Notes: generated from the letters alone by a model not told the origin. A stretch of DNA of 64,000 nucleotides from a bacterium (GCA_963675295.2 CAXXKJ010000002.1:4416001-4480000); one strand, 5' to 3'. Counted from the stretch's first letter, positions 1-64,000 are shown. Numbers and translations are program-made.

Positions 1-1289
1 GGCGCACAGACATCCGGCTTGATACGGCCGTCATCGGTGGGACCCCAGGAACTGAAGGAGGTCATGTTGTCATTGTCATCGGTCGCACCAACGACGATGG
101 AGTTTTTCGCGCTGGAGGGGACGGACATGGTCTCGTAGGAACCCGGGCATCCCGCGCCGCGTTCGTTGCCTGCAGCCCAGGTAACAATCAGCGGATCGCC
201 GACGGCACCTCTCACGAGGCTGTCGATCAATGCGCTGACGGATTCGTAATCTCCGAGCCAGTCGCAGTCATAACCATTGGGGCCAACATTCGCGCCAACG
301 GAATTGGTGAACAGATGCGCGCCCATGCTATGGGCGGTCTCGTAGTTTTCGTAGATGTCCTGCGGGCTGTCATAGAAGCAATAGGGATCGCACTCCTCAT
401 ACGCGAAGCTGAGGAGGGTTACAGCGGGCGCCATGCCACGATGAGCGTAGTCGCCGTTTCCGCCGACGGTGCCCGCGACGTGGGTCGGGTGCGAATCGGC
501 AACCCCGCCCTCACCCTGCGTCATGCGATCCTCAAAATCCGCGTGCGGATAAACCAGGCCGCCGTCGTAGACACAGACCGTCTCGCCCGCACCGTCAAGG
601 AAATACGGGGCTTCGTTGATCTCGTCAACGTTCATCGCCGCACGGACACCGGCATTGAGCATCTCCAGCGGCGGACTGATGCTGGTAACGTAGTGGACGC
701 GCGGGTCCTGCGCCAGGCGTGCGGGCAGGTCCGAATCACCGAGAACGTGCCACGTGTTGAGCACGCTGATCAACGCACCCGGCTCACCGCCGGCTTCATA
801 AATCAACGTTTCGGCTTCGCTTTCGAGCACGTTCTTCATCATCACGACGGCGTAGAGGTTGCCGTCCGGGGTGACTGCCCAGGAGGGCATGTCGTTCGCC
901 GCAACACGGAGGTCAACTTTGTCCTCCGGCAGCATCGGTCCCGCCCAGCGCAGGTCGAGATTGTCGAATGCTGAGGATTCCACACCCGGCTGGAGGTACG
1001 CCACCCAGGCTCCGCCACCGATGTATTCCTGCAATTGGACGCCGGCCTGGCTGAGGCCGCGCTTCACGTTTTCCGCCGGATGATCGCGGAACTGCAGGAT
1101 GATGGTGGACGCCTCGCCACTGGAACGTTGCGCGACCCACTGGCCGCCGTCATCGGCGGGAGTCAGCGTCCGTGTCGGGAGGTCGATCCGGAACGTTTTC
1201 GGTGCGGAGAACACGGTCAGCGGCAACAGAAGCGCGAGAATCAGGATCAATCCCACGCGCGCCGCGTCAGCACGATTGGCAAGCATCAT
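1..1289 (-). CDS. S8 (subtilisin-family) serine peptidase with signal peptide, truncated at window edge
   Basis: Not in ORF track (runs off the edge). Manual translation: MMLANRADAARVGLILILALLLPL (GAGG upstream), VYDGG (Asp), HPTHVAGTV (His), WAAGNE (oxyanion Asn), FSSWGPTDDGRIKPDVCA. Confidence 0.9.
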   Translation of the reverse strand, partial: MMLANRADAARVGLILILALLLPLTVFSAPKTFRIDLPTRTLTPADDGGQWVAQRSSGEASTIILQFRDHPAENVKRGLSQAGVQLQEYIGGGAWVAYLQPGVESSAFDNLDLRWAGPMLPEDKVDLRVAANDMPSWAVTPDGNLYAVVMMKNVLESEAETLIYEAGGEPGALISVLNTWHVLGDSDLPARLAQDPRVHYVTSISPPLEMLNAGVRAAMNVDEINEAPYFLDGAGETVCVYDGGLVYPHADFEDRMTQGEGGVADSHPTHVAGTVGGNGDYAHRGMAPAVTLLSFAYEECDPYCFYDSPQDIYENYETAHSMGAHLFTNSVGANVGPNGYDCDWLGDYESVSALIDSLVRGAVGDPLIVTWAAGNERGAGCPGSYETMSVPSSAKNSIVVGATDDNDNMTSFSSWGPTDDGRIKPDVCA

Positions 1290-1546
1290 GGCAACCTCTT
1301 GCATGGCCTGTGAGTTGTGGGTCAGGACAGGGATGTGTCCTTCTCTGGATGTGCTAATATAGTCCGCGAACACACAATTCCTCGCTGGACAAGCTAAGTT
1401 TTCGAGATTTTACCCGCAGAACCGGAGATCCATCCTGTACCCGGCTACCCGGGCCACAAGATGAACCGGGCCAACTCCATGGGCCAGGTCGATGAGTCAG
1501 CGAGAACTTCTCTCCACTTTCGGATTCGAACACCTACCTTTGCCGC

Positions 1547-1963
1547 ATGGCTGAACGCAAACACATCCTGGTCGCCGCCGGCCTGATCTGGCGCGACGAC
1601 GGCTTGATTCTGATCTCGCAACGTCCGGACGGCGGCTCGCACGCCGGTTGCTGGGAATTGCCCGGTGGCAAGGTGGAAGCCGGGGAAACGGTGGCTCAGG
1701 CGTTGGAACGTGAGATCCGGGAAGAATTGGGGGTCAAGGTCACGGCGGGACCGGAATTCAACCGGGTGACGCATGAGTATCCGGAATTGACGGTGACGCT
1801 GGCCGGGTTGCATGCGCGGTATGTGAGCGGTGAGCCGCAAACGCTGGAGGTGGCGGACTGGCGCTGGGTACATGCGGACGAGCTGTTGCGGTACGAATTT
1901 CCCGCGGCGAACGCGCGGTTGTTTGATAGCGAGTGGAAGACCTCTCCGTACTTACAGACCTGA
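1547..1963 (+). CDS. NUDIX hydrolase, MutT/NudG-like
   Basis: Nudix box GGKVEAGETVAQALEREIREELG; MutT-like C-terminal FPAAN. Confidence 0.9.
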   Translation: MAERKHILVAAGLIWRDDGLILISQRPDGGSHAGCWELPGGKVEAGETVAQALEREIREELGVKVTAGPEFNRVTHEYPELTVTLAGLHARYVSGEPQTLEVADWRWVHADELLRYEFPAANARLFDSEWKTSPYLQT

Positions 1964-1974
1964 TGAACGACGGG

Positions 1975-2098
1975 GTCATTCCGAACGGAACGAAGAGACG
2001 TGAGAGAAGGTCCAGCTTCGACCATCCAGAATCGAAGAGTCACTTGTTGATCATTGGGCTCTTCTTCGGCCGCATACGCACGCGACCGTCAGAATGAC
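1975..2098. repeat. GTCAT..ATGAC-bounded palindromic intergenic repeat (REP/MITE-like), degenerate copy
   Basis: Ends gtcattccgaac / gtcagaatgac, related to copies at 43380, 43497, 45298 and 57332. Confidence 0.6.
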
Positions 2099-2223
2099 GT
2101 GCTGGCCGGCCTTTGACGAAAATCGTGCGTTTCTACTTTATCGGAAACCAAACGGGGGCACCTCGATGAGATGCCCCGTCATGATGCTAAGAACCGTGCA
2201 ACGCGGCGTAGCTTCCGGCAGCA

Positions 2224-3441
2224 TCACACCACCGGCGCGGCAGGCGGCGGGTCGTTTGGATTAACCCACGGCACGCCGCGAATCCCTTCCCGATCAATGC
2301 CCTCGATGGAAAACTCCGGATCGTTGAGGAAGGCGGAAAACGTCGCGATGAAGGTGATGATCACCGTCGTCAAGAAGTCCTTGTCCTCGTACAGCTCGAT
2401 GAGGGCGTCCCGTCGATCCTGTCCGCGTGTGTTGGCGAAGCGTTCGAGGAAGAACCCGGCGAGGCTGCCTTCGCTGTTGGCGGCGTGGACCTGTGTTGCG
2501 CCACCGTGGTAGCAGTACTCCATCGTTTCGATGAACTGGCGGCGCAGGTCGGGCATTTCGGATTCGTCATGCGTCGCAATCAGTTCCAGCGCCAGCCATT
2601 GTGCTTCCCGGATGCTGGCGATGGCGACCGCGTCAAACAGCGACTTGGTGGTCTCGTCGAGATTGCAGCGTCCCGTGATGCGCAGCAACGACAGGAACAA
2701 CGCATTCTTGAACAGCTGGGCGAGCAGCAATGATCCTTCCTTCGGTTCCGGCAGGAAGTGGTACTGGCGGATGCGCACGCCCTTGTAGACGGACACGAAG
2801 AACAGGTCGAACAGGTTGCGGTAGAAGTTGTAGCGGATGACACCGGGCCGGTGGATGTGATGGTCCAGTGTGTTGTCGAGCCGGTCGGCGAGTTTGACAT
2901 GCAGCAGGTCGGGCATGCGTTCGGACGCATCGAGCAGCCGCACGAGGTACGCCTGATACGGCAACCCCGGTTCTCGTGTCAGATAGGACAATCGTTCGCC
3001 GAGATACCACTGCTGTTCGTTGCCGATTTTCTCCAGCAGCATGTTGAAGCTGTTGGCGAACTCGTCCCGGCTTTTCTCCGGAATGCGGCTTATCGGCAGG
3101 TCTTCGTCCTTATCATGCAGCAGCGCACCGAGCAGATCGAGAATGTCCGGATCGCGCATGCAGCGTGACAGCAGCGCGGCTGTGCGCAGCGGATGCAGCA
3201 CCGCCATCGGACCGATTTTGCGGCGTGTCCGGCCGTAGCCAAGCCGGATGATGCTGACGGTCTGCTTCAGCGCTTCCTGATCCGGCACTTTCGCCGGACC
3301 GGTAACCAGGGCGAGCAGTGCGTCCTCATTGGGCACTTCCGCGCTGAGGTGATAGTTGATCTCCGCCGACAGGTTCATGAAATGCTCGACGGTGATCAGC
3401 TCCCGTTCTCCCTCCATGATCGCAAAGTCTGTCATACGCAT
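2224..3441 (-). CDS. HD-domain protein, RelA/SpoT (Mesh1/SAH)-hydrolase-like N-terminal half with unknown helical C-terminal half
   Basis: Motifs HPLRTA, ALLHDKDED, VKLADRLDN; no recognisable synthetase, TGS or ACT domain. Confidence 0.7.
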   Translation of the reverse strand: MRMTDFAIMEGERELITVEHFMNLSAEINYHLSAEVPNEDALLALVTGPAKVPDQEALKQTVSIIRLGYGRTRRKIGPMAVLHPLRTAALLSRCMRDPDILDLLGALLHDKDEDLPISRIPEKSRDEFANSFNMLLEKIGNEQQWYLGERLSYLTREPGLPYQAYLVRLLDASERMPDLLHVKLADRLDNTLDHHIHRPGVIRYNFYRNLFDLFFVSVYKGVRIRQYHFLPEPKEGSLLLAQLFKNALFLSLLRITGRCNLDETTKSLFDAVAIASIREAQWLALELIATHDESEMPDLRRQFIETMEYCYHGGATQVHAANSEGSLAGFFLERFANTRGQDRRDALIELYEDKDFLTTVIITFIATFSAFLNDPEFSIEGIDREGIRGVPWVNPNDPPPAAPVV

Positions 3442-3607
3442 CCATCTGGTTGACCCATGACCCGAACTGACAACTCCAAGCGGAAAAGATAGTACGCGCT
3501 ACCCGCCGCCCGCTATTGCAAATTTGCGAAAACACAAGTCAAATAAAAAACGCGACCCAGAGGCCGCGTTCCAATGCCAGAAACTGGCAGTATACTCGTA
3601 CGATTGA

Positions 3608-3781
3608 TCAGTTGTTGTGCGGGTTGGTGGACTCGTCCACGCAATGCGCACGCAGGTGATCGTCGGTCATGCCGGCGAGGTCGCCGGCGACATTGGCCGG
3701 GCACAGGTAGGTGTGGCCGGTTTCACTCTTGACCCACGTAACGTTGATCGCCTGCTTCACTTCGCGAGTTTCCTGTTCCAT
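3608..3781 (-). CDS. Small hypothetical protein (57 aa, two Cys)
   Basis: AGGAG RBS before ATG at 3781; MEQETREV...YLCP...HCVDESTNPHNN; co-oriented with the thioredoxin gene. Confidence 0.7.
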   Translation of the reverse strand: MEQETREVKQAINVTWVKSETGHTYLCPANVAGDLAGMTDDHLRAHCVDESTNPHNN

Positions 3782-3860
3782 CTCATCTCTCCTTTTTGTT
3801 TCGGATCGGTGTCGTGTTCCCACGCACGGTTTTCCGATCCAATCATGTTTACGACTGTTG

Positions 3861-4223
3861 TTAAGCGATATGTTCTGCGCGCTCTTCCTTCAGCGCGTTG
3901 ATGTCCAGTGTTTCCGCCTGGCGTACAATTTCATGGAAAACGTCCGCCGGGGGTCCGCCGGGCTGGTTGTACAGCATCTCGCCGTCCCGGTACACGATCA
4001 GCGTGGGGATATAGCGGATGTTGAACATCTCTTTCAGCTCCGGTTCCTGATCGGTGTCCAGTTTCGCGAAACGGTGTTGCTGATACGCGTCAGCCAACCT
4101 TTCGAATTCCGGTTGGAACCTCTGGCAATCCGGGCACCAATCCGCGCCCGCTGCGATGAAGACGATGCCGTCTGTCTGGACTACATCCCGGAAATTGCTG
4201 GCTGTCAACTGAATCGTTTCCAT
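3861..4223 (-). CDS. Thioredoxin family protein (WCPDC)
   Basis: ADWCPDC active site, cis-Pro motif IRYIPTL. Confidence 0.9.
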   Translation of the reverse strand: METIQLTASNFRDVVQTDGIVFIAAGADWCPDCQRFQPEFERLADAYQQHRFAKLDTDQEPELKEMFNIRYIPTLIVYRDGEMLYNQPGGPPADVFHEIVRQAETLDINALKEERAEHIA

Positions 4224-4262
4224 CGTTCACCCGCGCTTGTTGCGTTCTTGATGTTAGGCTAA

Positions 4263-4339
4263 GCGAACTCTGTGCCAGTTTGCGGAGTGATGGTTGCTAG
4301 CAAGGGAGACAACCGGATGAACCTGCAGTGGATGTGCCA
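4263..4339 (-). promoter_or_regulatory. Two tandem candidate sigma-54 (-24/-12) promoters upstream of thioredoxin
   Basis: Minus strand TGGCACAGAGTTCGC (4263-4277) and TGGCACATCCACTGC (4325-4339), both GG-N10-GC. Confidence 0.5.
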
Positions 4340-4452
4340 GTGGTGACAGGCTTTACAAGAAGAGAGACAGATCGGTACCGGCATTCGGAGTATCAGGTTG
4401 CGAGGCGACTGGACAGATGTGTTACGTTCTAAAACAAAATAATCGTATCGTT

Positions 4453-5394
4453 TCAGAACACTGGGGGTTGTGCGTCCTCCTTGCGGCCACGGCGGGGACC
4501 GTCCAGCAGCGACTCCCGCAGCAGCAGGTAGCTGGTGTAACGGTCGGGATGGATCGCACCGGACTCGGCCGCGTCACGAACCGCGCAACCGGCGCTGTTC
4601 TCGAGGTGCAGGCAGTCGTCGAAGCGGCACTGATCGCGATACTCCATAAACTCGGGGAAGTGCTGCGCGAGGGAGTTTACGTCCTCGATGACCGGGAAGA
4701 ATTCACGGATGCCGGGAGTGTCGGCGACGGTACCGCCGCCGGGCAGCGGGTAGAGGAACGTGGCGGTGGTGGTGTGGACACCACGATCGGTCGCGGCGGA
4801 AATGGCGGAGGTGTCGAGGTCGAGGTCGGAGATCAGTGCGTTGAGCACGGTCGACTTGCCGACGCCGGACGCGCCGGCGAGCATGCTCACCTTGCCACGC
4901 AGACTGGCCTCGAGCTCAGCCAGCCCTTCCCCACTCTGGGCGCTGATGGTGTGGATCGGGTATACGTTCCGCCACGGTGCGAGGTAGCGGTCGATCTCGT
5001 CCCCGGTGAACAGGTCGGTTTTGTTGAGCACAATGGTGGTGTTCATGCTGCCGATGGACGCGCCGACCAGCATTCGGTCGACCAGGCGTGGGCTGACCAC
5101 CGGTTCACGAATGGTAGTTAACAGGAAGAACTGCTCGATGTTGGCGGCGATTTCTTTCTTGCGGCCGTAGGAGTAGCGTTCGAGGAAGCTGCTGCGGTCG
5201 TGGATCGCGTCGATGAAGCCGTCCTTGGTCGCGGTGGACGGTTTGAAATCAACGTAGTCGCCGGGGACAGGCATACCCATCCGTTTCCCCTTGCCGGGGA
5301 CACGGCACCAGTGCTGCGTGCCGGAATCGTCCCGTACGAGCACACCCTGCTTCGCGCGGGTGAGAACCAGGCCCTGTTCGTTTGGTGCTGTCAT
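4453..5394 (-). CDS. rsgA: Ribosome small subunit-dependent GTPase A
   Basis: Circularly permuted GTPase NKTD...GASGVGKS...HTTT...DTPG and Zn finger CRFDDCLH...C; start placed at MTAPNEQ. Confidence 0.95.
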   Translation of the reverse strand: MTAPNEQGLVLTRAKQGVLVRDDSGTQHWCRVPGKGKRMGMPVPGDYVDFKPSTATKDGFIDAIHDRSSFLERYSYGRKKEIAANIEQFFLLTTIREPVVSPRLVDRMLVGASIGSMNTTIVLNKTDLFTGDEIDRYLAPWRNVYPIHTISAQSGEGLAELEASLRGKVSMLAGASGVGKSTVLNALISDLDLDTSAISAATDRGVHTTTATFLYPLPGGGTVADTPGIREFFPVIEDVNSLAQHFPEFMEYRDQCRFDDCLHLENSAGCAVRDAAESGAIHPDRYTSYLLLRESLLDGPRRGRKEDAQPPVF

Positions 5395-5630
5395 TGCGGA
5401 TTCAACGTTCGCTGTCCCTCCTGCGTTGATTGGACGGGTTTTCTTCGGGATCGCCGTCCACTTTTGCGAGTGGAAAGATAGTACATCAAGGGCGGCTTGG
5501 CTTCTCACGTGAGAAGAATTCGCAAGGCGGGAACTGTTGCGGGTTCCCGGGCTTTGTGTACATTCCCTCAATCAATATCAGGATTTGTGAATTCAGAGCC
5601 GGTAGTAAACACGGAACAGGGAGCGATTTG

Positions 5631-5972
5631 ATGAAGATTCTGTGGAAGATTATCGCAGTGGCTGTCGCAGTGATGGTGACGGCTTACATCCTGCCGGGCA
5701 TTGTGGTCGAAAGCTTCTGGGCGGCGGTGGTTACGGCGGTTGTACTGTCGCTGGTAAACATTCTGCTGAAGCCCTTGCTGGTGATCCTGACGTTGCCCGC
5801 GACAATCATGACGCTCGGCCTGTTCCTGCTGGTGATCAACGCATTGATGCTGCTGCTTGTCGGCGCGATTGTGCCGGGCTTTGGTGTCGACACCTTCTGG
5901 TGGGCTCTGATCGGGTCGGTGATCATTTCGTTGATCAGCTCGCTGCTCAACCCGAAGCGAAGGGATGACTGA
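5631..5972 (+). CDS. 4-TMS membrane protein, 'phage holin superfamily IV'/YvlD-like
   Basis: Hydrophobic; NILLKPLLVILTLP..TLGLFLLVINALML signature; TGATG overlap with cinA. Confidence 0.85.
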   Translation: MKILWKIIAVAVAVMVTAYILPGIVVESFWAAVVTAVVLSLVNILLKPLLVILTLPATIMTLGLFLLVINALMLLLVGAIVPGFGVDTFWWALIGSVIISLISSLLNPKRRDD

Positions 5973-7243
5973 TGCAATCGGAAATCCTCGTCATCGGTGA
6001 TGAAATTTTGCTCGGGCAGACGCTCGACAGCAATTCGAATTTCATCGCGCAGCGGTTGGCGGAAATCGGCCAGCCGGTGCACGCGATCACGGTGTTGCCG
6101 GACGACAAGGACGTGATGCTGGAAGCGTTCCGGAAGGCGTATCACCGCTCGGATGTGGTTTTAATCACGGGCGGGTTGGGTCCGACGCACGACGACAAGA
6201 CGAAGTCGGTGATCGCGCGGTTTTTCGATCTGCCGATCATCTTCCGCAATGATCTGATGGACCACGTGCGCGAGATCTACCGCAAGCGTCAGTTGAGTTT
6301 CAACGAGGTCAGCCGTGAGCAGGCGGAATTCCCGGAGGGAGCGACACCGATTCCGAACCGTTTTGGCACCGCCCCGGGGATCTGGGTGGAGCGTGAAGGC
6401 CGGTTCTACGCCGCGATGCCGGGTGTACCGGCGGAGATGAAGGCGATGATGACCGACTTCATCATCCCGCGTCTGAAGAAACGCAGCGAGGGGCGTGACA
6501 CGACCCGTTTCCTCTCGATCCACACCTTCGGAATCAAGGAATCGGACCTGTTTGAGAAGCTGGACAATCGGGAAGAGATCGAAGAGCACGCTGACATGGC
6601 GTTCCTGCCCTCGTACAAAGGCGTGCGGATGCGGCTGACGGTACGCGCAAAATCTCTGGACGCCGCAAACGAGCTGCTGCGTCGGGCCGAGCGCCTGGTG
6701 CGGGAAAAGGTGGAGCCGTGGATCATCGGTGTCGGGGAAGCGTTCTCCGTTGAGGAAGCGGTCGGCAACCTGCTCAAGGAGCGGGGCTGGAAGCTGGTGA
6801 CGGCGGAATCGTGCACGGCAGGCTTGCTCGCGAAACGCCTGACCGATATCTCCGGTTCGACGGCGTGGTTTGAGCGTGGCTGGGTCACGTACAGCAACGA
6901 AGCGAAGATGGAAGAGCTCGGTGTCCCGGTGGAGATGCTGGAAAAGCACGGCGCGGTGTCGGCGGAGGTTGCGGAAGCGATGGCAGAGGGGGCGCTGAAG
7001 CGGTCGCGCGGCAATGTCGCGTTGTCGATTACTGGCGTTGCCGGTCCCACCGGCGGCACGGAGGAAAAGCCGGTCGGGCTGGTGTACATCGGGTATGCGG
7101 ACGCGGTCAAGGTGATCAGCAAGAAGCATCAGTTCGCGGACGATCGGGAGGTCAACCGTGAACGGAGCGCGACGGCGGCGTTGATGTTGCTGCTGGATCA
7201 ATTTCAGCCTCACGATCACGGAAACGAGCCTCAGTTGATTTAG
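5972..7243 (+). CDS. cinA: Competence/damage-inducible protein CinA (MocF + PncC domains)
   Basis: IGDEILLG..DSN, TGGLGPTHDD, AESCTAG, SITGVAGP. Confidence 0.95.
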   Translation: MQSEILVIGDEILLGQTLDSNSNFIAQRLAEIGQPVHAITVLPDDKDVMLEAFRKAYHRSDVVLITGGLGPTHDDKTKSVIARFFDLPIIFRNDLMDHVREIYRKRQLSFNEVSREQAEFPEGATPIPNRFGTAPGIWVEREGRFYAAMPGVPAEMKAMMTDFIIPRLKKRSEGRDTTRFLSIHTFGIKESDLFEKLDNREEIEEHADMAFLPSYKGVRMRLTVRAKSLDAANELLRRAERLVREKVEPWIIGVGEAFSVEEAVGNLLKERGWKLVTAESCTAGLLAKRLTDISGSTAWFERGWVTYSNEAKMEELGVPVEMLEKHGAVSAEVAEAMAEGALKRSRGNVALSITGVAGPTGGTEEKPVGLVYIGYADAVKVISKKHQFADDREVNRERSATAALMLLLDQFQPHDHGNEPQLI

Positions 7244-7301
7244 CTCTCCTCATACTGAACACTTGTTTCATTCGAGATGTTGTGTTATTTTTACGCCCAC
7301 T

Positions 7302-7862
7302 ATGATGCGCACATTCATCGCACTCACCTTGCCCGAGTTGCTCAAGGACCGTATGCTTGAGGTCAGCGGGGCGTTGTCGAAGACGGACGCAAAGATCAAA
7401 TGGGTCGAGCGTTCGCAGATGCACCTGACGGTCAAGTTCTGCGGTGATGTGGAGCAGGGTCAGATAGATTTGCTGGCGGCGGCGGTCCGTGACGAGGCAA
7501 CGTACTGGCAACACCCGTTACGTCTCGCTGTTGGCGGTTTGGGGGCTTTTCCCAACAAGCGCAACCCGCGAGTGTTGTGGATCGGAGTGCGGGAAAACCT
7601 CGGACTCAATACAATGGCGGAGCGGATCGAACAGGCGGCGGTGGCGGCGGGAATCGAGCCAGAGCAACGGTCGTTTTCCGCGCATCTGACACTGGGCCGG
7701 GTGAAGTTCATCGACCGGTATGATCCGTTGCTGAAGCGGCTGAAAGCGATGGACGTGGAAACGTACCATTACGACATCACCGAGCTGGCGTTGATCGAGA
7801 GCCGTTTGACACCGCAGGGGCCGGTGTACACGCCGGTTGAACAGGTAAAGCTTGGTGGGTGA
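7302..7862 (+). CDS. thpR: RNA 2',3'-cyclic phosphodiesterase (2H phosphoesterase)
   Basis: Two HxT motifs (HLTV, HLTL), MRTFIAL start, cinA-thpR-recA context. Confidence 0.92.
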   Translation: MMRTFIALTLPELLKDRMLEVSGALSKTDAKIKWVERSQMHLTVKFCGDVEQGQIDLLAAAVRDEATYWQHPLRLAVGGLGAFPNKRNPRVLWIGVRENLGLNTMAERIEQAAVAAGIEPEQRSFSAHLTLGRVKFIDRYDPLLKRLKAMDVETYHYDITELALIESRLTPQGPVYTPVEQVKLGG

Positions 7863-7864
7863 AG

Positions 7865-7899
7865 CGGTACTCGGTAGCCGGTAATCGGTAATCGGTACT
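7865..7899. repeat. Heptamer tandem repeat (CGGTAxx x5)
   Basis: cggtact cggtagc cggtaat cggtaat cggtact. Confidence 0.75.
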
Positions 7900-7977
7900 C
7901 CAGGAAGCGGGTGGACGCGTTCCGGGAACGTTGAACAAACAGACATACGACACGAAACACACATAGAGGCACCGACC

Positions 7978-9060
7978 ATGGCGGCACAGGCGAAGAGCAA
8001 GGACGAGAAAAAAGGTCAAGCGATTGACCTCGCGATCACCCAGATCGAGAAGCAGTTCGGCAAGGGCAGCATCATGCGGCTGGGTGATGAGGGCGCGCGG
8101 GTCAAGGTGAATGTGATTCCGACTGGTTCGATTGCGCTGGATTCGGCGTTGGGGATCGGCGGTGTGCCGCGCGGACGTGTCACTGAGATCTACGGACCGG
8201 AAGCGTCCGGCAAGACCACGCTGACGCTGCACCTGATCGCGGAAGCGCAGAAATTGGGCGGTTATGCGGCGTTCATCGACGCGGAACACGCGCTCGATCC
8301 GAACTACGCCCAGGCGCTGGGTGTGGACACGGAAAACCTGCTCATTTCCCAGCCTGACACTGGTGAACAAGCGCTCGAGATTGCGGAGACGCTGGTTCGC
8401 AGCGGCGCATTGGACATTGTCGTGCTCGACTCGGTGGCGGCACTGGTCCCCCGGGCGGAGATTGAAGGCGAGATGGGCGACAGCCATGTCGGGTTGCAAG
8501 CGCGCTTGATGTCGCAGGCGTTACGGAAGCTGACCGGTACGGTGTCCAAGTCGCACACGGCGTTCATCTTCATCAACCAGATCCGCATGAAGATCGGCGT
8601 GATGTTCGGCAACCCGGAGACGACGACCGGCGGCAACGCGTTGAAATTCTACAGTTCGGTGCGGATGGACATCCGGCGGATCGCGTCGATCAAGGACGGG
8701 CAGAACATCATCGGCAACCGGACACGGGTCAAAGTTGTGAAGAACAAGATGTCGCCGCCGTTCCGGGAAGCGGAATTTGACATTTTCTACGGCAAGGGCA
8801 TCAGCCGCAGCGGTGATATCATCGACCTCGGCCTGCAGCATGAGATCTTCACCCGCTCGGGCACGTGGTTCAGTTACGGCGAGGAGCGGCTCGGGCAGGG
8901 ACGTGAACGGGTGCGCCTGTTCCTGGAAGAGAACCCGGAGCTGATGCAGGAGATCGAAAACAACCTAATGGTGAAAATCGGCCTGGCCGAAGCGCCGGAC
9001 GAGGAGGAAAAAGCCGCCGCTGAAACCGAGACGGCGGATACGGCCAAGGACGAGAAGTAA
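7978..9060 (+). CDS. recA: Recombinase RecA
   Basis: [35 protein letters not shown]. Confidence 0.99.
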
Positions 9061-9090
9061 GGCGTCCCGGCAGCCAGTGAAGAAGAATCC

Positions 9091-9591
9091 ATGAGCGAAT
9101 CCCGGTTACGGAAGCAGCCGTCGCTGTCGGCGTACGAGCAGGGAGTGCGTCTGCTTGCCCGGCGTGATCATTCCGTGGCGGAACTTCGCCGTAAGTTGAT
9201 GCAACGACACTTCCCCGCTGCGGAAATCGACGACGCGTTGGCGACGTTGACCGTGCGGGGATTTCTCAATGACGAGCGCACGGCGCGGTTATGGGCGGAG
9301 CAGGAAGCGCGGCGTGGCGGACAGGGCCGGATCAAGGCGTTGAACCGGATGCTGGAACACGGTCTCTCCCGGGAGCACGCCGAGGCGGCACTGGCCGAGC
9401 TCTGGGATCCGGCATTGGAGCGGGAGCACGCGCAGGCGGTGTTGCAGTCGTTGATAGGCTCAATTCCGGAATCTGAGCGGGGTTCACAGAAAGGCTGGGC
9501 GAAGCTGGCCCGGCGTCTCGCCAATCGTGGATTCGATCAGGAACTCATCCGGGAGTTGCTGCGTGCCGATGGTGGCACCGAGAGCGAATAA
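9091..9591 (+). CDS. recX: Regulatory protein RecX
   Basis: LLARRDHS..ELRRKL, GFLNDER, LANRGF; directly after recA. Confidence 0.9.
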   Translation: MSESRLRKQPSLSAYEQGVRLLARRDHSVAELRRKLMQRHFPAAEIDDALATLTVRGFLNDERTARLWAEQEARRGGQGRIKALNRMLEHGLSREHAEAALAELWDPALEREHAQAVLQSLIGSIPESERGSQKGWAKLARRLANRGFDQELIRELLRADGGTESE

Positions 9592-9686
9592 ACAGTACCT
9601 CAACTTGGGTTGGCGGGCTACTCTCGGTACATTCCACTCTGCTCAAGGCATGGGCAGTGTGAAGTGAAACTCCCAAAGGTCCATCC

Positions 9687-10199
9687 ATGTCAGACATGAA
9701 AGAGCCATACCAGAATCTGATCAAGAGCCTGACGAAACTCAGCCTGATGGGCGGGTCTCTGCTTTGGGCGTGGACTCGCTTGAAGTCCGACGTTCAGCGC
9801 GTCAGCCAGGAAGTTGGCGGCTTCGGACGCAAGGTGGCCGGGGAGGCTTACGACTACGGAACGCGTGGCGCGGAGACGGTTTCGTCTTCGGCGCAGCGCA
9901 TGGCGAAATCCGCTCCATCGGTTTTGACGAGTGTGAAGAAACAACAAGAGGCAATCATGGGCAAGCCCAAGAAGAAGTTCTCATTCCTGAAGTTCCTGCT
10001 CATCATGGGCGCGTTGATCGCGTTGGCGATCTTCCTGCTCGACAAGTTCCTGCCGAAGCCGTACCGCGACGATGAACTGGAAGATGCGTGGGCGGGTGAG
10101 GACCTCGAGCCGGCTGAAGACACCCCGGAAGCTCCGGCGGAAGACGATGCGTCTGACGACGACGGCGACAACGAGGGTGATGAGGAGAAGGACCAGTAG
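9687..10199 (+). CDS. Hypothetical membrane-anchored protein with acidic tail
   Basis: One clear TM segment (FLLIMGALIALAIFLL), D/E-rich C-terminus; possible internal start near 9957. Confidence 0.65.
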   Translation: MSDMKEPYQNLIKSLTKLSLMGGSLLWAWTRLKSDVQRVSQEVGGFGRKVAGEAYDYGTRGAETVSSSAQRMAKSAPSVLTSVKKQQEAIMGKPKKKFSFLKFLLIMGALIALAIFLLDKFLPKPYRDDELEDAWAGEDLEPAEDTPEAPAEDDASDDDGDNEGDEEKDQ

Positions 10200-10206
10200 C
10201 TGACCC

Positions 10207-10425
10207 ATGGGTGGCACTCTTGCATTGATCGGAGGCTTTGTCGGCCTGGTCGGGTTGGCAGTGATGTTTTCCAACCGGTGGTCGCATGGCGCGGACCCGA
10301 TCGGCATTCTGCTCTTTTCCCTGTTTTTCCTGAATGGTCTGTATGCGGTGTATCTGCGTGTGACGGGCAAGGAACGCAAGTCGCGCAGCAAAGGACCATT
10401 CTCCGGAAAATCAGGCAAACGGTAG
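10207..10425 (+). CDS. Small 2-TM hypothetical protein
   Basis: Two hydrophobic segments and a basic tail; 7 bp after the previous ORF. Confidence 0.5.
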   Translation: MGGTLALIGGFVGLVGLAVMFSNRWSHGADPIGILLFSLFFLNGLYAVYLRVTGKERKSRSKGPFSGKSGKR

Positions 10426-10666
10426 CCGCGAGAGTTGCACCGCCAGCCTGGAACCGCGATCTTCCAGTTCCTGTCTAAAGTGTGATAAAGCCCGGACGTA
10501 ACTGTCCGGGCTTGCTGACGTCAGGGTGGTCTGGTTCGGGTATAATCGCGTTCAACGCGGTTCGGGTCGACCCGCATTCGCACTCGACCGTGTCGAAAAA
10601 CTTGCAGACGCGGACGTGGCAGGTGCTGATACTCTTGACTTGCGAGCAAGTCGGGGCATACCCCGG

Positions 10667-10701
10667 CACTGACTACTGACCACTGATCACTGAGTACTGT
10701 C
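10667..10701. repeat. Heptamer tandem repeat (YACTGAx x5) before alaS
   Basis: cactgac tactgac cactgat cactgag tactgtc. Confidence 0.7.
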
Positions 10702-10719
10702 TTTTATCGGAGGCCCGGC

Positions 10720-13710
10720 ATGACCTCGGCCGAAATTCGGCAGGCGTTCATCGACTTTTTCGCCGCGCAGAAACACACCATCGTCCCCTCCAGCCCGGTG
10801 ATTCCGCAGGATGATCCGACGCTGTTGTTCATCAACGCCGGCATGAACCAGTTCAAGGACGTGTTCCTCGGTACTGGCACGCGCGACTACAGCCGCGCGG
10901 TAGACAGCCAGAAGTGCATCCGTGTCAGCGGCAAGCACAACGACCTTGAGGAAGTCGGGCCGAGCCCGAACCATCACACGTTTTTCGAAATGCTCGGCAA
11001 CTGGTCGTTCGGCGACTACTACAAGGCCGAGGCGATCCGTTGGGCGTGGGAGTTGATGACCGAGGTGTACAAGCTTCCGGCGGACAAGTTGTACGCGACG
11101 GTGTTCACCGACGACGACGAAGCGCATCGTCTCTGGGAATCCGAAACGAGCATTGAGCCGAGCCACATCAGCCGTCACGGTCACAAGGACAATTTCTGGG
11201 AGATGGGTGAGGTCGGGCCGTGCGGACCGTGCACCGAGCTCCACATCGACCTCGGCAAGCCCGCACCGGGCCGTCAGGCGATTGAGAACGACGGGCCGAA
11301 CACGGAATCCGGCCGCTTTGTCGAACTGTGGAACCTGGTCTTCATCCAGTACCACCGCGATCAGAGCGGCGAGCTGCATAACTTGCCGGCGACGCACGTC
11401 GACACCGGCGCGGGGCTGGAACGCATCGCGCGGGTGATGCAGGGTGTCGAATCGAATTACGAGACCGATCTGTTCAGCCCGATCATCAGCGAAATCGCGG
11501 AACGGTCGGGGGTGGCGTACGAACTCAACGGGATTCATATCCCCCACCGTGTGATTGCGGATCACCTGCGCGCATTGACCTCTGCCATCGCGGACGGCGG
11601 CCTGCCGGGTAACGAAGGCCGGGGGTATGTGCTGCGCCGCATCCTGCGCCGGGCGAGCCGGTTTGTCCGGGAATTGGGCGTGGACGGACCGTTCGTGCAC
11701 ACGCTGGTGCCGGTGCTGGTGGACGTGATGGGGCACCATTTCACTGAGATCAAGGAACGCCAACAGCACATCGAGACCGTCATCCGCGCGGAGGAGGAAT
11801 CCTTCCTGCGGACGTTGGACAATGGGCTGACGGTGTTCGGAAACTCGTTCACACGGACGTTCGTCGAGCATGCGAACAAGCAAGGCGGCGACAAGCTGCC
11901 GGTCTGGGCGAAGAAGCTGGCCGATGTTGGCAAATCGGTCACGAGCAAGTCCGGGATGCTGAACCGCTATGTCGCCGAACTGGAGAAGCTGACCGGCGGC
12001 AACGGCGACAGCATCAACTACAATTTCATCGACCGCAACCTGGACGAATTCGCCTCCACGCTGAAGGCGGCGTCCGGTGTGGATACGGCACAGGTGGATA
12101 CGCTGGTCGACGAATTCCGCCAGCTGAAATCCGGGCTGGTGATTCCGGCGGCGGACGCATTCAAGCTGTACGACACGTACGGTTTCCCGCTCGACCTGAC
12201 GCAGCAGATGGCGCGAGAACGTGGCATCGAGGTTGACACGGCCGGCTTCGACCGCGAGATGGCGGCGGCGAAAGAACGCAGCCGCGCCGGGGCGAAGTTT
12301 GTCCAGGGCGAAACAGACTTTGATACGGTCAGCGAGGGCGACCACTCGGCATTTACCGGGTATGACAGCCTGCACGAATCCACCGAGCTGCGCATGGCGC
12401 GGACGTTCGAGGAAGACAGCGTCACGAAATATGCGCTGGTGCTGGCGAGGACGCCGTTCTACGCGGAATCCGGTGGCCAGGTGTGTGACTACGGCACGAT
12501 CTCCGGTGACGGCTGGGAGTTCCAGGTGTACGACGTCCGGAACGAAGGCGACCGGCGTGTGCATTACGCAAACGCTGTGAAGAAGCCTGGGGATGATCCG
12601 CGTTTGCAAGCAAACGCGGGCACGACTCTAGTCTCGGAAACGTTGCCGGTGAAGGTCGATGCGCAGGTGGATGAGGATCGGCGGCGTCGGATTCTGCCGC
12701 ATCACACGACGACGCACCTGCTGCAGGCGGCGTTGCGGGACGTGCTGGGCGACCACGTGACCCAGGCCGGGTCGGCGGTGGGGCCGGACAAGATGACGTT
12801 CGACTTCACCCATTTCGAGAAGCCGTCGGACGAGCAGCTCGCACGGGCCGAGGCGATTGTCAACGACGCGATCCGTCGTGATTACCCGGTGACGGCGTCC
12901 GAGATGCCCATCGACGAAGCGAAGTCGAAAGGCGCGATGGCGTTGTTCGGTGAGAAGTACGATGATGTCGTGCGGGTGATCACGGTCGGCGAAGGTGACG
13001 GCAACAAGTTCTCGATGGAGCTCTGCGGCGGCACGCACCTGACGCGTACTGGCGAGGCCGGCCTGTTCCGGATCGAAAGCGAGACCGGGTTGAGCGCGGG
13101 TGTGCGGCGTGTGGAGTGCACCGCCGGCGCGGCCGCGTACGAGCGGATGCTGCTGGAACGCGACACGCTCGATCGTGTGATCACCACGGTCGGTTCCGGC
13201 GGGTCCGATCCGGCGGACAAGATCGCGAAGCTGCTCGACCGTCAGAAGGAGATGCAGAAGGAGATCGAACGACTGCAGCGGGCGGCGTTGCAGGGTTCGG
13301 TCGACATGCTCGCCGACTGGGGGCACGATCTCGAGTTCAAGGGCACCCCGGTCACAGCGGTCTTTGCGCACACGGACGCGGTTTCCGACAAGAACGGGCT
13401 GCAGCAGGTGGGCGACAAGATCATCGAGAAGCTGACCCAGGCGAATAAGGATGGCTTCGGGATTGTCGGCGCGACGATGGACAAGACGTACATGTTCGTC
13501 GCGGTGGTGACACCCGGCCTGATCAAGCAAGGCCTGATGGCGGGCAAACTGGTCGGCGCGGTGGCGAAGACAGTTGGCGGTGGTGGTGGTGGCAAGCCCG
13601 ATTTTGCGACCGCCGGCGCGAAGGATGTCGATGCGGCAAAGTCGCTGATTTCCGACCGTGGCCGGTTTGAGAAGGTGCTTGCGGAAATCGTCGCAGGGTT
13701 TGCTGGCTAG
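10720..13710 (+). CDS. alaS: Alanine--tRNA ligase (with ~90-aa insertion)
   Basis: DPTLLFINAGMNQFK, HHTFFEMLGNWSFGDY, editing HTTTH and CGGTH, C-terminal GGGGG. Confidence 0.98.
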   Translation: MTSAEIRQAFIDFFAAQKHTIVPSSPVIPQDDPTLLFINAGMNQFKDVFLGTGTRDYSRAVDSQKCIRVSGKHNDLEEVGPSPNHHTFFEMLGNWSFGDYYKAEAIRWAWELMTEVYKLPADKLYATVFTDDDEAHRLWESETSIEPSHISRHGHKDNFWEMGEVGPCGPCTELHIDLGKPAPGRQAIENDGPNTESGRFVELWNLVFIQYHRDQSGELHNLPATHVDTGAGLERIARVMQGVESNYETDLFSPIISEIAERSGVAYELNGIHIPHRVIADHLRALTSAIADGGLPGNEGRGYVLRRILRRASRFVRELGVDGPFVHTLVPVLVDVMGHHFTEIKERQQHIETVIRAEEESFLRTLDNGLTVFGNSFTRTFVEHANKQGGDKLPVWAKKLADVGKSVTSKSGMLNRYVAELEKLTGGNGDSINYNFIDRNLDEFASTLKAASGVDTAQVDTLVDEFRQLKSGLVIPAADAFKLYDTYGFPLDLTQQMARERGIEVDTAGFDREMAAAKERSRAGAKFVQGETDFDTVSEGDHSAFTGYDSLHESTELRMARTFEEDSVTKYALVLARTPFYAESGGQVCDYGTISGDGWEFQVYDVRNEGDRRVHYANAVKKPGDDPRLQANAGTTLVSETLPVKVDAQVDEDRRRRILPHHTTTHLLQAALRDVLGDHVTQAGSAVGPDKMTFDFTHFEKPSDEQLARAEAIVNDAIRRDYPVTASEMPIDEAKSKGAMALFGEKYDDVVRVITVGEGDGNKFSMELCGGTHLTRTGEAGLFRIESETGLSAGVRRVECTAGAAAYERMLLERDTLDRVITTVGSGGSDPADKIAKLLDRQKEMQKEIERLQRAALQGSVDMLADWGHDLEFKGTPVTAVFAHTDAVSDKNGLQQVGDKIIEKLTQANKDGFGIVGATMDKTYMFVAVVTPGLIKQGLMAGKLVGAVAKTVGGGGGGKPDFATAGAKDVDAAKSLISDRGRFEKVLAEIVAGFAG

Positions 13711-13933
13711 CCCCGCGTGTGAATCCGACATGCAAGCAATGTGAACTGCCGCAGACGTATGTCCGCGGCAGTTTTTTCTCTTTGCATCTCGTTGAATATG
13801 ATTCAGCACACAAAGAGTTGTGTTTTACACTGGCAGATTGAACCTGCGCATGCGGTCTGTTGAAGTCACCGCTTGACCTGCATCTCATGTGAACCGGGTA
13901 ATACCCACCGTCTCTGTGATCGGCTCTGGTCCG

Positions 13934-13992
13934 TTGACACGTGTTGTGCTGTAACGTATTATATCGCTAGCGATACAATCGTACGCGACACA
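13934..13992 (+). promoter_or_regulatory. Sigma-70 promoter with overlapping palindromic operator (probable MarR/OhrR site)
   Basis: TTGACA (13934)-17 nt-TATTAT (13957); perfect palindrome TATCGCTAGCGATA 13962-13975 followed by ATCGTACGCGA. Confidence 0.75.
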
Positions 13993-14054
13993 CAAGCCAA
14001 ACACGGACTACGGTCAGGATTTGACTTGCCAGCGAAGACGAAGGAGATGATGTG

Positions 14055-14540
14055 ATGAGTGAGTTCCATGACTTGAAGGCGACGCGCTTGAACGGTGACG
14101 AGGAATCACTTTCAGCATACGAGGGCAAGGTGGTGCTGGTGGTGAACACGGCCAGCAAGTGCGGGTTCACTCCGCAGTACGAGGGCCTGGAAAAACTGTA
14201 CCAGACGTATCACAAGGACGGGCTGGAGATCCTCGGGTTTCCCTGCAACCAGTTCGGCAGCCAGGAACCGGGCGGTGTGGAGGAGATTGAGCAGACGTGT
14301 TTTGTCAATTACGGCGTCAGCTTCCCGATGTTTGCGAAGGTGGAGGTGAACGGTCCGAACGCGCACCCGGTCTTTTCGTTCCTCAAGCGCCGGCTGTCCG
14401 GCCTTCTCGGTGGCTGGATCAAGTGGAATTTCACTAAGTTCCTCGTCGGCCGGGACGGACAGCCGATCAAGCGTTTTGCGCCGGCCGTGACGCCCGAGTC
14501 CCTCGAACCCGAGATCCGAGCCGCATTGGGGAAGGCATGA
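14055..14540 (+). CDS. Glutathione peroxidase family (Cys-type)
   Basis: NTASKCGFTPQY, GFPCNQFGSQEP, WNFTKFL; catalytic codon is TGC. Confidence 0.95.
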   Translation: MSEFHDLKATRLNGDEESLSAYEGKVVLVVNTASKCGFTPQYEGLEKLYQTYHKDGLEILGFPCNQFGSQEPGGVEEIEQTCFVNYGVSFPMFAKVEVNGPNAHPVFSFLKRRLSGLLGGWIKWNFTKFLVGRDGQPIKRFAPAVTPESLEPEIRAALGKA

Positions 14541-15013
14541 GTCGATCAGTGGATGAACAATCGAGCAACCTTGAGCTGGACAAGCAGCTGTGCTTTCCGC
14601 TGTATGCGGCGTCACGTCTGATCCAGCGGTTGTACCATCCGTTGCTCGAACCGTTCGGGTTGACCTACCCACAGTACATCGTGCTGATGATCCTGTGGGA
14701 GGATGCGCCGTGCCCGGTGTCGCACATCGGCCGCCGGGCGTTGCTGAACACGAACACGCTCACCCCCCTGCTGAAACGGTTGCAGCAGCAGGGATTGATC
14801 ACCCGCACGCGGGCGTCGTACGATGAACGTGTGGTGCAGATCGAGCTGACCTCGGACGGCGTGGCGTTACGGCAGAAGCTGGAGTGTGTGCCGGAACAGT
14901 TGTACGCCTCCTTCGGCAAGGACGAGGCCACGTACCTGGATCTGAAGCAGAAGCTGGATGATTTGATCGGCGTGCTGCTGACGCATGAGGACGCGAGTAA
15001 TTCTGCTTCCTGA
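14537..15013 (+). CDS. MarR family regulator, OhrR-like
   Basis: LDKQLCFPLYAASR, LTYPQY, TLTPLLKRL, DERVV. Confidence 0.9.
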   Translation: MSRSVDEQSSNLELDKQLCFPLYAASRLIQRLYHPLLEPFGLTYPQYIVLMILWEDAPCPVSHIGRRALLNTNTLTPLLKRLQQQGLITRTRASYDERVVQIELTSDGVALRQKLECVPEQLYASFGKDEATYLDLKQKLDDLIGVLLTHEDASNSAS

Positions 15014-15036
15014 CAGACATTACACCGACATTTACC

Positions 15037-15972
15037 ATGACAGAACCGATGACGAAACGAGCATTTTTCGGTCCGGCGGGATTTCCGACGTCGTTTTTCG
15101 AAACGAAAAAGTACAAGAAGAACCGTGTCAACGCGGCCGAGTGGCTGCACGATATCGGGCTCGATATCCTCGAGCTGCAGATGGTTCATGGCCCGCGGAC
15201 TCGTCCCGAAGTAGCCGAGCAACACCTGGAGAAGGCGGAAGAATTCGGAGTCAGCTTCAGCATTCACGCCAGTTACTACTGCGTGCTGTCGTCGGTGAAG
15301 GACGATGTCATCGAGCGCAGCTTCGCGTCGCTGGCGAAGACGGCTGAGCTGGCTGCGCTGGCGGGCGTATCACGGATCGTGCTGCATCCCGGCACGACTG
15401 CGGGTGGACGCGAGAACGCGTTGGACCGGTTCATTTCGAACATGCAGACATTTGTCGCGAACGATCTGCCGGACGGGGTTCACATTTACCCGGAGACGGC
15501 GGGAAAGGTCAATTCGCTGGGATCGCTGGAGGAGATTCTGACGATCTGCCGTGAGGTGCCGAGCTGCCGGCCGTGTGTCGATTTCGGACACCTGCACTGC
15601 CGTCAGCTTAGCGAGCTGGACACGGACAACGGGTGGACATTCACCTCGCCGGACGACTATATCGTGGCGATGGACCACCTGAAGGCGAATCTGCGTCCGG
15701 AACAGTGGGAAGAGATGCACTACCACATCTCCCCCATCGAATTCACTCCGAAAGGTGAGAAGAAGCACCGTGATCACGGGGAATTGATCTCGGACGAGGA
15801 CGCCGATCCGATGTTTGGCAAGCCGGGCGATCCGTGGCTGCCGGTGGCGGAACACTTCGCGCAGGCGTTAGCGTTGACCGGCTATCCGGCGTGGGTGATC
15901 AGCGAGGCGGCGGACTCGATGGACCGTGGCGCGCTGGCGATGAAGCAGGCGTACAACAAACACCTGGCTTGA
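15037..15972 (+). CDS. Endonuclease IV / AP-endonuclease-2 family TIM-barrel protein
   Basis: HASYY, LHPG, ETAGK, DFGHLH, HYH, EKKH metal-ligand pattern. Confidence 0.85.
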   Translation: MTEPMTKRAFFGPAGFPTSFFETKKYKKNRVNAAEWLHDIGLDILELQMVHGPRTRPEVAEQHLEKAEEFGVSFSIHASYYCVLSSVKDDVIERSFASLAKTAELAALAGVSRIVLHPGTTAGGRENALDRFISNMQTFVANDLPDGVHIYPETAGKVNSLGSLEEILTICREVPSCRPCVDFGHLHCRQLSELDTDNGWTFTSPDDYIVAMDHLKANLRPEQWEEMHYHISPIEFTPKGEKKHRDHGELISDEDADPMFGKPGDPWLPVAEHFAQALALTGYPAWVISEAADSMDRGALAMKQAYNKHLA

Positions 15973-16051
15973 ACCGCAAAAGGCGCGAAAAGAATGCTGA
16001 ACTCCGGAATACACGGAAGAAACGGAACCGAATACTCCTAGCAATCAACTG

Positions 16052-16777
16052 CTACGCTACACGATTCCACCGCGATTTGACGAGTTCGCTCAGGGTCAGG
16101 GCCTGCTCATTGGTTGCGACTCGTTCGTTGTTGAAGACGATGTCATAGTGGTTCAATGCCGTGACGTCAAGTCCCAGGTATTTCCGTACAAAGCCCTCTC
16201 GTTCCCGGTCAAGTCGTTCGATCGTCTCGCGGTCCGCGATGTCGTCGTAGCCGGGATCATTCCTCAACGTGTCGATCCGCCATTCGAGTGGTGCGATCAG
16301 GCGAACGTGGATTCCTGCGGGTACGTAACGGGTCGTTAATGCGCTTCCCCGTCCAATCAGAATGCAAGCACCGGCTGAAGCCAGAATTGCCTGCGTGCGT
16401 GCGAGTGCGCGATACACTTTCAACTCGGACGGTTTTCCGGAAAAAGTGCTGTCGACCCAGTCATCAATCTCCGACTTGGTGTGCCGGGACATCACGTTCG
16501 CCATTTCGGACAGCATCTCGTCCTGTTCGGCCAGAATGGACAGTAACATCTTGTCATAGATCACGTACTCATAGTCAGGAAATTCAGCTTTCAGGCGTTC
16601 CGACAACGCTTTCGCCAGTTCGAAAGCCTGGCAGCCATACTGGCGTGAGATGGTGACAAATGGTGGCTTCTGCTGTGCCTGCTTGTTGCGTTCCAGTTCA
16701 CGGGCAAGACGCTGCTGGATTTGAATCTGTGCGCGAAGACGGCGTTCAACGGTCGCTGGAAGGGGATTGGTCGCCAT
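16052..16777 (-). CDS. Cytidylate kinase-like family protein
   Basis: VTISRQYGC, ILIGRGS, HVRLIAPLEWR, YDIVFN. Confidence 0.85.
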   Translation of the reverse strand: MATNPLPATVERRLRAQIQIQQRLARELERNKQAQQKPPFVTISRQYGCQAFELAKALSERLKAEFPDYEYVIYDKMLLSILAEQDEMLSEMANVMSRHTKSEIDDWVDSTFSGKPSELKVYRALARTQAILASAGACILIGRGSALTTRYVPAGIHVRLIAPLEWRIDTLRNDPGYDDIADRETIERLDREREGFVRKYLGLDVTALNHYDIVFNNERVATNEQALTLSELVKSRWNRVA

Positions 16778-16950
16778 GGTCGGACCTCCTGTTGAGGACA
16801 GGGAGGATCTGTGCGCGGAGCAGGTGCAACTACCTCTGCGGCGTTGCTCTATAAGTTAGGCGTTTCTGAGGAAAGAATAAACGTTCGCGTCCAACTTTTC
16901 TCGGATACTGCGCTACAGCAAGGATTCGGCGAAAAACGGCAGGCAGCCGA

Positions 16951-18495
16951 TCAGGAGTCTTTATCGTGTTTTCTGACGAACTCCTCGATCGCGTCCACGA
17001 TACTTTCGGCGACCTTGGACTTATACTCCTTGCTGCGGACGAGGCGTTCTTCGTTGGCATTGGAGAGGAAGCCTCCCTCAACGAGAATCGCCGGCATGGA
17101 TGCACCCATCAGCACATAGAACCCCGCCTGATCGACGCCACGGCTTTTCTGGCCGGTCCTGTCCTGCATGCCATCCAGTACCATCGACGCCAGATCTTCG
17201 CTTTCCTTTCCGAATTGCGCCTGCGCCATCGAAAGGAGGATGAACGCCTCGTCGCCCAATTCGGGGTATTCGTGCAACTGTTCCTCGTACTGGATAACCT
17301 CGTTCTCCACCTTGGCGATTTCCATCGCACGTTCGGTCCGTGCCGGAGCGAGGAAGTAGGTCTCAAGGCCGTGCGCGCGGCGGTCGCGGGCGGAATTGAA
17401 GTGAATCGAGACGAACAGCTTGCCGTTCGCACGGTTGGCGATGCGGGTGCGTTCGTAGAGCGGAATGAACGTGTCGTCGTCGCGGGTCATCACCACCTTG
17501 ATGCCGGGCAGGCGTTTGCGCATCACCTCGCGTACCGCCAGCGCGGTCTCGAGCGCAAGGTCTTTTTCGTAGATGCCGGAATGTCCGATGGCGCCGGGGT
17601 CTTTGCCGCCGTGGCCGGCGTCAATCACGACCGTGTCGAGAGTCCATTTTTGCTTGTCGGCTTCGAGGGCGGTTTTTACATCCCACTGGGTGCCGTTTTC
17701 CTCCTCAACGAAAGACAGGGTGAGCGTGTAGCGGCAATCGTCGGTCGGTCCGGAGAACCGGGCGGCGTACAACCCACGCGGCAGCTGGATGACGAGCCGG
17801 GATTGGGCCGCGTCCCAGGAGTAGCTCGGTTTGTCGTCCTCCGGTGTGTAGCGGAAATCACCCGGGTTGGCCTCCGGCAGGCGGATGGCCAAGTGCGTGC
17901 TGTCGATCAGAGCGAGCGATGCGCGCTGTGGACGTGTCAGCAGCAGCCGGATGTGCGAACTGTCGGTGGTCGCGGTGATCGGGTCAGCCTCGATCTCGAG
18001 AATGTCCGATTCTGGTGGCGTGAAGCTCAACGCACGCGGGCTGCGGTGTAACGCAACCAAGCCGGGTGTGAAACGATTGACATAATCAACCCAGGTCGCT
18101 TCCGGGATGAACAGGCGCGAGTCGGTCTTTAACGGCGACGCGGGCAGCTGGTAGGTCTTACCGTCCAGCCGTGCGAACGCCGCCTCCGGGGCGAACATTG
18201 CCAGCGCGCCGGGGAAGCTGAAAACATACCGGTCGAGCGAATCGCGGTGGTAGTCAACGCCTATCGCGTCCGCGAAGGACAGCGCGTCCACATAGGCTGT
18301 GGCGCCGATGATCCGCACCGGAGCGGTCGCCTGCTGGTTCTGCGGCAGGTGGATCGTCCAGTGATCGTCGGCGGATTGCGCGATGGCGCGTTGCGGCGCG
18401 AGAGTGGCAACGACACAGAGCAGCGCGATCAGGATCACGGACAGGATCAGCCGGGAACGGATTGTGTAGTGGATATTCGATGTGGGTGCGTGCAT
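16951..18495 (-). CDS. N-acetylmuramoyl-L-alanine amidase (Amidase_3, AmiC-like); start uncertain (ORF open to 18570)
   Basis: DAGHGGKDPG, EK, SIHFNS, ILVEGGF; N-terminal signal segment. Confidence 0.93.
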   Translation of the reverse strand: MHAPTSNIHYTIRSRLILSVILIALLCVVATLAPQRAIAQSADDHWTIHLPQNQQATAPVRIIGATAYVDALSFADAIGVDYHRDSLDRYVFSFPGALAMFAPEAAFARLDGKTYQLPASPLKTDSRLFIPEATWVDYVNRFTPGLVALHRSPRALSFTPPESDILEIEADPITATTDSSHIRLLLTRPQRASLALIDSTHLAIRLPEANPGDFRYTPEDDKPSYSWDAAQSRLVIQLPRGLYAARFSGPTDDCRYTLTLSFVEEENGTQWDVKTALEADKQKWTLDTVVIDAGHGGKDPGAIGHSGIYEKDLALETALAVREVMRKRLPGIKVVMTRDDDTFIPLYERTRIANRANGKLFVSIHFNSARDRRAHGLETYFLAPARTERAMEIAKVENEVIQYEEQLHEYPELGDEAFILLSMAQAQFGKESEDLASMVLDGMQDRTGQKSRGVDQAGFYVLMGASMPAILVEGGFLSNANEERLVRSKEYKSKVAESIVDAIEEFVRKHDKDS

Positions 18496-18674
18496 GGAAA
18501 AAGCTAGCGCTCCGGGTTGAGACGTGTCAAGCGGGAACGGTGCCCGGTGATCGTGATCCGGATAGTTCACGACGGGGCGGAAACGGTAGTTCCCGGTACG
18601 GGGTGATAGTCAACGACGGGCTGTAGTAGTCGCCAATCAATGAAGGAACAACGGGGATTCGTCGGGATCTGAAA

Positions 18675-18791
18675 GGCGCGGCGTCCCTACAGGACGCGAC
18701 GGGAACGGACAAACCTGGGACTGGTAAGAGGGGCGCGCGTGTCCGTGTGGCTGAAGCCACACGCTAACCACCTGTCGCCGCTACGCGGCGG
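18675..18791. repeat. REP-like palindrome cluster
   Basis: gcgtccctacaggacgc and gtggctgaagccac hairpins, then cgccgctacgcggcg. Confidence 0.45.
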
Positions 18792-18811
18792 TTGAGGTCC
18801 ATTGTTTGCTT

Positions 18812-18917
18812 TGTGTCAGTGGTGTCTGTGGCGTCTGTGGCGTCAGTTTCTTCTGTTGCGTCCTTTGCTTCTTTTGCGTCTGTGGCGTCTTTTGCGTCTG
18901 TGGCGTCTTTTGCGTCC
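18812..18917. repeat. 9-bp minisatellite, ~12 copies (KGCGTCTKT)
   Basis: tgtgtcagt ggtgtctgt ggcgtctgt ggcgtcagt ttcttctgt tgcgtcctt tgcttcttt tgcgtctgt ggcgtcttt tgcgtctgt ggcgtcttt tgcgtcc. Confidence 0.9.
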
Positions 18918-18923
18918 GAGAGA

Positions 18924-18954
18924 AGACACCCGGTGTTTGCGGCACCGGGTGTCT
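18924..18954 (-). terminator. Stem-loop downstream of the cytochrome cluster
   Basis: 12-bp perfect stem agacacccggtg / caccgggtgtct; weak U tract. Confidence 0.55.
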
Positions 18955-19056
18955 CACAAGGGGGGTATAAAGTAGCTGGTTAATAGCGGGAACGTGATTA
19001 GCAGTGCGTGTGGCCTAGTCGAAATGTGTTCCCTGCTTGTGTTTTTTACATGAACA

Positions 19057-21597
19057 TCACCCTGTGAAGGTTCCGACCACGATCAGGACCAGCAGTGCAA
19101 GTCCAATCGCCAGCGCGCTGAACCCGAAGGTGTAGAGCAGGATACGCGGAATGACGGCCATCGGCTTGACACGCATGGTGTCGAGCTTGCCTTCCGCCTT
19201 CATCCGTTCGTACCACTCCTGGCGCTCTTCCATCATGTAGTGTTCGCTGACACGTCCCGTGAAGATGACTTCATCCATCGGGAAGTTCTCAGGACGGAAG
19301 TGCTCGTTGAAGAAATGTATGGTGAAGATGAAGCCTGTTGCGAGCAGTGCCTCCTCGGAGTGGATGATCATTGCAGCGTTGATCGCCCAACCCGGCAGGA
19401 ACCTGGTGAAGAATTCCGGGAACCACAAGGTGAGTCCGGACGCTCCGATCACCGCGACACCCCAGAACACCGCCATGTAGTCGAACTTCTCCCAGTAGGT
19501 GAACCGGTTGAAGGTCGGCCTTTCAGCGACACCGATGAAGAATCCGATGTGCTGGAAGAAGTCCTTGATGTCGCGCGGTTGCGGCACGAGGCTGTCGACT
19601 CCCCAGAGCAGGCTCTTCAGCGTCAACTTGCGTCGTACGAGCTTGTACATCAGGCCGCCGAGGTGCAACGCGAAGTAAGTGAAGGTCAATCCGGCACCGA
19701 TACGGTGCAGAATCGCCATCGTACGCAGATCGACGAGGTTGTTCGCGATCCAGTAGGATGCCTCAGTGTACGAATATTTCAGCGGCAGACCGGTCATCGC
19801 GAGCAGCAGGAAGCTGACGATCACGATACCGTGCTGGACGCGTTCGAATACGCCGAAGCGCATGTAGCGCACCTGACCCTTGCGTCCACGGATCTTCCGC
19901 CCGTGACGGATGCCATCCCAGCCGGCCCGCCACAGCCAGAGCAGGGTGTGGATGCCGAAGACGGTTAGCGTGATCCGCAGCAGCCAGACCATGAAGACGT
20001 GAATAATGTCGAGAACCGGATGTTCCTCGTGCGCCATCGGGTCGTAGTGCTGCAACTGGGCGACGAAGTTCTCGTTCACATCGTCGTGGCAACGACCGCA
20101 GGTTTCCATGATATGCTGCTGTGCGATGGAGGATTCCGGATTATCGCGCGGCAGGATCAAGTGGTTATCGTGGCACGAAACACAGGTCGCGAACTCCTCG
20201 CCCTGATAGCCCAGCGAATACGCCTTGCCGTGGTACGTGTTGAGGTAGCCACTGACGGCGTTCGGGTTGAGCTGGAAGCGGAGGATCATGTCACGGTCGG
20301 CGTGGCAGGACGCGCACAGCGAGATAATCGACTGACCGTCAAACTCCTTGGAAATCTTCTGGATCTGATCGCTGCCATGACAGGTTTCGCAGGTCGGGGC
20401 TTCAGTGTGGCCCTTGCGGAAGGCGACACCGTGTGCGGAACGTGACCAGAGGTCGTTCTCTTCCTCGTGGCAACTGGCGCAGCTTAGCGTACCGCCGCCG
20501 GCCTTGTGAGCTTCGGAGGCATCCTCATAGTGGTACGTGTGGCACTGCATGCAGGAGAAGTCGGTGCCATCCTCGCCGCTCATGATGGACGCGTGGGCGA
20601 GATTATCGTCCATGTGCGCGTCTTTATCATGGCAACGGTTACAGGTTTCGCTGACTTCTTCCTGGAAGTGTCCGCCGGCCTGGCCTTCGAAGTGTGTCTC
20701 GTGGCCGGTGTGGCATGCGGCGCAGGTCATCAGGCGCGCGTCCACCCCGCTCTTGCGGTGAATGGTGGCTTCCTTGCCCTCGTGGCACTGCGAGCAGGTG
20801 GCGTCCATGTTGTCGACATGGACCGGCGAGTGCCTGTCATCGACAGCGTAGATGTCGTGGAAGCCATGGCAATCGACGCAGATCGGCGCTTCCTCACTGC
20901 CCGCCTTGACGGCAAGGTAGTGTTCCGACTTGAGGTAGCCCTCGGAATCGTCCTTGTGACAGTTCAGGCATTTGCGGGTTACTTCAATCCGCCAGTCCGC
21001 CTCAAGCATGTCGCCACGTTCGTTCTTCGTGTGCGCGGCGTGGCACGAGGTGCAGGAGATGGTCGCATCCGTGGTTGAACCATGCACGGACTTCGCGAGC
21101 GTCTTCACCTCCTGGTTGTGGCAGACGCCGCAGACCTTGCGCGTGTCGGCCTCGCCGGAGATCTCGTGGTTGCCGTGACAGGACGTGCACCCGGGGATGT
21201 TGCTGAATCCGCGCGCCTCGAGGTGCTGATAGAACCCGTCCATGTACTCTTCGAACGCGTCATCGTGGCACATCGAGCAATCAACGCCCGGCAGGTTCGC
21301 TTCGTGCGGCCAATCCTCGACGCCGTCCAGCGACTGGTGGCAGTCGATGCAACCGAATCCGGCGTGGACCGACTCTTCGATCATCGCCGAATTCGCGTAC
21401 AGGGATTGCGGGATGCCCTGTTCCATGCGGGACATGTCTGGATCATCGTGACACATCTCGCAGGTTTCGTCATCCTGCGCGAACGCTCCCGCCGTCATGG
21501 TGAACAGCAGGAACGTCAGCAGAAACATCGCCATAGCGAGGGATGGTGTCATCCCTCGCGATGCGTTTACAGTTTTAATGCGGAAGAAGTGGATCAT
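19057..21597 (-). CDS. Multiheme cytochrome c (17 CxxCH) fused to C-terminal cytochrome b membrane domain, CbcL-like
   Basis: 17 CxxCH counted; C-terminal TM region with ERVQH..TGLP, ILHR, YWEKFDYMAVFWG, IHSEEALLA..HFF; start uncertain. Confidence 0.9.
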   Translation of the reverse strand: MIHFFRIKTVNASRGMTPSLAMAMFLLTFLLFTMTAGAFAQDDETCEMCHDDPDMSRMEQGIPQSLYANSAMIEESVHAGFGCIDCHQSLDGVEDWPHEANLPGVDCSMCHDDAFEEYMDGFYQHLEARGFSNIPGCTSCHGNHEISGEADTRKVCGVCHNQEVKTLAKSVHGSTTDATISCTSCHAAHTKNERGDMLEADWRIEVTRKCLNCHKDDSEGYLKSEHYLAVKAGSEEAPICVDCHGFHDIYAVDDRHSPVHVDNMDATCSQCHEGKEATIHRKSGVDARLMTCAACHTGHETHFEGQAGGHFQEEVSETCNRCHDKDAHMDDNLAHASIMSGEDGTDFSCMQCHTYHYEDASEAHKAGGGTLSCASCHEEENDLWSRSAHGVAFRKGHTEAPTCETCHGSDQIQKISKEFDGQSIISLCASCHADRDMILRFQLNPNAVSGYLNTYHGKAYSLGYQGEEFATCVSCHDNHLILPRDNPESSIAQQHIMETCGRCHDDVNENFVAQLQHYDPMAHEEHPVLDIIHVFMVWLLRITLTVFGIHTLLWLWRAGWDGIRHGRKIRGRKGQVRYMRFGVFERVQHGIVIVSFLLLAMTGLPLKYSYTEASYWIANNLVDLRTMAILHRIGAGLTFTYFALHLGGLMYKLVRRKLTLKSLLWGVDSLVPQPRDIKDFFQHIGFFIGVAERPTFNRFTYWEKFDYMAVFWGVAVIGASGLTLWFPEFFTRFLPGWAINAAMIIHSEEALLATGFIFTIHFFNEHFRPENFPMDEVIFTGRVSEHYMMEERQEWYERMKAEGKLDTMRVKPMAVIPRILLYTFGFSALAIGLALLVLIVVGTFTG

Positions 21598-24160
21598 CCT
21601 TCTCTCCGTCGGCATACTTGCCGGTGGGGGGCAAGAGCTTGGGTTCACGACCCAGTTCGTTCGTTTCATCGCTGTGGTGGTGGTCCCACTCGTGCTTCGG
21701 CATTCTTCCCGTAATCCAGATCCAGCTCATCGGATACTCGCGCGGAATGAAGATGGTGAAGAAGAAGTGCCAGATAATGATTGCACCAACAGCGAGAATC
21801 GCTTCGTAAAAGTGAATGGTTTCGCTGACTCGAATGACCCAGGCCGGCAGGAAGGCTGTGACCAGGTCCGGATACATCAGGATGAAGCCGGTCAGACCCA
21901 TGACAATCGTCCCCCAGACCAGGGCCCAGTACTCGGCTTTTTGCGTGTAGTCGAACATGCCGTGGCGCGGCTGCTTCGTCTTCATGCCCATGTAATAGGC
22001 CATGGTACCAAGCGCGCGTCCGGCGTCCTTCGGATGCGGGATCATCGCCTTCATCAGCTCACGTCCACGCGCGGTGAACCAGAGATACGCGATGTGGTAG
22101 AACGACGTGGCGATCATCAACCCGGCCATCAGGCGGTGGGTGAACGCACGAACGTTTTCCGTCATCCCGAGCGCAGTGAGCATTTTCACCCACCAGGCCT
22201 CCGGATAACGCAACGCGAAGCCGGTAATCGCCAGCACAATGAAGGTAAACGCCAGCAGGACATGCTGCCAGATCTCGTTCTTCGTCATGCGCAGCACGGC
22301 TTCCTGCGCTTCGTGGTGACGCTTGTGGTGACGGATGGTCTTGAACAGGATGAGACCGTTGTGGAAGGCCATTCCGCCGAGCACGATCGCGATCAGGATG
22401 ATGTAGATCACCTGCGCGTAGTCGTGAATACCCCAAGCGCCTCGCGCTGAGATGTGGCTGTAACTTGCCGCGAAGGTTGCGTTCGACTGCGGGTGGCACT
22501 TGCGGCAGGTTTCGACGACGTTGTCCGGGTGAATGCTCGATTCCGGATCGAAGATGCTGCGCACATCGTGCGTGTTGTGGCAGTCTTCGCACGTCGCAAC
22601 GGCTTCTCCACCGCGCTGAATCGCCCAGCCATGGTAGCTGTCCAGGTAACTGGAGAACACTTCGGTAGGCAGACCGTATCGCGCACCCATTTCCGGGTCT
22701 TCGTGGCACTCGCGGCATGCCATGTTGGTGATGTTGCCAGGATTGACCGGCGAGTTCGGGTCGCTGGTGTCGAGAATCAGGTGTTCGTCGTGGCAGTCGG
22801 TGCAGTCCGGCGAATCTTTGATACCGTGCTGGACCGCGCGTCCGTGAACTGAACCGGCGTATTTGTCCGCCACCTTGTCATGGCACTGGCCGCAGGTCTG
22901 CACCAGGTTTTCACGGGCGACCATCGAGCTCGGAACGTTCGCCGATTGCAAGTTGTGGCTGCCGTGGCAGTCGGTACACACCGCAGTGTGCTTGCCTTCA
23001 GCCAATCCCTTGCCGTGGACCGATTCCGAGTAGCTCGGCAAGCTGATCGGGAGGCGGACATAGTCGTTGGTGATGACGGTGTTGTCGGTGTGGCATTCGC
23101 CGCACATGTCCGGAATGTTGGCGTGGTTCACCGGGCTTTCCGGATTTTCCGCCGGGAGAATGTGGTGTCCGCCGTGGCAGTCGGCGCATTCCGCGGCGAC
23201 AACGTCCCCGTGCAAACGGGCGAGACGGTGGGCGCTGGTACGGTAGACCGCTTCCGCGTCTTCATGGCACTGGCCGCAGCCGAATTCGAGCTCGCTTCCC
23301 TCTTCAACATCCGCAGACACCTGGTGCGTCTTGTGGCAGGAGAGGCAGTTCATGTCCCCTTCGGCGAGCAGATCTTCGTGCACCGATCCGGTGAACTGGG
23401 AATCGTAATCGTCGTGACAGTCGACGCAGGCCTGTAGCGTGCCGCTGTCGACTTCAGGGATGTGGGTGGCGTGCACATCGTGGCAGGATGCGCAGTTGAT
23501 CGCCCCGCGTTCGGTTTCGCCGAACGGATGGCCGCCGATCATCACCGACTGCATCGCGTTGTCGTGGCAGGAGAGACAGATGGTGTTGACCGCGCCGGCG
23601 GACGGCGGCAGGTCGGCGCCGTGCGTCGGGTGGCAGGAGGTGCAGCCCGGGCTCGGCTTGCCCTGATCATGCGCAACCTGGTGCACCGACCCACGATACG
23701 CCTGGGTTTCCTTGCGGTGGCAAACCCGGCACGCGTTTTCCTCGATACCGGTGTCGACACTCTGCAGCCGGTGCGGGTCCTGGGATGAACCGTGGCAGTC
23801 GGAGCAGTTCGGCGCTTCACGCACACCCTGTGCCAGCGCACGGCCATGGAAGCTGCCATCGTAGCTGCCGGCGGCATCTTCATGGCACATGCTGCAGTCT
23901 ACCGGGTGGTAGACGCTGAAGTGGGGCAAATCTTCCCAGTCGGCTCCGGGTTGATCGTGGCAGTCGACACAGTCGAAGAAGCCGTGGACACTGTCCATGT
24001 AATACTCTTCGTCGACACCGACGATGGTACCATCTTCGGCTTCCAGTTCGGTATCGGCATGACACATCAGGCAGTCATCCGCTGACTGCGCGAACAGCAG
24101 AACCGGCAACAGCCAGATCAGCAGGAAGAACCCGAATCGAGTGTGCGGGTGCGCGTGCAT
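21575..24160 (-). CDS. Multiheme cytochrome c (19 CxxCH) fused to cytochrome b membrane domain, CbcL-like paralog
   Basis: 19 CxxCH counted; EIWQH..TGFAL, THR, YTQKAEYWALVWG, IHFYEAILA..WHFF; signal peptide. Confidence 0.9.
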   Translation of the reverse strand: MHAHPHTRFGFFLLIWLLPVLLFAQSADDCLMCHADTELEAEDGTIVGVDEEYYMDSVHGFFDCVDCHDQPGADWEDLPHFSVYHPVDCSMCHEDAAGSYDGSFHGRALAQGVREAPNCSDCHGSSQDPHRLQSVDTGIEENACRVCHRKETQAYRGSVHQVAHDQGKPSPGCTSCHPTHGADLPPSAGAVNTICLSCHDNAMQSVMIGGHPFGETERGAINCASCHDVHATHIPEVDSGTLQACVDCHDDYDSQFTGSVHEDLLAEGDMNCLSCHKTHQVSADVEEGSELEFGCGQCHEDAEAVYRTSAHRLARLHGDVVAAECADCHGGHHILPAENPESPVNHANIPDMCGECHTDNTVITNDYVRLPISLPSYSESVHGKGLAEGKHTAVCTDCHGSHNLQSANVPSSMVARENLVQTCGQCHDKVADKYAGSVHGRAVQHGIKDSPDCTDCHDEHLILDTSDPNSPVNPGNITNMACRECHEDPEMGARYGLPTEVFSSYLDSYHGWAIQRGGEAVATCEDCHNTHDVRSIFDPESSIHPDNVVETCRKCHPQSNATFAASYSHISARGAWGIHDYAQVIYIILIAIVLGGMAFHNGLILFKTIRHHKRHHEAQEAVLRMTKNEIWQHVLLAFTFIVLAITGFALRYPEAWWVKMLTALGMTENVRAFTHRLMAGLMIATSFYHIAYLWFTARGRELMKAMIPHPKDAGRALGTMAYYMGMKTKQPRHGMFDYTQKAEYWALVWGTIVMGLTGFILMYPDLVTAFLPAWVIRVSETIHFYEAILAVGAIIIWHFFFTIFIPREYPMSWIWITGRMPKHEWDHHHSDETNELGREPKLLPPTGKYADGEKDDPLLPH

Positions 24161-24599
24161 CTGAATCCATCTCCACCAGGTTGTGCGTTGAACAAAGCGT
24201 TTGCAGCGGTTGCAGTTCCGTTCAACGCGTGGCCCCATAATGGGGTCGTGTCAAGGCGTGAGGTCGTCCTCACGAAGTTGTTTGTGCGTGGAAACAATCG
24301 GTCTTAGGCCGGCTGGCATCAGAATTAGGCAATTCGTGGTATCGCTTGCCGTTTGATCAATCCAGCCATTGTGAATATAATAACGAACCCTCCTCGATAC
24401 CGATTGTTAAGCTCTCCAAACCTCTGGTATTTCAACAACAGAGCGGGTGCCGAAATCTCACCCGCTCGTGCAAATCTTCACAAACTTTTAACAGCAGTAA
24501 ACCGTGTGGAAGTGTGGCCTGCAGCCTTGGGGGCTCCACGGCTGCAGGCCGACACGCCGTCTGGGGGGCTGACGGCAGTTTCACACGGAAAACCACTCA

Positions 24600-25133
24600 C
24601 TATTCGCCCTCGGGAACGCTGTGTTCGATCTCCGCCCAATACTCTTCGAGGACGAATGGCTTGTAGGTCGGGCTCTCTTCATTATGGCAGGACACGCAAC
24701 CTTCTTTCGGCGCGGCGACCATGCCGTTTGCGATGGAAGCTTCACGATCCTTCATGATCTTCATCGACTTGTAGTCGGCGCCGGCACCATGGCAGGATTC
24801 GCAGGAGATACCGTCGGCCATGTCGAGGTCGGCGGTCAGGCTGGCATCCATACCGTACCCGGTGACGTGGCACTTCAGGCATTCGGCGGCTTCCTGCGGG
24901 TTACCGAGGCCCTTTTCGGTGGCGATGGCTTTTGCCTCATCGGTGGCGAGGGTTGCGTACGCCTTGGCGTGCGGACCTTCCTGCCACTTCTCGAGGATCA
25001 TGCCTTTCTTTTCACCCTTGTGGCACATGCCACATTTGTTCGCTCCGATGAACGCATGGTCTTGCGCGAACACGTCGGCGCTATAGGCTCCCACCACGAG
25101 GATGGCGAGGAGCAAGATCAGGATCTTTCGCAT
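24600..25133 (-). CDS. Periplasmic tetraheme cytochrome c, c554-like
   Basis: Signal peptide MRKILILL; CGMCH, CLKCH, CESCH, CVSCH; W..GPHAKAY and GISCESCHG.G pattern. Confidence 0.88.
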   Translation of the reverse strand: MRKILILLLAILVVGAYSADVFAQDHAFIGANKCGMCHKGEKKGMILEKWQEGPHAKAYATLATDEAKAIATEKGLGNPQEAAECLKCHVTGYGMDASLTADLDMADGISCESCHGAGADYKSMKIMKDREASIANGMVAAPKEGCVSCHNEESPTYKPFVLEEYWAEIEHSVPEGE

Positions 25134-25194
25134 GTATCTATGCCTCCTTTGTGAAGGAAATGTGGTTTCCTCAAGTTCCGCGTTTTTTCTTGTA

Positions 25195-26163
25195 CTATTC
25201 GTTGAAGTTAACAGATCCATTAATGTGCAGATCTTCGTTCACAATCTCAACGAATGTGTCGTCATCATCGCCGTCCGCACCGACAACAGCCCCGTGGCAC
25301 GAGACGCAGTCATCGTTGGCCGGGTGGCCCTGTTCGAGCGGCGGCGGATACATGTGGCACGAGGTGCATGTGAACTCGACGTTCTGCAGCCGCCAGTCAA
25401 GCACGCCACCGCCGTGACAGTAGACGTTCGAACAGGTGCTGGCGTCCGTATTCCATTCCGGATCGAAATCACCAGTCCGTGCGACACTGCCGAAGCGGAT
25501 TTCGACCATGCCCGGGGTGTCGTCGTTGTAGTGACCATCCGCAACGGCCTGTGCCGGTTGGCGGTGACAGTCGGCGCAAGTCATGTCCGCGTGCCAGCCG
25601 CTGCCAGCGAGGTGCGTCATGTGTGCGCCCTTGTCGGGTGCCCAATCGATCATGACGGACGCGTCACCTTCAAAGTTACCGTGGCAGGTATTGCACGCCA
25701 GGGCACCGAGTTCGCTGTCGTGGCAGCCTTCGGACGAGCAGCTGCCGCCGAAGTCGACGTCCAGCTGATCCGCGGGTTGACTGGTCGCGGAGTGACAGGT
25801 GTAGCACTCGTCCATCATGTATTCGTTTTCACTCATCCACTGCGCGTGTTCGAACGCGTTGTCGAAAAAGACATAGTGGTTGTTGGTGTTGTGGCACTCG
25901 GTGCAGGCGCGCACCGGGTCCATCGGATCACCGAGTTCAACACCGCGCAGCTCTTCACCATGGCACTCGGTACACTGGGCGAAATCGTAATCCTGTGCCA
26001 CCATGTAGGCAGCGTGGCTGGATTCACCGAACGGGTGCCGCGCCTCGGCTGGCGAGGTCGGATCCCAATCGTCCGCGACTTCACTCCCGCAGCCTGTCAG
26101 CAGACCAGCGACGGTCAGCACCAGGATCGGGAGGAGCCAGCGTGTATCACGTTTCTTCAGCAT
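25195..26163 (-). CDS. Lipoprotein multiheme cytochrome c with CxxxxCH/CxxCH motifs (9 hemes)
   Basis: Lipobox LLTGC; 7 CxxCH plus CSSEGCH and CSNVYCH; C-terminal HINGSV. Confidence 0.88.
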   Translation of the reverse strand: MLKKRDTRWLLPILVLTVAGLLTGCGSEVADDWDPTSPAEARHPFGESSHAAYMVAQDYDFAQCTECHGEELRGVELGDPMDPVRACTECHNTNNHYVFFDNAFEHAQWMSENEYMMDECYTCHSATSQPADQLDVDFGGSCSSEGCHDSELGALACNTCHGNFEGDASVMIDWAPDKGAHMTHLAGSGWHADMTCADCHRQPAQAVADGHYNDDTPGMVEIRFGSVARTGDFDPEWNTDASTCSNVYCHGGGVLDWRLQNVEFTCTSCHMYPPPLEQGHPANDDCVSCHGAVVGADGDDDDTFVEIVNEDLHINGSVNFNE

Positions 26164-26175
26164 GGTTCGTCTCCT

Positions 26176-27003
26176 TTACTGGTGACACCGGGCACAGACC
26201 GGGTCCTGGTTTTCGACATCGTGGCACGCGAGGCAGGCGAGCAGGAATGCGCTGGCGTCATCAACGTGCTCACCGCCGTCCGCGTTGTTGGCGTACGTTG
26301 GCCCGAGCGGGTGCGGCGTCGGCACGGTCGCGCGGTGGCAGGCGATGCAGTCGTCGCGGGTTTCATGGCACGACAGGCATTCCTGTCCGTACATGGTTTC
26401 CAGCGAGTGGGAGAAGCGCCACTCCGGCGGATGCGGCGTGTTCGCCAGGATGTTTTCGCCCTGGTGGCATTCGTCGCACGTGTTCTGAGTGTGGCAGGCG
26501 GCGCAATCGTTCTCGCTCATCATCGCGTCCATGCCGTGATCATGTACCCAGGTTTCGAGCCGGTGCGTCGTCGGCGTCACCTCGAGATCTTCGTGGCAGC
26601 CCTGGCAGCTTTCGCTGGTCGGATAGCCGGGTTCCATCTCGTCGGCGGGACCGTGGCAGGCGGCGCAGTCGAGATCGCCGTGATTGCCGTGCGCGAAGGT
26701 TGTGTATTTCGTACCGGCGTACACTGCCGGCGCGGCCATCGGATCGCCGACGTGACAGGTTTCGCAGTCATCGTCGACGTCGTGGCACATTTCGCAGGTG
26801 TCGTGGTTCGGCACCGGGATCATGTCGTCGAGCATCGTGTCCATGATGCCCGCGTGACAATCTTCACAGGCAATGCCGGCGTCCGCGACGTGCAGCGGAT
26901 GGTTAAAGTTGAGGTGGCCGTAGTTTCCGCCGATGGCGAACCAGGCAACGGTCAGCAGCCCGAGCAGCAGGGCGGCGATGCGGATGGTGCGTTTCGTCGT
27001 CAT
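26176..27003 (-). CDS. Periplasmic 11-heme cytochrome c (c3/c7-like N-terminus)
   Basis: Signal peptide; FNHPLH and FAHGNH distal-His motifs; 11 CxxCH. Confidence 0.9.
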   Translation of the reverse strand: MTTKRTIRIAALLLGLLTVAWFAIGGNYGHLNFNHPLHVADAGIACEDCHAGIMDTMLDDMIPVPNHDTCEMCHDVDDDCETCHVGDPMAAPAVYAGTKYTTFAHGNHGDLDCAACHGPADEMEPGYPTSESCQGCHEDLEVTPTTHRLETWVHDHGMDAMMSENDCAACHTQNTCDECHQGENILANTPHPPEWRFSHSLETMYGQECLSCHETRDDCIACHRATVPTPHPLGPTYANNADGGEHVDDASAFLLACLACHDVENQDPVCARCHQ

Positions 27004-28265
27004 CGTGTCACCTCCGCGGTATCAAATCCCCAGCGCAGGCCGATCATCGCCCGGCGGTCCTGATCGTACTGTGGCGTCTGGAAGTGCTGGTACTCGAGTT
27101 TCATCGACACACCGTGCAAGAAGGCCGGGTAGTAGTTGACACCACCATACAGCGACAGGATTTCGCTCGTGTCGTCGTTGGTGTTGTCGAACGCCTCCCA
27201 TTCGTAGCTGGCGAAGGAACCGTAGCCGTAGACCTCGATCTGGTCCAGCATCATGTAGTTTGCCTGGGCCCAGAAGCCGTTCGCGGTCGGCTGATCGCCG
27301 GCGTAAAAGCGGTAGCCAATGCGGCCGAACGGGAACTTAGCGTACGGTCCGATGCGGTAGCCGGGTTTGTCGGTCATCAGGGCGGCGATGTCAAATCCCA
27401 TACCCCACATGTCCTTGACAAACCAGCGGTCGGCGGCGGCACGAACGCGGAAGAACGTCGTTTCATCGAAGTCTGCGAAGTAGCTTTCTTCGGGTGCTTC
27501 AGCGGAAATGGCTGACACTTCCAGCATGCGCGAGCAGATCTCGCCATTCATGCGGACGCGGCTGATGAAGCGCCGCAGCGGTGTGCCTTCGGTGCGGAAA
27601 CGGAACAGGTTGTACCACGTGATGGAATTGGTGAACCGGTGTGTGGTCTGCAGGCCGACACGGTTGCGCAGCTCTTCCTTGTCACGCTGAATGTTTGCGT
27701 AGGAGAGTGCGATGTGGGTCTGACGTGCCCAGAGCACATTGCGTCCCACCCAGCCAACTTCACCGCCGAACGCCATCGATTCATCCGGATCTTCGAATTC
27801 GAATTCCCGGGTGATCGGACCCCAGAGGCCGCCGAAGAGGGCGACGTTGAAGCCGTGCTTGAAGCGGTAGTTGACGTCGAGGCCGTCCAACACACCGATC
27901 GCCGGACCACGAACGAGAAAGAAGCGGCCGAGCTTCGCGCGTACCGGTGATCCGAGATCGCCGTAGCGCAGGTAGCCGCGGGTGAAGCGGAGAACGTCGT
28001 CCTCCACCCCTTCCTTATAGACGTTGTCGCCGGTCCAGCCGCCGCTGAAGTGGAGGGACCACGGAGATCCCGTCTTGTACAGCGACGCGCTCGTTTGCTG
28101 CATCATCCACACGTGATGCTGGTTGTCGGCATCCTGGTAGCCGTACGCGCTGCCACCGATGGACCCCTTGAGCCGGAAATCGCCAGCCGTGGCAGTGCCC
28201 GCGACAGCGAGCAATGCGACGGCTGTCAGGGTGACGATTGTCCAGCGTCCCCAATTCCTGTTCAT
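27000..28265 (-). CDS. Outer-membrane beta-barrel protein (putative porin of a porin-cytochrome complex)
   Basis: Signal peptide, alternating aromatic/Gly strands, KLGRFF, C-terminal IGLRWGF; no heme motifs; 4-bp overlap with the 11-heme gene. Confidence 0.75.
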   Translation of the reverse strand: MNRNWGRWTIVTLTAVALLAVAGTATAGDFRLKGSIGGSAYGYQDADNQHHVWMMQQTSASLYKTGSPWSLHFSGGWTGDNVYKEGVEDDVLRFTRGYLRYGDLGSPVRAKLGRFFLVRGPAIGVLDGLDVNYRFKHGFNVALFGGLWGPITREFEFEDPDESMAFGGEVGWVGRNVLWARQTHIALSYANIQRDKEELRNRVGLQTTHRFTNSITWYNLFRFRTEGTPLRRFISRVRMNGEICSRMLEVSAISAEAPEESYFADFDETTFFRVRAAADRWFVKDMWGMGFDIAALMTDKPGYRIGPYAKFPFGRIGYRFYAGDQPTANGFWAQANYMMLDQIEVYGYGSFASYEWEAFDNTNDDTSEILSLYGGVNYYPAFLHGVSMKLEYQHFQTPQYDQDRRAMIGLRWGFDTAEVTR

Positions 28266-28444
28266 GCGTTCCTCCCATTTGGGAAAGGAAGTAAGCCCAT
28301 GTATTGCAATGTTTTAGCTTGACCTTCGAAAGCAGACGACCGCCTGCGCCGGATGTTGGGGGGCGCCGGCGGTCGTCCGTAATGGTCAACCGATACAGAC
28401 GGTGACGGTGTCTAGCATGGTACCGTCCTGTCTGTTACTGCCAA

Positions 28445-29923
28445 TTATTCCGCCAGGTGATCGATGGCGTTCTGCAGCAGATCCATCGAGTAACTGGGGT
28501 TGTGAATGCCCATCGACCCGTCGTTGACGACGAACACCAGGGCGTACGCGGCTTCACGTTCTGCCACAGTGACGCCATCCGCCTGGCTGTCGAAGTTATC
28601 CGCGAAGTCCATGTAGTCCGAATAACCGAGGGCAACCGCGAGCTCGTTCATCTTGGCTTCGGTGTCGGTCTGGACGCCACCCTTGTCGAAGTCGCCCGGA
28701 TCGAGGCTGTGGCAACCGTAGCAGGCCGCGCCTTCCGGAGCGAACTGGTGGTAAACGTGCTCAGCTTCTTCACCGTGCAGCTCTTCGAAGCGGACCATGT
28801 GGCAGGCCACGCAGCCGCTACGTTCTTCGTTGGCGAGGACGTTCTGGTGCGAGTTTTCGCGATCGTAGTCGTAGCCATCGATCTCGTAGCAACCCCAACC
28901 GATGAACATGTCCATCTGCGGCGATCCGTGCGGACCGAAGTGGGCGTAGCCGTCTGCGATCTGGCCAAGCACGTTGTCGGTGTCGCGACGCGCGTGGTGG
29001 CACTGGGCGCAAGTCTGGCCGGCGTAGAAACCGTCGAACGTACCCATGGACGGATCTTCTTCCGGATCGTAGCCTGGGTGGAATTCGACGTGGACGGCAC
29101 TGACGTTACGCAGCTGTCCCGGGTTGTTCGCATCGTGCGGATCGTGGCAGGTCTGGCAGCCAATCCAGCTGTACGGACCATCGTAGTCGGCATGAGCCGC
29201 GTCATTGGCCGCGATGAAGCCTTCACCGGTATGGCACGGGGCGCAGGAACCGCCGGCATAATGCTCTTCGCGGAATCCTTCGAGGTTGCCACCGGCGTTG
29301 GCATGACCGGACATCTGCCATTCTTCGAGCTGACGCTCGTGGCACGGCATGCAGGTGGATTCGAATTCGATTTCGCCGCCGACATCTTCCCAGATGGTGG
29401 AAAGGCCGACTTCAGCGCGGTGTGCACCAACGCCATCCAGCGGGCCGAGGGCGCCGTGGCAGGCTTCGCACTGCACGCCTTCGAGGGCGGCACGGCGCAT
29501 GGCAGCGGAATCGCCTTCAACGCCGAAGTAGTTGTCGTAGCCGTACATGTCTTCGCCACCCGGGAATTCAGTGGCACCGAACGAGACCATTTCGTCAACA
29601 CCGGTCACGTGGCACTGCAGGCAGTAGGGGTTTTCCTGATCTTCGGCTGCCAGATCGGCGTAGGCGTTCGGGTGGGCGGTACCCATCCAGCCATCAACGG
29701 TCGCGCCGTGGCAGTGGGCGCATTCGTCACCGTTGTTGCCGATAAAGGTGAACGGGTCGATGGTGGCATCCTTGCCGTCTTCACCGTCCTGGCCATCTTC
29801 ACCCGCTTCACCCTGCTCACCCTGCGGACCCGCCGGGCCCTGCGCGCCTTCTTCGCCTTCACAACCGAAGAGCACAAAAGCCAGCATGATCGCAAGCATC
29901 ATGACTAACAGGTTACGAAACAT
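28445..29923 (-). CDS. Lipoprotein 9-heme cytochrome c with N-terminal collagen-like (Gly-X-Y)10 segment
   Basis: AGGAGG RBS, lipobox LFGC, GEEGAQGPAGPQGEQGEAGEDGQDGEDGKD, 9 CxxCH, C-terminal DGSMGIHN helical tail. Confidence 0.9.
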   Translation of the reverse strand: MFRNLLVMMLAIMLAFVLFGCEGEEGAQGPAGPQGEQGEAGEDGQDGEDGKDATIDPFTFIGNNGDECAHCHGATVDGWMGTAHPNAYADLAAEDQENPYCLQCHVTGVDEMVSFGATEFPGGEDMYGYDNYFGVEGDSAAMRRAALEGVQCEACHGALGPLDGVGAHRAEVGLSTIWEDVGGEIEFESTCMPCHERQLEEWQMSGHANAGGNLEGFREEHYAGGSCAPCHTGEGFIAANDAAHADYDGPYSWIGCQTCHDPHDANNPGQLRNVSAVHVEFHPGYDPEEDPSMGTFDGFYAGQTCAQCHHARRDTDNVLGQIADGYAHFGPHGSPQMDMFIGWGCYEIDGYDYDRENSHQNVLANEERSGCVACHMVRFEELHGEEAEHVYHQFAPEGAACYGCHSLDPGDFDKGGVQTDTEAKMNELAVALGYSDYMDFADNFDSQADGVTVAEREAAYALVFVVNDGSMGIHNPSYSMDLLQNAIDHLAE

Positions 29924-29997
29924 TGGGGGCTTCCTCCTGAATGTTTGGCGGCCCTGAACCGCCGAAATGACTTCAATGCTGCTACTTGTTTCCAGAT

Positions 29998-30240
29998 TCA
30001 CAAAGTGCCGCGATAAAAATCGAGCGCTTTTTCGTCGTCTTCGTCAAACCATCCCATTTGCCGGTGCCGCTTGATCTGTTCCAAGGATAGTTTGCGCAGA
30101 TGCATCGCGTAATCATGCAAGGTGCCAAAGACGATACCGCTTTCCGTGTCCGTTCGAACCTCAGTTCCCTTGTGCGCAACTTCGAGCATCCGCTGACTTA
30201 AGGTCAGGATCTCCAGCAGGTAGCGGTTCTCGACGGACAT
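29998..30240 (-). CDS. Small helical hypothetical protein (80 aa), first gene after the sigma-54 promoter
   Basis: GGAG RBS; MSVENRYLLEIL...GIVFGTLHDYAMHLRKL...HRQMGWF. Confidence 0.75.
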   Translation of the reverse strand: MSVENRYLLEILTLSQRMLEVAHKGTEVRTDTESGIVFGTLHDYAMHLRKLSLEQIKRHRQMGWFDEDDEKALDFYRGTL

Positions 30241-30271
30241 ATCGGACTCCAATCCAGTTGCCGATCCATTG

Positions 30272-30286
30272 GCAGATTGTGTGCCA
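30272..30286 (-). promoter_or_regulatory. Sigma-54 (-24/-12) promoter of the cytochrome operon
   Basis: TGGCACACAATCTGC (GG-N10-GC), ~30 bp before the ATG at 30240. Confidence 0.75.
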
Positions 30287-30374
30287 TTTTCACAAAGTAA
30301 GACACTCCTAACAGCTAAACAGTTAAGAAAAGGAGGGTTAGTAAACTTAGGGGGTGCAAAAACAAAATAATGGT

Positions 30375-30540
30375 GTGACAATTCCTGACAATTCCGTGAC
30401 ATTCATTCCTGAACACTCGGAATTTTTGTACACGCGAAGTCTGCGTGGAGGCTCTAACAGCTTACTATTACCGGGGATTAACAGGCTGGACAGAATTTCT
30501 GAACACTCGATATGTCCAGAAATGAATTTCTGGACAGAAC
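30375..30540. promoter_or_regulatory. Putative upstream activating sequences for an enhancer-binding protein
   Basis: Perfect inverted repeat TGTCCAGAAAT-ga-ATTTCTGGACA (30513-30536), direct repeats CTGAACACTCG (30409, 30499) and TGACAATTCC x2. Confidence 0.65.
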
Positions 30541-30548
30541 TGTAATCA

Positions 30549-32285
30549 TTACACTTTTAATTCTTCGATGTAGCGGTACAGGGTTGTGCGGCTAACCCCG
30601 AGGAAATCCGCGGCTTTGGCTTTGTTGCCGCCGGCTTCCTTTAGCGCCTGTTCCACTTCGGCGGGATTCAGCTTGGGACGCCGGCCGCGCTTCGGGCCTC
30701 CCTGCTTAATGGAATTGCTGGATATTTCTGGCGACAGGTGATGTTCCTGAATTTCGCCGCCCTGCGATTTGATCATCGCGTAGTGGATGGCGTTTGACAG
30801 CTCGCGCACGTTCCCAGGCCAGGCATATTGCATCAGCGCGTTCAATGCGTTACTGGAAACCCCCTCGGCGGCCATGTGGTTCTCATTGGCGAACTGCTCG
30901 ATGAAATACTCAATGAGTAGTGGGATGTCGGTCTTGCGTTCGCGAAGTGGCGGGATACGGATCGGCACCACCGCGAGCCGGTAGTACAGGTCCTGGCGGA
31001 ACTGGCCGGAGTCGGTGAGTTGCTTCAGGTTGCGGTTGGTCGCGCAGATGACCATCACGTCCACGTTAACCGGTTCTTCCCCACCAACGCGCTCGAAGGT
31101 TTTCTCCTGCAGCACGCGCAGCAGTTTCACCTGCAGCTTCTGGCTGATCTCGCCGATTTCGTCCAGGAACAGGATGCCGCCGTCCGCCAGCTCGAACCGT
31201 CCCTTCTTGTCCCGGATCGCGCTGGTGAACGCGCCCTTGACGTGGCCGAACAGTTCGGATTCCAGCGTTCCCTCGGGCAACGCGCCACAATTGACCGGAA
31301 CAAATGGTTTGTTCGCGCGGGGGCTTAGCTTGTGGATCGCCTGCGCGACCAGCTCCTTGCCGGTACCGCTCTCCCCTTCAATGAGAATCGGCACATTGAC
31401 CTTCGCCACCTCACGCAGGTTAGCGTAAATCTTTGTCATCGACGGGTGCAGGCCGATAATGCCCTGGAAGCCGCGGCTGGCTTCGAGCCGGGTGCGCAGC
31501 TGGTTCATCTCGGTCATGTCCCGGAGCAGGATCAATGCGCCGGTGCGATTGTCCTCGGCGTCCATCATCGGCATGATCGACATGCGCAGGCTGCGCAGTT
31601 CGCCGTCCTTGCGGCGATATTCGATCGGGATGTCGGCGCGCACATCGATGTTCGGATTCTTCATGCACACGTCGCAATCCTTGCCGCAGAAATGGCCGGG
31701 CATGATCGCGTGGCAATCGGCGCCGAGCGCTTCTCCGGCGGAGAGGCCGGTGATATCCTCGGCGGCGTGATTGAAGAAGAAAATCTTGCGTTGCTTGTCG
31801 TGGGCGATGACACCGTCCGTCATCGCGTTCAGCAGCCTGCCGTAGCTGAGTTGCAGCTCGACAATCGCCTCGAAGTAGCCCTGTTCGAAGAAGATACGGA
31901 CCCGGTCACGGATTTCGTCCCGTACCCGGCGGAAGTGATCGGTGAGATCCTTGCCGTTTCCCTTGACCAGCACCAACGGATCGCTGAGTCCCCAATGAAC
32001 GCGTGCCGGCGAGCCCGGGAATTGCGGATTCTCTTCCTGTAGTCGCACACACACCGTCACCACCGCCTCAAAACTGGTGGCGGTCAGTTCCTGCATCGCC
32101 GGGCTGGAATCCGGGATTTCGAGGTCAACTTCCGCCATCACCTTGCGCGCAACGGGGTGCACCATCTCCGGTTCAAGGCTGGCAGCGTGGATCTCAACGT
32201 TGTCCGGGGCCATATGACGCGCGAAAGCAGCCGCCATTTGGCTGCGGCCGGATGGACCCTTGCAGATGAACAAAATGTGGTGCAT
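30549..32285 (-). CDS. Sigma-54 enhancer-binding protein: ArsC/LMW-PTP-like + PAS + AAA+ + Fis HTH
   Basis: ILFICKGPSGRSQMA, HWGLSDP, FRRVRDEIR; PAS (DGVI..FNHAAEDITG); GESGTGKE, ESELFGHVKGAFTSA, WPGNVREL, HTH AADFLGVSRTTLYR. Confidence 0.93.
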   Translation of the reverse strand: MHHILFICKGPSGRSQMAAAFARHMAPDNVEIHAASLEPEMVHPVARKVMAEVDLEIPDSSPAMQELTATSFEAVVTVCVRLQEENPQFPGSPARVHWGLSDPLVLVKGNGKDLTDHFRRVRDEIRDRVRIFFEQGYFEAIVELQLSYGRLLNAMTDGVIAHDKQRKIFFFNHAAEDITGLSAGEALGADCHAIMPGHFCGKDCDVCMKNPNIDVRADIPIEYRRKDGELRSLRMSIMPMMDAEDNRTGALILLRDMTEMNQLRTRLEASRGFQGIIGLHPSMTKIYANLREVAKVNVPILIEGESGTGKELVAQAIHKLSPRANKPFVPVNCGALPEGTLESELFGHVKGAFTSAIRDKKGRFELADGGILFLDEIGEISQKLQVKLLRVLQEKTFERVGGEEPVNVDVMVICATNRNLKQLTDSGQFRQDLYYRLAVVPIRIPPLRERKTDIPLLIEYFIEQFANENHMAAEGVSSNALNALMQYAWPGNVRELSNAIHYAMIKSQGGEIQEHHLSPEISSNSIKQGGPKRGRRPKLNPAEVEQALKEAGGNKAKAADFLGVSRTTLYRYIEELKV

Positions 32286-32658
32286 GGAACTCCAGAACGT
32301 AAGGACAGGAAAGGATACGGCAGCCGGCATGGGTCTGGCAAGACAGGACATGCACAATCTCGGCCATCCGGTGTGATAGACAGCGGATATCGTGGTCTTC
32401 TTTTACATAATGGCATGTTTTCATGTGATGAAGATCTCAAGACTCATCGTTATTGTTGATCTTGAACGGAATTGGGATTGCGCTGTGCAGCCACCCCTGC
32501 CGCCCCGAATCACGACACCCCCCGAACAGCTCCCAGTTTCGTTGACTCGAAGTGTTAGGCGTTCCTACCTTTTGCCCGAAGGACGGGGGTGATTGGTTTC
32601 TGACGAGTTCGTCCCTCCTTTCACAACCCGAACTGATTGTTATTACGTGGAGATAGCC

Positions 32659-32979
32659 ATGTTTTGCGCGATGAACCGGATTACGGTGCAGGAAGACTAT
32701 GTTGAGAAGTTCGAATACATGTTCAAGACCCGTGCGGGCGAAGTGGACAAGGAACCGGGGTTTGTTGACGTCAAGATCCTGCGTCCGAAGCAGCCTGGGA
32801 AGCCGTACATCGTGCTCTCCTTCTGGGAGACCGAAGCAAACTTCCAGCAGTGGGTAGACAGCGGTGCGTACATGAAGGGCCACAGCCGGGCGTTCGGGGA
32901 TATGAAGCAGGCGGCGGATGAGAAGCGGCAGATGCCGATGCGGTCGGACATGGAGACGTTCGAGGTATTCGCGGAGTAA
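32659..32979 (+). CDS. ABM-family monooxygenase, IsdG/HmoA heme-degrading-like
   Basis: MNRITV (Asn), F..R...VDKEPGF, W ET...FQQW..S..Y..GH. Confidence 0.8.
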   Translation: MFCAMNRITVQEDYVEKFEYMFKTRAGEVDKEPGFVDVKILRPKQPGKPYIVLSFWETEANFQQWVDSGAYMKGHSRAFGDMKQAADEKRQMPMRSDMETFEVFAE

Positions 32980-32990
32980 GCGGCGGTTGA

Positions 32991-33033
32991 CCCGCGATAG
33001 CCGTCACAAACAGACGTGACGGTCAATCACGGG
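32991..33033. repeat. 43-bp hairpin repeat, copy 1 (copy 2 at 43650-43692)
   Basis: cccgcgatagccgtcacaaacagacgtgacggtcaatcacggg; 3 mismatches between copies. Confidence 0.8.
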
Positions 33034-33111
33034 AACCAACAGCTGAGGCTGTGAGCTATGGGCTATGGGAAGACGTGCCCCTGATGGATCACTATCAGGG
33101 GCACATTCCGT

Positions 33112-34551
33112 TTATCTAATCAGTGTCACGCGCTGGGTGGCGCGGTGACCGTCCGGAGTGAGCAGCTGAATGACGTACACCCCGCTGGCGTTATCGTGCG
33201 CGGACCAGGTAATCGGGACAACACCGGCGTTGGTTGCGGGGACCGACCAGTAGTCGACCTGCCGTCCGAGCATATCAAACACCGCGACCTGTACCGGCCC
33301 GGTGGTGGGTGTGGTCAGGGTCAACGTGGTGTTGCTGTTGAATGGGTTTGGATAAGCGGGCTGAAGCTCGAAACCGGGGACGATGGTAATCAATCTTTCA
33401 GCATCCTTGGACGCCAATACCGGGTCATCGATCAAATACTGCACCAAACCCAGGTAATACATAGTAAGATCTTGATCGTAACCAACATAGCCAAATAAAA
33501 GTTCCTGATCTGATACTACAGTAACTGGATGCCGTGAGTCGCGAGAATTGAACATCTCCTCGCTGAAACGCAGGTTCCCTTCAGGCCCAGAAAGCTGTAC
33601 ATGTCCGTTTCTCCAGCGCAGGATCGTAATACCATCCCTCCAGCATGTAATGCTTCCCAGTTTACAAACTTGAGGAAGTGGGAAAGCGTTGGTGTAGTTC
33701 CAAATTAGGTTTCCACCAGCATCCAATTTCGTTCTGGAGAAGTATAAAGCAGATTCCTCTGTAAGGATATAAGTATTTCCATCGGTATCCTGATCAATAC
33801 TGTGAATGTCGGCATCGCCGAATTCATAAGTCCACCGATGATTACCGTTTAAGTCATAACTCGTAACCATGGCGTCCCTGTGGTCATAAAATTCCTCATA
33901 ACCGTACACAACCGTGCTCGGAGATATGTCTGCTGCAAGTCTTAACTCGTAAGCTTGCGGATTATCGTCCATTATTCGTGTACCTATTTGCTGCCCGCTC
34001 ATGGCGTTAATAGCCATCAGAAATTCCTTCACATGTCCTTCCGATTGCTTGAAAAAACCGGCAACGAGAACCGTATCCATACCAAGAATGGTCAGATCAC
34101 TTAGTTTTTTCCGCGTAGCCGGCCATGCCTCATGAGTGTTGAATTCCCACATTAACGTTCCGATAGTACTGTATCGTTTTACGATCAGATCGCGCGGTAG
34201 GCCCTGTGTATTTCTCCGGCTGTTGTGAGTGTAAGCGACTATCATGCTGCCATCCCACAGTGGTTCGATAAACGCATTCTGGAAATCGGTTGGCCAGTAG
34301 GCCTGATCCACAACGGTTAACCACAGTTCATTTCCGGTATGATCACTAGCGCGTAGGTAGAGCGTTTTCAGGTTCCACTGGTCAGTTTTAAATAACTGTA
34401 CTACCGACCTGTCAGGGAAAATGATAGTATCAAAACTGCGTAGCGGTAATTCAAGATCGTAGTAGCGGCTTTCCATCACGATAGTGTACTGTGCCGATGC
34501 GGTGGAAAAAGCAAGCAGGACCAGTAAAAGACAAAGAAACGTTTTTCGCAT
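33112..34551 (-). CDS. Secreted beta-propeller-type protein with T9SS type-A sorting domain
   Basis: Signal peptide, GxxxW repeats, AYPNPFNS..VFDMLGRQV..SGVYVI..QRVTLIR. Confidence 0.85.
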   Translation of the reverse strand: MRKTFLCLLLVLLAFSTASAQYTIVMESRYYDLELPLRSFDTIIFPDRSVVQLFKTDQWNLKTLYLRASDHTGNELWLTVVDQAYWPTDFQNAFIEPLWDGSMIVAYTHNSRRNTQGLPRDLIVKRYSTIGTLMWEFNTHEAWPATRKKLSDLTILGMDTVLVAGFFKQSEGHVKEFLMAINAMSGQQIGTRIMDDNPQAYELRLAADISPSTVVYGYEEFYDHRDAMVTSYDLNGNHRWTYEFGDADIHSIDQDTDGNTYILTEESALYFSRTKLDAGGNLIWNYTNAFPLPQVCKLGSITCWRDGITILRWRNGHVQLSGPEGNLRFSEEMFNSRDSRHPVTVVSDQELLFGYVGYDQDLTMYYLGLVQYLIDDPVLASKDAERLITIVPGFELQPAYPNPFNSNTTLTLTTPTTGPVQVAVFDMLGRQVDYWSVPATNAGVVPITWSAHDNASGVYVIQLLTPDGHRATQRVTLIR

Positions 34552-34600
34552 AGGATACTCCAGTTTTCATCCCTGATCGCATGGCGAACCAGATTTTCGG

Positions 34601-36061
34601 CTATCTGACCAACGTAACCCGCTGTGTCGCGCGGTGGCCATCCGGAGTGAGCAGCTGGATCACGTAGACGCCGCTGGCGAGATCGTGTGCGGACCACGTG
34701 ATCGGGACAACGCCAGCGTTGGTTGCGGGGACCGACCAGTTGTCTACCTGCCGTCCGAGCATATCAAACACCGCGACCTGCACCGGCCCGGTGGTGGGTG
34801 TGGTCAGGGTCAGCGTCGTCGAACTGTTGAATGGGTTCGGGTAAGCAAGTCCAACATTGAATGGCACGGGAGTGATCATGGTGGATGCGGTCATGGGTGA
34901 ATCTGCCATGCCCGCAAGCACTTGTTCGTCATAGTGATACTGAACCACCCCAACAACGTTTTCCTGTATGTCGTAGTTATATCCAGAGTATCCGAATAGT
35001 AGATCCTGATCAGAGATTACGCTTACCGGATGGCGCCTGTAACCTCCATTCAGCAGATCACTTTGCCACTGTATGTGTCCCTGACCGCCAACCACTTGTA
35101 CTTCCCCCTGTCGCCATCTTAGCAGTGCCAGCTCTTCCCGCCAGACAGTAATACTACCTCTGTTGCTTCCGTCCGGGAAAATCAGTTCACGTTGCCAAAG
35201 TTCATTTCCTTGAGCATCAAGCCGAAACAGTGTGTAGCGGTCTCTAGGTTCGTGAACCAACACGAAACATTCAGTTCCGTTCAACAGACAGACATCCATG
35301 ATTGAACGAATACGATCTATATTCTCAATATGATGTGACCAGAGAAGGTTGCCATCGTGCGTATACACTTTGACCATGGCGGGAAAATCTGGAAAGCTGT
35401 CTTCCATGTAACCATAGGCGACGGCTACGGAGGAAATGTCAGCACTGATTCGGAATCGTCCAGATCTTGGTTCTCCCACGATTGCAACTTGATCCAGCAG
35501 CAATCCACTCATGGCATTCACCTTCAGTAGATACTTCTGGATGTGAGTGTGGTCGCGATGGTAGAATCCTGAGACCGCGATGGTGTCCATGCCCAGAATC
35601 GTGAGGTCACAAAGGTACTTGTGTGCCGCTGGCCATGCGGATTCCGTGCTGAATTCCCACATCAGTGTCCCATTGGTGGCAAACCGTTTAATGATAAGGT
35701 CGCGTGGGTAGCCAGAATGATTCCCTCGATTCAGGAATGCATAGGCAACAATCATACTGCCATCCCAGAGCGGTTCGATATAGGCATCACGGAATTGCGA
35801 GAACAACCGGGCGGTGTCGACAAGGACTGTCCACAAAGGGGAGCCGTTCGCGTCAACCTTGCGCAGCATCAACGTATCCAACGCGTTCACTTCCAGTTTA
35901 TACAGTTGAGCTGCAGATCCATCCGAAAATACCGCGGTATCGAAGCTGCGACCATAACTGGGACTGGTAACAACCTCATTTTGCATGACCAGTTGCGGCT
36001 GGGCGAATGTGGGAGTCAGGGACAGCAGGGCAAAGGCGAAACTGAGAAGGGCGGTTCTCAT
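34601..36061 (-). CDS. Secreted beta-propeller-type protein with T9SS sorting domain; tandem paralog of 33112-34551
   Basis: Shared IEPLWDGSMIVAY, DLTILGMDT, VNAMSG and near-identical CTD. Confidence 0.85.
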   Translation of the reverse strand: MRTALLSFAFALLSLTPTFAQPQLVMQNEVVTSPSYGRSFDTAVFSDGSAAQLYKLEVNALDTLMLRKVDANGSPLWTVLVDTARLFSQFRDAYIEPLWDGSMIVAYAFLNRGNHSGYPRDLIIKRFATNGTLMWEFSTESAWPAAHKYLCDLTILGMDTIAVSGFYHRDHTHIQKYLLKVNAMSGLLLDQVAIVGEPRSGRFRISADISSVAVAYGYMEDSFPDFPAMVKVYTHDGNLLWSHHIENIDRIRSIMDVCLLNGTECFVLVHEPRDRYTLFRLDAQGNELWQRELIFPDGSNRGSITVWREELALLRWRQGEVQVVGGQGHIQWQSDLLNGGYRRHPVSVISDQDLLFGYSGYNYDIQENVVGVVQYHYDEQVLAGMADSPMTASTMITPVPFNVGLAYPNPFNSSTTLTLTTPTTGPVQVAVFDMLGRQVDNWSVPATNAGVVPITWSAHDLASGVYVIQLLTPDGHRATQRVTLVR

Positions 36062-36355
36062 GGGATACTCCTTTCATACGTGTACACCACCGGTCAAGTC
36101 TGATAGCACGAACGTTGGGGCGACCGGCACCTCTGATCGCTGGAATATACCTCGGTTTGGGACCAACGCGCCAGTCAACGGGGACAGAATCAGGAATTCG
36201 CCGGTTTTCCGGGCTTCATGACGTTCATTAGCTTGATCGTACGCTCTCAATAGCCGGGAAGACTATGCGAAAAACTGACGTTCATCTTGCGATCTGTTTT
36301 GCAGCCATCTATGTTAACCCTTGCAATTGAGCCAACATCAAATGAGGTATCTGCC

Positions 36356-38044
36356 ATGAAAACGCTCCGGTTTGTTGCTGTCCTGCTTCTCCTGATCTCC
36401 GTATCCCAGGCTCAACCCCCCTCAGCTGATTGGTCGCACGCGTTCTCATCCAGCGCGGACGAGACGTTGCGTCTTTACCGGATGGCGTCGCTTCTGGACG
36501 GGTCTTTGGTCGCATGTGGCATGTACCAGGATTCGACACAGAATCCGGTAGAAGGCGGAGTTGTTATCCGGTTTGACCTGGACGGGACGGAACTGTTCCG
36601 CGAGTATTACACGATGGACCTGTGCAGCGATATCGCCGCTACGGCTGACGGTGGCTTTGTGCTTGGCGGTGATCGGAACACGACGACCATAACAAAGTAC
36701 TCGCCGGCGAATGTGCTGGAGTGGAGCACAACGGTCAACCATTACCACAATGAGAACGTCGACATCGTACGGGAATTGCCCGACGGTGCATTTGTGATGA
36801 CGGTCGATGGGGAAACCGGTTGTCAGCTGTACCGTTTTTCGAGCAGCGGCCAGCTTGTCGGCGATTCCTTTATCTCGGCATTTGAGCCGAGAAGCGCGGA
36901 GGTTCTTGAGGATGGCCTGCTGCTGGCGGGTGCGAACTACAATCCGTACTACGGGAGCAGCAAGTTTCGAGTCGTGAAAGTGAACTTTGCCGGCGAACAG
37001 ATGTGGAGCCACTTGAATGGTGGCAGCGAGAATAGTGCTGCGTACTACGTTCGCGAACTCCCCGACGGGACAATTCTGTCGGTAGGCATGTTTAACCTGA
37101 ACCTGTCAGCGCTGGTGCGTTTGAGGGCGAACGGCAGCCGTCTGATGCAATACCAGCTCCCGATCAGCGGGTGGGCGTTTGACTGGTTCCGTGACCTTCC
37201 CGATGGAACATTGATGCTGGCTGCGAACATGGGGCCGCATTACGGGGACAACACACGTTGGGCGATTCTCAAAAGCGACTACCAGATGCAATTCGACTGG
37301 TGGCGGCGATATTTGCCAGCGTATGGCGAATCACCCGTGATGGGTTTGGACGGTGGCACGGTGGTGATCAATGCCAACCGTCCCGACGGGACTATCGTCA
37401 AGTTCGAGCCCGAAGTCCGGGTGACAGTGTCCGGGACTCCGGCAGTGGTGCCGCCCGGCGGGGGAACGGTCAGTATCGCCACGGAACTGAGCAATATTCT
37501 GCTCGCGGAAACACCGGTGGATGTCTGGGTGACAGTACAGGATCCGGACGGAAATGTGGACACGTATGATCCAGTGCAAACGACGCTACTACCCGGACAG
37601 GATCTGACGCTCGCAGACGAGATGCTGGCGTGGACTGCCGATGATCCAGCGGGTATGTATCGATGCTTCACGCACGTCGGAGATTTTGAGACGGATCGCA
37701 TCTTCGGACGCGGCTGGCTTGACGTTGAGAAGCAGACTGGCACGGTTCCCGCCGGGAGCGAGGTTGGTGAGGTGGCGCTGCCGGAGAACATGACCCTGAG
37801 TGCCTATCCAAACCCGTTTAATTCCGCAACCCGGATCGAAATAACGCTGCCGAAAGCCGGCGAAACGCGGGTGAGTGTTTACAACACCGGCGGGCAAGAA
37901 GTCGCGCTGTTGCACACAGGATATGCTTCAGCGGGGACACTTCAGCTGTCGTTCGACGGTTCTGAGCTGAGCTGCGGAGTGTATTTCGTGCGCGCGGCTG
38001 CATCGGGTGCGAGCTTGACACGGAAAATCCTGTTGTTGAAGTAG
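36356..38044 (+). CDS. Secreted propeller-repeat protein + Ig-like 'PxxGG' domain + T9SS sorting domain
   Basis: Signal peptide, repeated ELPDG blades, VVPPGGG..N..DVW..PDG domain, AYPNPFNS..RKILLLK. Confidence 0.85.
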   Translation: MKTLRFVAVLLLLISVSQAQPPSADWSHAFSSSADETLRLYRMASLLDGSLVACGMYQDSTQNPVEGGVVIRFDLDGTELFREYYTMDLCSDIAATADGGFVLGGDRNTTTITKYSPANVLEWSTTVNHYHNENVDIVRELPDGAFVMTVDGETGCQLYRFSSSGQLVGDSFISAFEPRSAEVLEDGLLLAGANYNPYYGSSKFRVVKVNFAGEQMWSHLNGGSENSAAYYVRELPDGTILSVGMFNLNLSALVRLRANGSRLMQYQLPISGWAFDWFRDLPDGTLMLAANMGPHYGDNTRWAILKSDYQMQFDWWRRYLPAYGESPVMGLDGGTVVINANRPDGTIVKFEPEVRVTVSGTPAVVPPGGGTVSIATELSNILLAETPVDVWVTVQDPDGNVDTYDPVQTTLLPGQDLTLADEMLAWTADDPAGMYRCFTHVGDFETDRIFGRGWLDVEKQTGTVPAGSEVGEVALPENMTLSAYPNPFNSATRIEITLPKAGETRVSVYNTGGQEVALLHTGYASAGTLQLSFDGSELSCGVYFVRAAASGASLTRKILLLK

Positions 38045-38360
38045 CTGGTTGCTGGTATTGGTGCATACAGCCGTGACTCTCAATTCACCTTCTCCCTTGA
38101 TGGATCCCACGTGATGGACGCTGGGACCAGGAGTGGTTGAAATCAACCACTCGACCACGTTTTATGGATTCCAACAGCGTATATTCGTCGCAGGGAGCGA
38201 CCCGCGTTGGCCGAGCCAACACGGGCAAGACGCCTGGTGGGACTATGGACACGGACGTATCCGGGGACACTTTGAGGACAAAGTGTCCCCGGATACGAAG
38301 CACGGGCTTGCCTGTTCATCCCCCTCTCCTCCATCCACTGATATGAGACACAGGGCGACG

Positions 38361-39830
38361 ATGCTCGAATTGCGGACAAAAATCCTGCTGGTGGACGACG
38401 ACGAGATCAGCCGTGCGGTGTTCGCGCGGGTGCTGAGCGAGTTCACTGCCAGCGAGGTTGTCGAATGCGACAACGGTCTCGAGGCGAAAAAACGCTTTGA
38501 GGCGGAACAGTTTCCAATTGTCATCTCGGACGTGCGCATGCCCGGTCTGGACGGCATCGAGCTGCTGCACGAAATCCGTGCGCATCCGAACGGCCAGGAC
38601 ACGCAAGTCGTTCTGATCACCGGCTTTGCGGATGTTGAGACGGCGCTCAGCGCGTTGCGTGAAGGTGCGACCGAGATGTTGACCAAGCCGATTCCGATCA
38701 CCGACCTGTTGCAGGTGGTCGAGCGGGTAGCGAAGCAGTATGACGACCTGAAACGGAAGAAACGCCGTGCCGCACAGGTGTCGGTGGGAACGCCGGCGGG
38801 AGATGCGGAAAACGGCGACCGGCCGATGCGTTCGACTGTTGTGCTCGCGGACAAGACGGTGATTGGTGTCTTCAGCCGCAAGTTCCGTGCGATTGTCGAT
38901 ACGGCGCTGCGTTACAACGACGACCGCAACATCCCGGTGCTGATCGAGGGCGAAACCGGCACCGGCAAGGAAGTGCTGGCGAAGGTGGTGCATTACGGCG
39001 ACAGTGACGACACCAGCAAGCCATTCGTGACGGTCAACTGCGCCGCGATCAGCGACAGTTTGTTCGAGAGCGAACTGTTCGGCTATGTCGGGGGCGCATT
39101 CACCGGCGCGTTGCCGAAGGGCGCGAGCGGGAAGATGGAAGCCGCGAACGGCGGCACGTTATTCCTCGACGAAGTCGGCGAAATCCCGATGCCGATGCAA
39201 GCGAAACTGCTGCGCGCGTTGCAGGAAAAGGTGATCTACCGTGTCGGCGGCACCACCGCGATCCCGTTGGACATTCGAGTGATTGCCGCGACCAACCGTG
39301 ACCTGGAAAAGCAGGTGCAGGCGGGCGGCTTCCGGTCAGATCTTTACTACCGGCTCGCGGTCGGGCGGATCGAGATCCCGCCACTTCGTGAACAACGCGC
39401 GTCGATCCCCGCGATGGCGCAGTTGTTCCTCGCTGAATTCGCCCGTGAGAAGCAGCGTGATTTCCGGTTCATCAGCCGGGATGCGGTGCGAATGCTCGAG
39501 CAGTACGACTGGCCGGGGAATGTGCGTCAACTGCGGAATCTGATCGAACACGCGGTGCTGCTTTACAACGCGGTGGAACTGGATTCATCGCACCTCGCCG
39601 AGCTTGAGCAGCGGATGCAGGGCGGCGTGGGCGAGGACGGCGGCGCGGGTGTGTTGCAACCGGGGACCGTCATGCTGCCGCCGAACGGACTCGACCTGGA
39701 CGCGTTGACCTACGAGATTGTGCGCAAGGCGTTGGACAAGTTTGACGGCAACCAGCTCGCGACTGCGAAATACCTGGGCCTTAGCCGGGGACGGCTGCGG
39801 ACCCTGGTCGCGCATCTGGAAACAGAGTAA
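38361..39830 (+). CDS. Sigma-54-dependent response regulator (NtrC/AtoC family)
   Basis: Receiver LVDDD..SDVRMP..ITG..KP; GETGTGKE, GAFTGA, WPGNVRQL, HTH. Confidence 0.93.
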   Translation: MLELRTKILLVDDDEISRAVFARVLSEFTASEVVECDNGLEAKKRFEAEQFPIVISDVRMPGLDGIELLHEIRAHPNGQDTQVVLITGFADVETALSALREGATEMLTKPIPITDLLQVVERVAKQYDDLKRKKRRAAQVSVGTPAGDAENGDRPMRSTVVLADKTVIGVFSRKFRAIVDTALRYNDDRNIPVLIEGETGTGKEVLAKVVHYGDSDDTSKPFVTVNCAAISDSLFESELFGYVGGAFTGALPKGASGKMEAANGGTLFLDEVGEIPMPMQAKLLRALQEKVIYRVGGTTAIPLDIRVIAATNRDLEKQVQAGGFRSDLYYRLAVGRIEIPPLREQRASIPAMAQLFLAEFAREKQRDFRFISRDAVRMLEQYDWPGNVRQLRNLIEHAVLLYNAVELDSSHLAELEQRMQGGVGEDGGAGVLQPGTVMLPPNGLDLDALTYEIVRKALDKFDGNQLATAKYLGLSRGRLRTLVAHLETE

Positions 39831-39905
39831 AACGGGCTGCGGACTGCGGAAATGATCGCCCGGCATCATGCGATGCCGGGCTTTTCCATGCAATCACATC
39901 TGAGG

Positions 39906-40862
39906 TCAGGCGTGTTGTGCGTCAACAGCTCGTTCGACTCGCTGAGCTGAGAAGTCGTACGATATTCCTGTCAGATTTTCGGACAGGTCCCACAGCCGTG
40001 CCATGTTGCTGTCTGTGAATTCGCCGGCGTTCCGCCACGTCATGTAGTCGACACGTTCCGGCCATCCACGCATGCCCATGAACCCGTCCGGCCCGATGAA
40101 CTCGCCGCCCTGCAGCGACGGATCGACCGCAGCGCGCACGGTCGGCAAGGATCCCCGTTCCGGTTTCATCGCGAAGAAGGTGTTGAGAAAACGGAACAGC
40201 GGCGTGTGGCGTTGCAGGTCGGTCGCGGTCCAACCCGGGTGTGCAACGGTGGCCAGTTGCGGATGCCCGGCGGCCTGCAGACGTTTCTGCAACTCCCACG
40301 TAAACAACAAGTTCGCGAGCTTGGTTTGCCCGTACGCCTCGGTTTCACTGTACTTGCGCTGCGCGTAGACCGGATCGTCCCAGTGGATTTTGCCGAAATT
40401 CGCCGCGCCACTTGAGACGCTGACGATGCGCGCGTCCGGCTGCTTGAGCAACAACGGCAGCAGCAGCCCGGTCAGGGTAAAATGGCCGAGGTGGTTGGTC
40501 GCGAACTGTAGTTCCCAGCCGTCCTCGGTGCGCTCAAACGGACACATCATCACGCCGGCGTTGTTGATCAGCAGGTCGAGCCGGTCATGCCTTGCAAGGA
40601 ACTGTTCAGCGAACGCTTTCACCGACGCCTGCTTCGACAGGTCGAGCTGCATGGTCTCGACGGACGCGCCCGGAACAGCTGTCATAATCTGACGTTTGGC
40701 GCCGTCCGCCTTGGCGAGGTTGCGGCAGGCCATAACGACATGCGCGCCCTTTTCGGCCAGGTACCGCGCGGTCCAGAAGCCGATGCCGGTGTTGGAGCCG
40801 GTGACGATTACGGTGCGCCCGGACTGATCTGGTATGTTGTTTGTATTCCAGTGGTTACTCAT
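39906..40862 (-). CDS. SDR oxidoreductase (retinol-dehydrogenase-like subgroup)
   Basis: TGSNTGIG, NNAGVM, TNHLGHF, YGQTK, HPG. Confidence 0.93.
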   Translation of the reverse strand: MSNHWNTNNIPDQSGRTVIVTGSNTGIGFWTARYLAEKGAHVVMACRNLAKADGAKRQIMTAVPGASVETMQLDLSKQASVKAFAEQFLARHDRLDLLINNAGVMMCPFERTEDGWELQFATNHLGHFTLTGLLLPLLLKQPDARIVSVSSGAANFGKIHWDDPVYAQRKYSETEAYGQTKLANLLFTWELQKRLQAAGHPQLATVAHPGWTATDLQRHTPLFRFLNTFFAMKPERGSLPTVRAAVDPSLQGGEFIGPDGFMGMRGWPERVDYMTWRNAGEFTDSNMARLWDLSENLTGISYDFSAQRVERAVDAQHA

Positions 40863-40936
40863 GGTTGGTTCCTCGTGCTTCAGTTCGTGTCTCCGGTTGT
40901 ACGACTTGCAGGCCGTCTCGTTCCGAGGCAAGAATA

Positions 40937-40950
40937 AACGAACGTTCGTT
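40937..40950. promoter_or_regulatory. Probable TetR operator upstream of the SDR gene
   Basis: Perfect palindrome AACGAACGTTCGTT; matches the site at 41564-41578. Confidence 0.75.
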
Positions 40951-40981
40951 CAATAAAATCAGCAGAAAAAGCATCTTGACC

Positions 40982-41554
40982 TCAGAGTTTGACCGCATCC
41001 CAGGCGCAGTTGCCGAGCAGGGCGATGGTGGCTTCGTCCACTTCGGCGCCCGTTTTCCCTGCGGCGGCGACGGTTTGCATCAACGGCGCGAAGATGATCG
41101 CAGTGATCAGGTCGTGGTTGAGCGGCTTGAAGATGCCCGCCTGCACGCCCTGGTCGAAGAAGCTGTGCGATTCGCCGAACATGCGCGCTCCCTCCTCGCG
41201 GGTGGTCTCGGTCAGCATCGGGTTGGTCATGCACTGTTCCATGAAACGGAACTGGTCGCTGTGATGCTGCATGTAGCCAGCGAGGTACGCGTAGGTGCGC
41301 TTGAAGTTCTCTTCCCACGATCGTTTCGGGTCGTGCTTCAGCCGGACCGCGTGGCTGAGATCCTGTTTCACCAACAGGTACAGCTTGTTGAGCAGGTCCT
41401 GCTTGTTCTCGAAATAGATGTAGATGGTCGCGGGCGAGACTCCGGCGGCCTTCGCGATCTTGGATATCGAGGTTTCGGAGAAGCCGTGTTCGTTGATCAG
41501 CCGGATGGCGGCGTCGACGATGGCATCGTGTTTGGCATCATCACGTTTTCGCAT
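40982..41554 (-). CDS. TetR/AcrR family regulator
   Basis: GFSETSISKIAKAAGVSPATIYIYFENKQDL. Confidence 0.95.
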   Translation of the reverse strand: MRKRDDAKHDAIVDAAIRLINEHGFSETSISKIAKAAGVSPATIYIYFENKQDLLNKLYLLVKQDLSHAVRLKHDPKRSWEENFKRTYAYLAGYMQHHSDQFRFMEQCMTNPMLTETTREEGARMFGESHSFFDQGVQAGIFKPLNHDLITAIIFAPLMQTVAAAGKTGAEVDEATIALLGNCAWDAVKL

Positions 41555-41560
41555 GCGCCT

Positions 41561-41589
41561 ATAATAAACGATCGTTCACTTATTGTCAA
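41561..41589 (-). promoter_or_regulatory. Sigma-70 promoter of tetR with operator in the spacer
   Basis: TTGACA-17 nt (contains AACGATCGTT)-TATTAT, 6 nt before the ATG. Confidence 0.8.
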
Positions 41590-41857
41590 GCAGTGCGAGA
41601 GACGGGTGAAGGTGGCTCTGAATGGGGGGTGGCCCGGGTATCGGTGATCGGGCTCAGGGTTCGGGGCTCGAGGCTTGGGGCTCTAAAAAAGATTCATGCC
41701 CTCGGGCTTCAGCCCGGGATCAACCCACGTTCAATCACGCACAGCCATCATCCCCCAGACATTCATGTCTGGGGTTATCGAACAGTCGCCATCGCGGGCA
41801 CCGGCAAACCCCCTTCCCGTCGTATATTGCCTCATCTCGAATCCACCGAGGCATCCA

Positions 41858-43366
41858 ATGTCACGCCGCTTCCAGACACTCTTTTTGATCATCCTCCCCT
41901 TTCTGATCGCGTCCGCCGCCTTCGCCCAACCACCCGATACATTATGGACTCGTATCTGGGATTACGGCCACGACAACGATTTCATGAAAAGTGTCCAGGC
42001 ACTCCCTGACGGGGGATACATCGCCTGCGGGTACACCTATTACTTTGATGTCGGCAACCAAACATGGACAGCAAGACTTGATCAAGATGGGACTGAAGTC
42101 TGGCTACATATTGAAGGCGAAGATGGTACCGACGCCGCGCATTTCACAGCACCTACGGCGGATTCTGGATTCATACAGTGCGGCTCAACAATTTCTTATA
42201 CCCCAGGAATCCAGTTTGGTGCATTTGCCCGTAAGCTCAACTCAGACGGAGTTCAGGAATGGGCACGACTATTCGATGATCCCACGGTCTTCGGCGATGG
42301 TTTTTACTGCATACGAGAGATTGCATCAGGTGGCTATGTTGCTGTAGGTCACGCCGATTCCAACGAGATCTATCGTTTGAGCGAGGCTGGTAATCTAGTT
42401 TGGCGTCGTCAGATGCCTGAGAACGGTCTTCTTCCCCAATGGGTAGAACCAACATCCGATGGCGGATTCCTGGTGCCCAGTTCCCACTACAACTCAGATG
42501 TAGATGCTTACGTTTTTACACTTTACAAGCTTGATCGACATGGTCTCATAGAATGGGTCAATGACGAAGCTGAACCCGGTTTATCGATTCGTGGGGAAGC
42601 CCATTGCGTACGTCAGGACGCCAGCGGAGACATCTATGCCTGCGGCTGGATTATTACAAATCCTAATGTGACACGCAAGCGATTCTATGTGACGAAACGA
42701 AATCCGGATGGATCAATACTCTGGTCTACAGCGCTTCCCGAACAGTCCGGTGCCAGCGCGGATCATATGGTGATTCTCGCAGACGGAAGTGTGGTCGCTG
42801 GAGGGTGGAACCAGGCAGGCTTCCTCAAGGAACGCTGGATTGTGAAAGTATCATCGGAGGGCGAAGTTCTCTGGCATCGTATCGACCTTTCGGGGCAGGT
42901 CACCTGCCTTGACCAAGGTCTCGATGGTAGCATCATTGCAGCGTACTATCCAAGTACAATCAATGAGCCCTCCACCGATCTGGCTTTGATGAAACTTGAG
43001 CCTGAAGTCGATATCGAGCTTGAGGTGTGGAACCCTATCATCCCGGCTGCCGGCGGCCTACTCCGGTATGGGGCACAAGTCAGCAACATCCTCGTCAATC
43101 CGACACCGTTGGATGCGTGGATCGTGGTCACCGGACCAAACGGTGACCGGATCCCGTTGAACAGCTTTCCGGTCTTACTCCAACCTGGCGCTACATTCAC
43201 ACGCCCACAGATCAATGTCTGGGTCCCCGGCTATGCCCCGAACGGCGAGTACACACTCGAAGCGCACCTCGGCGTGGCTCCGCCAACTGTCCCGCCCGGT
43301 GGCTCAAGCGGAAGTCGAAACATGGGGCTGGCATCGTTTACGTTTACCAAGGGCGGTAGTCGGTAA
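41858..43366 (+). CDS. Secreted propeller-repeat protein ending in the Ig-like 'IPxxGG' domain (no T9SS CTD)
   Basis: Signal peptide AFAQPPDTLW, T.DGG repeats, C-terminal IPAAGG..YGAQVSN..DAW..GPNG..VPGYAPNGEY..FTFTK. Confidence 0.85.
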   Translation: MSRRFQTLFLIILPFLIASAAFAQPPDTLWTRIWDYGHDNDFMKSVQALPDGGYIACGYTYYFDVGNQTWTARLDQDGTEVWLHIEGEDGTDAAHFTAPTADSGFIQCGSTISYTPGIQFGAFARKLNSDGVQEWARLFDDPTVFGDGFYCIREIASGGYVAVGHADSNEIYRLSEAGNLVWRRQMPENGLLPQWVEPTSDGGFLVPSSHYNSDVDAYVFTLYKLDRHGLIEWVNDEAEPGLSIRGEAHCVRQDASGDIYACGWIITNPNVTRKRFYVTKRNPDGSILWSTALPEQSGASADHMVILADGSVVAGGWNQAGFLKERWIVKVSSEGEVLWHRIDLSGQVTCLDQGLDGSIIAAYYPSTINEPSTDLALMKLEPEVDIELEVWNPIIPAAGGLLRYGAQVSNILVNPTPLDAWIVVTGPNGDRIPLNSFPVLLQPGATFTRPQINVWVPGYAPNGEYTLEAHLGVAPPTVPPGGSSGSRNMGLASFTFTKGGSR

Positions 43367-43379
43367 TCTGGGTGAGGGT

Positions 43380-43522
43380 GTCATTCTGAATGGAACGCAG
43401 TGGAATGAAGAATCTCCAGCTTCGCTAACAGTCAATTAAGCCCGACCTTCTTCACTTCGTTCAGAATGACGTGACTTTCAAGGTCGGATAATCTGTAGAT
43501 CCTTCACTGCGTTCAGGATGAC
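43380..43522. repeat. GTCAT..ATGAC palindromic repeat plus half copy
   Basis: gtcattctgaa..cttcacttcgttcagaatgac (43380-43470) and agatccttcactgcgttcaggatgac (43497-43522). Confidence 0.8.
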
Positions 43523-43649
43523 GTGCTGGCAGACGCTCACGGGTCCGCGTCTGCATCTTCTGCAACACGGCCACGGTATCGCTATTGCCGCAAATTGATC
43601 CGCGTCGGGAAACCTGCCCCGGGCATCGAGGATCTTCCACCACGAACCA

Positions 43650-43692
43650 CCCGCGATAGCCGTCACAAACCGACGTGACGGACAATCGCGGG
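43650..43692. repeat. 43-bp hairpin repeat, copy 2
   Basis: Matches 32991-33033. Confidence 0.8.
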
Positions 43693-43781
43693 CACCAGGC
43701 ACACACACGGCACCGGTAGTCATCAACGATTCCGCCTCTCCCGTCGTATATTGCCATATCTCGAATCCACCGAGGCACCCA

Positions 43782-45278
43782 ATGACACGCCATCTGTTGA
43801 CATCGACACGGTTGACACGCCTCCCGATCGCCCTCATTCTGTTATTCGCGTTCACCGTCTCTGCCCAACCCCCTGATACCGCATGGGTTAGGGACTTCGG
43901 CTTCAGTTCGAGTGAAAGAGTTGAAGTTATTCGACCGTGCCAAGATGGAGGATACATCCTGACGGGTGACAGCCGGGAAGGTACAGGGATTCTTCGAGTC
44001 AGAACTGTCCGAATCAGCGAGGACGGCGAAGTCATCTGGAACCATGTCGAAGGAGGGGATGACCTTGATGGTGCGGAATACATCGAACCAACTTCGGATG
44101 GTGGTTTCATTCAGGGGGGATCAACACGCTCGTTTTCTCCTACCCTAGGTGAAGATGCGTTTGTAAGAAAACTGAATGCGGACGGTGATCAGGAGTGGGC
44201 TCGCCTTTTCGGTACTGACAATATTGACGATTGGGTGGCGTGTGTACGTGAGGTCTCCACTGGTGGATACATCGCAGTTGGTCTCGACGACACCAGGCCG
44301 TTTCTGTGGCGGCTTGGCCCGAACGGTCAGCACCTGTGGGTACGTCATTGGCCCTCCGAATTTGACAATCGCTTGAACTTTGTCGAGCCTTTGGCGGATG
44401 GTGGATTTATTCTCGGAGGTTCTTATCCTGATTGGTTCACATTGGTGAAGACAAACACACAAGGTGAAGTCATCTGGACACAGGAATACTGGGACAATGG
44501 CGGAATATACTGTGTCCGGGAATTTCCCAATGGTAACCTGATAGCAAGTGGTCGTAGGTATTACAGCGAATTGACTTTCGCCTGGGTGGTTATCTTGACC
44601 GATCCTGATGGGGAAATTATTTGGACGCGTGAAATAAATGAAAACAATTTCACTTCTCAAGAAGCATATGAGTGCTGGATTACAGTAGATGGTAACATTG
44701 TTGTTTGTGGGTTAGACCAAGATGAAGACTTTAGTCTCAATAGCTGGATACTTAAGTATGATACTGTTGGAAACACTTTGTGGCATTGGGAAATAACTGG
44801 GGGCGAGTTATTCACAATCTGTCAAGGTAGAGATGGTGGATATGTCGTTGGTGGTATGGACCACGATAACTGGACAACCCCATCGCTAAATTTTAAAGCC
44901 ACAAAGTTGTATCCTGAAGTGCAAATCACGCTTCATCCATGGACACCTACGATCCCGGTATCCGGCGGTTTGCTTCGCTATGGCGCACAAGTTACGAACA
45001 TCCTTGTCGATCAGACACCTTTGGACGCGTGGATCGTGGTCACCGGTCCAAATGGCGAGCGTGTACCGTTAAACAGCTTTCCCGTCACACTCCAGCCCGG
45101 CGCGACCTTCACCCGCCCGCAGATCACTGTCTGGGTCCCCGGCTATGCCCCGAACGGCGAGTACACCCTCGAAGCACACCTCGGCGTCGTGCCGCCAACT
45201 GTCCCGCCCGGTGGCCCAAGCGGAAGTCGAAACATGGGGCTGGGATCGTTCACGTTTACGAAGGTTGATGGGCGGTAA
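43782..45278 (+). CDS. Tandem paralog of 41858-43366
   Basis: Same leader DNA, AQPPDT start and near-identical C-terminal domain. Confidence 0.85.
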   Translation: MTRHLLTSTRLTRLPIALILLFAFTVSAQPPDTAWVRDFGFSSSERVEVIRPCQDGGYILTGDSREGTGILRVRTVRISEDGEVIWNHVEGGDDLDGAEYIEPTSDGGFIQGGSTRSFSPTLGEDAFVRKLNADGDQEWARLFGTDNIDDWVACVREVSTGGYIAVGLDDTRPFLWRLGPNGQHLWVRHWPSEFDNRLNFVEPLADGGFILGGSYPDWFTLVKTNTQGEVIWTQEYWDNGGIYCVREFPNGNLIASGRRYYSELTFAWVVILTDPDGEIIWTREINENNFTSQEAYECWITVDGNIVVCGLDQDEDFSLNSWILKYDTVGNTLWHWEITGGELFTICQGRDGGYVVGGMDHDNWTTPSLNFKATKLYPEVQITLHPWTPTIPVSGGLLRYGAQVTNILVDQTPLDAWIVVTGPNGERVPLNSFPVTLQPGATFTRPQITVWVPGYAPNGEYTLEAHLGVVPPTVPPGGPSGSRNMGLGSFTFTKVDGR

Positions 45279-45297
45279 CTGAGCGTCCTCAACGACG

Positions 45298-45323
45298 AGA
45301 TCCTTCACTGCGTTCAGGATGAC
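45298..45323. repeat. Half copy of the GTCAT repeat
   Basis: agatccttcactgcgttcaggatgac, identical to 43497-43522. Confidence 0.8.
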
Positions 45324-45652
45324 ACACTCGGGTTTGCGTCGTGAGATGATCCCGACTAGCAAGCTAGTCGGGGCAGACGCATCTGAGGCGGGGACACCTG
45401 TCGGTACTGAACGTGCGGATCAGGATGAATCGGTGCCTGGCTGTCAAGCTCCTTGCATCACCTCACCCGAAACAGGTACCGCCAGATGTCCCCCGCACGA
45501 GAGACAAAAGACGAGGGACGAGAGACCTCCATAAAAAATGAAACGGGGACACATTCCTGCCTCGTGTCCCCGTCCACGGTTATCTGACCTTGGGCATTGA
45601 ATCAGATAACGCATCCGGAATTCAAAAGATCGCTTGTCGTGTCAGCGTCGTG

Positions 45653-47080
45653 TTAACGCAGCAATACGATTTTCTGTGTTGAGACGGCTCCGGCCGGGCT
45701 CAGCGCGCGGACGAAATACAATCCGCTGGCGAATCCATTCGCCGACCACGACAGCTCGTACGTGCCTGCCGCCGGGGCATTCAGTGACCACGCGTCCACG
45801 GTGCGGCCGAGTATGTCCATCACGCTGACCTGCACCTGTCCCGCCGATGGAACCGCGAGCTGCAGGGTGGTCATCGCGTTGAACGGGTTCGGGTGCGCCG
45901 GAGCGAGCTCGAACTCAGTGACACGGGCCGCGTTGCCGGCTTCGCCGACGTCATTGGTGCCGTCGGTGACACGGGTCAGCAGCACGCTGTCCGCGATGCC
46001 GGACGAACTGAGCAGCAGGTCGCCGTCCTCGTACATGCCGATCGCGTTGCCGTCCCAGTCGTCGGGTTCGCCGTACTGGCCGCCCTCATACAGCCGGGTG
46101 CCGTCGGAGCTGATCAGCACGAGCTGCAGGTTGTTCTTCCAGACGACCAGCCGGCCGTCGAGAATCTGCAGAATCGCCTGGCTCGGCGGGTTCGGCACGC
46201 CTTCTTCAAAGATCCGTTGCCAGTTGTACGAACCGGCCTGCGTCGCGCTGGCGACGAGGTAATTCTGGTTGCTGTTCATGCCGGTCAGGTAGATGTAGCC
46301 ATCAAACCCGATCGTCATTTCGGTAATCAGGTCCATCTCGGACGGCAGCGACCATTCGATCTCACCGTCGTAGTTGACGCGTGTCAGGAACTCGCCGCCG
46401 TTGACCAGCGAACCGGTCAGGAACGCGGCGTCCCCGGTAAATTCGATGTCCGCAACGCGACTGATCTCCTGCGGTTCGTCCACCAGCACGGTGGCTAGGT
46501 GGTTGCCGTCGAGATCGTAGCTGGTGAGGTGCGCGGTGCGGCCACCATTGGCCTGCGAGCTTGCGCCCCACCATCCGCCGAAGTAGATCGTGTTGGTGAG
46601 CAGCCCCACCTCACGAACCTGTTTTTCAATCCGGCTGAAGCCGAAGGTTTCGTCGTTCCACAGGATGTCACCGTTTGCGGCGACCCGTGCGACGCAGAGG
46701 TTATGCTGCGGCGTGCCGGTGGTATCGTACCATTCCGGCTTCCAGTTCTTGGTGTAGGTTACGATCACTCCGCCGTCGTGCAATGGCATCAGGCGAACGT
46801 TCATGATCAACCCGGAATCCGCCGTGGCGACGGTGGTCTGGGAGATCAGGTTGCCGTCACCGTCAATGCGGTCGAGACGCAGACTCGGGCCGGTAATGCC
46901 CGCGCCAGCGATGGCGACGGCGTGCACGGCTTCATCGTTGTCAAAGATCGCCAGGTCCATGGCTTTCGCCTGGTGCCCGTCGGTGGCGTAGGTTTCTTCC
47001 CACAATTCGATTGGGATGGCGGTGGCCGATACTGCAGTCAGGCCGGTCAGCAGTGCGAACAACACGTTTCGAAGCTTCAT
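45653..47080 (-). CDS. Secreted propeller-type protein with T9SS sorting domain
   Basis: Signal peptide; distant similarity to the 33-36 kb pair; AHPNPFNA..SGLYFV..QKIVLLR. Confidence 0.85.
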   Translation of the reverse strand: MKLRNVLFALLTGLTAVSATAIPIELWEETYATDGHQAKAMDLAIFDNDEAVHAVAIAGAGITGPSLRLDRIDGDGNLISQTTVATADSGLIMNVRLMPLHDGGVIVTYTKNWKPEWYDTTGTPQHNLCVARVAANGDILWNDETFGFSRIEKQVREVGLLTNTIYFGGWWGASSQANGGRTAHLTSYDLDGNHLATVLVDEPQEISRVADIEFTGDAAFLTGSLVNGGEFLTRVNYDGEIEWSLPSEMDLITEMTIGFDGYIYLTGMNSNQNYLVASATQAGSYNWQRIFEEGVPNPPSQAILQILDGRLVVWKNNLQLVLISSDGTRLYEGGQYGEPDDWDGNAIGMYEDGDLLLSSSGIADSVLLTRVTDGTNDVGEAGNAARVTEFELAPAHPNPFNAMTTLQLAVPSAGQVQVSVMDILGRTVDAWSLNAPAAGTYELSWSANGFASGLYFVRALSPAGAVSTQKIVLLR

Positions 47081-47691
47081 CTTCCCACCTCATCGCTTCA
47101 TTTTGAGCGTTCCGTGGCCATTCTCTCACCTCCTCCGGTCATCGACCGGCCACGGTTCCTGCAACAGATCCGGGTGGTATGGTCCACCGGGATTCGGACG
47201 CGTCTGATTTGAGCGAATCGTTCGCATCCGGGCTGATGGTTAAACGTTTCATCCCGCCGCCAGTTGCAGGGTGGGGGCATGGTTTCGGCAAGCCGAGGAC
47301 TGCCCCGCTCATCCCCAACAGTACTCCGGAAGGATGACGGTATTGTGTGACCCAGATCACCGAACCCCAAAAACCGTGTCCCGGTCGAGACAGTTGGGTG
47401 GCTGGATCAGGTCTTCGCGTGTCAAGGAACAGTACCTGGAACGGTTCAACGCGGCATGCGTCGAGGGCGACACCCGTGGGTATTGCCCGCGTTTACAGTG
47501 CTCAACGTGGATCGAATGCCGACTTCGCGCGCCGTACGCAGCCGAAGTGTACCCGGTGCTCCATCAACTTTGTACGACAGGAGCCGGTTTTCGGGGGGCG
47601 CAGGGTCAAAAACGGTGATACCCCCGGTGGGTCACGCGCCGGGGGTATCGGTCCAACCGCTCCCGAAGGAGCGAGGGTTGTGTTTGAGTTA

Positions 47692-48795
47692 TCAGTTGCT
47701 GAGGCGCAGCAACGATATCGTCGTGTAGTTCTCTTCCTGTCCGAGCAGCACGTCGCCGTTGTTGTATAGCTTGATCGGGTGCAGGTATTCGGTGTGTACC
47801 CACCAGTTGTTGAGACCGGACCAGATCCTGTCGCCGCTGGTGTTGAACAGGTCGGCAGAACGGTCGTAGGTGCGCACGAACGCCATGTTGTTTGGCAGGG
47901 ACTGGACGACACTTTCGGTGATCCCGTTCGTGCCGGGCAGATAATCCGAATGCCATTCCTCGTCGCCGATCGAATCCAGCGCGACGACACGGATTCCGTC
48001 CTCGCCCGCAATGTTCGCGTTGACAAAGAAGCCGCCGTCCGGCCGGCGTGACACGGTGTGCAGCAACAGGCCGGTGTTCAGCGTGTTGGACCAGATGACA
48101 TTGCCCTGATGGTCGGCCTTGTAAATCGACGGTGTGGTACCCACGAGACCAATGAAAATCAGCTCGTTCGCGGTGAGTTGGACGTCGTCTACGGTTGTCA
48201 GCGGGACGTCGATGGCGGTCAGGCTCATGATGGTGCCGTTGAACCGCAGCTTGGCGAGGTAGTGGATCGGGTCGCCGTCCGGGCCTTCCATCCACAATGA
48301 GATGCCGATCATGTAGTTACTGAGCAGCGCGATGTCGTTGACCAGTTTCTCTCGTTCAGGCCGGCCATACCCTCCGGATCGCGCCCAGAGAATGGTGCCG
48401 ATGGCGGTGAGGCGGGCGGCGTGAATACCGTGCGGTTCCACCTCCCACGCACTGGTTTCGTTGACCGACCACGCGACCGCCGCGCCGCCGTCCGGCAGAG
48501 CGGTGATGCGTGAGCTTACAATCCGCAAGCTGGAATCCGTGGTCGCAATCTGACGGTTCCAGAGCAGGGTTCCGTTTGCATCGACTTTCAGCGCCCACAA
48601 TTCGCGCTGATCGGTATCGGTAAGGTCACGGACATAGAGCTGCACCGCGCCACCGTCGGCGTATGTGTCGACGTCCCGGCTGTGCGCGACCAGGTCGACA
48701 TTGAGCTGGTGCTGCATGACGACCGTGCGTTCCTGCGCGGGCGCCAGCATGGCGCAACTCAGCAGCAGAAGCAGGCTGAGAACAAGTCTATACAT
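47692..48795 (-). CDS. Secreted propeller-type paralog lacking any C-terminal sorting domain
   Basis: GGAGG-like RBS; DGGAVQLY..LKVDANG.LLW..LPDGG as in 34601-36061; ends TGA TAA. Confidence 0.8.
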   Translation of the reverse strand: MYRLVLSLLLLLSCAMLAPAQERTVVMQHQLNVDLVAHSRDVDTYADGGAVQLYVRDLTDTDQRELWALKVDANGTLLWNRQIATTDSSLRIVSSRITALPDGGAAVAWSVNETSAWEVEPHGIHAARLTAIGTILWARSGGYGRPEREKLVNDIALLSNYMIGISLWMEGPDGDPIHYLAKLRFNGTIMSLTAIDVPLTTVDDVQLTANELIFIGLVGTTPSIYKADHQGNVIWSNTLNTGLLLHTVSRRPDGGFFVNANIAGEDGIRVVALDSIGDEEWHSDYLPGTNGITESVVQSLPNNMAFVRTYDRSADLFNTSGDRIWSGLNNWWVHTEYLHPIKLYNNGDVLLGQEENYTTISLLRLSN

Positions 48796-49085
48796 ACCTC
48801 TCCCTCCGGACAACAACGAGCTGGGTGTGGGGATGTGCAGTGCAAGGCGAGCGGACAGACCCAACTTCACGAATTTTGAGAATTTATTAATCTACGGTTT
48901 TTTATCGCTGAGTTGCCAAGAGAAAGTTTGCGGATGCGAAGAAATTCTCCGTGGCTCGGAGACGGTTGGGCCGTGAGATCGAGATTCAACTTTTCCTTGA
49001 CACGTGTCCTCTTGCGGCTACCTTTGGGAACTTGCGTGCGTTGAGGTGACTACAACGCATAACCGATGACGACGACCACACACCC

Positions 49086-51140
49086 ATGACCTTTCTCGCA
49101 CCCGCGTTCTGGATCGGGCTGACGCTCGCAGCGTTACCGATCCTTATCCACCTGCTCGGACGGCGGCGGCTGAAAAAGCAACCGTTTTCGTCGCTGGAAT
49201 TCCTCCGCCGATTGCAGACGAAACGGATGCGCAAGCTCCGTCTCAAGCAAATCCTGCTGCTGATACTGCGCACGTTGGCGGTGCTCGCGCTGGCGTTGGC
49301 GTTCCTGCGTCCGGCGTTGCAGACAGCGGGGTTCGCCGGGGCCGGGTCGAGCGCGACGGTGATCGTCACCGACCAGTCGGCGTCAATGAGCGCGCGTCGT
49401 GGCGAGGTTGTGCCGGTGGACCGGGCAACGGAAATCGCGCAGGCGATCTGGAGTGCCGGAGGTGAGGTCGGGCTGGTGACGGCGGATGCGACGGGTGACC
49501 GCGACATCGCTCCGCGTGAGGCGAATGGTGAGGTGCCGAGGTGGTTGCGACAGTTCGAAACGGACGGCCGCGCGGCCTCGTTCGCACCGGCGTTACACCG
49601 GGCGGCGCGTTACCTGGAGGAGTCGGACGCAGCGTCGAAAGAGATCATCGTGCTCTCGGATTTCGCGGGTGGTGCGCCGGACTCGTTACCGCAGTTGGCG
49701 GATGACATCACGCTCTGGCGGATGCCACTAGCCGGGGAAGATGTCCCGAACCTCGCGATCACCGGGATGCGGTTGGGTGAGGTGATGCTGCGGCCCGGCG
49801 CGACCGGCACGATGAACGTGTCCGTGCAGCAATTCGGCGGGCGCGAGTCGATCCCGGTTCTGGTGACGATCACGCTGGACGGGCGAGTCGTCGCGGAAGG
49901 CGAGCTGACGGTGCCGGAATCCGGCGCGGTGGAGCAGGCGTACTCGTTCCGGGTGCCGGAGAGCGGCCAGCATGTCGGACGGATCGAGCTTGACCTGACG
50001 GACGCCCTGCTCGCGGATAACACGCATCACTTTGTGCTGACGGTGCCCGGCGAACGCTCGATCCTGCTGGTTGGCGACGATTTCGGCGCGTTGCGTTACT
50101 CTGAATTGGCTCTCAATCCCGAAGGCAAGAGCACGGTGTTTGATGTGACCGTGCGGCCCGGACCATTGCGCAATGTCGCGCGCCTGGACAACTACGACGC
50201 AGTGGTGTATGCGGGTGCGGTGTCGCCGTCCCAGGCGGACGCGCGCCGGTTGAAGCAGTTTACCGACGGCGGCGGCGGGCTGTGGCTGGTGCTCGGTGAG
50301 AACGCCGATCTCGCCGCGTGGAGCCGGACGATCCTGCCCGAGTTTGGCTACGGCGGGCTGGTTGAAGGCGGCGCACGCGGTGTGCGTGAATGGGATGCGT
50401 TGAACCGTGATCACCCGGCGTTGCACGGCCTGCTCGAAGGTGAAGGGCGCTATGACAAGCCGTCGGTCGCGCGGGTGTACACGGTCACCGGCGGGTCGGG
50501 TACAGAAGCGCTGGTGCGATTGAGCGACGGGACGGCGTTCCTGCTCGAACGCACGGACGGCGCGGGGCGGGTGTGGCTGACACCGTCCGCGATGGACACC
50601 GAGTGGACCGACTGGCCGGTGAGCGGTGTGTTCGCGCCGATGCTGCAGCAGGGTGTGCTGTGGCTGGCGGGCGCGCAACCGCAGGCGGGCGAGATTGCGT
50701 GCGGCGAACCGATCCTGTGGCCGGTGCCGGACGGCGCGGGTCAATCCTCCGGCGAGGTGATCGCACCGCAGGACCAGCGGCTGAGCGCAGAACCGGCGTT
50801 CCGTGGCGGACGGCAGGTGTGGATCACGCCGGACACACGCTGGCCGGGAGCGTACGAGCTGCAGGTCGATGAGAAGACAGTCAACCTCGCGGCCGCGAAT
50901 GTGCCGGTGAGCGAGAGTGATCTCAGCGCGTCGCAGAGCGGTTGGCCGGGCAGTGAACTGCGTATCCCCGAGGACGAAACGCTGGCGGACGCGTTGACGC
51001 AGGCGCGTGTCGGGCGCGAGATGACGCCGTGGCTGCTGCTGATCGCACTGCTGGCGTTGATCGCCGAGACGCTTGTCGCGCGTGACAAGAAGCAGTCCGC
51101 GCCGGAACGGGATGCGGTGCCGGTTACTGGTGAGCGGTAG
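49086..51140 (+). CDS. BatA-type N-terminal double-TM domain protein with vWA-like, Ig-like and GATase-like domains
   Basis: MTFLAP..PILIHL..FSSLEFL..LLLILRTLA..AFLRP; DQSASM and LSDF vWA motifs; C-terminal TM. Confidence 0.85.
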   Translation: MTFLAPAFWIGLTLAALPILIHLLGRRRLKKQPFSSLEFLRRLQTKRMRKLRLKQILLLILRTLAVLALALAFLRPALQTAGFAGAGSSATVIVTDQSASMSARRGEVVPVDRATEIAQAIWSAGGEVGLVTADATGDRDIAPREANGEVPRWLRQFETDGRAASFAPALHRAARYLEESDAASKEIIVLSDFAGGAPDSLPQLADDITLWRMPLAGEDVPNLAITGMRLGEVMLRPGATGTMNVSVQQFGGRESIPVLVTITLDGRVVAEGELTVPESGAVEQAYSFRVPESGQHVGRIELDLTDALLADNTHHFVLTVPGERSILLVGDDFGALRYSELALNPEGKSTVFDVTVRPGPLRNVARLDNYDAVVYAGAVSPSQADARRLKQFTDGGGGLWLVLGENADLAAWSRTILPEFGYGGLVEGGARGVREWDALNRDHPALHGLLEGEGRYDKPSVARVYTVTGGSGTEALVRLSDGTAFLLERTDGAGRVWLTPSAMDTEWTDWPVSGVFAPMLQQGVLWLAGAQPQAGEIACGEPILWPVPDGAGQSSGEVIAPQDQRLSAEPAFRGGRQVWITPDTRWPGAYELQVDEKTVNLAAANVPVSESDLSASQSGWPGSELRIPEDETLADALTQARVGREMTPWLLLIALLALIAETLVARDKKQSAPERDAVPVTGER

Positions 51141-51353
51141 GCGGTGATCGGTGATAGGTAGTCGTTTGGGTGGCTCGGTTCCTCGGCTGCGGCGCGCACT
51201 CTTGTGACCCGGGTGTCCCCAAACCAGACAACCTCTGCCATCCTCACGACAAAGTGTAACACACGATTTATTGTTGTCTGAATTCGTATCCGACTTGCCG
51301 CGCCAGCCGGTCTGTTGGCATATTTGATCTGAATCGATCAACCCGGAGACTAT

Positions 51354-52769
51354 ATGAAATCCGCCTTCTTCTGTACTTTTCTACTGTTCCTTTTCGCCAC
51401 GCCGGCAACTGCGCAACAGTTGTGGGCATCTCACGCGCTCCCCATTCATGCGAATACAGCCGGCCATGGTGAACTCATGCTCAGTGACTGGGACTCGGAT
51501 GGGGACACGGACCTTGTTGCTGTCACCACCGAACTTCGCATCTCAAAAAACTCCTACCCCGGCATCTGGGACACCTGGAGCTCGGGACATTACGATTTTG
51601 GTGACATGTACAACGGTGCGTTTGCCGATCTGGATGGCGACGGCGATCCAGACGTCCTTTTCGATGGCAATCCGGAGCTGGGCTGGCTTGAGAATTTGGG
51701 TGAATACCAGTTCACGCCACACATCCTCCCAGGCGGTCATGGCGGCGACCTCTCCGCTGGCGACATCGACGGCGACGGCGACAACGATTTCGTCATCGGG
51801 GCTGGAGTCACCGACCCGGGCATCTCGGTGTGGATCAATGATGGCGACGGAAACTTCACAGGTAGCCAGGCGTTTGTTGCTGCGGGCGACGGTTTTCGGA
51901 TTTCGAAACTTGCCGATTTCAACGATGACGGACTTCTGGATTTTGTAGCTGTAGCCAGTAACAGCGTTATAATTTTTATCGCGGAACCTGGCTCCATTTT
52001 CGTGGATCATCGGCTTCGTTCCGACTATTTTTCGGTTCAACCCGCAGAAATCGTGGATTTTGATCACGATGGCGACCCGGACATTCTGCTTTCCGAACAC
52101 CTCTATCGTGAACCTTTGGGATCTCGTCGGATTCTGTATCTGGAAAATGTGGACGGTACTTCTTTCGATTATCATGTGCTCTGGACGGCTTTTCCCGGTG
52201 ATCCTCGCGCGATTGTACCACTTGATGTCAACTTGGATGGCTATACGGACATCGCCTATGGGAATCAGATGTTGATTAACACCGGAGATAACCTGACGTT
52301 TGCCGCTCGAATGTATTCGGAAGGAAATGAACCTCAACCATTCACCGATGTGCAATTAAAAGCCGCTGACATCGACGGTGACGGCGACATGGACATCCTG
52401 AACCAGGAAGTGCGCTGGTTTGTCAATCCATACATCAGCCGCCGCATCGAGATCGGGCTGGACGCCATGCAGACCAACGTCCCCGCGAACGGTGGCTTCA
52501 TCACCTACCACGGCGCGCTAAGAAACTACATGGCGAATCCACGCTACCTGCGGGTGTGGTCGACAGTCACCTTCCCCGGTGGGAACGAGTCCACCGTCTG
52601 GACAATGCGGCGTGTCTTCCAGCCGGACCAGGTCTACGAAGCCGACACAATCCAGCAGTACATCCCACCCGCTGCTCCGCCGGGCACATACACCTTCACC
52701 GTCCATTTCGGCGATCCGGACCAGCTGGATGTTATCGGCGACTCGTTCCAGTTTGAGAAGCACGAGTGA
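51354..52769 (+). CDS. Secreted FG-GAP/VCBS-repeat protein with C-terminal Ig-like 'VPANGG' domain, copy 1
   Basis: Seven DxDxDGDxD-type loops; signal peptide. Confidence 0.88.
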   Translation: MKSAFFCTFLLFLFATPATAQQLWASHALPIHANTAGHGELMLSDWDSDGDTDLVAVTTELRISKNSYPGIWDTWSSGHYDFGDMYNGAFADLDGDGDPDVLFDGNPELGWLENLGEYQFTPHILPGGHGGDLSAGDIDGDGDNDFVIGAGVTDPGISVWINDGDGNFTGSQAFVAAGDGFRISKLADFNDDGLLDFVAVASNSVIIFIAEPGSIFVDHRLRSDYFSVQPAEIVDFDHDGDPDILLSEHLYREPLGSRRILYLENVDGTSFDYHVLWTAFPGDPRAIVPLDVNLDGYTDIAYGNQMLINTGDNLTFAARMYSEGNEPQPFTDVQLKAADIDGDGDMDILNQEVRWFVNPYISRRIEIGLDAMQTNVPANGGFITYHGALRNYMANPRYLRVWSTVTFPGGNESTVWTMRRVFQPDQVYEADTIQQYIPPAAPPGTYTFTVHFGDPDQLDVIGDSFQFEKHE

Positions 52770-52810
52770 TGGATCATGCAAACCAGATCAATCGAACTAT
52801 GAGGCTCACA

Positions 52811-54223
<1,413 letters not shown>

Positions 54224-54264
54224 TGGATCGTGCAAACCAGATCAATCGAACTATGAGGCTCACA

Positions 54265-55680
54265 ATGAGAACCATGTTCTTCACCGCAGTTCTACTGTTC
54301 CTCTTCGCCACGCCGGCAACTGCGCAACAGTTGTGGCCGACTCGCTTCATCGCCGGAGGAGGAAATCAAGGTCCTTTTCAGCTCATCGATTACGATGAGG
54401 ACGGCGACCCTGACCTGTTGACCAAACCGGGTCCTCTGCGCGTGTACGTGAACAACTACCCCAGCCCGTGGAGTCTGGTTGTGGACGCCACTCCCGGAGC
54501 AGGCTTGGTCAGGCATGGAGTAGCCATCGACGTGGACGGAGACGGCGACCTTGACTACATCGCAAGTAATACAAGTAGTCAGGTGTATTGGTTCGAATAT
54601 ACCGGCCAATCGCAGTTCGTGCTGCACCTAATCGCGGACGGCATCCAGGGCGACATTTCAGCTGGCGACATCGACGGCGACGGCGACAACGATTTTGTCG
54701 TCGGGTCTAGTGGTTTGCTGAACGATCCCGGTGTCTCAGTCTTTTTCAACGATGGCTCGGGCAACTTCACCCTTTTGGAGTACGCTGAGGAATATGGGTA
54801 TTGGGTATCCAATCTCGCTGACCTGAACGGCGATGACATACTCGACTTCGCCGTTGTTGGACAGACTGGAACGAACTACTTGAAGTTATTCCTTTCAGAA
54901 GGTGGGACTCAATTTCAAGTTGTTAGCCTGGTGCAAAACGACTATCGGGTTTTTAACACCCCAAAACTGGTGGATTTCGATCAAGACGGTGATGTGGACA
55001 TCTTGACATCTGACCGACGAGTGAACCTCCCTAACAACGAACGGCGTGTGATATGTTGGGAGAGCACCGTTGACTCCAGTTTTAACCCACATGTCCTCTG
55101 GACTGGTCTTGACGGACAACCGTGGACAATCGCACCGGCAGACATTGATCTCGATGGCAACCTCGACATTGTTTACGGCCCGCAGTTGCTCATCAATTCA
55201 GGCGACAACCTGACGTTTGTCGCGAGATCCTACGCTCAAGGCATCAACTTGCACGCGGATGACCAGCTCGAAGTGGCCGACATCGACGGTGACGGCGACA
55301 TGGACATCCTCAACCAGGAAGTGCGCTGGTTTGTCAATCCGTACATCAGCCGCCGCATCGAGATCGGACTGGACGCCATGCAGACCAACGTCCCCGCGAA
55401 CGGCGGGTTCATCACGTATCACGGCGCGCTGCTGAACAACATGGCGAATCCGCGCTACCTGCGTGTGTGGTCAACGGTTACCTTCCCCGGCGGTAACGAG
55501 TCCACCGTCTGGTCGATGCGACGTGTCTTTCAGCCGGACCAGGTCTACGAGGCGCAGGAAATCACGCAGTATGTCCCGTCCGCCGCTCCGCCGGGCACAT
55601 ACACGTTCACCGTCCACTTCGGCGACCCGGATCAGCTGGATGTCATCGGCGACTCGTTCCAATTTGAGAAGCATGAGTAG
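54265..55680 (+). CDS. FG-GAP/VCBS-repeat protein, copy 3
   Basis: As copy 2; start 1454 bp downstream of the copy 2 start. Confidence 0.88.
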   Translation: MRTMFFTAVLLFLFATPATAQQLWPTRFIAGGGNQGPFQLIDYDEDGDPDLLTKPGPLRVYVNNYPSPWSLVVDATPGAGLVRHGVAIDVDGDGDLDYIASNTSSQVYWFEYTGQSQFVLHLIADGIQGDISAGDIDGDGDNDFVVGSSGLLNDPGVSVFFNDGSGNFTLLEYAEEYGYWVSNLADLNGDDILDFAVVGQTGTNYLKLFLSEGGTQFQVVSLVQNDYRVFNTPKLVDFDQDGDVDILTSDRRVNLPNNERRVICWESTVDSSFNPHVLWTGLDGQPWTIAPADIDLDGNLDIVYGPQLLINSGDNLTFVARSYAQGINLHADDQLEVADIDGDGDMDILNQEVRWFVNPYISRRIEIGLDAMQTNVPANGGFITYHGALLNNMANPRYLRVWSTVTFPGGNESTVWSMRRVFQPDQVYEAQEITQYVPSAAPPGTYTFTVHFGDPDQLDVIGDSFQFEKHE

Positions 55681-56028
55681 CAGCTAGACATACCTGTGTA
55701 GCCGGGTGGCCCTGGTCACCCAGCCGGAATACCCAGCGAATCGTTGTATCCATCGTCTGGATCAGAAATACGTTGCGTCTGCTACCAACGATACCGTATA
55801 CTTGGCCTACTCGGAATGACGGCGGGGATGAGCGTGGCTCGATGATGACACGCCGAACCCGTCACAACTGGAGTTCCTTCGATGATCTAATCCGCTCCTC
55901 GTTCAACAGCCGGTTTCTATTGAACCCCGAGCGGGGAGACCCCTCCCTCTTCGCGTGATGGACTGCTGCCGTCGGCAACGCCCGATCACGTTGTACCTTG
56001 CACGTAGCACACATTCCGAGATTGCTTT

Positions 56029-57330
56029 ATGAATTCACTTGAATCGATGCAGTATCTCCCGTCCGAGGGAGAAGGACGAGAAACCGCGATGCTCGCGGCG
56101 GTGATTGGTCCGACGACGCCGGTGTGGGTCGTGGAGGATCACCTCGACGAGCTCGAGGCGCTCGCGGATACGGCCGGTGCGGATGTTGTCGGCCGGATGA
56201 CCCAGCCGCGGATGAAGCCCGATGTAGCGACCTATCTCGGGTCCGGCAAGGTGTCTGAGCTGACGCACGAGGCGAAGAACAAGGGCGCGAACCTGCTCAT
56301 TTTCGACGAGGATCTGACACCGATTCAGGTGCGAAACATCGAGTCGAAGACGAAGCTGAAAGTGATCGACCGCAGCGCGTTGATCCTTGATATTTTCGCC
56401 CGCCGTGCGCGAACTTCCGAAGCCAAGGTGCAGGTTGAACTGGCGCAGTTGCAGTATTACATGCCGCGTCTGACCAAGATGTGGTCGCACCTCGCCGGGC
56501 AACAGGGTGGTATCGGCTTCCGTGGTCCCGGTGAAACGCAGCTCGAAGTCGACCGCCGGATTGTGACGCAGCGGATCACGATGCTGCGCAAGAAGCTCGA
56601 GAAGATCAGCAAGCAGCGGGAAACGAGACGCCGCAGCCGTCGCGGGACACCCACCGCCGCGCTGGTCGGCTACACGAATGTCGGCAAGTCGACGCTGCTC
56701 AACGCGTTGAGCGGCACGAAGGACGCGTTCGTGGAAAACCGGCTCTTTGCGACACTCGACCCGAAATGGCGTCAGGTGGGGTCCGAATCCGGGCGTCAAT
56801 TCCTGTTGATTGACACGGTCGGCTTCATCCGCAAGCTGCCGCATCACCTGGTCGCGTCGTTCCGGTCAACCCTCGAGGAAGCGCAGACGGCGGACGTGAT
56901 TGTGCATGTCGCTGATCTGTCGCATCCGTTGTTCGAGGATCAGATCGTGCAGACCGAGAAGGTGCTGAAAGAGCTCGGCCTTGAAGAAAAGCCGACGCTG
57001 CTGGTATTTAACAAGATCGACCAGGTGGACAACCCGGCGATTGTTGAGAAGGCCCGGCAGAACCATCCGGATGCGCTGTTTGTCTCGGCGGTGAAAGGGA
57101 TGCGGATCTGGGAGCTGCGGGACGTTCTCGAGGAACGGCTGTTTGTCAGCAAATCGGACGTCGATCTCGAAGTCACCCCGGACCAGTTGAAGCTACTCGA
57201 CCAGATTGGCGGTTCGCTTGTGCTGCGCAACAAGCAGTGGCATGAGGGTGTGATCCAGCTGACGTTGAGCGGTCCGAAGCCGGACGTCGACAACGCGTTA
57301 CGCACACTCGGGATGCCAGTGCGGGCGTAA
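56029..57330 (+). CDS. hflX: GTPase HflX
   Basis: QVELAQLQY, GPGETQLEVDRR, GYTNVGKS, LFATLD, DTVGFI, NKID. Confidence 0.97.
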   Translation: MNSLESMQYLPSEGEGRETAMLAAVIGPTTPVWVVEDHLDELEALADTAGADVVGRMTQPRMKPDVATYLGSGKVSELTHEAKNKGANLLIFDEDLTPIQVRNIESKTKLKVIDRSALILDIFARRARTSEAKVQVELAQLQYYMPRLTKMWSHLAGQQGGIGFRGPGETQLEVDRRIVTQRITMLRKKLEKISKQRETRRRSRRGTPTAALVGYTNVGKSTLLNALSGTKDAFVENRLFATLDPKWRQVGSESGRQFLLIDTVGFIRKLPHHLVASFRSTLEEAQTADVIVHVADLSHPLFEDQIVQTEKVLKELGLEEKPTLLVFNKIDQVDNPAIVEKARQNHPDALFVSAVKGMRIWELRDVLEERLFVSKSDVDLEVTPDQLKLLDQIGGSLVLRNKQWHEGVIQLTLSGPKPDVDNALRTLGMPVRA

Positions 57331-57331
57331 G

Positions 57332-57425
57332 GTGTCATCCTGAACGACGTGAAGGATCTCCGGAATTATCGCCTTAGAATTGGCTGGAGATTCTTCACAT
57401 CGCTACGCGATGTTCAGAATGACAC
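57332..57425. repeat. GTCAT..ATGAC palindromic repeat
   Basis: gtgtcatcctgaac..gaaggatctcc / ggagattcttca..gttcagaatgacac. Confidence 0.8.
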
Positions 57426-57583
57426 ACCTTGTCATTTTTCGTTAAAGCTGGGAAAATACGGGGACACCTCAATGAGATGTCCCCGATTCATTCAGCCATA
57501 AAAATATGCGGGGACATCGACATCGATGTCCCCGCACCCCACAGCCCGGCGTATGCCAGAACGCCGGGTGTATCCCCCTTGTG

Positions 57584-59824
57584 TTACTTCATCAAGGTGA
57601 CCTTCTGGACGTTGTTCAGCTGTCCCGGAACCTGTGTCTGCACGAAGTACAGGCCACTGGCCAGGTTCGAACCATCCAGAACGAGGTTGTGATGACCAGC
57701 CTGGAACTGACCGTTCGCCAACTCAGCGACCATCTGGCCGTTGATGTTGTAGACACGGACAGACAGGTCAGCCGCTTCCGGCAGCGCGATATTGATGTTC
57801 GCGGTCGGGTTGAACGGGTTCGGATAGACCGACGCCACTTCGTATTCCTGCGGAAGTTCGGTCGGGCTCGCGAGACCGTTCATCGCCAGCGCCCAATCGG
57901 AGTCAGCCCACGCACCGCCCATCGAACCGAAGCCGACCTTCCAGAAGTAGAAGATGTCTTCGTAAACGATGGTGTTCGGATAGTCACCGATCGCGGCGTG
58001 GTAGGTGTAGAGACCTGTCGGGGCCATACCCGGAACCTGCAGCACGAGCTGCGGGATCGTGGTCGAACCCGGCTGGATCACAACCGGAGTCTGCGCGATC
58101 GGGCCGTAGTTGCTGCCGTTCGGCAGGGTCGCCCAGGTCCACGCGTCAAACTGCGTCGCGGTGCCAACGTTGTTGATCAGTTCCGCAGAGTAGACAATCA
58201 TGCCGCCACTGCCAGGAACCGTGGTGCCCTGCACCGGCGTGATCAACACCTGGTATTCGTAACCGGCATACCAGTAGAAGTCGTCGATCGCGGCACCGGA
58301 ATAGGTGTTGACCGAGCTGTCGGTACCGTGGTGGAACTGGACCCAGAACGGCTGTCCGACATACATGCTCATGTCGAATTCGACGTATTCCCAATCCGTC
58401 GAGGTACCGTTGAAGCCCGGTTCATTATTGAGACCGACAATGTCCGAATCCGGATACCCGCCAATCGGGGTAATCAGTTCCCAGGTGTTTCCACCGTCGA
58501 ACGAAATCTTAACGTTGTAACCGTCATAGTTGACTTCGTAATCGACGAAGTGGTAGTAGCTCAGCGTGGCGGTTACATCGTTCGCCTCGAACGAGGTGAC
58601 CGAGGTCAGGAAGTCACTATCGCTGTTGTTGTAGTCGCCCGCCAGGACGGTAGCCCAGCAGTTGTCACCAGAGTACGCCCCGTTCGGTTCCACCGTCGGA
58701 GTACCCCATTCCCAGGTCCCGGTACCTTCAAAGAAGCCCTGGTCCGCTTCGAAGTCGGTGAAGTAGTCACCCGACACCGGCGGCGGCAGGGCGTCCAGCA
58801 CGAAATCGTAGTCGTTGTCGCCCGGATCGAGCACGACCGAACCCATGTAAGTGAAGTAGCCGTCCGCAGAGATCATGACGTTGTTGTCACCGGAGAACTG
58901 GTCGAAGATTTCGTAGTAACCGGTCGCATCGGTAACGTCAGAGCCGTTGCCGATGTAAACGTTGGCACCGACGATCGGATCGGTACCATCGGTAACATAG
59001 CCCATCACGTTGGCGTCGCCCGGCATAATGCTGAACTCAATGGCGAGGTCGTCAAACGGATAGTCGGTCGGAGCAGTCTGGAACGAAGCGGACAGACCCA
59101 CAGAGCCGTCACCCTGAATACCGATCGATTCGTACGTGAGGTCGAATCCAGGCTGGATCTCATCGTACTGGAGCATGACACGGCCGTCGCTATACAGAAT
59201 GACTTCGGCAGTAATCCAGTACTGGGTGGCGCCATTCGGATACTGATCGTACTGGTAGAACTCAATGACGAGATGATCGTCAATGGTTTCGTAGTAGACC
59301 AGACCATCAGCGCCGTCAGCCGGATCCAGGTCATCCCAGAACCAGGCGATGAACGGGACGTCGTAGTTCGTGGTCGGCATCTGGGCGTTGCCGTAGCTGA
59401 TGTACGTACCGTCGAACACGATGGTACCGTTGGAGTTCACGTAGAACTGGGTGTAAGCGTTTCCATAGAACGGGAACGAGAACCCAATCGGGAACGGACC
59501 AACGATGTCGTCGTCACCAAGTGCGCCTGTTGCGACTTCGGTACCGGTGCCGGTAATGTCGATCCAGTTGTAGGTCGGACCGTCTGGTTCGTCACTGTCC
59601 TTGAAGATGTAGCCGTATGCATCCGGGCCGCCGGCATTGTCAATCACCGGACCCTGGTTGAACTGGAAGTCAACTGACTTCAGCAGGTGGAACTCTTCCG
59701 CAGTCAATGTATAGCCAGCGTTGTAACGCTCAATCGCCTTATACACCTCTTCCTTTGGTGCATCCGCGCTGGCGACTGCGGCTACAAACAGCAGCACAAA
59801 CAACAGCAGAAATGCTTTTCTCAT
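57584..59824 (-). CDS. Large secreted multidomain protein (GGPDAYGY domain, carboxypeptidase-regulatory-like, jelly-roll-like, Ig-like 'VPGSGG', T9SS CTD)
   Basis: Signal peptide; GGPDAYGY..IGFSFPFYG; GYVTD..GANV..TDATGYY; WEWGTP..YDG; VYPNPFNP..QKVTLMK. Confidence 0.85.
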   Translation of the reverse strand: MRKAFLLLFVLLFVAAVASADAPKEEVYKAIERYNAGYTLTAEEFHLLKSVDFQFNQGPVIDNAGGPDAYGYIFKDSDEPDGPTYNWIDITGTGTEVATGALGDDDIVGPFPIGFSFPFYGNAYTQFYVNSNGTIVFDGTYISYGNAQMPTTNYDVPFIAWFWDDLDPADGADGLVYYETIDDHLVIEFYQYDQYPNGATQYWITAEVILYSDGRVMLQYDEIQPGFDLTYESIGIQGDGSVGLSASFQTAPTDYPFDDLAIEFSIMPGDANVMGYVTDGTDPIVGANVYIGNGSDVTDATGYYEIFDQFSGDNNVMISADGYFTYMGSVVLDPGDNDYDFVLDALPPPVSGDYFTDFEADQGFFEGTGTWEWGTPTVEPNGAYSGDNCWATVLAGDYNNSDSDFLTSVTSFEANDVTATLSYYHFVDYEVNYDGYNVKISFDGGNTWELITPIGGYPDSDIVGLNNEPGFNGTSTDWEYVEFDMSMYVGQPFWVQFHHGTDSSVNTYSGAAIDDFYWYAGYEYQVLITPVQGTTVPGSGGMIVYSAELINNVGTATQFDAWTWATLPNGSNYGPIAQTPVVIQPGSTTIPQLVLQVPGMAPTGLYTYHAAIGDYPNTIVYEDIFYFWKVGFGSMGGAWADSDWALAMNGLASPTELPQEYEVASVYPNPFNPTANINIALPEAADLSVRVYNINGQMVAELANGQFQAGHHNLVLDGSNLASGLYFVQTQVPGQLNNVQKVTLMK

Positions 59825-60486
59825 GGTTCCTTCCCCTTGTGGTTATCTCCATCATGTGGAGCACGAACTCAATTTGCAGCAGGTGAGCTGAATTGGAACG
59901 TTGCTAAGGCGAACGCACCACCTCCTTTCGCTCGTCCAAGGGTGGACGGAGACCTAGCTGTGAACACGGTTTTGTTGTATACACTCGTGTCCGAGAGGCT
60001 GGTGCAGGAACCGTACATGGATAGCAGAATCGTTTGTAACAGCCTTAGTTGGCAGTGCGAGTAAGCCGTCACAAACTCGGACCCATCGTTCAATCTGGCC
60101 CGTTCAGAGAGAGCAGTGCGAGGAACGTTGGAATTGTACTCGGCGGGGCGTCACCTACACAACAGCCGCCGAGGTTTTTTTGGAAAAATCCGCGCTCGCG
60201 GGCTCCGCGAGAGCCTGCGAAGTTTACTTATAACAATGATTTATTCGTTGATTATATCTAATGCTTTTGGGATAATCGGGTTGCCTGGTCACAGTGCGAA
60301 CGTTGCTTGATTTGCCTGGCCGAGAAGTTCGTTCAGCGTGGTTCCTCCCTGTCAGAAGTCCTGCCTGAACCGCTGTTTCGGGCTGCTGTGCGTGTGGTCA
60401 GACACGTGTTGGAAGATGAATCCAGGTTGGCAGTTTTTCGGCCTGACCCGGACCCATTGTCAGGGGGCTAACTTGTAATATAATCT

Positions 60487-61710
60487 CTACTTCAGTAGAA
60501 CCATCTTCCGAGTTGAGGTGAATTTGTCCACATCGAGCCGGGCGAAATACAGTCCGCTCGGCAGGTCCGAGGCGTCGAATGTCAACGCGTGCCTGCCCGC
60601 TCCGAACCTCTGGTTGGCGATTGTGACGGCCTCTCGTCCGAGGATGTCATAGACGGTAAGCTTCGCCGTGCCCTCCTCCGGCATGTCGATGGTGATTGTC
60701 GTCTCCGGGTTGAACGGGTTCGGGTAGATCGAACTGATGGTGCACTGTGAGGGAAATGTCACGGAGAACGGATTCAACTCCGGAACTGCGGTTTCCTCGA
60801 GTCCATAGACGACAAACTCTTCTCCCTCGATAGCATACAGGTATGGCCAGTCAAGTGCCAGCCTCAGTCCGGTGACATCGGAATCCTGCCCCACTGCCTG
60901 CGGGTTATGCGGATCGCTGATGTCGGTAGCGCGAACAGCCCCGCCCATGTATTCGTACCCTTCGTCGTAGGCTGCATAATGCAGGCTTGTGCTCAACTGG
61001 GTGTGCAGCACTTTGATCGCATCACCCCAACTCGTACCTGTCCACCGTTTCAGGAGATAAGGCCGGTCACCAGTCCAGTCCAGAGCGAAAAGCTGTGTCT
61101 GTGTATGGCCGAACTCATACGGCCCATCGTACCAGGTGTAGATAGCCTCCGTGGTCAGGAAACGGCCATCCGGGCTGATCGCGAGGTATTTGCCAACGCC
61201 GTCGTACACACAAACCAGTTCGGATTCCGGAAGATTTCGAATATCATACGTGTACAGTTGCCCGTTTGTGGAAAGCCCATACAACAGCTCCCCATTGGTG
61301 CCCATCTGGCTGAAGCTGGTGTTCAGGGGGGCTGCCATCAGGAACTGATGCTCTAGAGGATCACTGAGATCAAAGACTTTCAGCTCGCCGTTGACGAACA
61401 CAATCATGGTATCGCCGGAGATAGCGGCTGCGCCGTTCGGTCCAGCCAGTTCAGGGATGATGCCGGCATACACAGGCTGCTCCGGGATTGACACATTGAT
61501 CAGGTGGACGCGTCTCTGATAACCATCCTGTATGTACACCGCCGGCCCGTGGACATGGAACAAATGGACCATTCCGAAGATATCAGCCGGTATTCGCGCC
61601 AGCTCAGTCACATCCCAGTCCTCGAGCTCCGCAAGGCTCACTGAACCATCCGAACGGCAGCTTAGCAAACCGGACTGATTATTGTGAAAAACGGTCAGTA
61701 TGGTCTGCAC
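60487..61710 (-). CDS. LVIVD-like repeat protein with T9SS CTD; no evident signal peptide (possibly 5'-truncated)
   Basis: INVSIPEQP, FDLSDP, DISDPHNP repeats; IYPNPFNP..RKMVLLK. Confidence 0.7.
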   Translation of the reverse strand: MQTILTVFHNNQSGLLSCRSDGSVSLAELEDWDVTELARIPADIFGMVHLFHVHGPAVYIQDGYQRRVHLINVSIPEQPVYAGIIPELAGPNGAAAISGDTMIVFVNGELKVFDLSDPLEHQFLMAAPLNTSFSQMGTNGELLYGLSTNGQLYTYDIRNLPESELVCVYDGVGKYLAISPDGRFLTTEAIYTWYDGPYEFGHTQTQLFALDWTGDRPYLLKRWTGTSWGDAIKVLHTQLSTSLHYAAYDEGYEYMGGAVRATDISDPHNPQAVGQDSDVTGLRLALDWPYLYAIEGEEFVVYGLEETAVPELNPFSVTFPSQCTISSIYPNPFNPETTITIDMPEEGTAKLTVYDILGREAVTIANQRFGAGRHALTFDASDLPSGLYFARLDVDKFTSTRKMVLLK

Positions 61711-61846
61711 CGAACGCGCCGATTTTGCACGGATTGCACTCAGGGTCCGGCCCTCTCTCCGTGGCGCGGGTTGGCCTCACCCTTGGCGTTCGGGGGTGGG
61801 GGTGCTATACTCCGGGGGCTTTCGGGTATCCTGACTGGAGTGAAGG

Positions 61847-62677
61847 GTGGACACGACGGCGACCGAATACTGGGTGCATGATCTCGACCCGTTCCTGATT
61901 CATTTCGGTGGGGACATCGGGTTGCGGTACTACGGGCTGGCGTATGTGCTTGCGTTTCTGATCGCGTTCTGGTTGTTCGGCCGGTTCCGCCGTGCGGGAT
62001 TGTCGCCGTTAACGAAGAACCAGGAAGCGGACGCGATGCTGTTCCTCGTGCTCGGCGCGTTGCTCGGTGGACGGCTGGGCTTCATGCTGTTGTACGATCT
62101 GCCGCAGTTTCTGCGTGAGCCGTGGACGATTGTCGAGGTCTGGCGTGGCGGGATGGCGAGTCACGGCGGGTTTGTCGGTGTTGTCCTCGCCGGGATCTGG
62201 GTGGCGAAGCGGTACAAGATCACCTTCTGGCGGCTGGCGGACATGATGGCGGTGATGACGCCGCCGGGGTTGATGCTTGGCCGGATCGCGAACTTCATTA
62301 ATGGCGAGTTGTGGGGCCGGATCTCGTACGTCTCGTGGGCGGTGATCTTCCCGGATTCCGCCGCGCCGGGGACACCGGTGAGCCAGATTCCGCCACGACA
62401 CCCGTCCCAGTTGTACGAAGCGGCGCTGGAAGGGTTATTGTGCCTGGTGTACACGCAGCTGCGGGCGTGGAAGTCGAACGTGATCCGGGAACATCCGGGC
62501 CAGCTCGGTGGTGAGTTCCTGGTGTTGTACGGAATCGTCCGGATCGTGGGGGAACAATTCCGGGAGCCGGATGCCTCTCTGATCCTCGATCTTAGCCGCG
62601 GTTCGTTTTATTCTATCTTTTTAGCCCTCGCGGGGGTATTGATGATTTGGAATGCAAGGAGGAAACATGCGGACTGA
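61847..62677 (+). CDS. lgt: Prolipoprotein diacylglyceryl transferase
   Basis: RYYGLAY, GGRLG, GGMASHGG, GRIANFINGELWGR, HPSQLYE. Confidence 0.97.
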   Translation: MDTTATEYWVHDLDPFLIHFGGDIGLRYYGLAYVLAFLIAFWLFGRFRRAGLSPLTKNQEADAMLFLVLGALLGGRLGFMLLYDLPQFLREPWTIVEVWRGGMASHGGFVGVVLAGIWVAKRYKITFWRLADMMAVMTPPGLMLGRIANFINGELWGRISYVSWAVIFPDSAAPGTPVSQIPPRHPSQLYEAALEGLLCLVYTQLRAWKSNVIREHPGQLGGEFLVLYGIVRIVGEQFREPDASLILDLSRGSFYSIFLALAGVLMIWNARRKHAD

Positions 62678-63722
62678 GCGGTGGATCCTGATACTGCTCG
62701 TGCTCGTGTTGCTGCTTCCGTTGGGATGCCGGCGGAAGAAGAAGACGGAACAAATCAGTCTTGGCCGGACGTTGCGCGTCGTCGCGACCACGACCATCGT
62801 CGGCAATGTTGTGCAGGAGGTTGGCAAGGACAAGATCGACTTGACGATTCTGATTCCGGGCGAAGCCGATCCGCATGATTATGAGCTGACCCCCAGCGAC
62901 CTGCGTGCGATCAGCGACGCGGACATCATTTTTATCAACGGACTCGGGCTCGAACCGTTCATTGATGATATGGTTGAGCAGTCGGGGACGTCTGCGGACG
63001 TGGTTTCGGTTTCGAACGGTATCCGTCCGCGTCATTTCCAGGAGATGTCCAACTATCACCGGCTGGCGCAGGATGAGATTCGCGGCCAGTTCTATTCGGA
63101 CACCTCCGGGCACCAGATTGAACCGGACCCGGTGTTGCCGACGGTTGGTGATCCGCATGTGTGGACCAATCCGCACAACGTGATGGTGTGGACGGCGAAC
63201 ATCCAGGAAGCGATGGGCAAACACGACCCGGATAACGCCGGGGCGTACGGCACAAACGCCCAATGGTTCAAAACGAAGTTGCTTGACCTCGATGGCCGTA
63301 TCCTGCGGAAGGTTGAAGAAATTCCGCCGCTTTCACGTCACCTGATCACCGACCACCTGTTCCTCGGCTATTTCGCCGACCGGTACGGGTTTACGCAGGT
63401 CGGCACGATCATGCCGAACGCGAACATGGCGTCCTCGCCGTCCGTGAAGCAAATGGCGCGTCTTGAGGAATTGATCCGGCGGATGAAGGTGCCGACGATC
63501 TTTACCGGTTCTCCAATTGATGAATCGGTGGCGCAGCAGATCGCGAATGATTTGCGGATCGAGGTGCGGCGGCTGTATTCGGGCGGGCTGGCCTCGGAAG
63601 GGTCGCGCGCGACGACGTACATCGACTACATGGATTACAATCTCGAGCAGATGATTGAGGGGCTGAAGCCACGCCGTGTGCGCACATCCGATCCCACTCG
63701 ACCCGGAGCGATCCAGCGGTGA
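62667..63722 (+). CDS. Zn/Mn ABC transporter substrate-binding lipoprotein (TroA/ZnuA cluster A-I)
   Basis: Lipobox LPLGC, DPHDYE, NGLGLE, DPHVW, YFADRYG. Confidence 0.92.
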   Translation: MRTERWILILLVLVLLLPLGCRRKKKTEQISLGRTLRVVATTTIVGNVVQEVGKDKIDLTILIPGEADPHDYELTPSDLRAISDADIIFINGLGLEPFIDDMVEQSGTSADVVSVSNGIRPRHFQEMSNYHRLAQDEIRGQFYSDTSGHQIEPDPVLPTVGDPHVWTNPHNVMVWTANIQEAMGKHDPDNAGAYGTNAQWFKTKLLDLDGRILRKVEEIPPLSRHLITDHLFLGYFADRYGFTQVGTIMPNANMASSPSVKQMARLEELIRRMKVPTIFTGSPIDESVAQQIANDLRIEVRRLYSGGLASEGSRATTYIDYMDYNLEQMIEGLKPRRVRTSDPTRPGAIQR

Positions 63723-64000
63723 GTGAGCGGTTGTTGATCGAAGCGGCGGGATTGAAGGTGTCGTACCGGGACGCTGTCGCGCTGGAAGATATCAGTTTCG
63801 CAGTGTATGAGGGCGAGCGGATCGCGGTTGTCGGTCCCAACGGCGCTGGAAAAAGCACCCTGTTCAACACGTTAACCGGCCTGAAAGCATTGCAGGCCGG
63901 TTCGCTTTCGTTGCATCCCGTGAACGGTACCCCGCTGCGCATCGCCTTCCTGCCGCAGAAACCATCCCTCGACTGGGGGTTTCCGCTGACAGTGCTGGAC
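63719..64000 (+). CDS. Metal ABC transporter ATP-binding subunit, partial
   Basis: GTG start overlapping the previous stop; Walker A GPNGAGKST; runs off the window. Confidence 0.88.
   Translation, partial: MSERLLIEAAGLKVSYRDAVALEDISFAVYEGERIAVVGPNGAGKSTLFNTLTGLKALQAGSLSLHPVNGTPLRIAFLPQKPSLDWGFPLTVLD

Follow-up and report, generated by a model that had tools for sequence, protein, structure and literature searches.

Within the window, by which we mean the whole 64,000-nucleotide stretch of DNA analysed, an ORF check confirms eight co-oriented reading frames on the minus strand at 19057..30286, with the coordinates of the first-pass annotation. Six of them encode multihaem cytochromes. CxxCH motifs number 9 in 28445-30001, 11 in 26176-27003, 7 plus 2 CxxxxCH in 25195-26163, 4 in 24600-25220, 19 in 21575-24238 and 17 in 19057-21669, with none in 27000-28265, and our recount thus returns the 69 motifs (9+11+9+4+19+17) that had been tallied before. 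Likely true starts are 29923 for lipoprotein A, 25133 for the tetrahaem protein, about 24160 for the 19-haem protein and about 21552 for the 17-haem protein. From its upstream end, the locus reads as follows:

30549..32285, minus strand: sigma-54-dependent activator (bEBP), with Pfam matches to Sigma54_activat (235.3 bits), Fis-type HTH_8 (40.6 bits), LMWPc (37.8 bits) and PAS
30513..30536, minus strand: near-perfect 24-bp palindrome, then related half-sites, just past the activator gene
30272..30286, minus strand: sigma-54-type -24/-12 promoter, TGGCAC-N5-CTGC, 47 nt upstream of the small gene
29998..30240, minus strand: conserved small protein, 80 aa, ATG at 30240, without a signal peptide
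28445..29923, minus strand: lipoprotein A, nonahaem cytochrome, 492 aa, with lipobox, (Gly-X-Y)10 and an OcwA/NrfA-family haem domain
27000..28265, minus strand: outer-membrane beta-barrel, 421 aa, free of haem motifs, with signal peptide and 22 predicted strands
26176..27003, minus strand: 11-haem cytochrome, 275 aa, with an N-terminal signal or anchor helix and no lipobox
25195..26163, minus strand: lipoprotein B, 322 aa, 7 CxxCH and 2 CxxxxCH, conserved lipobox
24600..25133, minus strand: secreted tetrahaem cytochrome of the c554 family, 177 aa (PF13435, 68.3 bits, cut-off 20.8)
24441..24550, minus strand: two strong RNA hairpins, the second followed by TGTTGTTG, in the 361-nt gap 3′ of the tetrahaem gene
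21575..24238, minus strand: 19-haem cytochrome c/b fusion, 19 CxxCH, start likely near 24160
19057..21669, minus strand: 17-haem c/b fusion, a paralogue with an extra C-terminal membrane helix, start likely near 21552

The density of haem motifs at the cluster is far above chance. In a census of the 4.81-Mb genome for stop-to-stop frames of at least 60 aa with at least three CxxCH motifs, 21 such frames were found, of which six lie inside the 11-kb cluster stretch and carry 67 of the 213 motifs. The host appears to be an uncultured Calditrichota-like bacterium: its RecA has a ‘Calditrichaeota bacterium’ as nearest named relative (85%), and six proteins with T9SS tails are encoded within the 64-kb window, in agreement with the T9SS-rich, FCB-type lineage proposed at first pass. 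Elsewhere in the same genome are frames with 46 and 20 CxxCH motifs. Multihaem cytochromes secreted by the T9SS are encoded elsewhere in this genome as well, and beside the cluster in a sister genome.

Probable regulator, promoter and transcription units

The activator has the two marks of a bEBP, a Sigma54_activat AAA+ domain and a Fis-type HTH at the C-terminus, and these are preceded by an N-terminal LMW-PTP/ArsC-like domain and a PAS domain. The ArsC-like domain matches the TIGR02691 arsC family with an E of 2.4e-23, below the cut-off; its CxGxSGRS loop is invariant, the PAS domain holds four invariant Cys, and the Cys are kept in all four homologues. This combination of a thiol-based domain with a four-Cys PAS suggests that the activator senses redox state. 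Its gene also adjoins the cluster in three related loci (L009, L011 and L013), and it is the likely regulator of the cluster. The palindrome at 30513..30536, a similar copy of which occupies the same place in L009 and L011, is a candidate binding site for it.

The sigma-54-type promoter stands downstream of the activator gene, and a GG-N10-GC element occurs 45-57 nt upstream of the small gene in all four loci that hold the region (the window, L009, L011 and L013). The bare sigma-54 pattern occurs 17 times in the window against 12.2 expected, which is no enrichment, so the promoter call rests on position and conservation; the outer module is probably expressed from this element. Position 30286, given in the first-pass annotation as the end of the cluster, is the 5′ edge of this promoter. 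The ‘small leader protein’ of that annotation is instead a conserved cytoplasmic protein, with identities of 99% (L009) and 60% (L011) and, in L013, a homologue of 72 aa. Pfam and NCBIfam searches placed it in no family, and the Atlas returned only unnamed clusters, at 0.87.

The hairpins at 24441..24550 have folding energies of -35.8 and -19.0 kcal/mol (RNAfold) and may act as a terminator or attenuator, although a simple terminator scan flagged neither. Because two such strong hairpins follow the tetrahaem gene, the two c/b fusions probably form a second transcription unit, split off by them. The co-orientation of the cluster stands, but what was described as a single cluster is probably two transcription units.

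The outer-membrane module and the c/b fusions

The product of 27000-28265, which had been called a beta-barrel, is modelled as one by AF2 (pLDDT 78.5, pTM 0.69), with a signal helix at residues 3-24 and 22 strands. The matches listed by Foldseek (best 50 ranks) are outer-membrane barrels or pores, including ushers, AlgE and porins, with E of 1e-9 or weaker, and comparison with TonB-dependent receptor barrels gives a Z of 19.4 (VIA). By strand number, TonB-dependent receptors and ushers fall in the same size class as a 22-strand barrel. The sequence has no match in Pfam or NCBIfam at E ≤ 0.01 and none in the PDB at E ≤ 10. Its family comprises 278 representative clusters at E ≤ 1e-3, and 58 members match outer-membrane barrel Pfams only sporadically (OMP_b-brl 4, LptD 3, Porin_4 2, BBP2_2 1), while MtrB_PioB (PF11854) matches none of the 58, the window's protein included, at E ≤ 0.01. 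Twenty representatives were looked up: five clusters have a taxon name, the named members being FCB-group MAGs (Calditrichia, Fidelibacterota, ‘FCB group’), and none of the 20 bears a functional or Geobacter name. Within the phylum, 42 of 79 genomes have the barrel, and within the family 14 of 15 do. A frame beside the locus with 46 and 20 motifs also shows weak similarity to the barrel profile (E 7.3e-7, profile positions 90-203).

The 11-haem gene starts 4 nt before the barrel gene stops. Its product has one haem per 25 aa, and 11 further His are invariant, along with the 11 CxxCH motifs, in eight sequences. Among PDB sequences it best matches the c7-type polymer 3ov0_A (E 2.7e-20), against no more than E 0.012 for the MtrA chain of 6r2q, and the MtrA/DmsE decahaem family TIGR03508 gives no match at E ≤ 0.01. 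Co-folding with the barrel yields a score of 0.53 (best of three controls, 0.00), in a weak band, at or below 0.60, that holds only 18 of 157 solved complexes and both passing mismatches and is more often wrong unless the pairing is likely beforehand. Of the 157 solved complexes 116 reached the mark itself, as did 2 of 215 mismatched pairs. Partner pLDDT is at least 61 and runs agree in at least 50% of contacts. The 11-haem cytochrome is the predicted insert of the barrel.

Two lipoprotein cytochromes with nine haem motifs each had been proposed, and both have lipoboxes that are conserved, VLFG/C in six of six homologues and LLTG/C-type in seven of seven. Acidic residues follow both lipid Cys (CEGEEG and CGSEVADD), a stretch loosely like the surface-export signal of Bacteroidetes, a different phylum, and a resemblance only (PMC5080379). 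Both lipoproteins are predicted to be exposed at the cell surface. For lipoprotein A, the ATG at 29923 is preceded by the Shine-Dalgarno sequence AGGAGG, and ten unbroken Gly-X-Y triplets come straight after the lipid Cys (Pfam Collagen, 27.2 bits, at cut-off). The Cytochrom_C552 C-terminal region is matched (Pfam, E 1.3e-7), and the profile matches OcwA (6i5b_A) with an E of 5.7e-11, the best stretches reaching only 7.3e-5 and 1.6e-3, and NrfA chains at 1e-7 to 5e-5. All nine CxxCH motifs are invariant in six homologues, and a CHH at motif 7 is conserved. The AF2 model is poor (mean pLDDT 38.2; only the C-terminal helices, residues 414-491, reach 57-87), so the likeness to OcwA is one of sequence. 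Lipoprotein A is the predicted surface terminal reductase. Lipoprotein B carries the CxxxxCH/CxxCH domain TIGR01904 (38.1 bits, cut-off 27) and is the predicted outer-membrane partner of barrel and insert; the tetrahaem cytochrome, with a visible signal peptide, is a predicted periplasmic carrier.

A synteny search, suggested at first pass, found the order of barrel, insert and lipoprotein B in 18 of 19 related loci; seven of the 19 came from a related-locus search and 12 from further genomes in the phylum. The barrel gene is followed by those for insert and lipoprotein B in 7/7 of the first set and 11/12 of the second, the twelfth contig stopping at the barrel. With genes overlapping or abutting, the trio's order persists across families to a barrel identity of 24-29%. 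The tetrahaem gene is present in 7/7 and 6/12 related loci, and the 19-haem fusion adjoins the barrel in three other families. In L013 and L014, genes for a rhodanese-domain protein and a cytochrome with 9-10 motifs are inserted between the tetrahaem and 19-haem genes, an insert missing from the window and its closer relatives.

The 19- and 17-haem fusions are 27-29% identical, and each has a C-terminal cytochrome b domain resembling FdnI/HydC. The b-domain regions, C-terminal to the haem motifs, match TIGR01583, TIGR02125 and NF007558; for TIGR01583 the E values are 5.5e-13 and 6.3e-7 (49.4 and 29.6 bits, versus a curated cut-off of 115.85), and for TIGR02125 the 19-haem fusion reaches E 1.2e-7, below cut-off. 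Six transmembrane His are invariant in nine sequences covering both paralogues (H626, H659, H701, H715, H809 and H824 in 19-haem numbering), including one HX13H and one HX14H pair. Orthologues of the 19-haem fusion are 86% identical in L009, 57-72% in five more distant loci and 40-43% in three other families; those of the 17-haem fusion occur in L009, L010, L014, L015, L025 and L033. Both are predicted to be quinol:cytochrome oxidoreductases.

A proposed conduit and its alternatives

The explanation we favor, and hold to be somewhat better than an even bet, is that the cluster is a porin-cytochrome conduit linking the menaquinone pool and the cell surface. The architecture of a conduit, taken by itself, is quite likely, and if the conduit is real then outward, respiratory flow is the reasonably probable direction. 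The genes with their motifs and lipoboxes, the fold of the barrel, the similarities to known families and the synteny are direct results; the assembly of the parts, their surface exposure, the substrate and the direction of flow we infer as follows. Menaquinol would be oxidised by the two CbcL-type fusions, each with a dihaem cytochrome b in the inner membrane and 19 or 17 c-haems in the periplasm. Electrons would then pass, directly or via the secreted c554-like tetrahaem protein, to the 11-haem c7-repeat cytochrome inside the barrel. At the outer face, lipoprotein B and the OcwA-like lipoprotein A, on its short Gly-X-Y tether, would hand them outward to insoluble or colloidal acceptors, for example oxides of Fe(III) or Mn(IV), humics, electrodes or partner cells. 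Control of the sigma-54 promoter of the outer module would lie with the neighbouring activator, possibly through redox sensing.

The genome encodes MenA, above its cut-off; MenD, MqnA and MqnE were not found in this 92.8%-complete assembly. Cytochrome c maturation genes, which the first-pass annotation had proposed to look for elsewhere, are represented by two ResB/CcsA (System II) loci. As to the claim that one locus encodes the whole path from quinone pool to surface, a porin-cytochrome module and CbcL-type oxidoreductases do lie there in the same orientation, but probably in two transcription units. The accompanying caveat, that the direction of flow is not readable from sequence, is upheld.

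The same hardware could run inward, drawing on Fe(II), cathodes, reduced minerals or a syntrophic partner and delivering the electrons to the quinone pool or oxidases, which is the direction assumed for MtoAB/PioAB and the proposed PCC3 clusters. In favour of this reading, homologues of CbcL/MtrH/MtoC are described from Fe(III) reducers and from Fe(II) oxidisers alike (PMC6295460), Calditrichota MAGs bearing Cyc2 have been proposed as iron oxidisers (PMC9769843), and the genome holds two haem-copper oxidase catalytic subunits as well as the 46- and 20-motif frames. However, OcwA, the nearest characterised relative of lipoprotein A, is described as a terminal reductase (PMC6703420), two features of outward-type Geobacter systems are present here, namely lipoprotein cytochromes on a barrel and CbcL-type fusions, and nothing in the sequence fixes the haem potentials. 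We regard inward flow as unlikely, if still a serious contender.

Clearly less probable is a conduit that feeds an enzyme, in which lipoprotein A, with open-coordination haems like those of its NrfA-family relatives, would reduce soluble or colloidal S, Se, As or N species at the surface or in the periplasm, by analogy with a proposal for Geobacter ExtHIJKL. OcwA has two high-spin haems and reduces nitrite and hydroxylamine in vitro, but its nitrite turnover is very slow, with a kcat of 1 per min (PMC6703420). Lipoprotein A matches the C-terminal region of NrfA, yet no CxxCK or other catalytic-haem signature was seen. The ArsC/LMW-PTP-like thiol domain of the regulator and the dsrA gene of the genome would suit such an enzyme, as would the rhodanese insert of L013 and L014, which is nevertheless absent from the window and its closer relatives; moreover, a soluble substrate needs neither a barrel-inserted wire nor lipid-anchored cytochromes.

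Very improbable is the absence of any wire across the outer membrane, with a periplasmic/inner-membrane network, lipoproteins facing the periplasm and the barrel an ordinary diffusion pore: lipoprotein orientation is not readable from sequence, no match in Pfam, NCBIfam or the PDB ties the barrel by sequence to known conduit barrels and the co-fold score is weak, but the co-fold controls are at 0.00, 22 strands puts the barrel in one size class with those that are plugged or occupied, TonB-dependent receptors and ushers being the top fold matches, and the order of barrel, haem-dense cytochrome and lipoprotein, kept at such low barrel identity, is hard to explain for an unrelated pore.

Relation to known systems

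The conduit that we favor is of a known kind; what is new is an unstudied lineage and some unusual parts. The novelty implied at first pass for a non-model lineage is lessened by published work: Geobacter-like porin-cytochrome clusters are already reported in the FCB members Ignavibacterium album and Melioribacter roseus, a catalogue of pcc clusters spans six phyla, with I. album included (PMC4245776; PMC7399161), and the described homologues of CbcL/MtrH/MtoC, with 3-23 CxxCH and 416-1034 aa, come from 15 phyla, with one in Calditrichaeota (PMC6295460).

The gene set is that of a Geobacter-type Pcc system, with an adjacent barrel, a periplasmic multihaem cytochrome without lipobox and lipoprotein multihaem cytochromes. 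In OmbB-OmaB-OmcB and ExtABCD/ExtEFG, as here, the genes for a barrel of about 20 strands stand together with those for a multihaem cytochrome of the periplasm and for one or two multihaem lipoproteins, and further cytochromes of the inner membrane and periplasm are often encoded close by. Like the Geobacter dodecahaem protein 3ov0, the insert consists of c7-type repeats, and TIGR01904 in lipoprotein B is a Geobacter-type domain. By contrast, the barrel belongs to an unannotated family, its named members being FCB-group MAGs; the insert has 11 haems, one lipoprotein is of OcwA type, and the cluster takes in two CbcL-type genes together with that of a sigma-54 activator.

The barrel-wrapped wire of about ten haems with a surface lipoprotein cytochrome recalls MtrCAB, MtoAB and PioAB. 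Membership in this group was considered and set aside, since the barrel lacks PF11854 (0/58) and the insert lacks TIGR03508, its match to the MtrA chain being the marginal one given above. MtrB has 26 strands, versus the 22 predicted here.

The fusions are assigned to the CbcL type by architecture and FdnI/HydC similarity. Like G. sulfurreducens CbcL and MtrH/MtoC, they have an N-terminal periplasmic multihaem c domain and a C-terminal HydC/FdnI-like membrane cytochrome b with conserved His, and their 19 and 17 motifs and 870-887 aa lie inside the published range (PMC6295460). They differ in being tandem diverged paralogues conserved as a pair, in having six conserved membrane His versus three, and in being tied directly to a porin-cytochrome module that is not of MtrAB type. 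PCC3, a proposed whole-envelope conduit, has comparable components (He et al. 2017; PMC5566968): a porin, multihaem cytochromes in the periplasm and outside the cell, and an inner-membrane protein of dihaem b type. Its cytochromes, with medians of 34 and 21 motifs, contain low-complexity repeats, and its inner-membrane protein is a separate one of 300 aa and five helices (PMC5566968), whereas the cytochromes of this cluster are smaller and free of such repeats, with b and c domains joined in one protein.

OcwA of Thermincola potens (PDB 6I5B) is a characterised nonahaem surface terminal reductase (PMC6703420), and with OmhA it serves Gram-positive electrogens in that role (PMC6703420; bioRxiv 10.1101/2022.02.24.481543). 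OcwA-type nonahaem reductases are so far known only from the walls of such organisms. By sequence, lipoprotein A shares with OcwA nine CxxCH, a similar length (492 versus 526 aa), an N-terminal module like c554 and a helical region at the C-terminus like that of NrfA; unlike OcwA, it belongs to a diderm, has a (Gly-X-Y)10 tether and is encoded next to a barrel.

More tentatively, and as a possibility rather than an expectation, the locus may be the type example of a porin-cytochrome family that is distinct, has a barrel lineage of its own and occurs throughout the FCB group. Its OcwA-type reductase would be lipid-anchored and held away from the outer membrane by a collagen-like stalk, the periplasm would be bridged by the tandem CbcL paralogues with 19 and 17 haems, and multihaem cytochromes exported by the T9SS would continue the wire outside the cell. 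If this were true, Calditrichota-like sediment bacteria would be major and overlooked respirers of minerals or partner cells.

Gene cluster and barrel

Eight co-oriented ORFs occupy the minus strand from 30402 to 19057, in a stretch of contig 2 (4,416,001-4,480,000) with 59% GC. Translation and motif counting reproduced exactly the haem motif numbers that the first-pass annotation had obtained, which sum to 69. Besides a 134-aa frame at the upstream end, the ORFs are as follows.

ORFs of the cluster
28445-30001, minus strand: lipoprotein A, 9 CxxCH
27000-28265, minus strand: barrel, 0 CxxCH
26176-27003, minus strand: 11-haem protein, 11 CxxCH
25195-26163, minus strand: lipoprotein B, 7 CxxCH and 2 CxxxxCH
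24600-25220, minus strand: tetrahaem cytochrome, 4 CxxCH
21575-24238, minus strand: 19-haem cytochrome c/b fusion, 19 CxxCH
19057-21669, minus strand: 17-haem cytochrome c/b fusion, 17 CxxCH

This concentration of motifs is not a matter of chance, because six of the 21 frames with at least three CxxCH in the whole 4.81-Mb genome (stop-to-stop, at least 60 aa), and 67 of their 213 motifs, sit in the cluster. GC3 of the larger cluster ORFs is 0.70-0.79, typical for genes of the window; 25195-26163 and 26176-27003, masked by an antisense ORF, were left out of this measure. We rejected a 653-aa plus-strand ORF at 25102-27063, along with other antisense ORFs, as by-products of high GC, since motifs and homology both lie in minus-strand frames.

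The barrel gene was without a match in Pfam or NCBIfam, and its profile found 0 matches at E<=10 among PDB sequences. Its earlier designation as a beta-barrel nevertheless holds: an AF2 model from a ten-sequence alignment (pLDDT 78.5, pTM 0.69) consists of a signal helix and 22 beta-strands, and the Foldseek matches listed (top 50 ranks) are outer-membrane barrels or pores (FimD/PapC ushers, AlgE, porins), at E 1e-9 and weaker. TonB-dependent receptor barrels rank first in VIA, with PirA at Z 19.4 (rmsd 4.4 Å, 335 residues aligned). MtrB (6r2q) is absent among the Foldseek and VIA matches listed, from which neither likeness nor difference follows.

Searched against 1.84 billion representatives, the barrel profile recovered 278 clusters at E<=1e-3, of which 22 pass E<=1e-30. 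Where one of the 20 representatives examined has a taxon name, it is Calditrichia, Fidelibacterota, 'FCB group' or 'bacterium', and a functional name was attached to 0 of the 20. Members of the family match generic outer-membrane barrel Pfams sporadically, and 0 of 58 match MtrB_PioB. Atlas likewise returned only unnamed clusters (0.98), most commonly from Zixibacteria and Myxococcota. The barrel represents an unannotated lineage that appears to centre on FCB bacteria. Elsewhere in the same genome (G000, contig C2), a 543-aa open frame adjoins 46- and 20-motif cytochrome frames (G000:C2:2803754-2809014), and weak similarity to profile positions 90-203 lies at G000:C2:2802813-2803154 (E 7.3e-7), a hint of distant kinship between this organism's two conduit barrels.

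Cytochromes of the proposed conduit

Lipoprotein A starts at an ATG preceded by AGGAGG (28445-29923), and an unbroken series of ten Gly-X-Y triplets begins directly after its lipobox, VLFG|C. Homologues have 6-10 such triplets, and the Pfam Collagen match, at 27.2 bits, is exactly at the cut-off. Within the haem domain, Pfam matches cytochrome c554 at the N-terminal end, and there is also a match to the C-terminal portion of NrfA. In a search with a profile of six orthologues, PDB 6i5b_A (E 5.7e-11) ranked above the NrfA chains. This structure is OcwA, described as a nonahaem cell-surface terminal reductase of Thermincola potens, with a globular haem domain joined to an NrfA-like three-helix bundle (PMC6703420). 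The AF2 model of lipoprotein A itself is unusable (pLDDT 38.2), being confident in the C-terminal helices only. We could find no earlier link from the OcwA family to a porin-cytochrome module in a diderm.

The start of the 11-haem gene (26176-27003) overlaps the stop codon of the barrel gene. Its product has a signal or anchor helix without a lipobox and 25 residues per haem; 11 more invariant histidines accompany its 11 motifs, enough for bis-His ligation of each haem. The closest solved relative is 3ov0_A (E 2.7e-20, 'cytochrome c family protein'), which we take to be the Geobacter dodecahaem c7 polymer GSU1996, whereas MtrA (6r2q chain) reached only E 0.012. A co-fold of barrel and 11-haem protein scored 0.53 against 0.00 for the best of three controls. 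This lends the pairing weak support: 116 of 157 solved complexes and 2 of 215 mismatches pass the mark applied, but only 18 of the 157, as against both passing mismatches, do so at <=0.60.

Lipoprotein B has the lipobox LLTG|C and a CxxxxCH/CxxCH domain (TIGR01904) above cut-off, and the tetrahaem protein (24600-25133) is a secreted member of the c554 family (68.3 bits). The 19- and 17-haem proteins are paralogues, 27-29% identical. Each begins with a signal that looks cleavable, continues with a multihaem domain of ~560 aa and ends in a membrane domain. This last domain resembles models of formate-dehydrogenase gamma and of Ni/Fe-hydrogenase cytochrome b (E 5.5e-13 and 6.3e-7, below curated cut-offs), and six membrane histidines, one HX13H and one HX14H pair among them, are invariant in nine sequences of both paralogues. 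This architecture is shared with CbcL, MtrH and MtoC, for which passages of a published survey give 3-23 motifs, lengths of 416-1034 aa and a spread over 15 phyla, including one Calditrichaeota homologue (PMC6295460).

Conservation and regulation

An unclassified MAG has a RecA that shares 97% identity with the one in the window, and the nearest relatives that carry a name are 'Calditrichaeota bacterium' (85%) and 'candidate division KSB1' (74%); one synteny match also bears the title 'Calditrichaeota bacterium'. The suggestion that this is a T9SS-rich, FCB-type lineage agrees with six window proteins with T9SS sorting domains, a number that fits a secretion-rich lineage of that type. Two of the six, at 33112-34551 and 34601-36061 on the minus strand, are tandem paralogues (479 and 486 aa), each of which has a signal peptide, and their C-terminal sorting domains are almost the same; their GC3 (0.53-0.57) is below that of their neighbours, and they showed neither haem motifs nor a further family match. 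The other four lie at 36287-38044, 45653-47080, 57584-59824 and 60487-61710, for a total of six per 64 kb.

The barrel is present in 28 of the 41 nearest genomes, 42 of 79 genomes of the phylum and 14 of 15 of the family. Among seven loci from a related-locus search, the insert, lipoprotein B and the tetrahaem gene follow the barrel in all seven, lipoprotein A is present in six, and the activator and small gene in three; the 19-haem fusion is found in six, the seventh locus stopping just past the tetrahaem gene. Twelve more loci from other genera and families retain the insert and a lipoprotein-B-like protein beside the barrel in 11 cases (the twelfth contig stops at the barrel) and the tetrahaem gene in six. 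The core trio of barrel, insert and lipoprotein B is therefore kept down to 24-29% barrel identity. Moreover, a 19-haem fusion, 40-43% identical, lies directly beside the barrel in three loci of another family.

Some related loci carry additional cytochromes. Two extra genes stand directly upstream of the lipoprotein A orthologue in L012, a locus of a same-genus genome.

Extra genes at L012
L012:3960-5888: NrfH/NapC-anchored cytochrome, 17 CxxCH and one variant motif
L012:6116-7510: 8-haem cytochrome, C-terminal T9SS sorting domain (Por_Secre_tail, E 3e-11)

This arrangement suggests that multihaem cytochromes can be delivered by T9SS to the surface near the conduit. Two large proteins of G000 with five CxxCH each also end in T9SS sorting domains (G000:C2:414612-417047 and G000:C2:425533-428586, loci L044 and L045). 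Loci of two more distant relatives have an insertion between the tetrahaem and 19-haem genes that encodes a cytochrome with 9-10 motifs and a rhodanese-domain protein with two such stretches (L013:14216-16400 and L014:14266-16399), and an 18-haem NapC-type protein is also present at L014.

The 134-aa ORF at 29998-30402 was previously taken for a small leader protein. The promoter falls within its first 54 codons, which are dispensable, and homologues begin at an internal Met; the conserved gene encodes 80 aa from the ATG at 30240, without a signal peptide. In a relative with a barrel identity of 63%, this product shows 60% identity, and a 72-aa form occurs in a relative with a 38% barrel. It had no family match, and Atlas gave only unnamed clusters (0.87). 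It is a conserved cytoplasmic protein and not a leader.

A sigma-54-type promoter sequence, TGGCAC-N5-CTGC, lies at 30286-30272, 47 nt upstream of the small gene. A GG-N10-GC element occupies the equivalent place in 4 of 4 loci that include the region, with a perfect TGGCAC-N5-TTGC at L013. Window-wide, the bare sigma-54 pattern was not enriched (17 observed versus 12.2 expected), and a generic scan for sigma-70 promoters and terminators did not exceed shuffles (4 versus 3.4 and 13 versus 11.1). Immediately upstream of the promoter is a sigma-54 activator gene (30549-32285; Sigma54_activat, 235 bits), with a 24-bp palindrome after its stop codon. The activator combines an N-terminal LMW-PTP/ArsC-like domain, whose CxGxSGRS loop and one further Cys are invariant, with a PAS domain that holds four invariant Cys in the pattern C-x8-C-x3-C-x2-C. 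This unusual sensor pairing might bind a metal or Fe-S cluster, and thiols or a metal cluster may let the activator sense redox state. At 38133-39830, 6 kb from the first, is another sigma-54 activator, which belongs to the response-regulator type.

The 361-nt gap 3' of the tetrahaem gene contains two strong hairpins (-35.8 and -19.0 kcal/mol), so the two c/b fusions may form a separate transcription unit. At 18829-18906 on the plus strand, between the 17-haem and amidase genes, a short GC-rich hairpin motif with a T-rich tail behind it occurs three times at close spacing.

Proposed electron path, direction and significance

Gene products, motifs, targeting signals, barrel fold, family similarities and conserved adjacency are shown directly; the electron path is a proposal. 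In each fusion the cytochrome b domain would oxidise menaquinol, and electrons would pass from the periplasmic domains (19 and 17 haems) to the 11-haem wire, either directly or by way of the tetrahaem protein. This wire would be housed in the 22-strand barrel, and lipoproteins B and A would take the electrons on the outer face. For the quinone, MenA is present above its cut-off; a search of the 92.8%-complete genome did not recover MenD, MqnA or MqnE. Two ResB/CcsA loci and no CcmE were found there, which indicates cytochrome maturation by System II only.

The direction of electron flow cannot be read from sequence, a caution of the first-pass annotation that we retain. We favour outward flow, since OcwA, the one relative whose biochemistry has been characterised, acts as a terminal reductase. 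Counting against outward flow, the genome encodes two haem-copper oxidase subunits and a dsrA match above cut-off (G000:C2:1133752-1136027, 576.8 bits, one TAA within the matched stretch) with a dsrB-like neighbour. The oxidases and dsrA suggest that the organism is facultative and has a dissimilatory sulfur metabolism, and because of them both inward flow through the conduit and sulfur- or selenium-linked chemistry stay live as alternatives, with the role of OcwA speaking for the outward direction.

Parts of this system have precedents. Porin-cytochrome clusters are on record for six phyla, with Ignavibacterium album as an example from the FCB group (PMC4245776), and other reports place them in Ignavibacteria MAGs (PMC7399161), extend CbcL-type fusions to 23 motifs (PMC6295460) and record multihaem proteins and Cyc2 in Calditrichota MAGs (PMC9769843). 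Our search of the literature on Calditrichota, KSB1 and Zixibacteria conduits found no description of the cluster; the supplementary tables of PMC6295460 and PMC4245776, outside its scope, may list a relative. The Caldithrix abyssi genome paper has 0 occurrences of 'extracellular electron', and its mentions of 'porin' concern BtuB. New here are the unannotated barrel lineage and an OcwA-type lipoprotein on a Gly-X-Y tether at a predicted diderm conduit, as well as tandem conserved CbcL paralogues within the same cluster and probable sigma-54 control.

Current HMM screens (MtrB, OmbB, ExtB/E and ExtI models) may miss the unannotated barrel family, with its 278 representative clusters. The barrel, 11-haem insert and lipoproteins also make a compact operon and a possible synthetic conduit. 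Even if the system proves ordinary, the analysis would improve the annotation of "hypothetical" genes. To our knowledge, the mechanism of extracellular electron transfer is understood only in a few Proteobacteria/Desulfobacterota and a few Gram-positives. Calditrichota-like bacteria are reported to be widespread in marine sediments, and the cluster provides a defined, phylum-conserved gene set for asking whether they join metal, humic or interspecies electron cycling.
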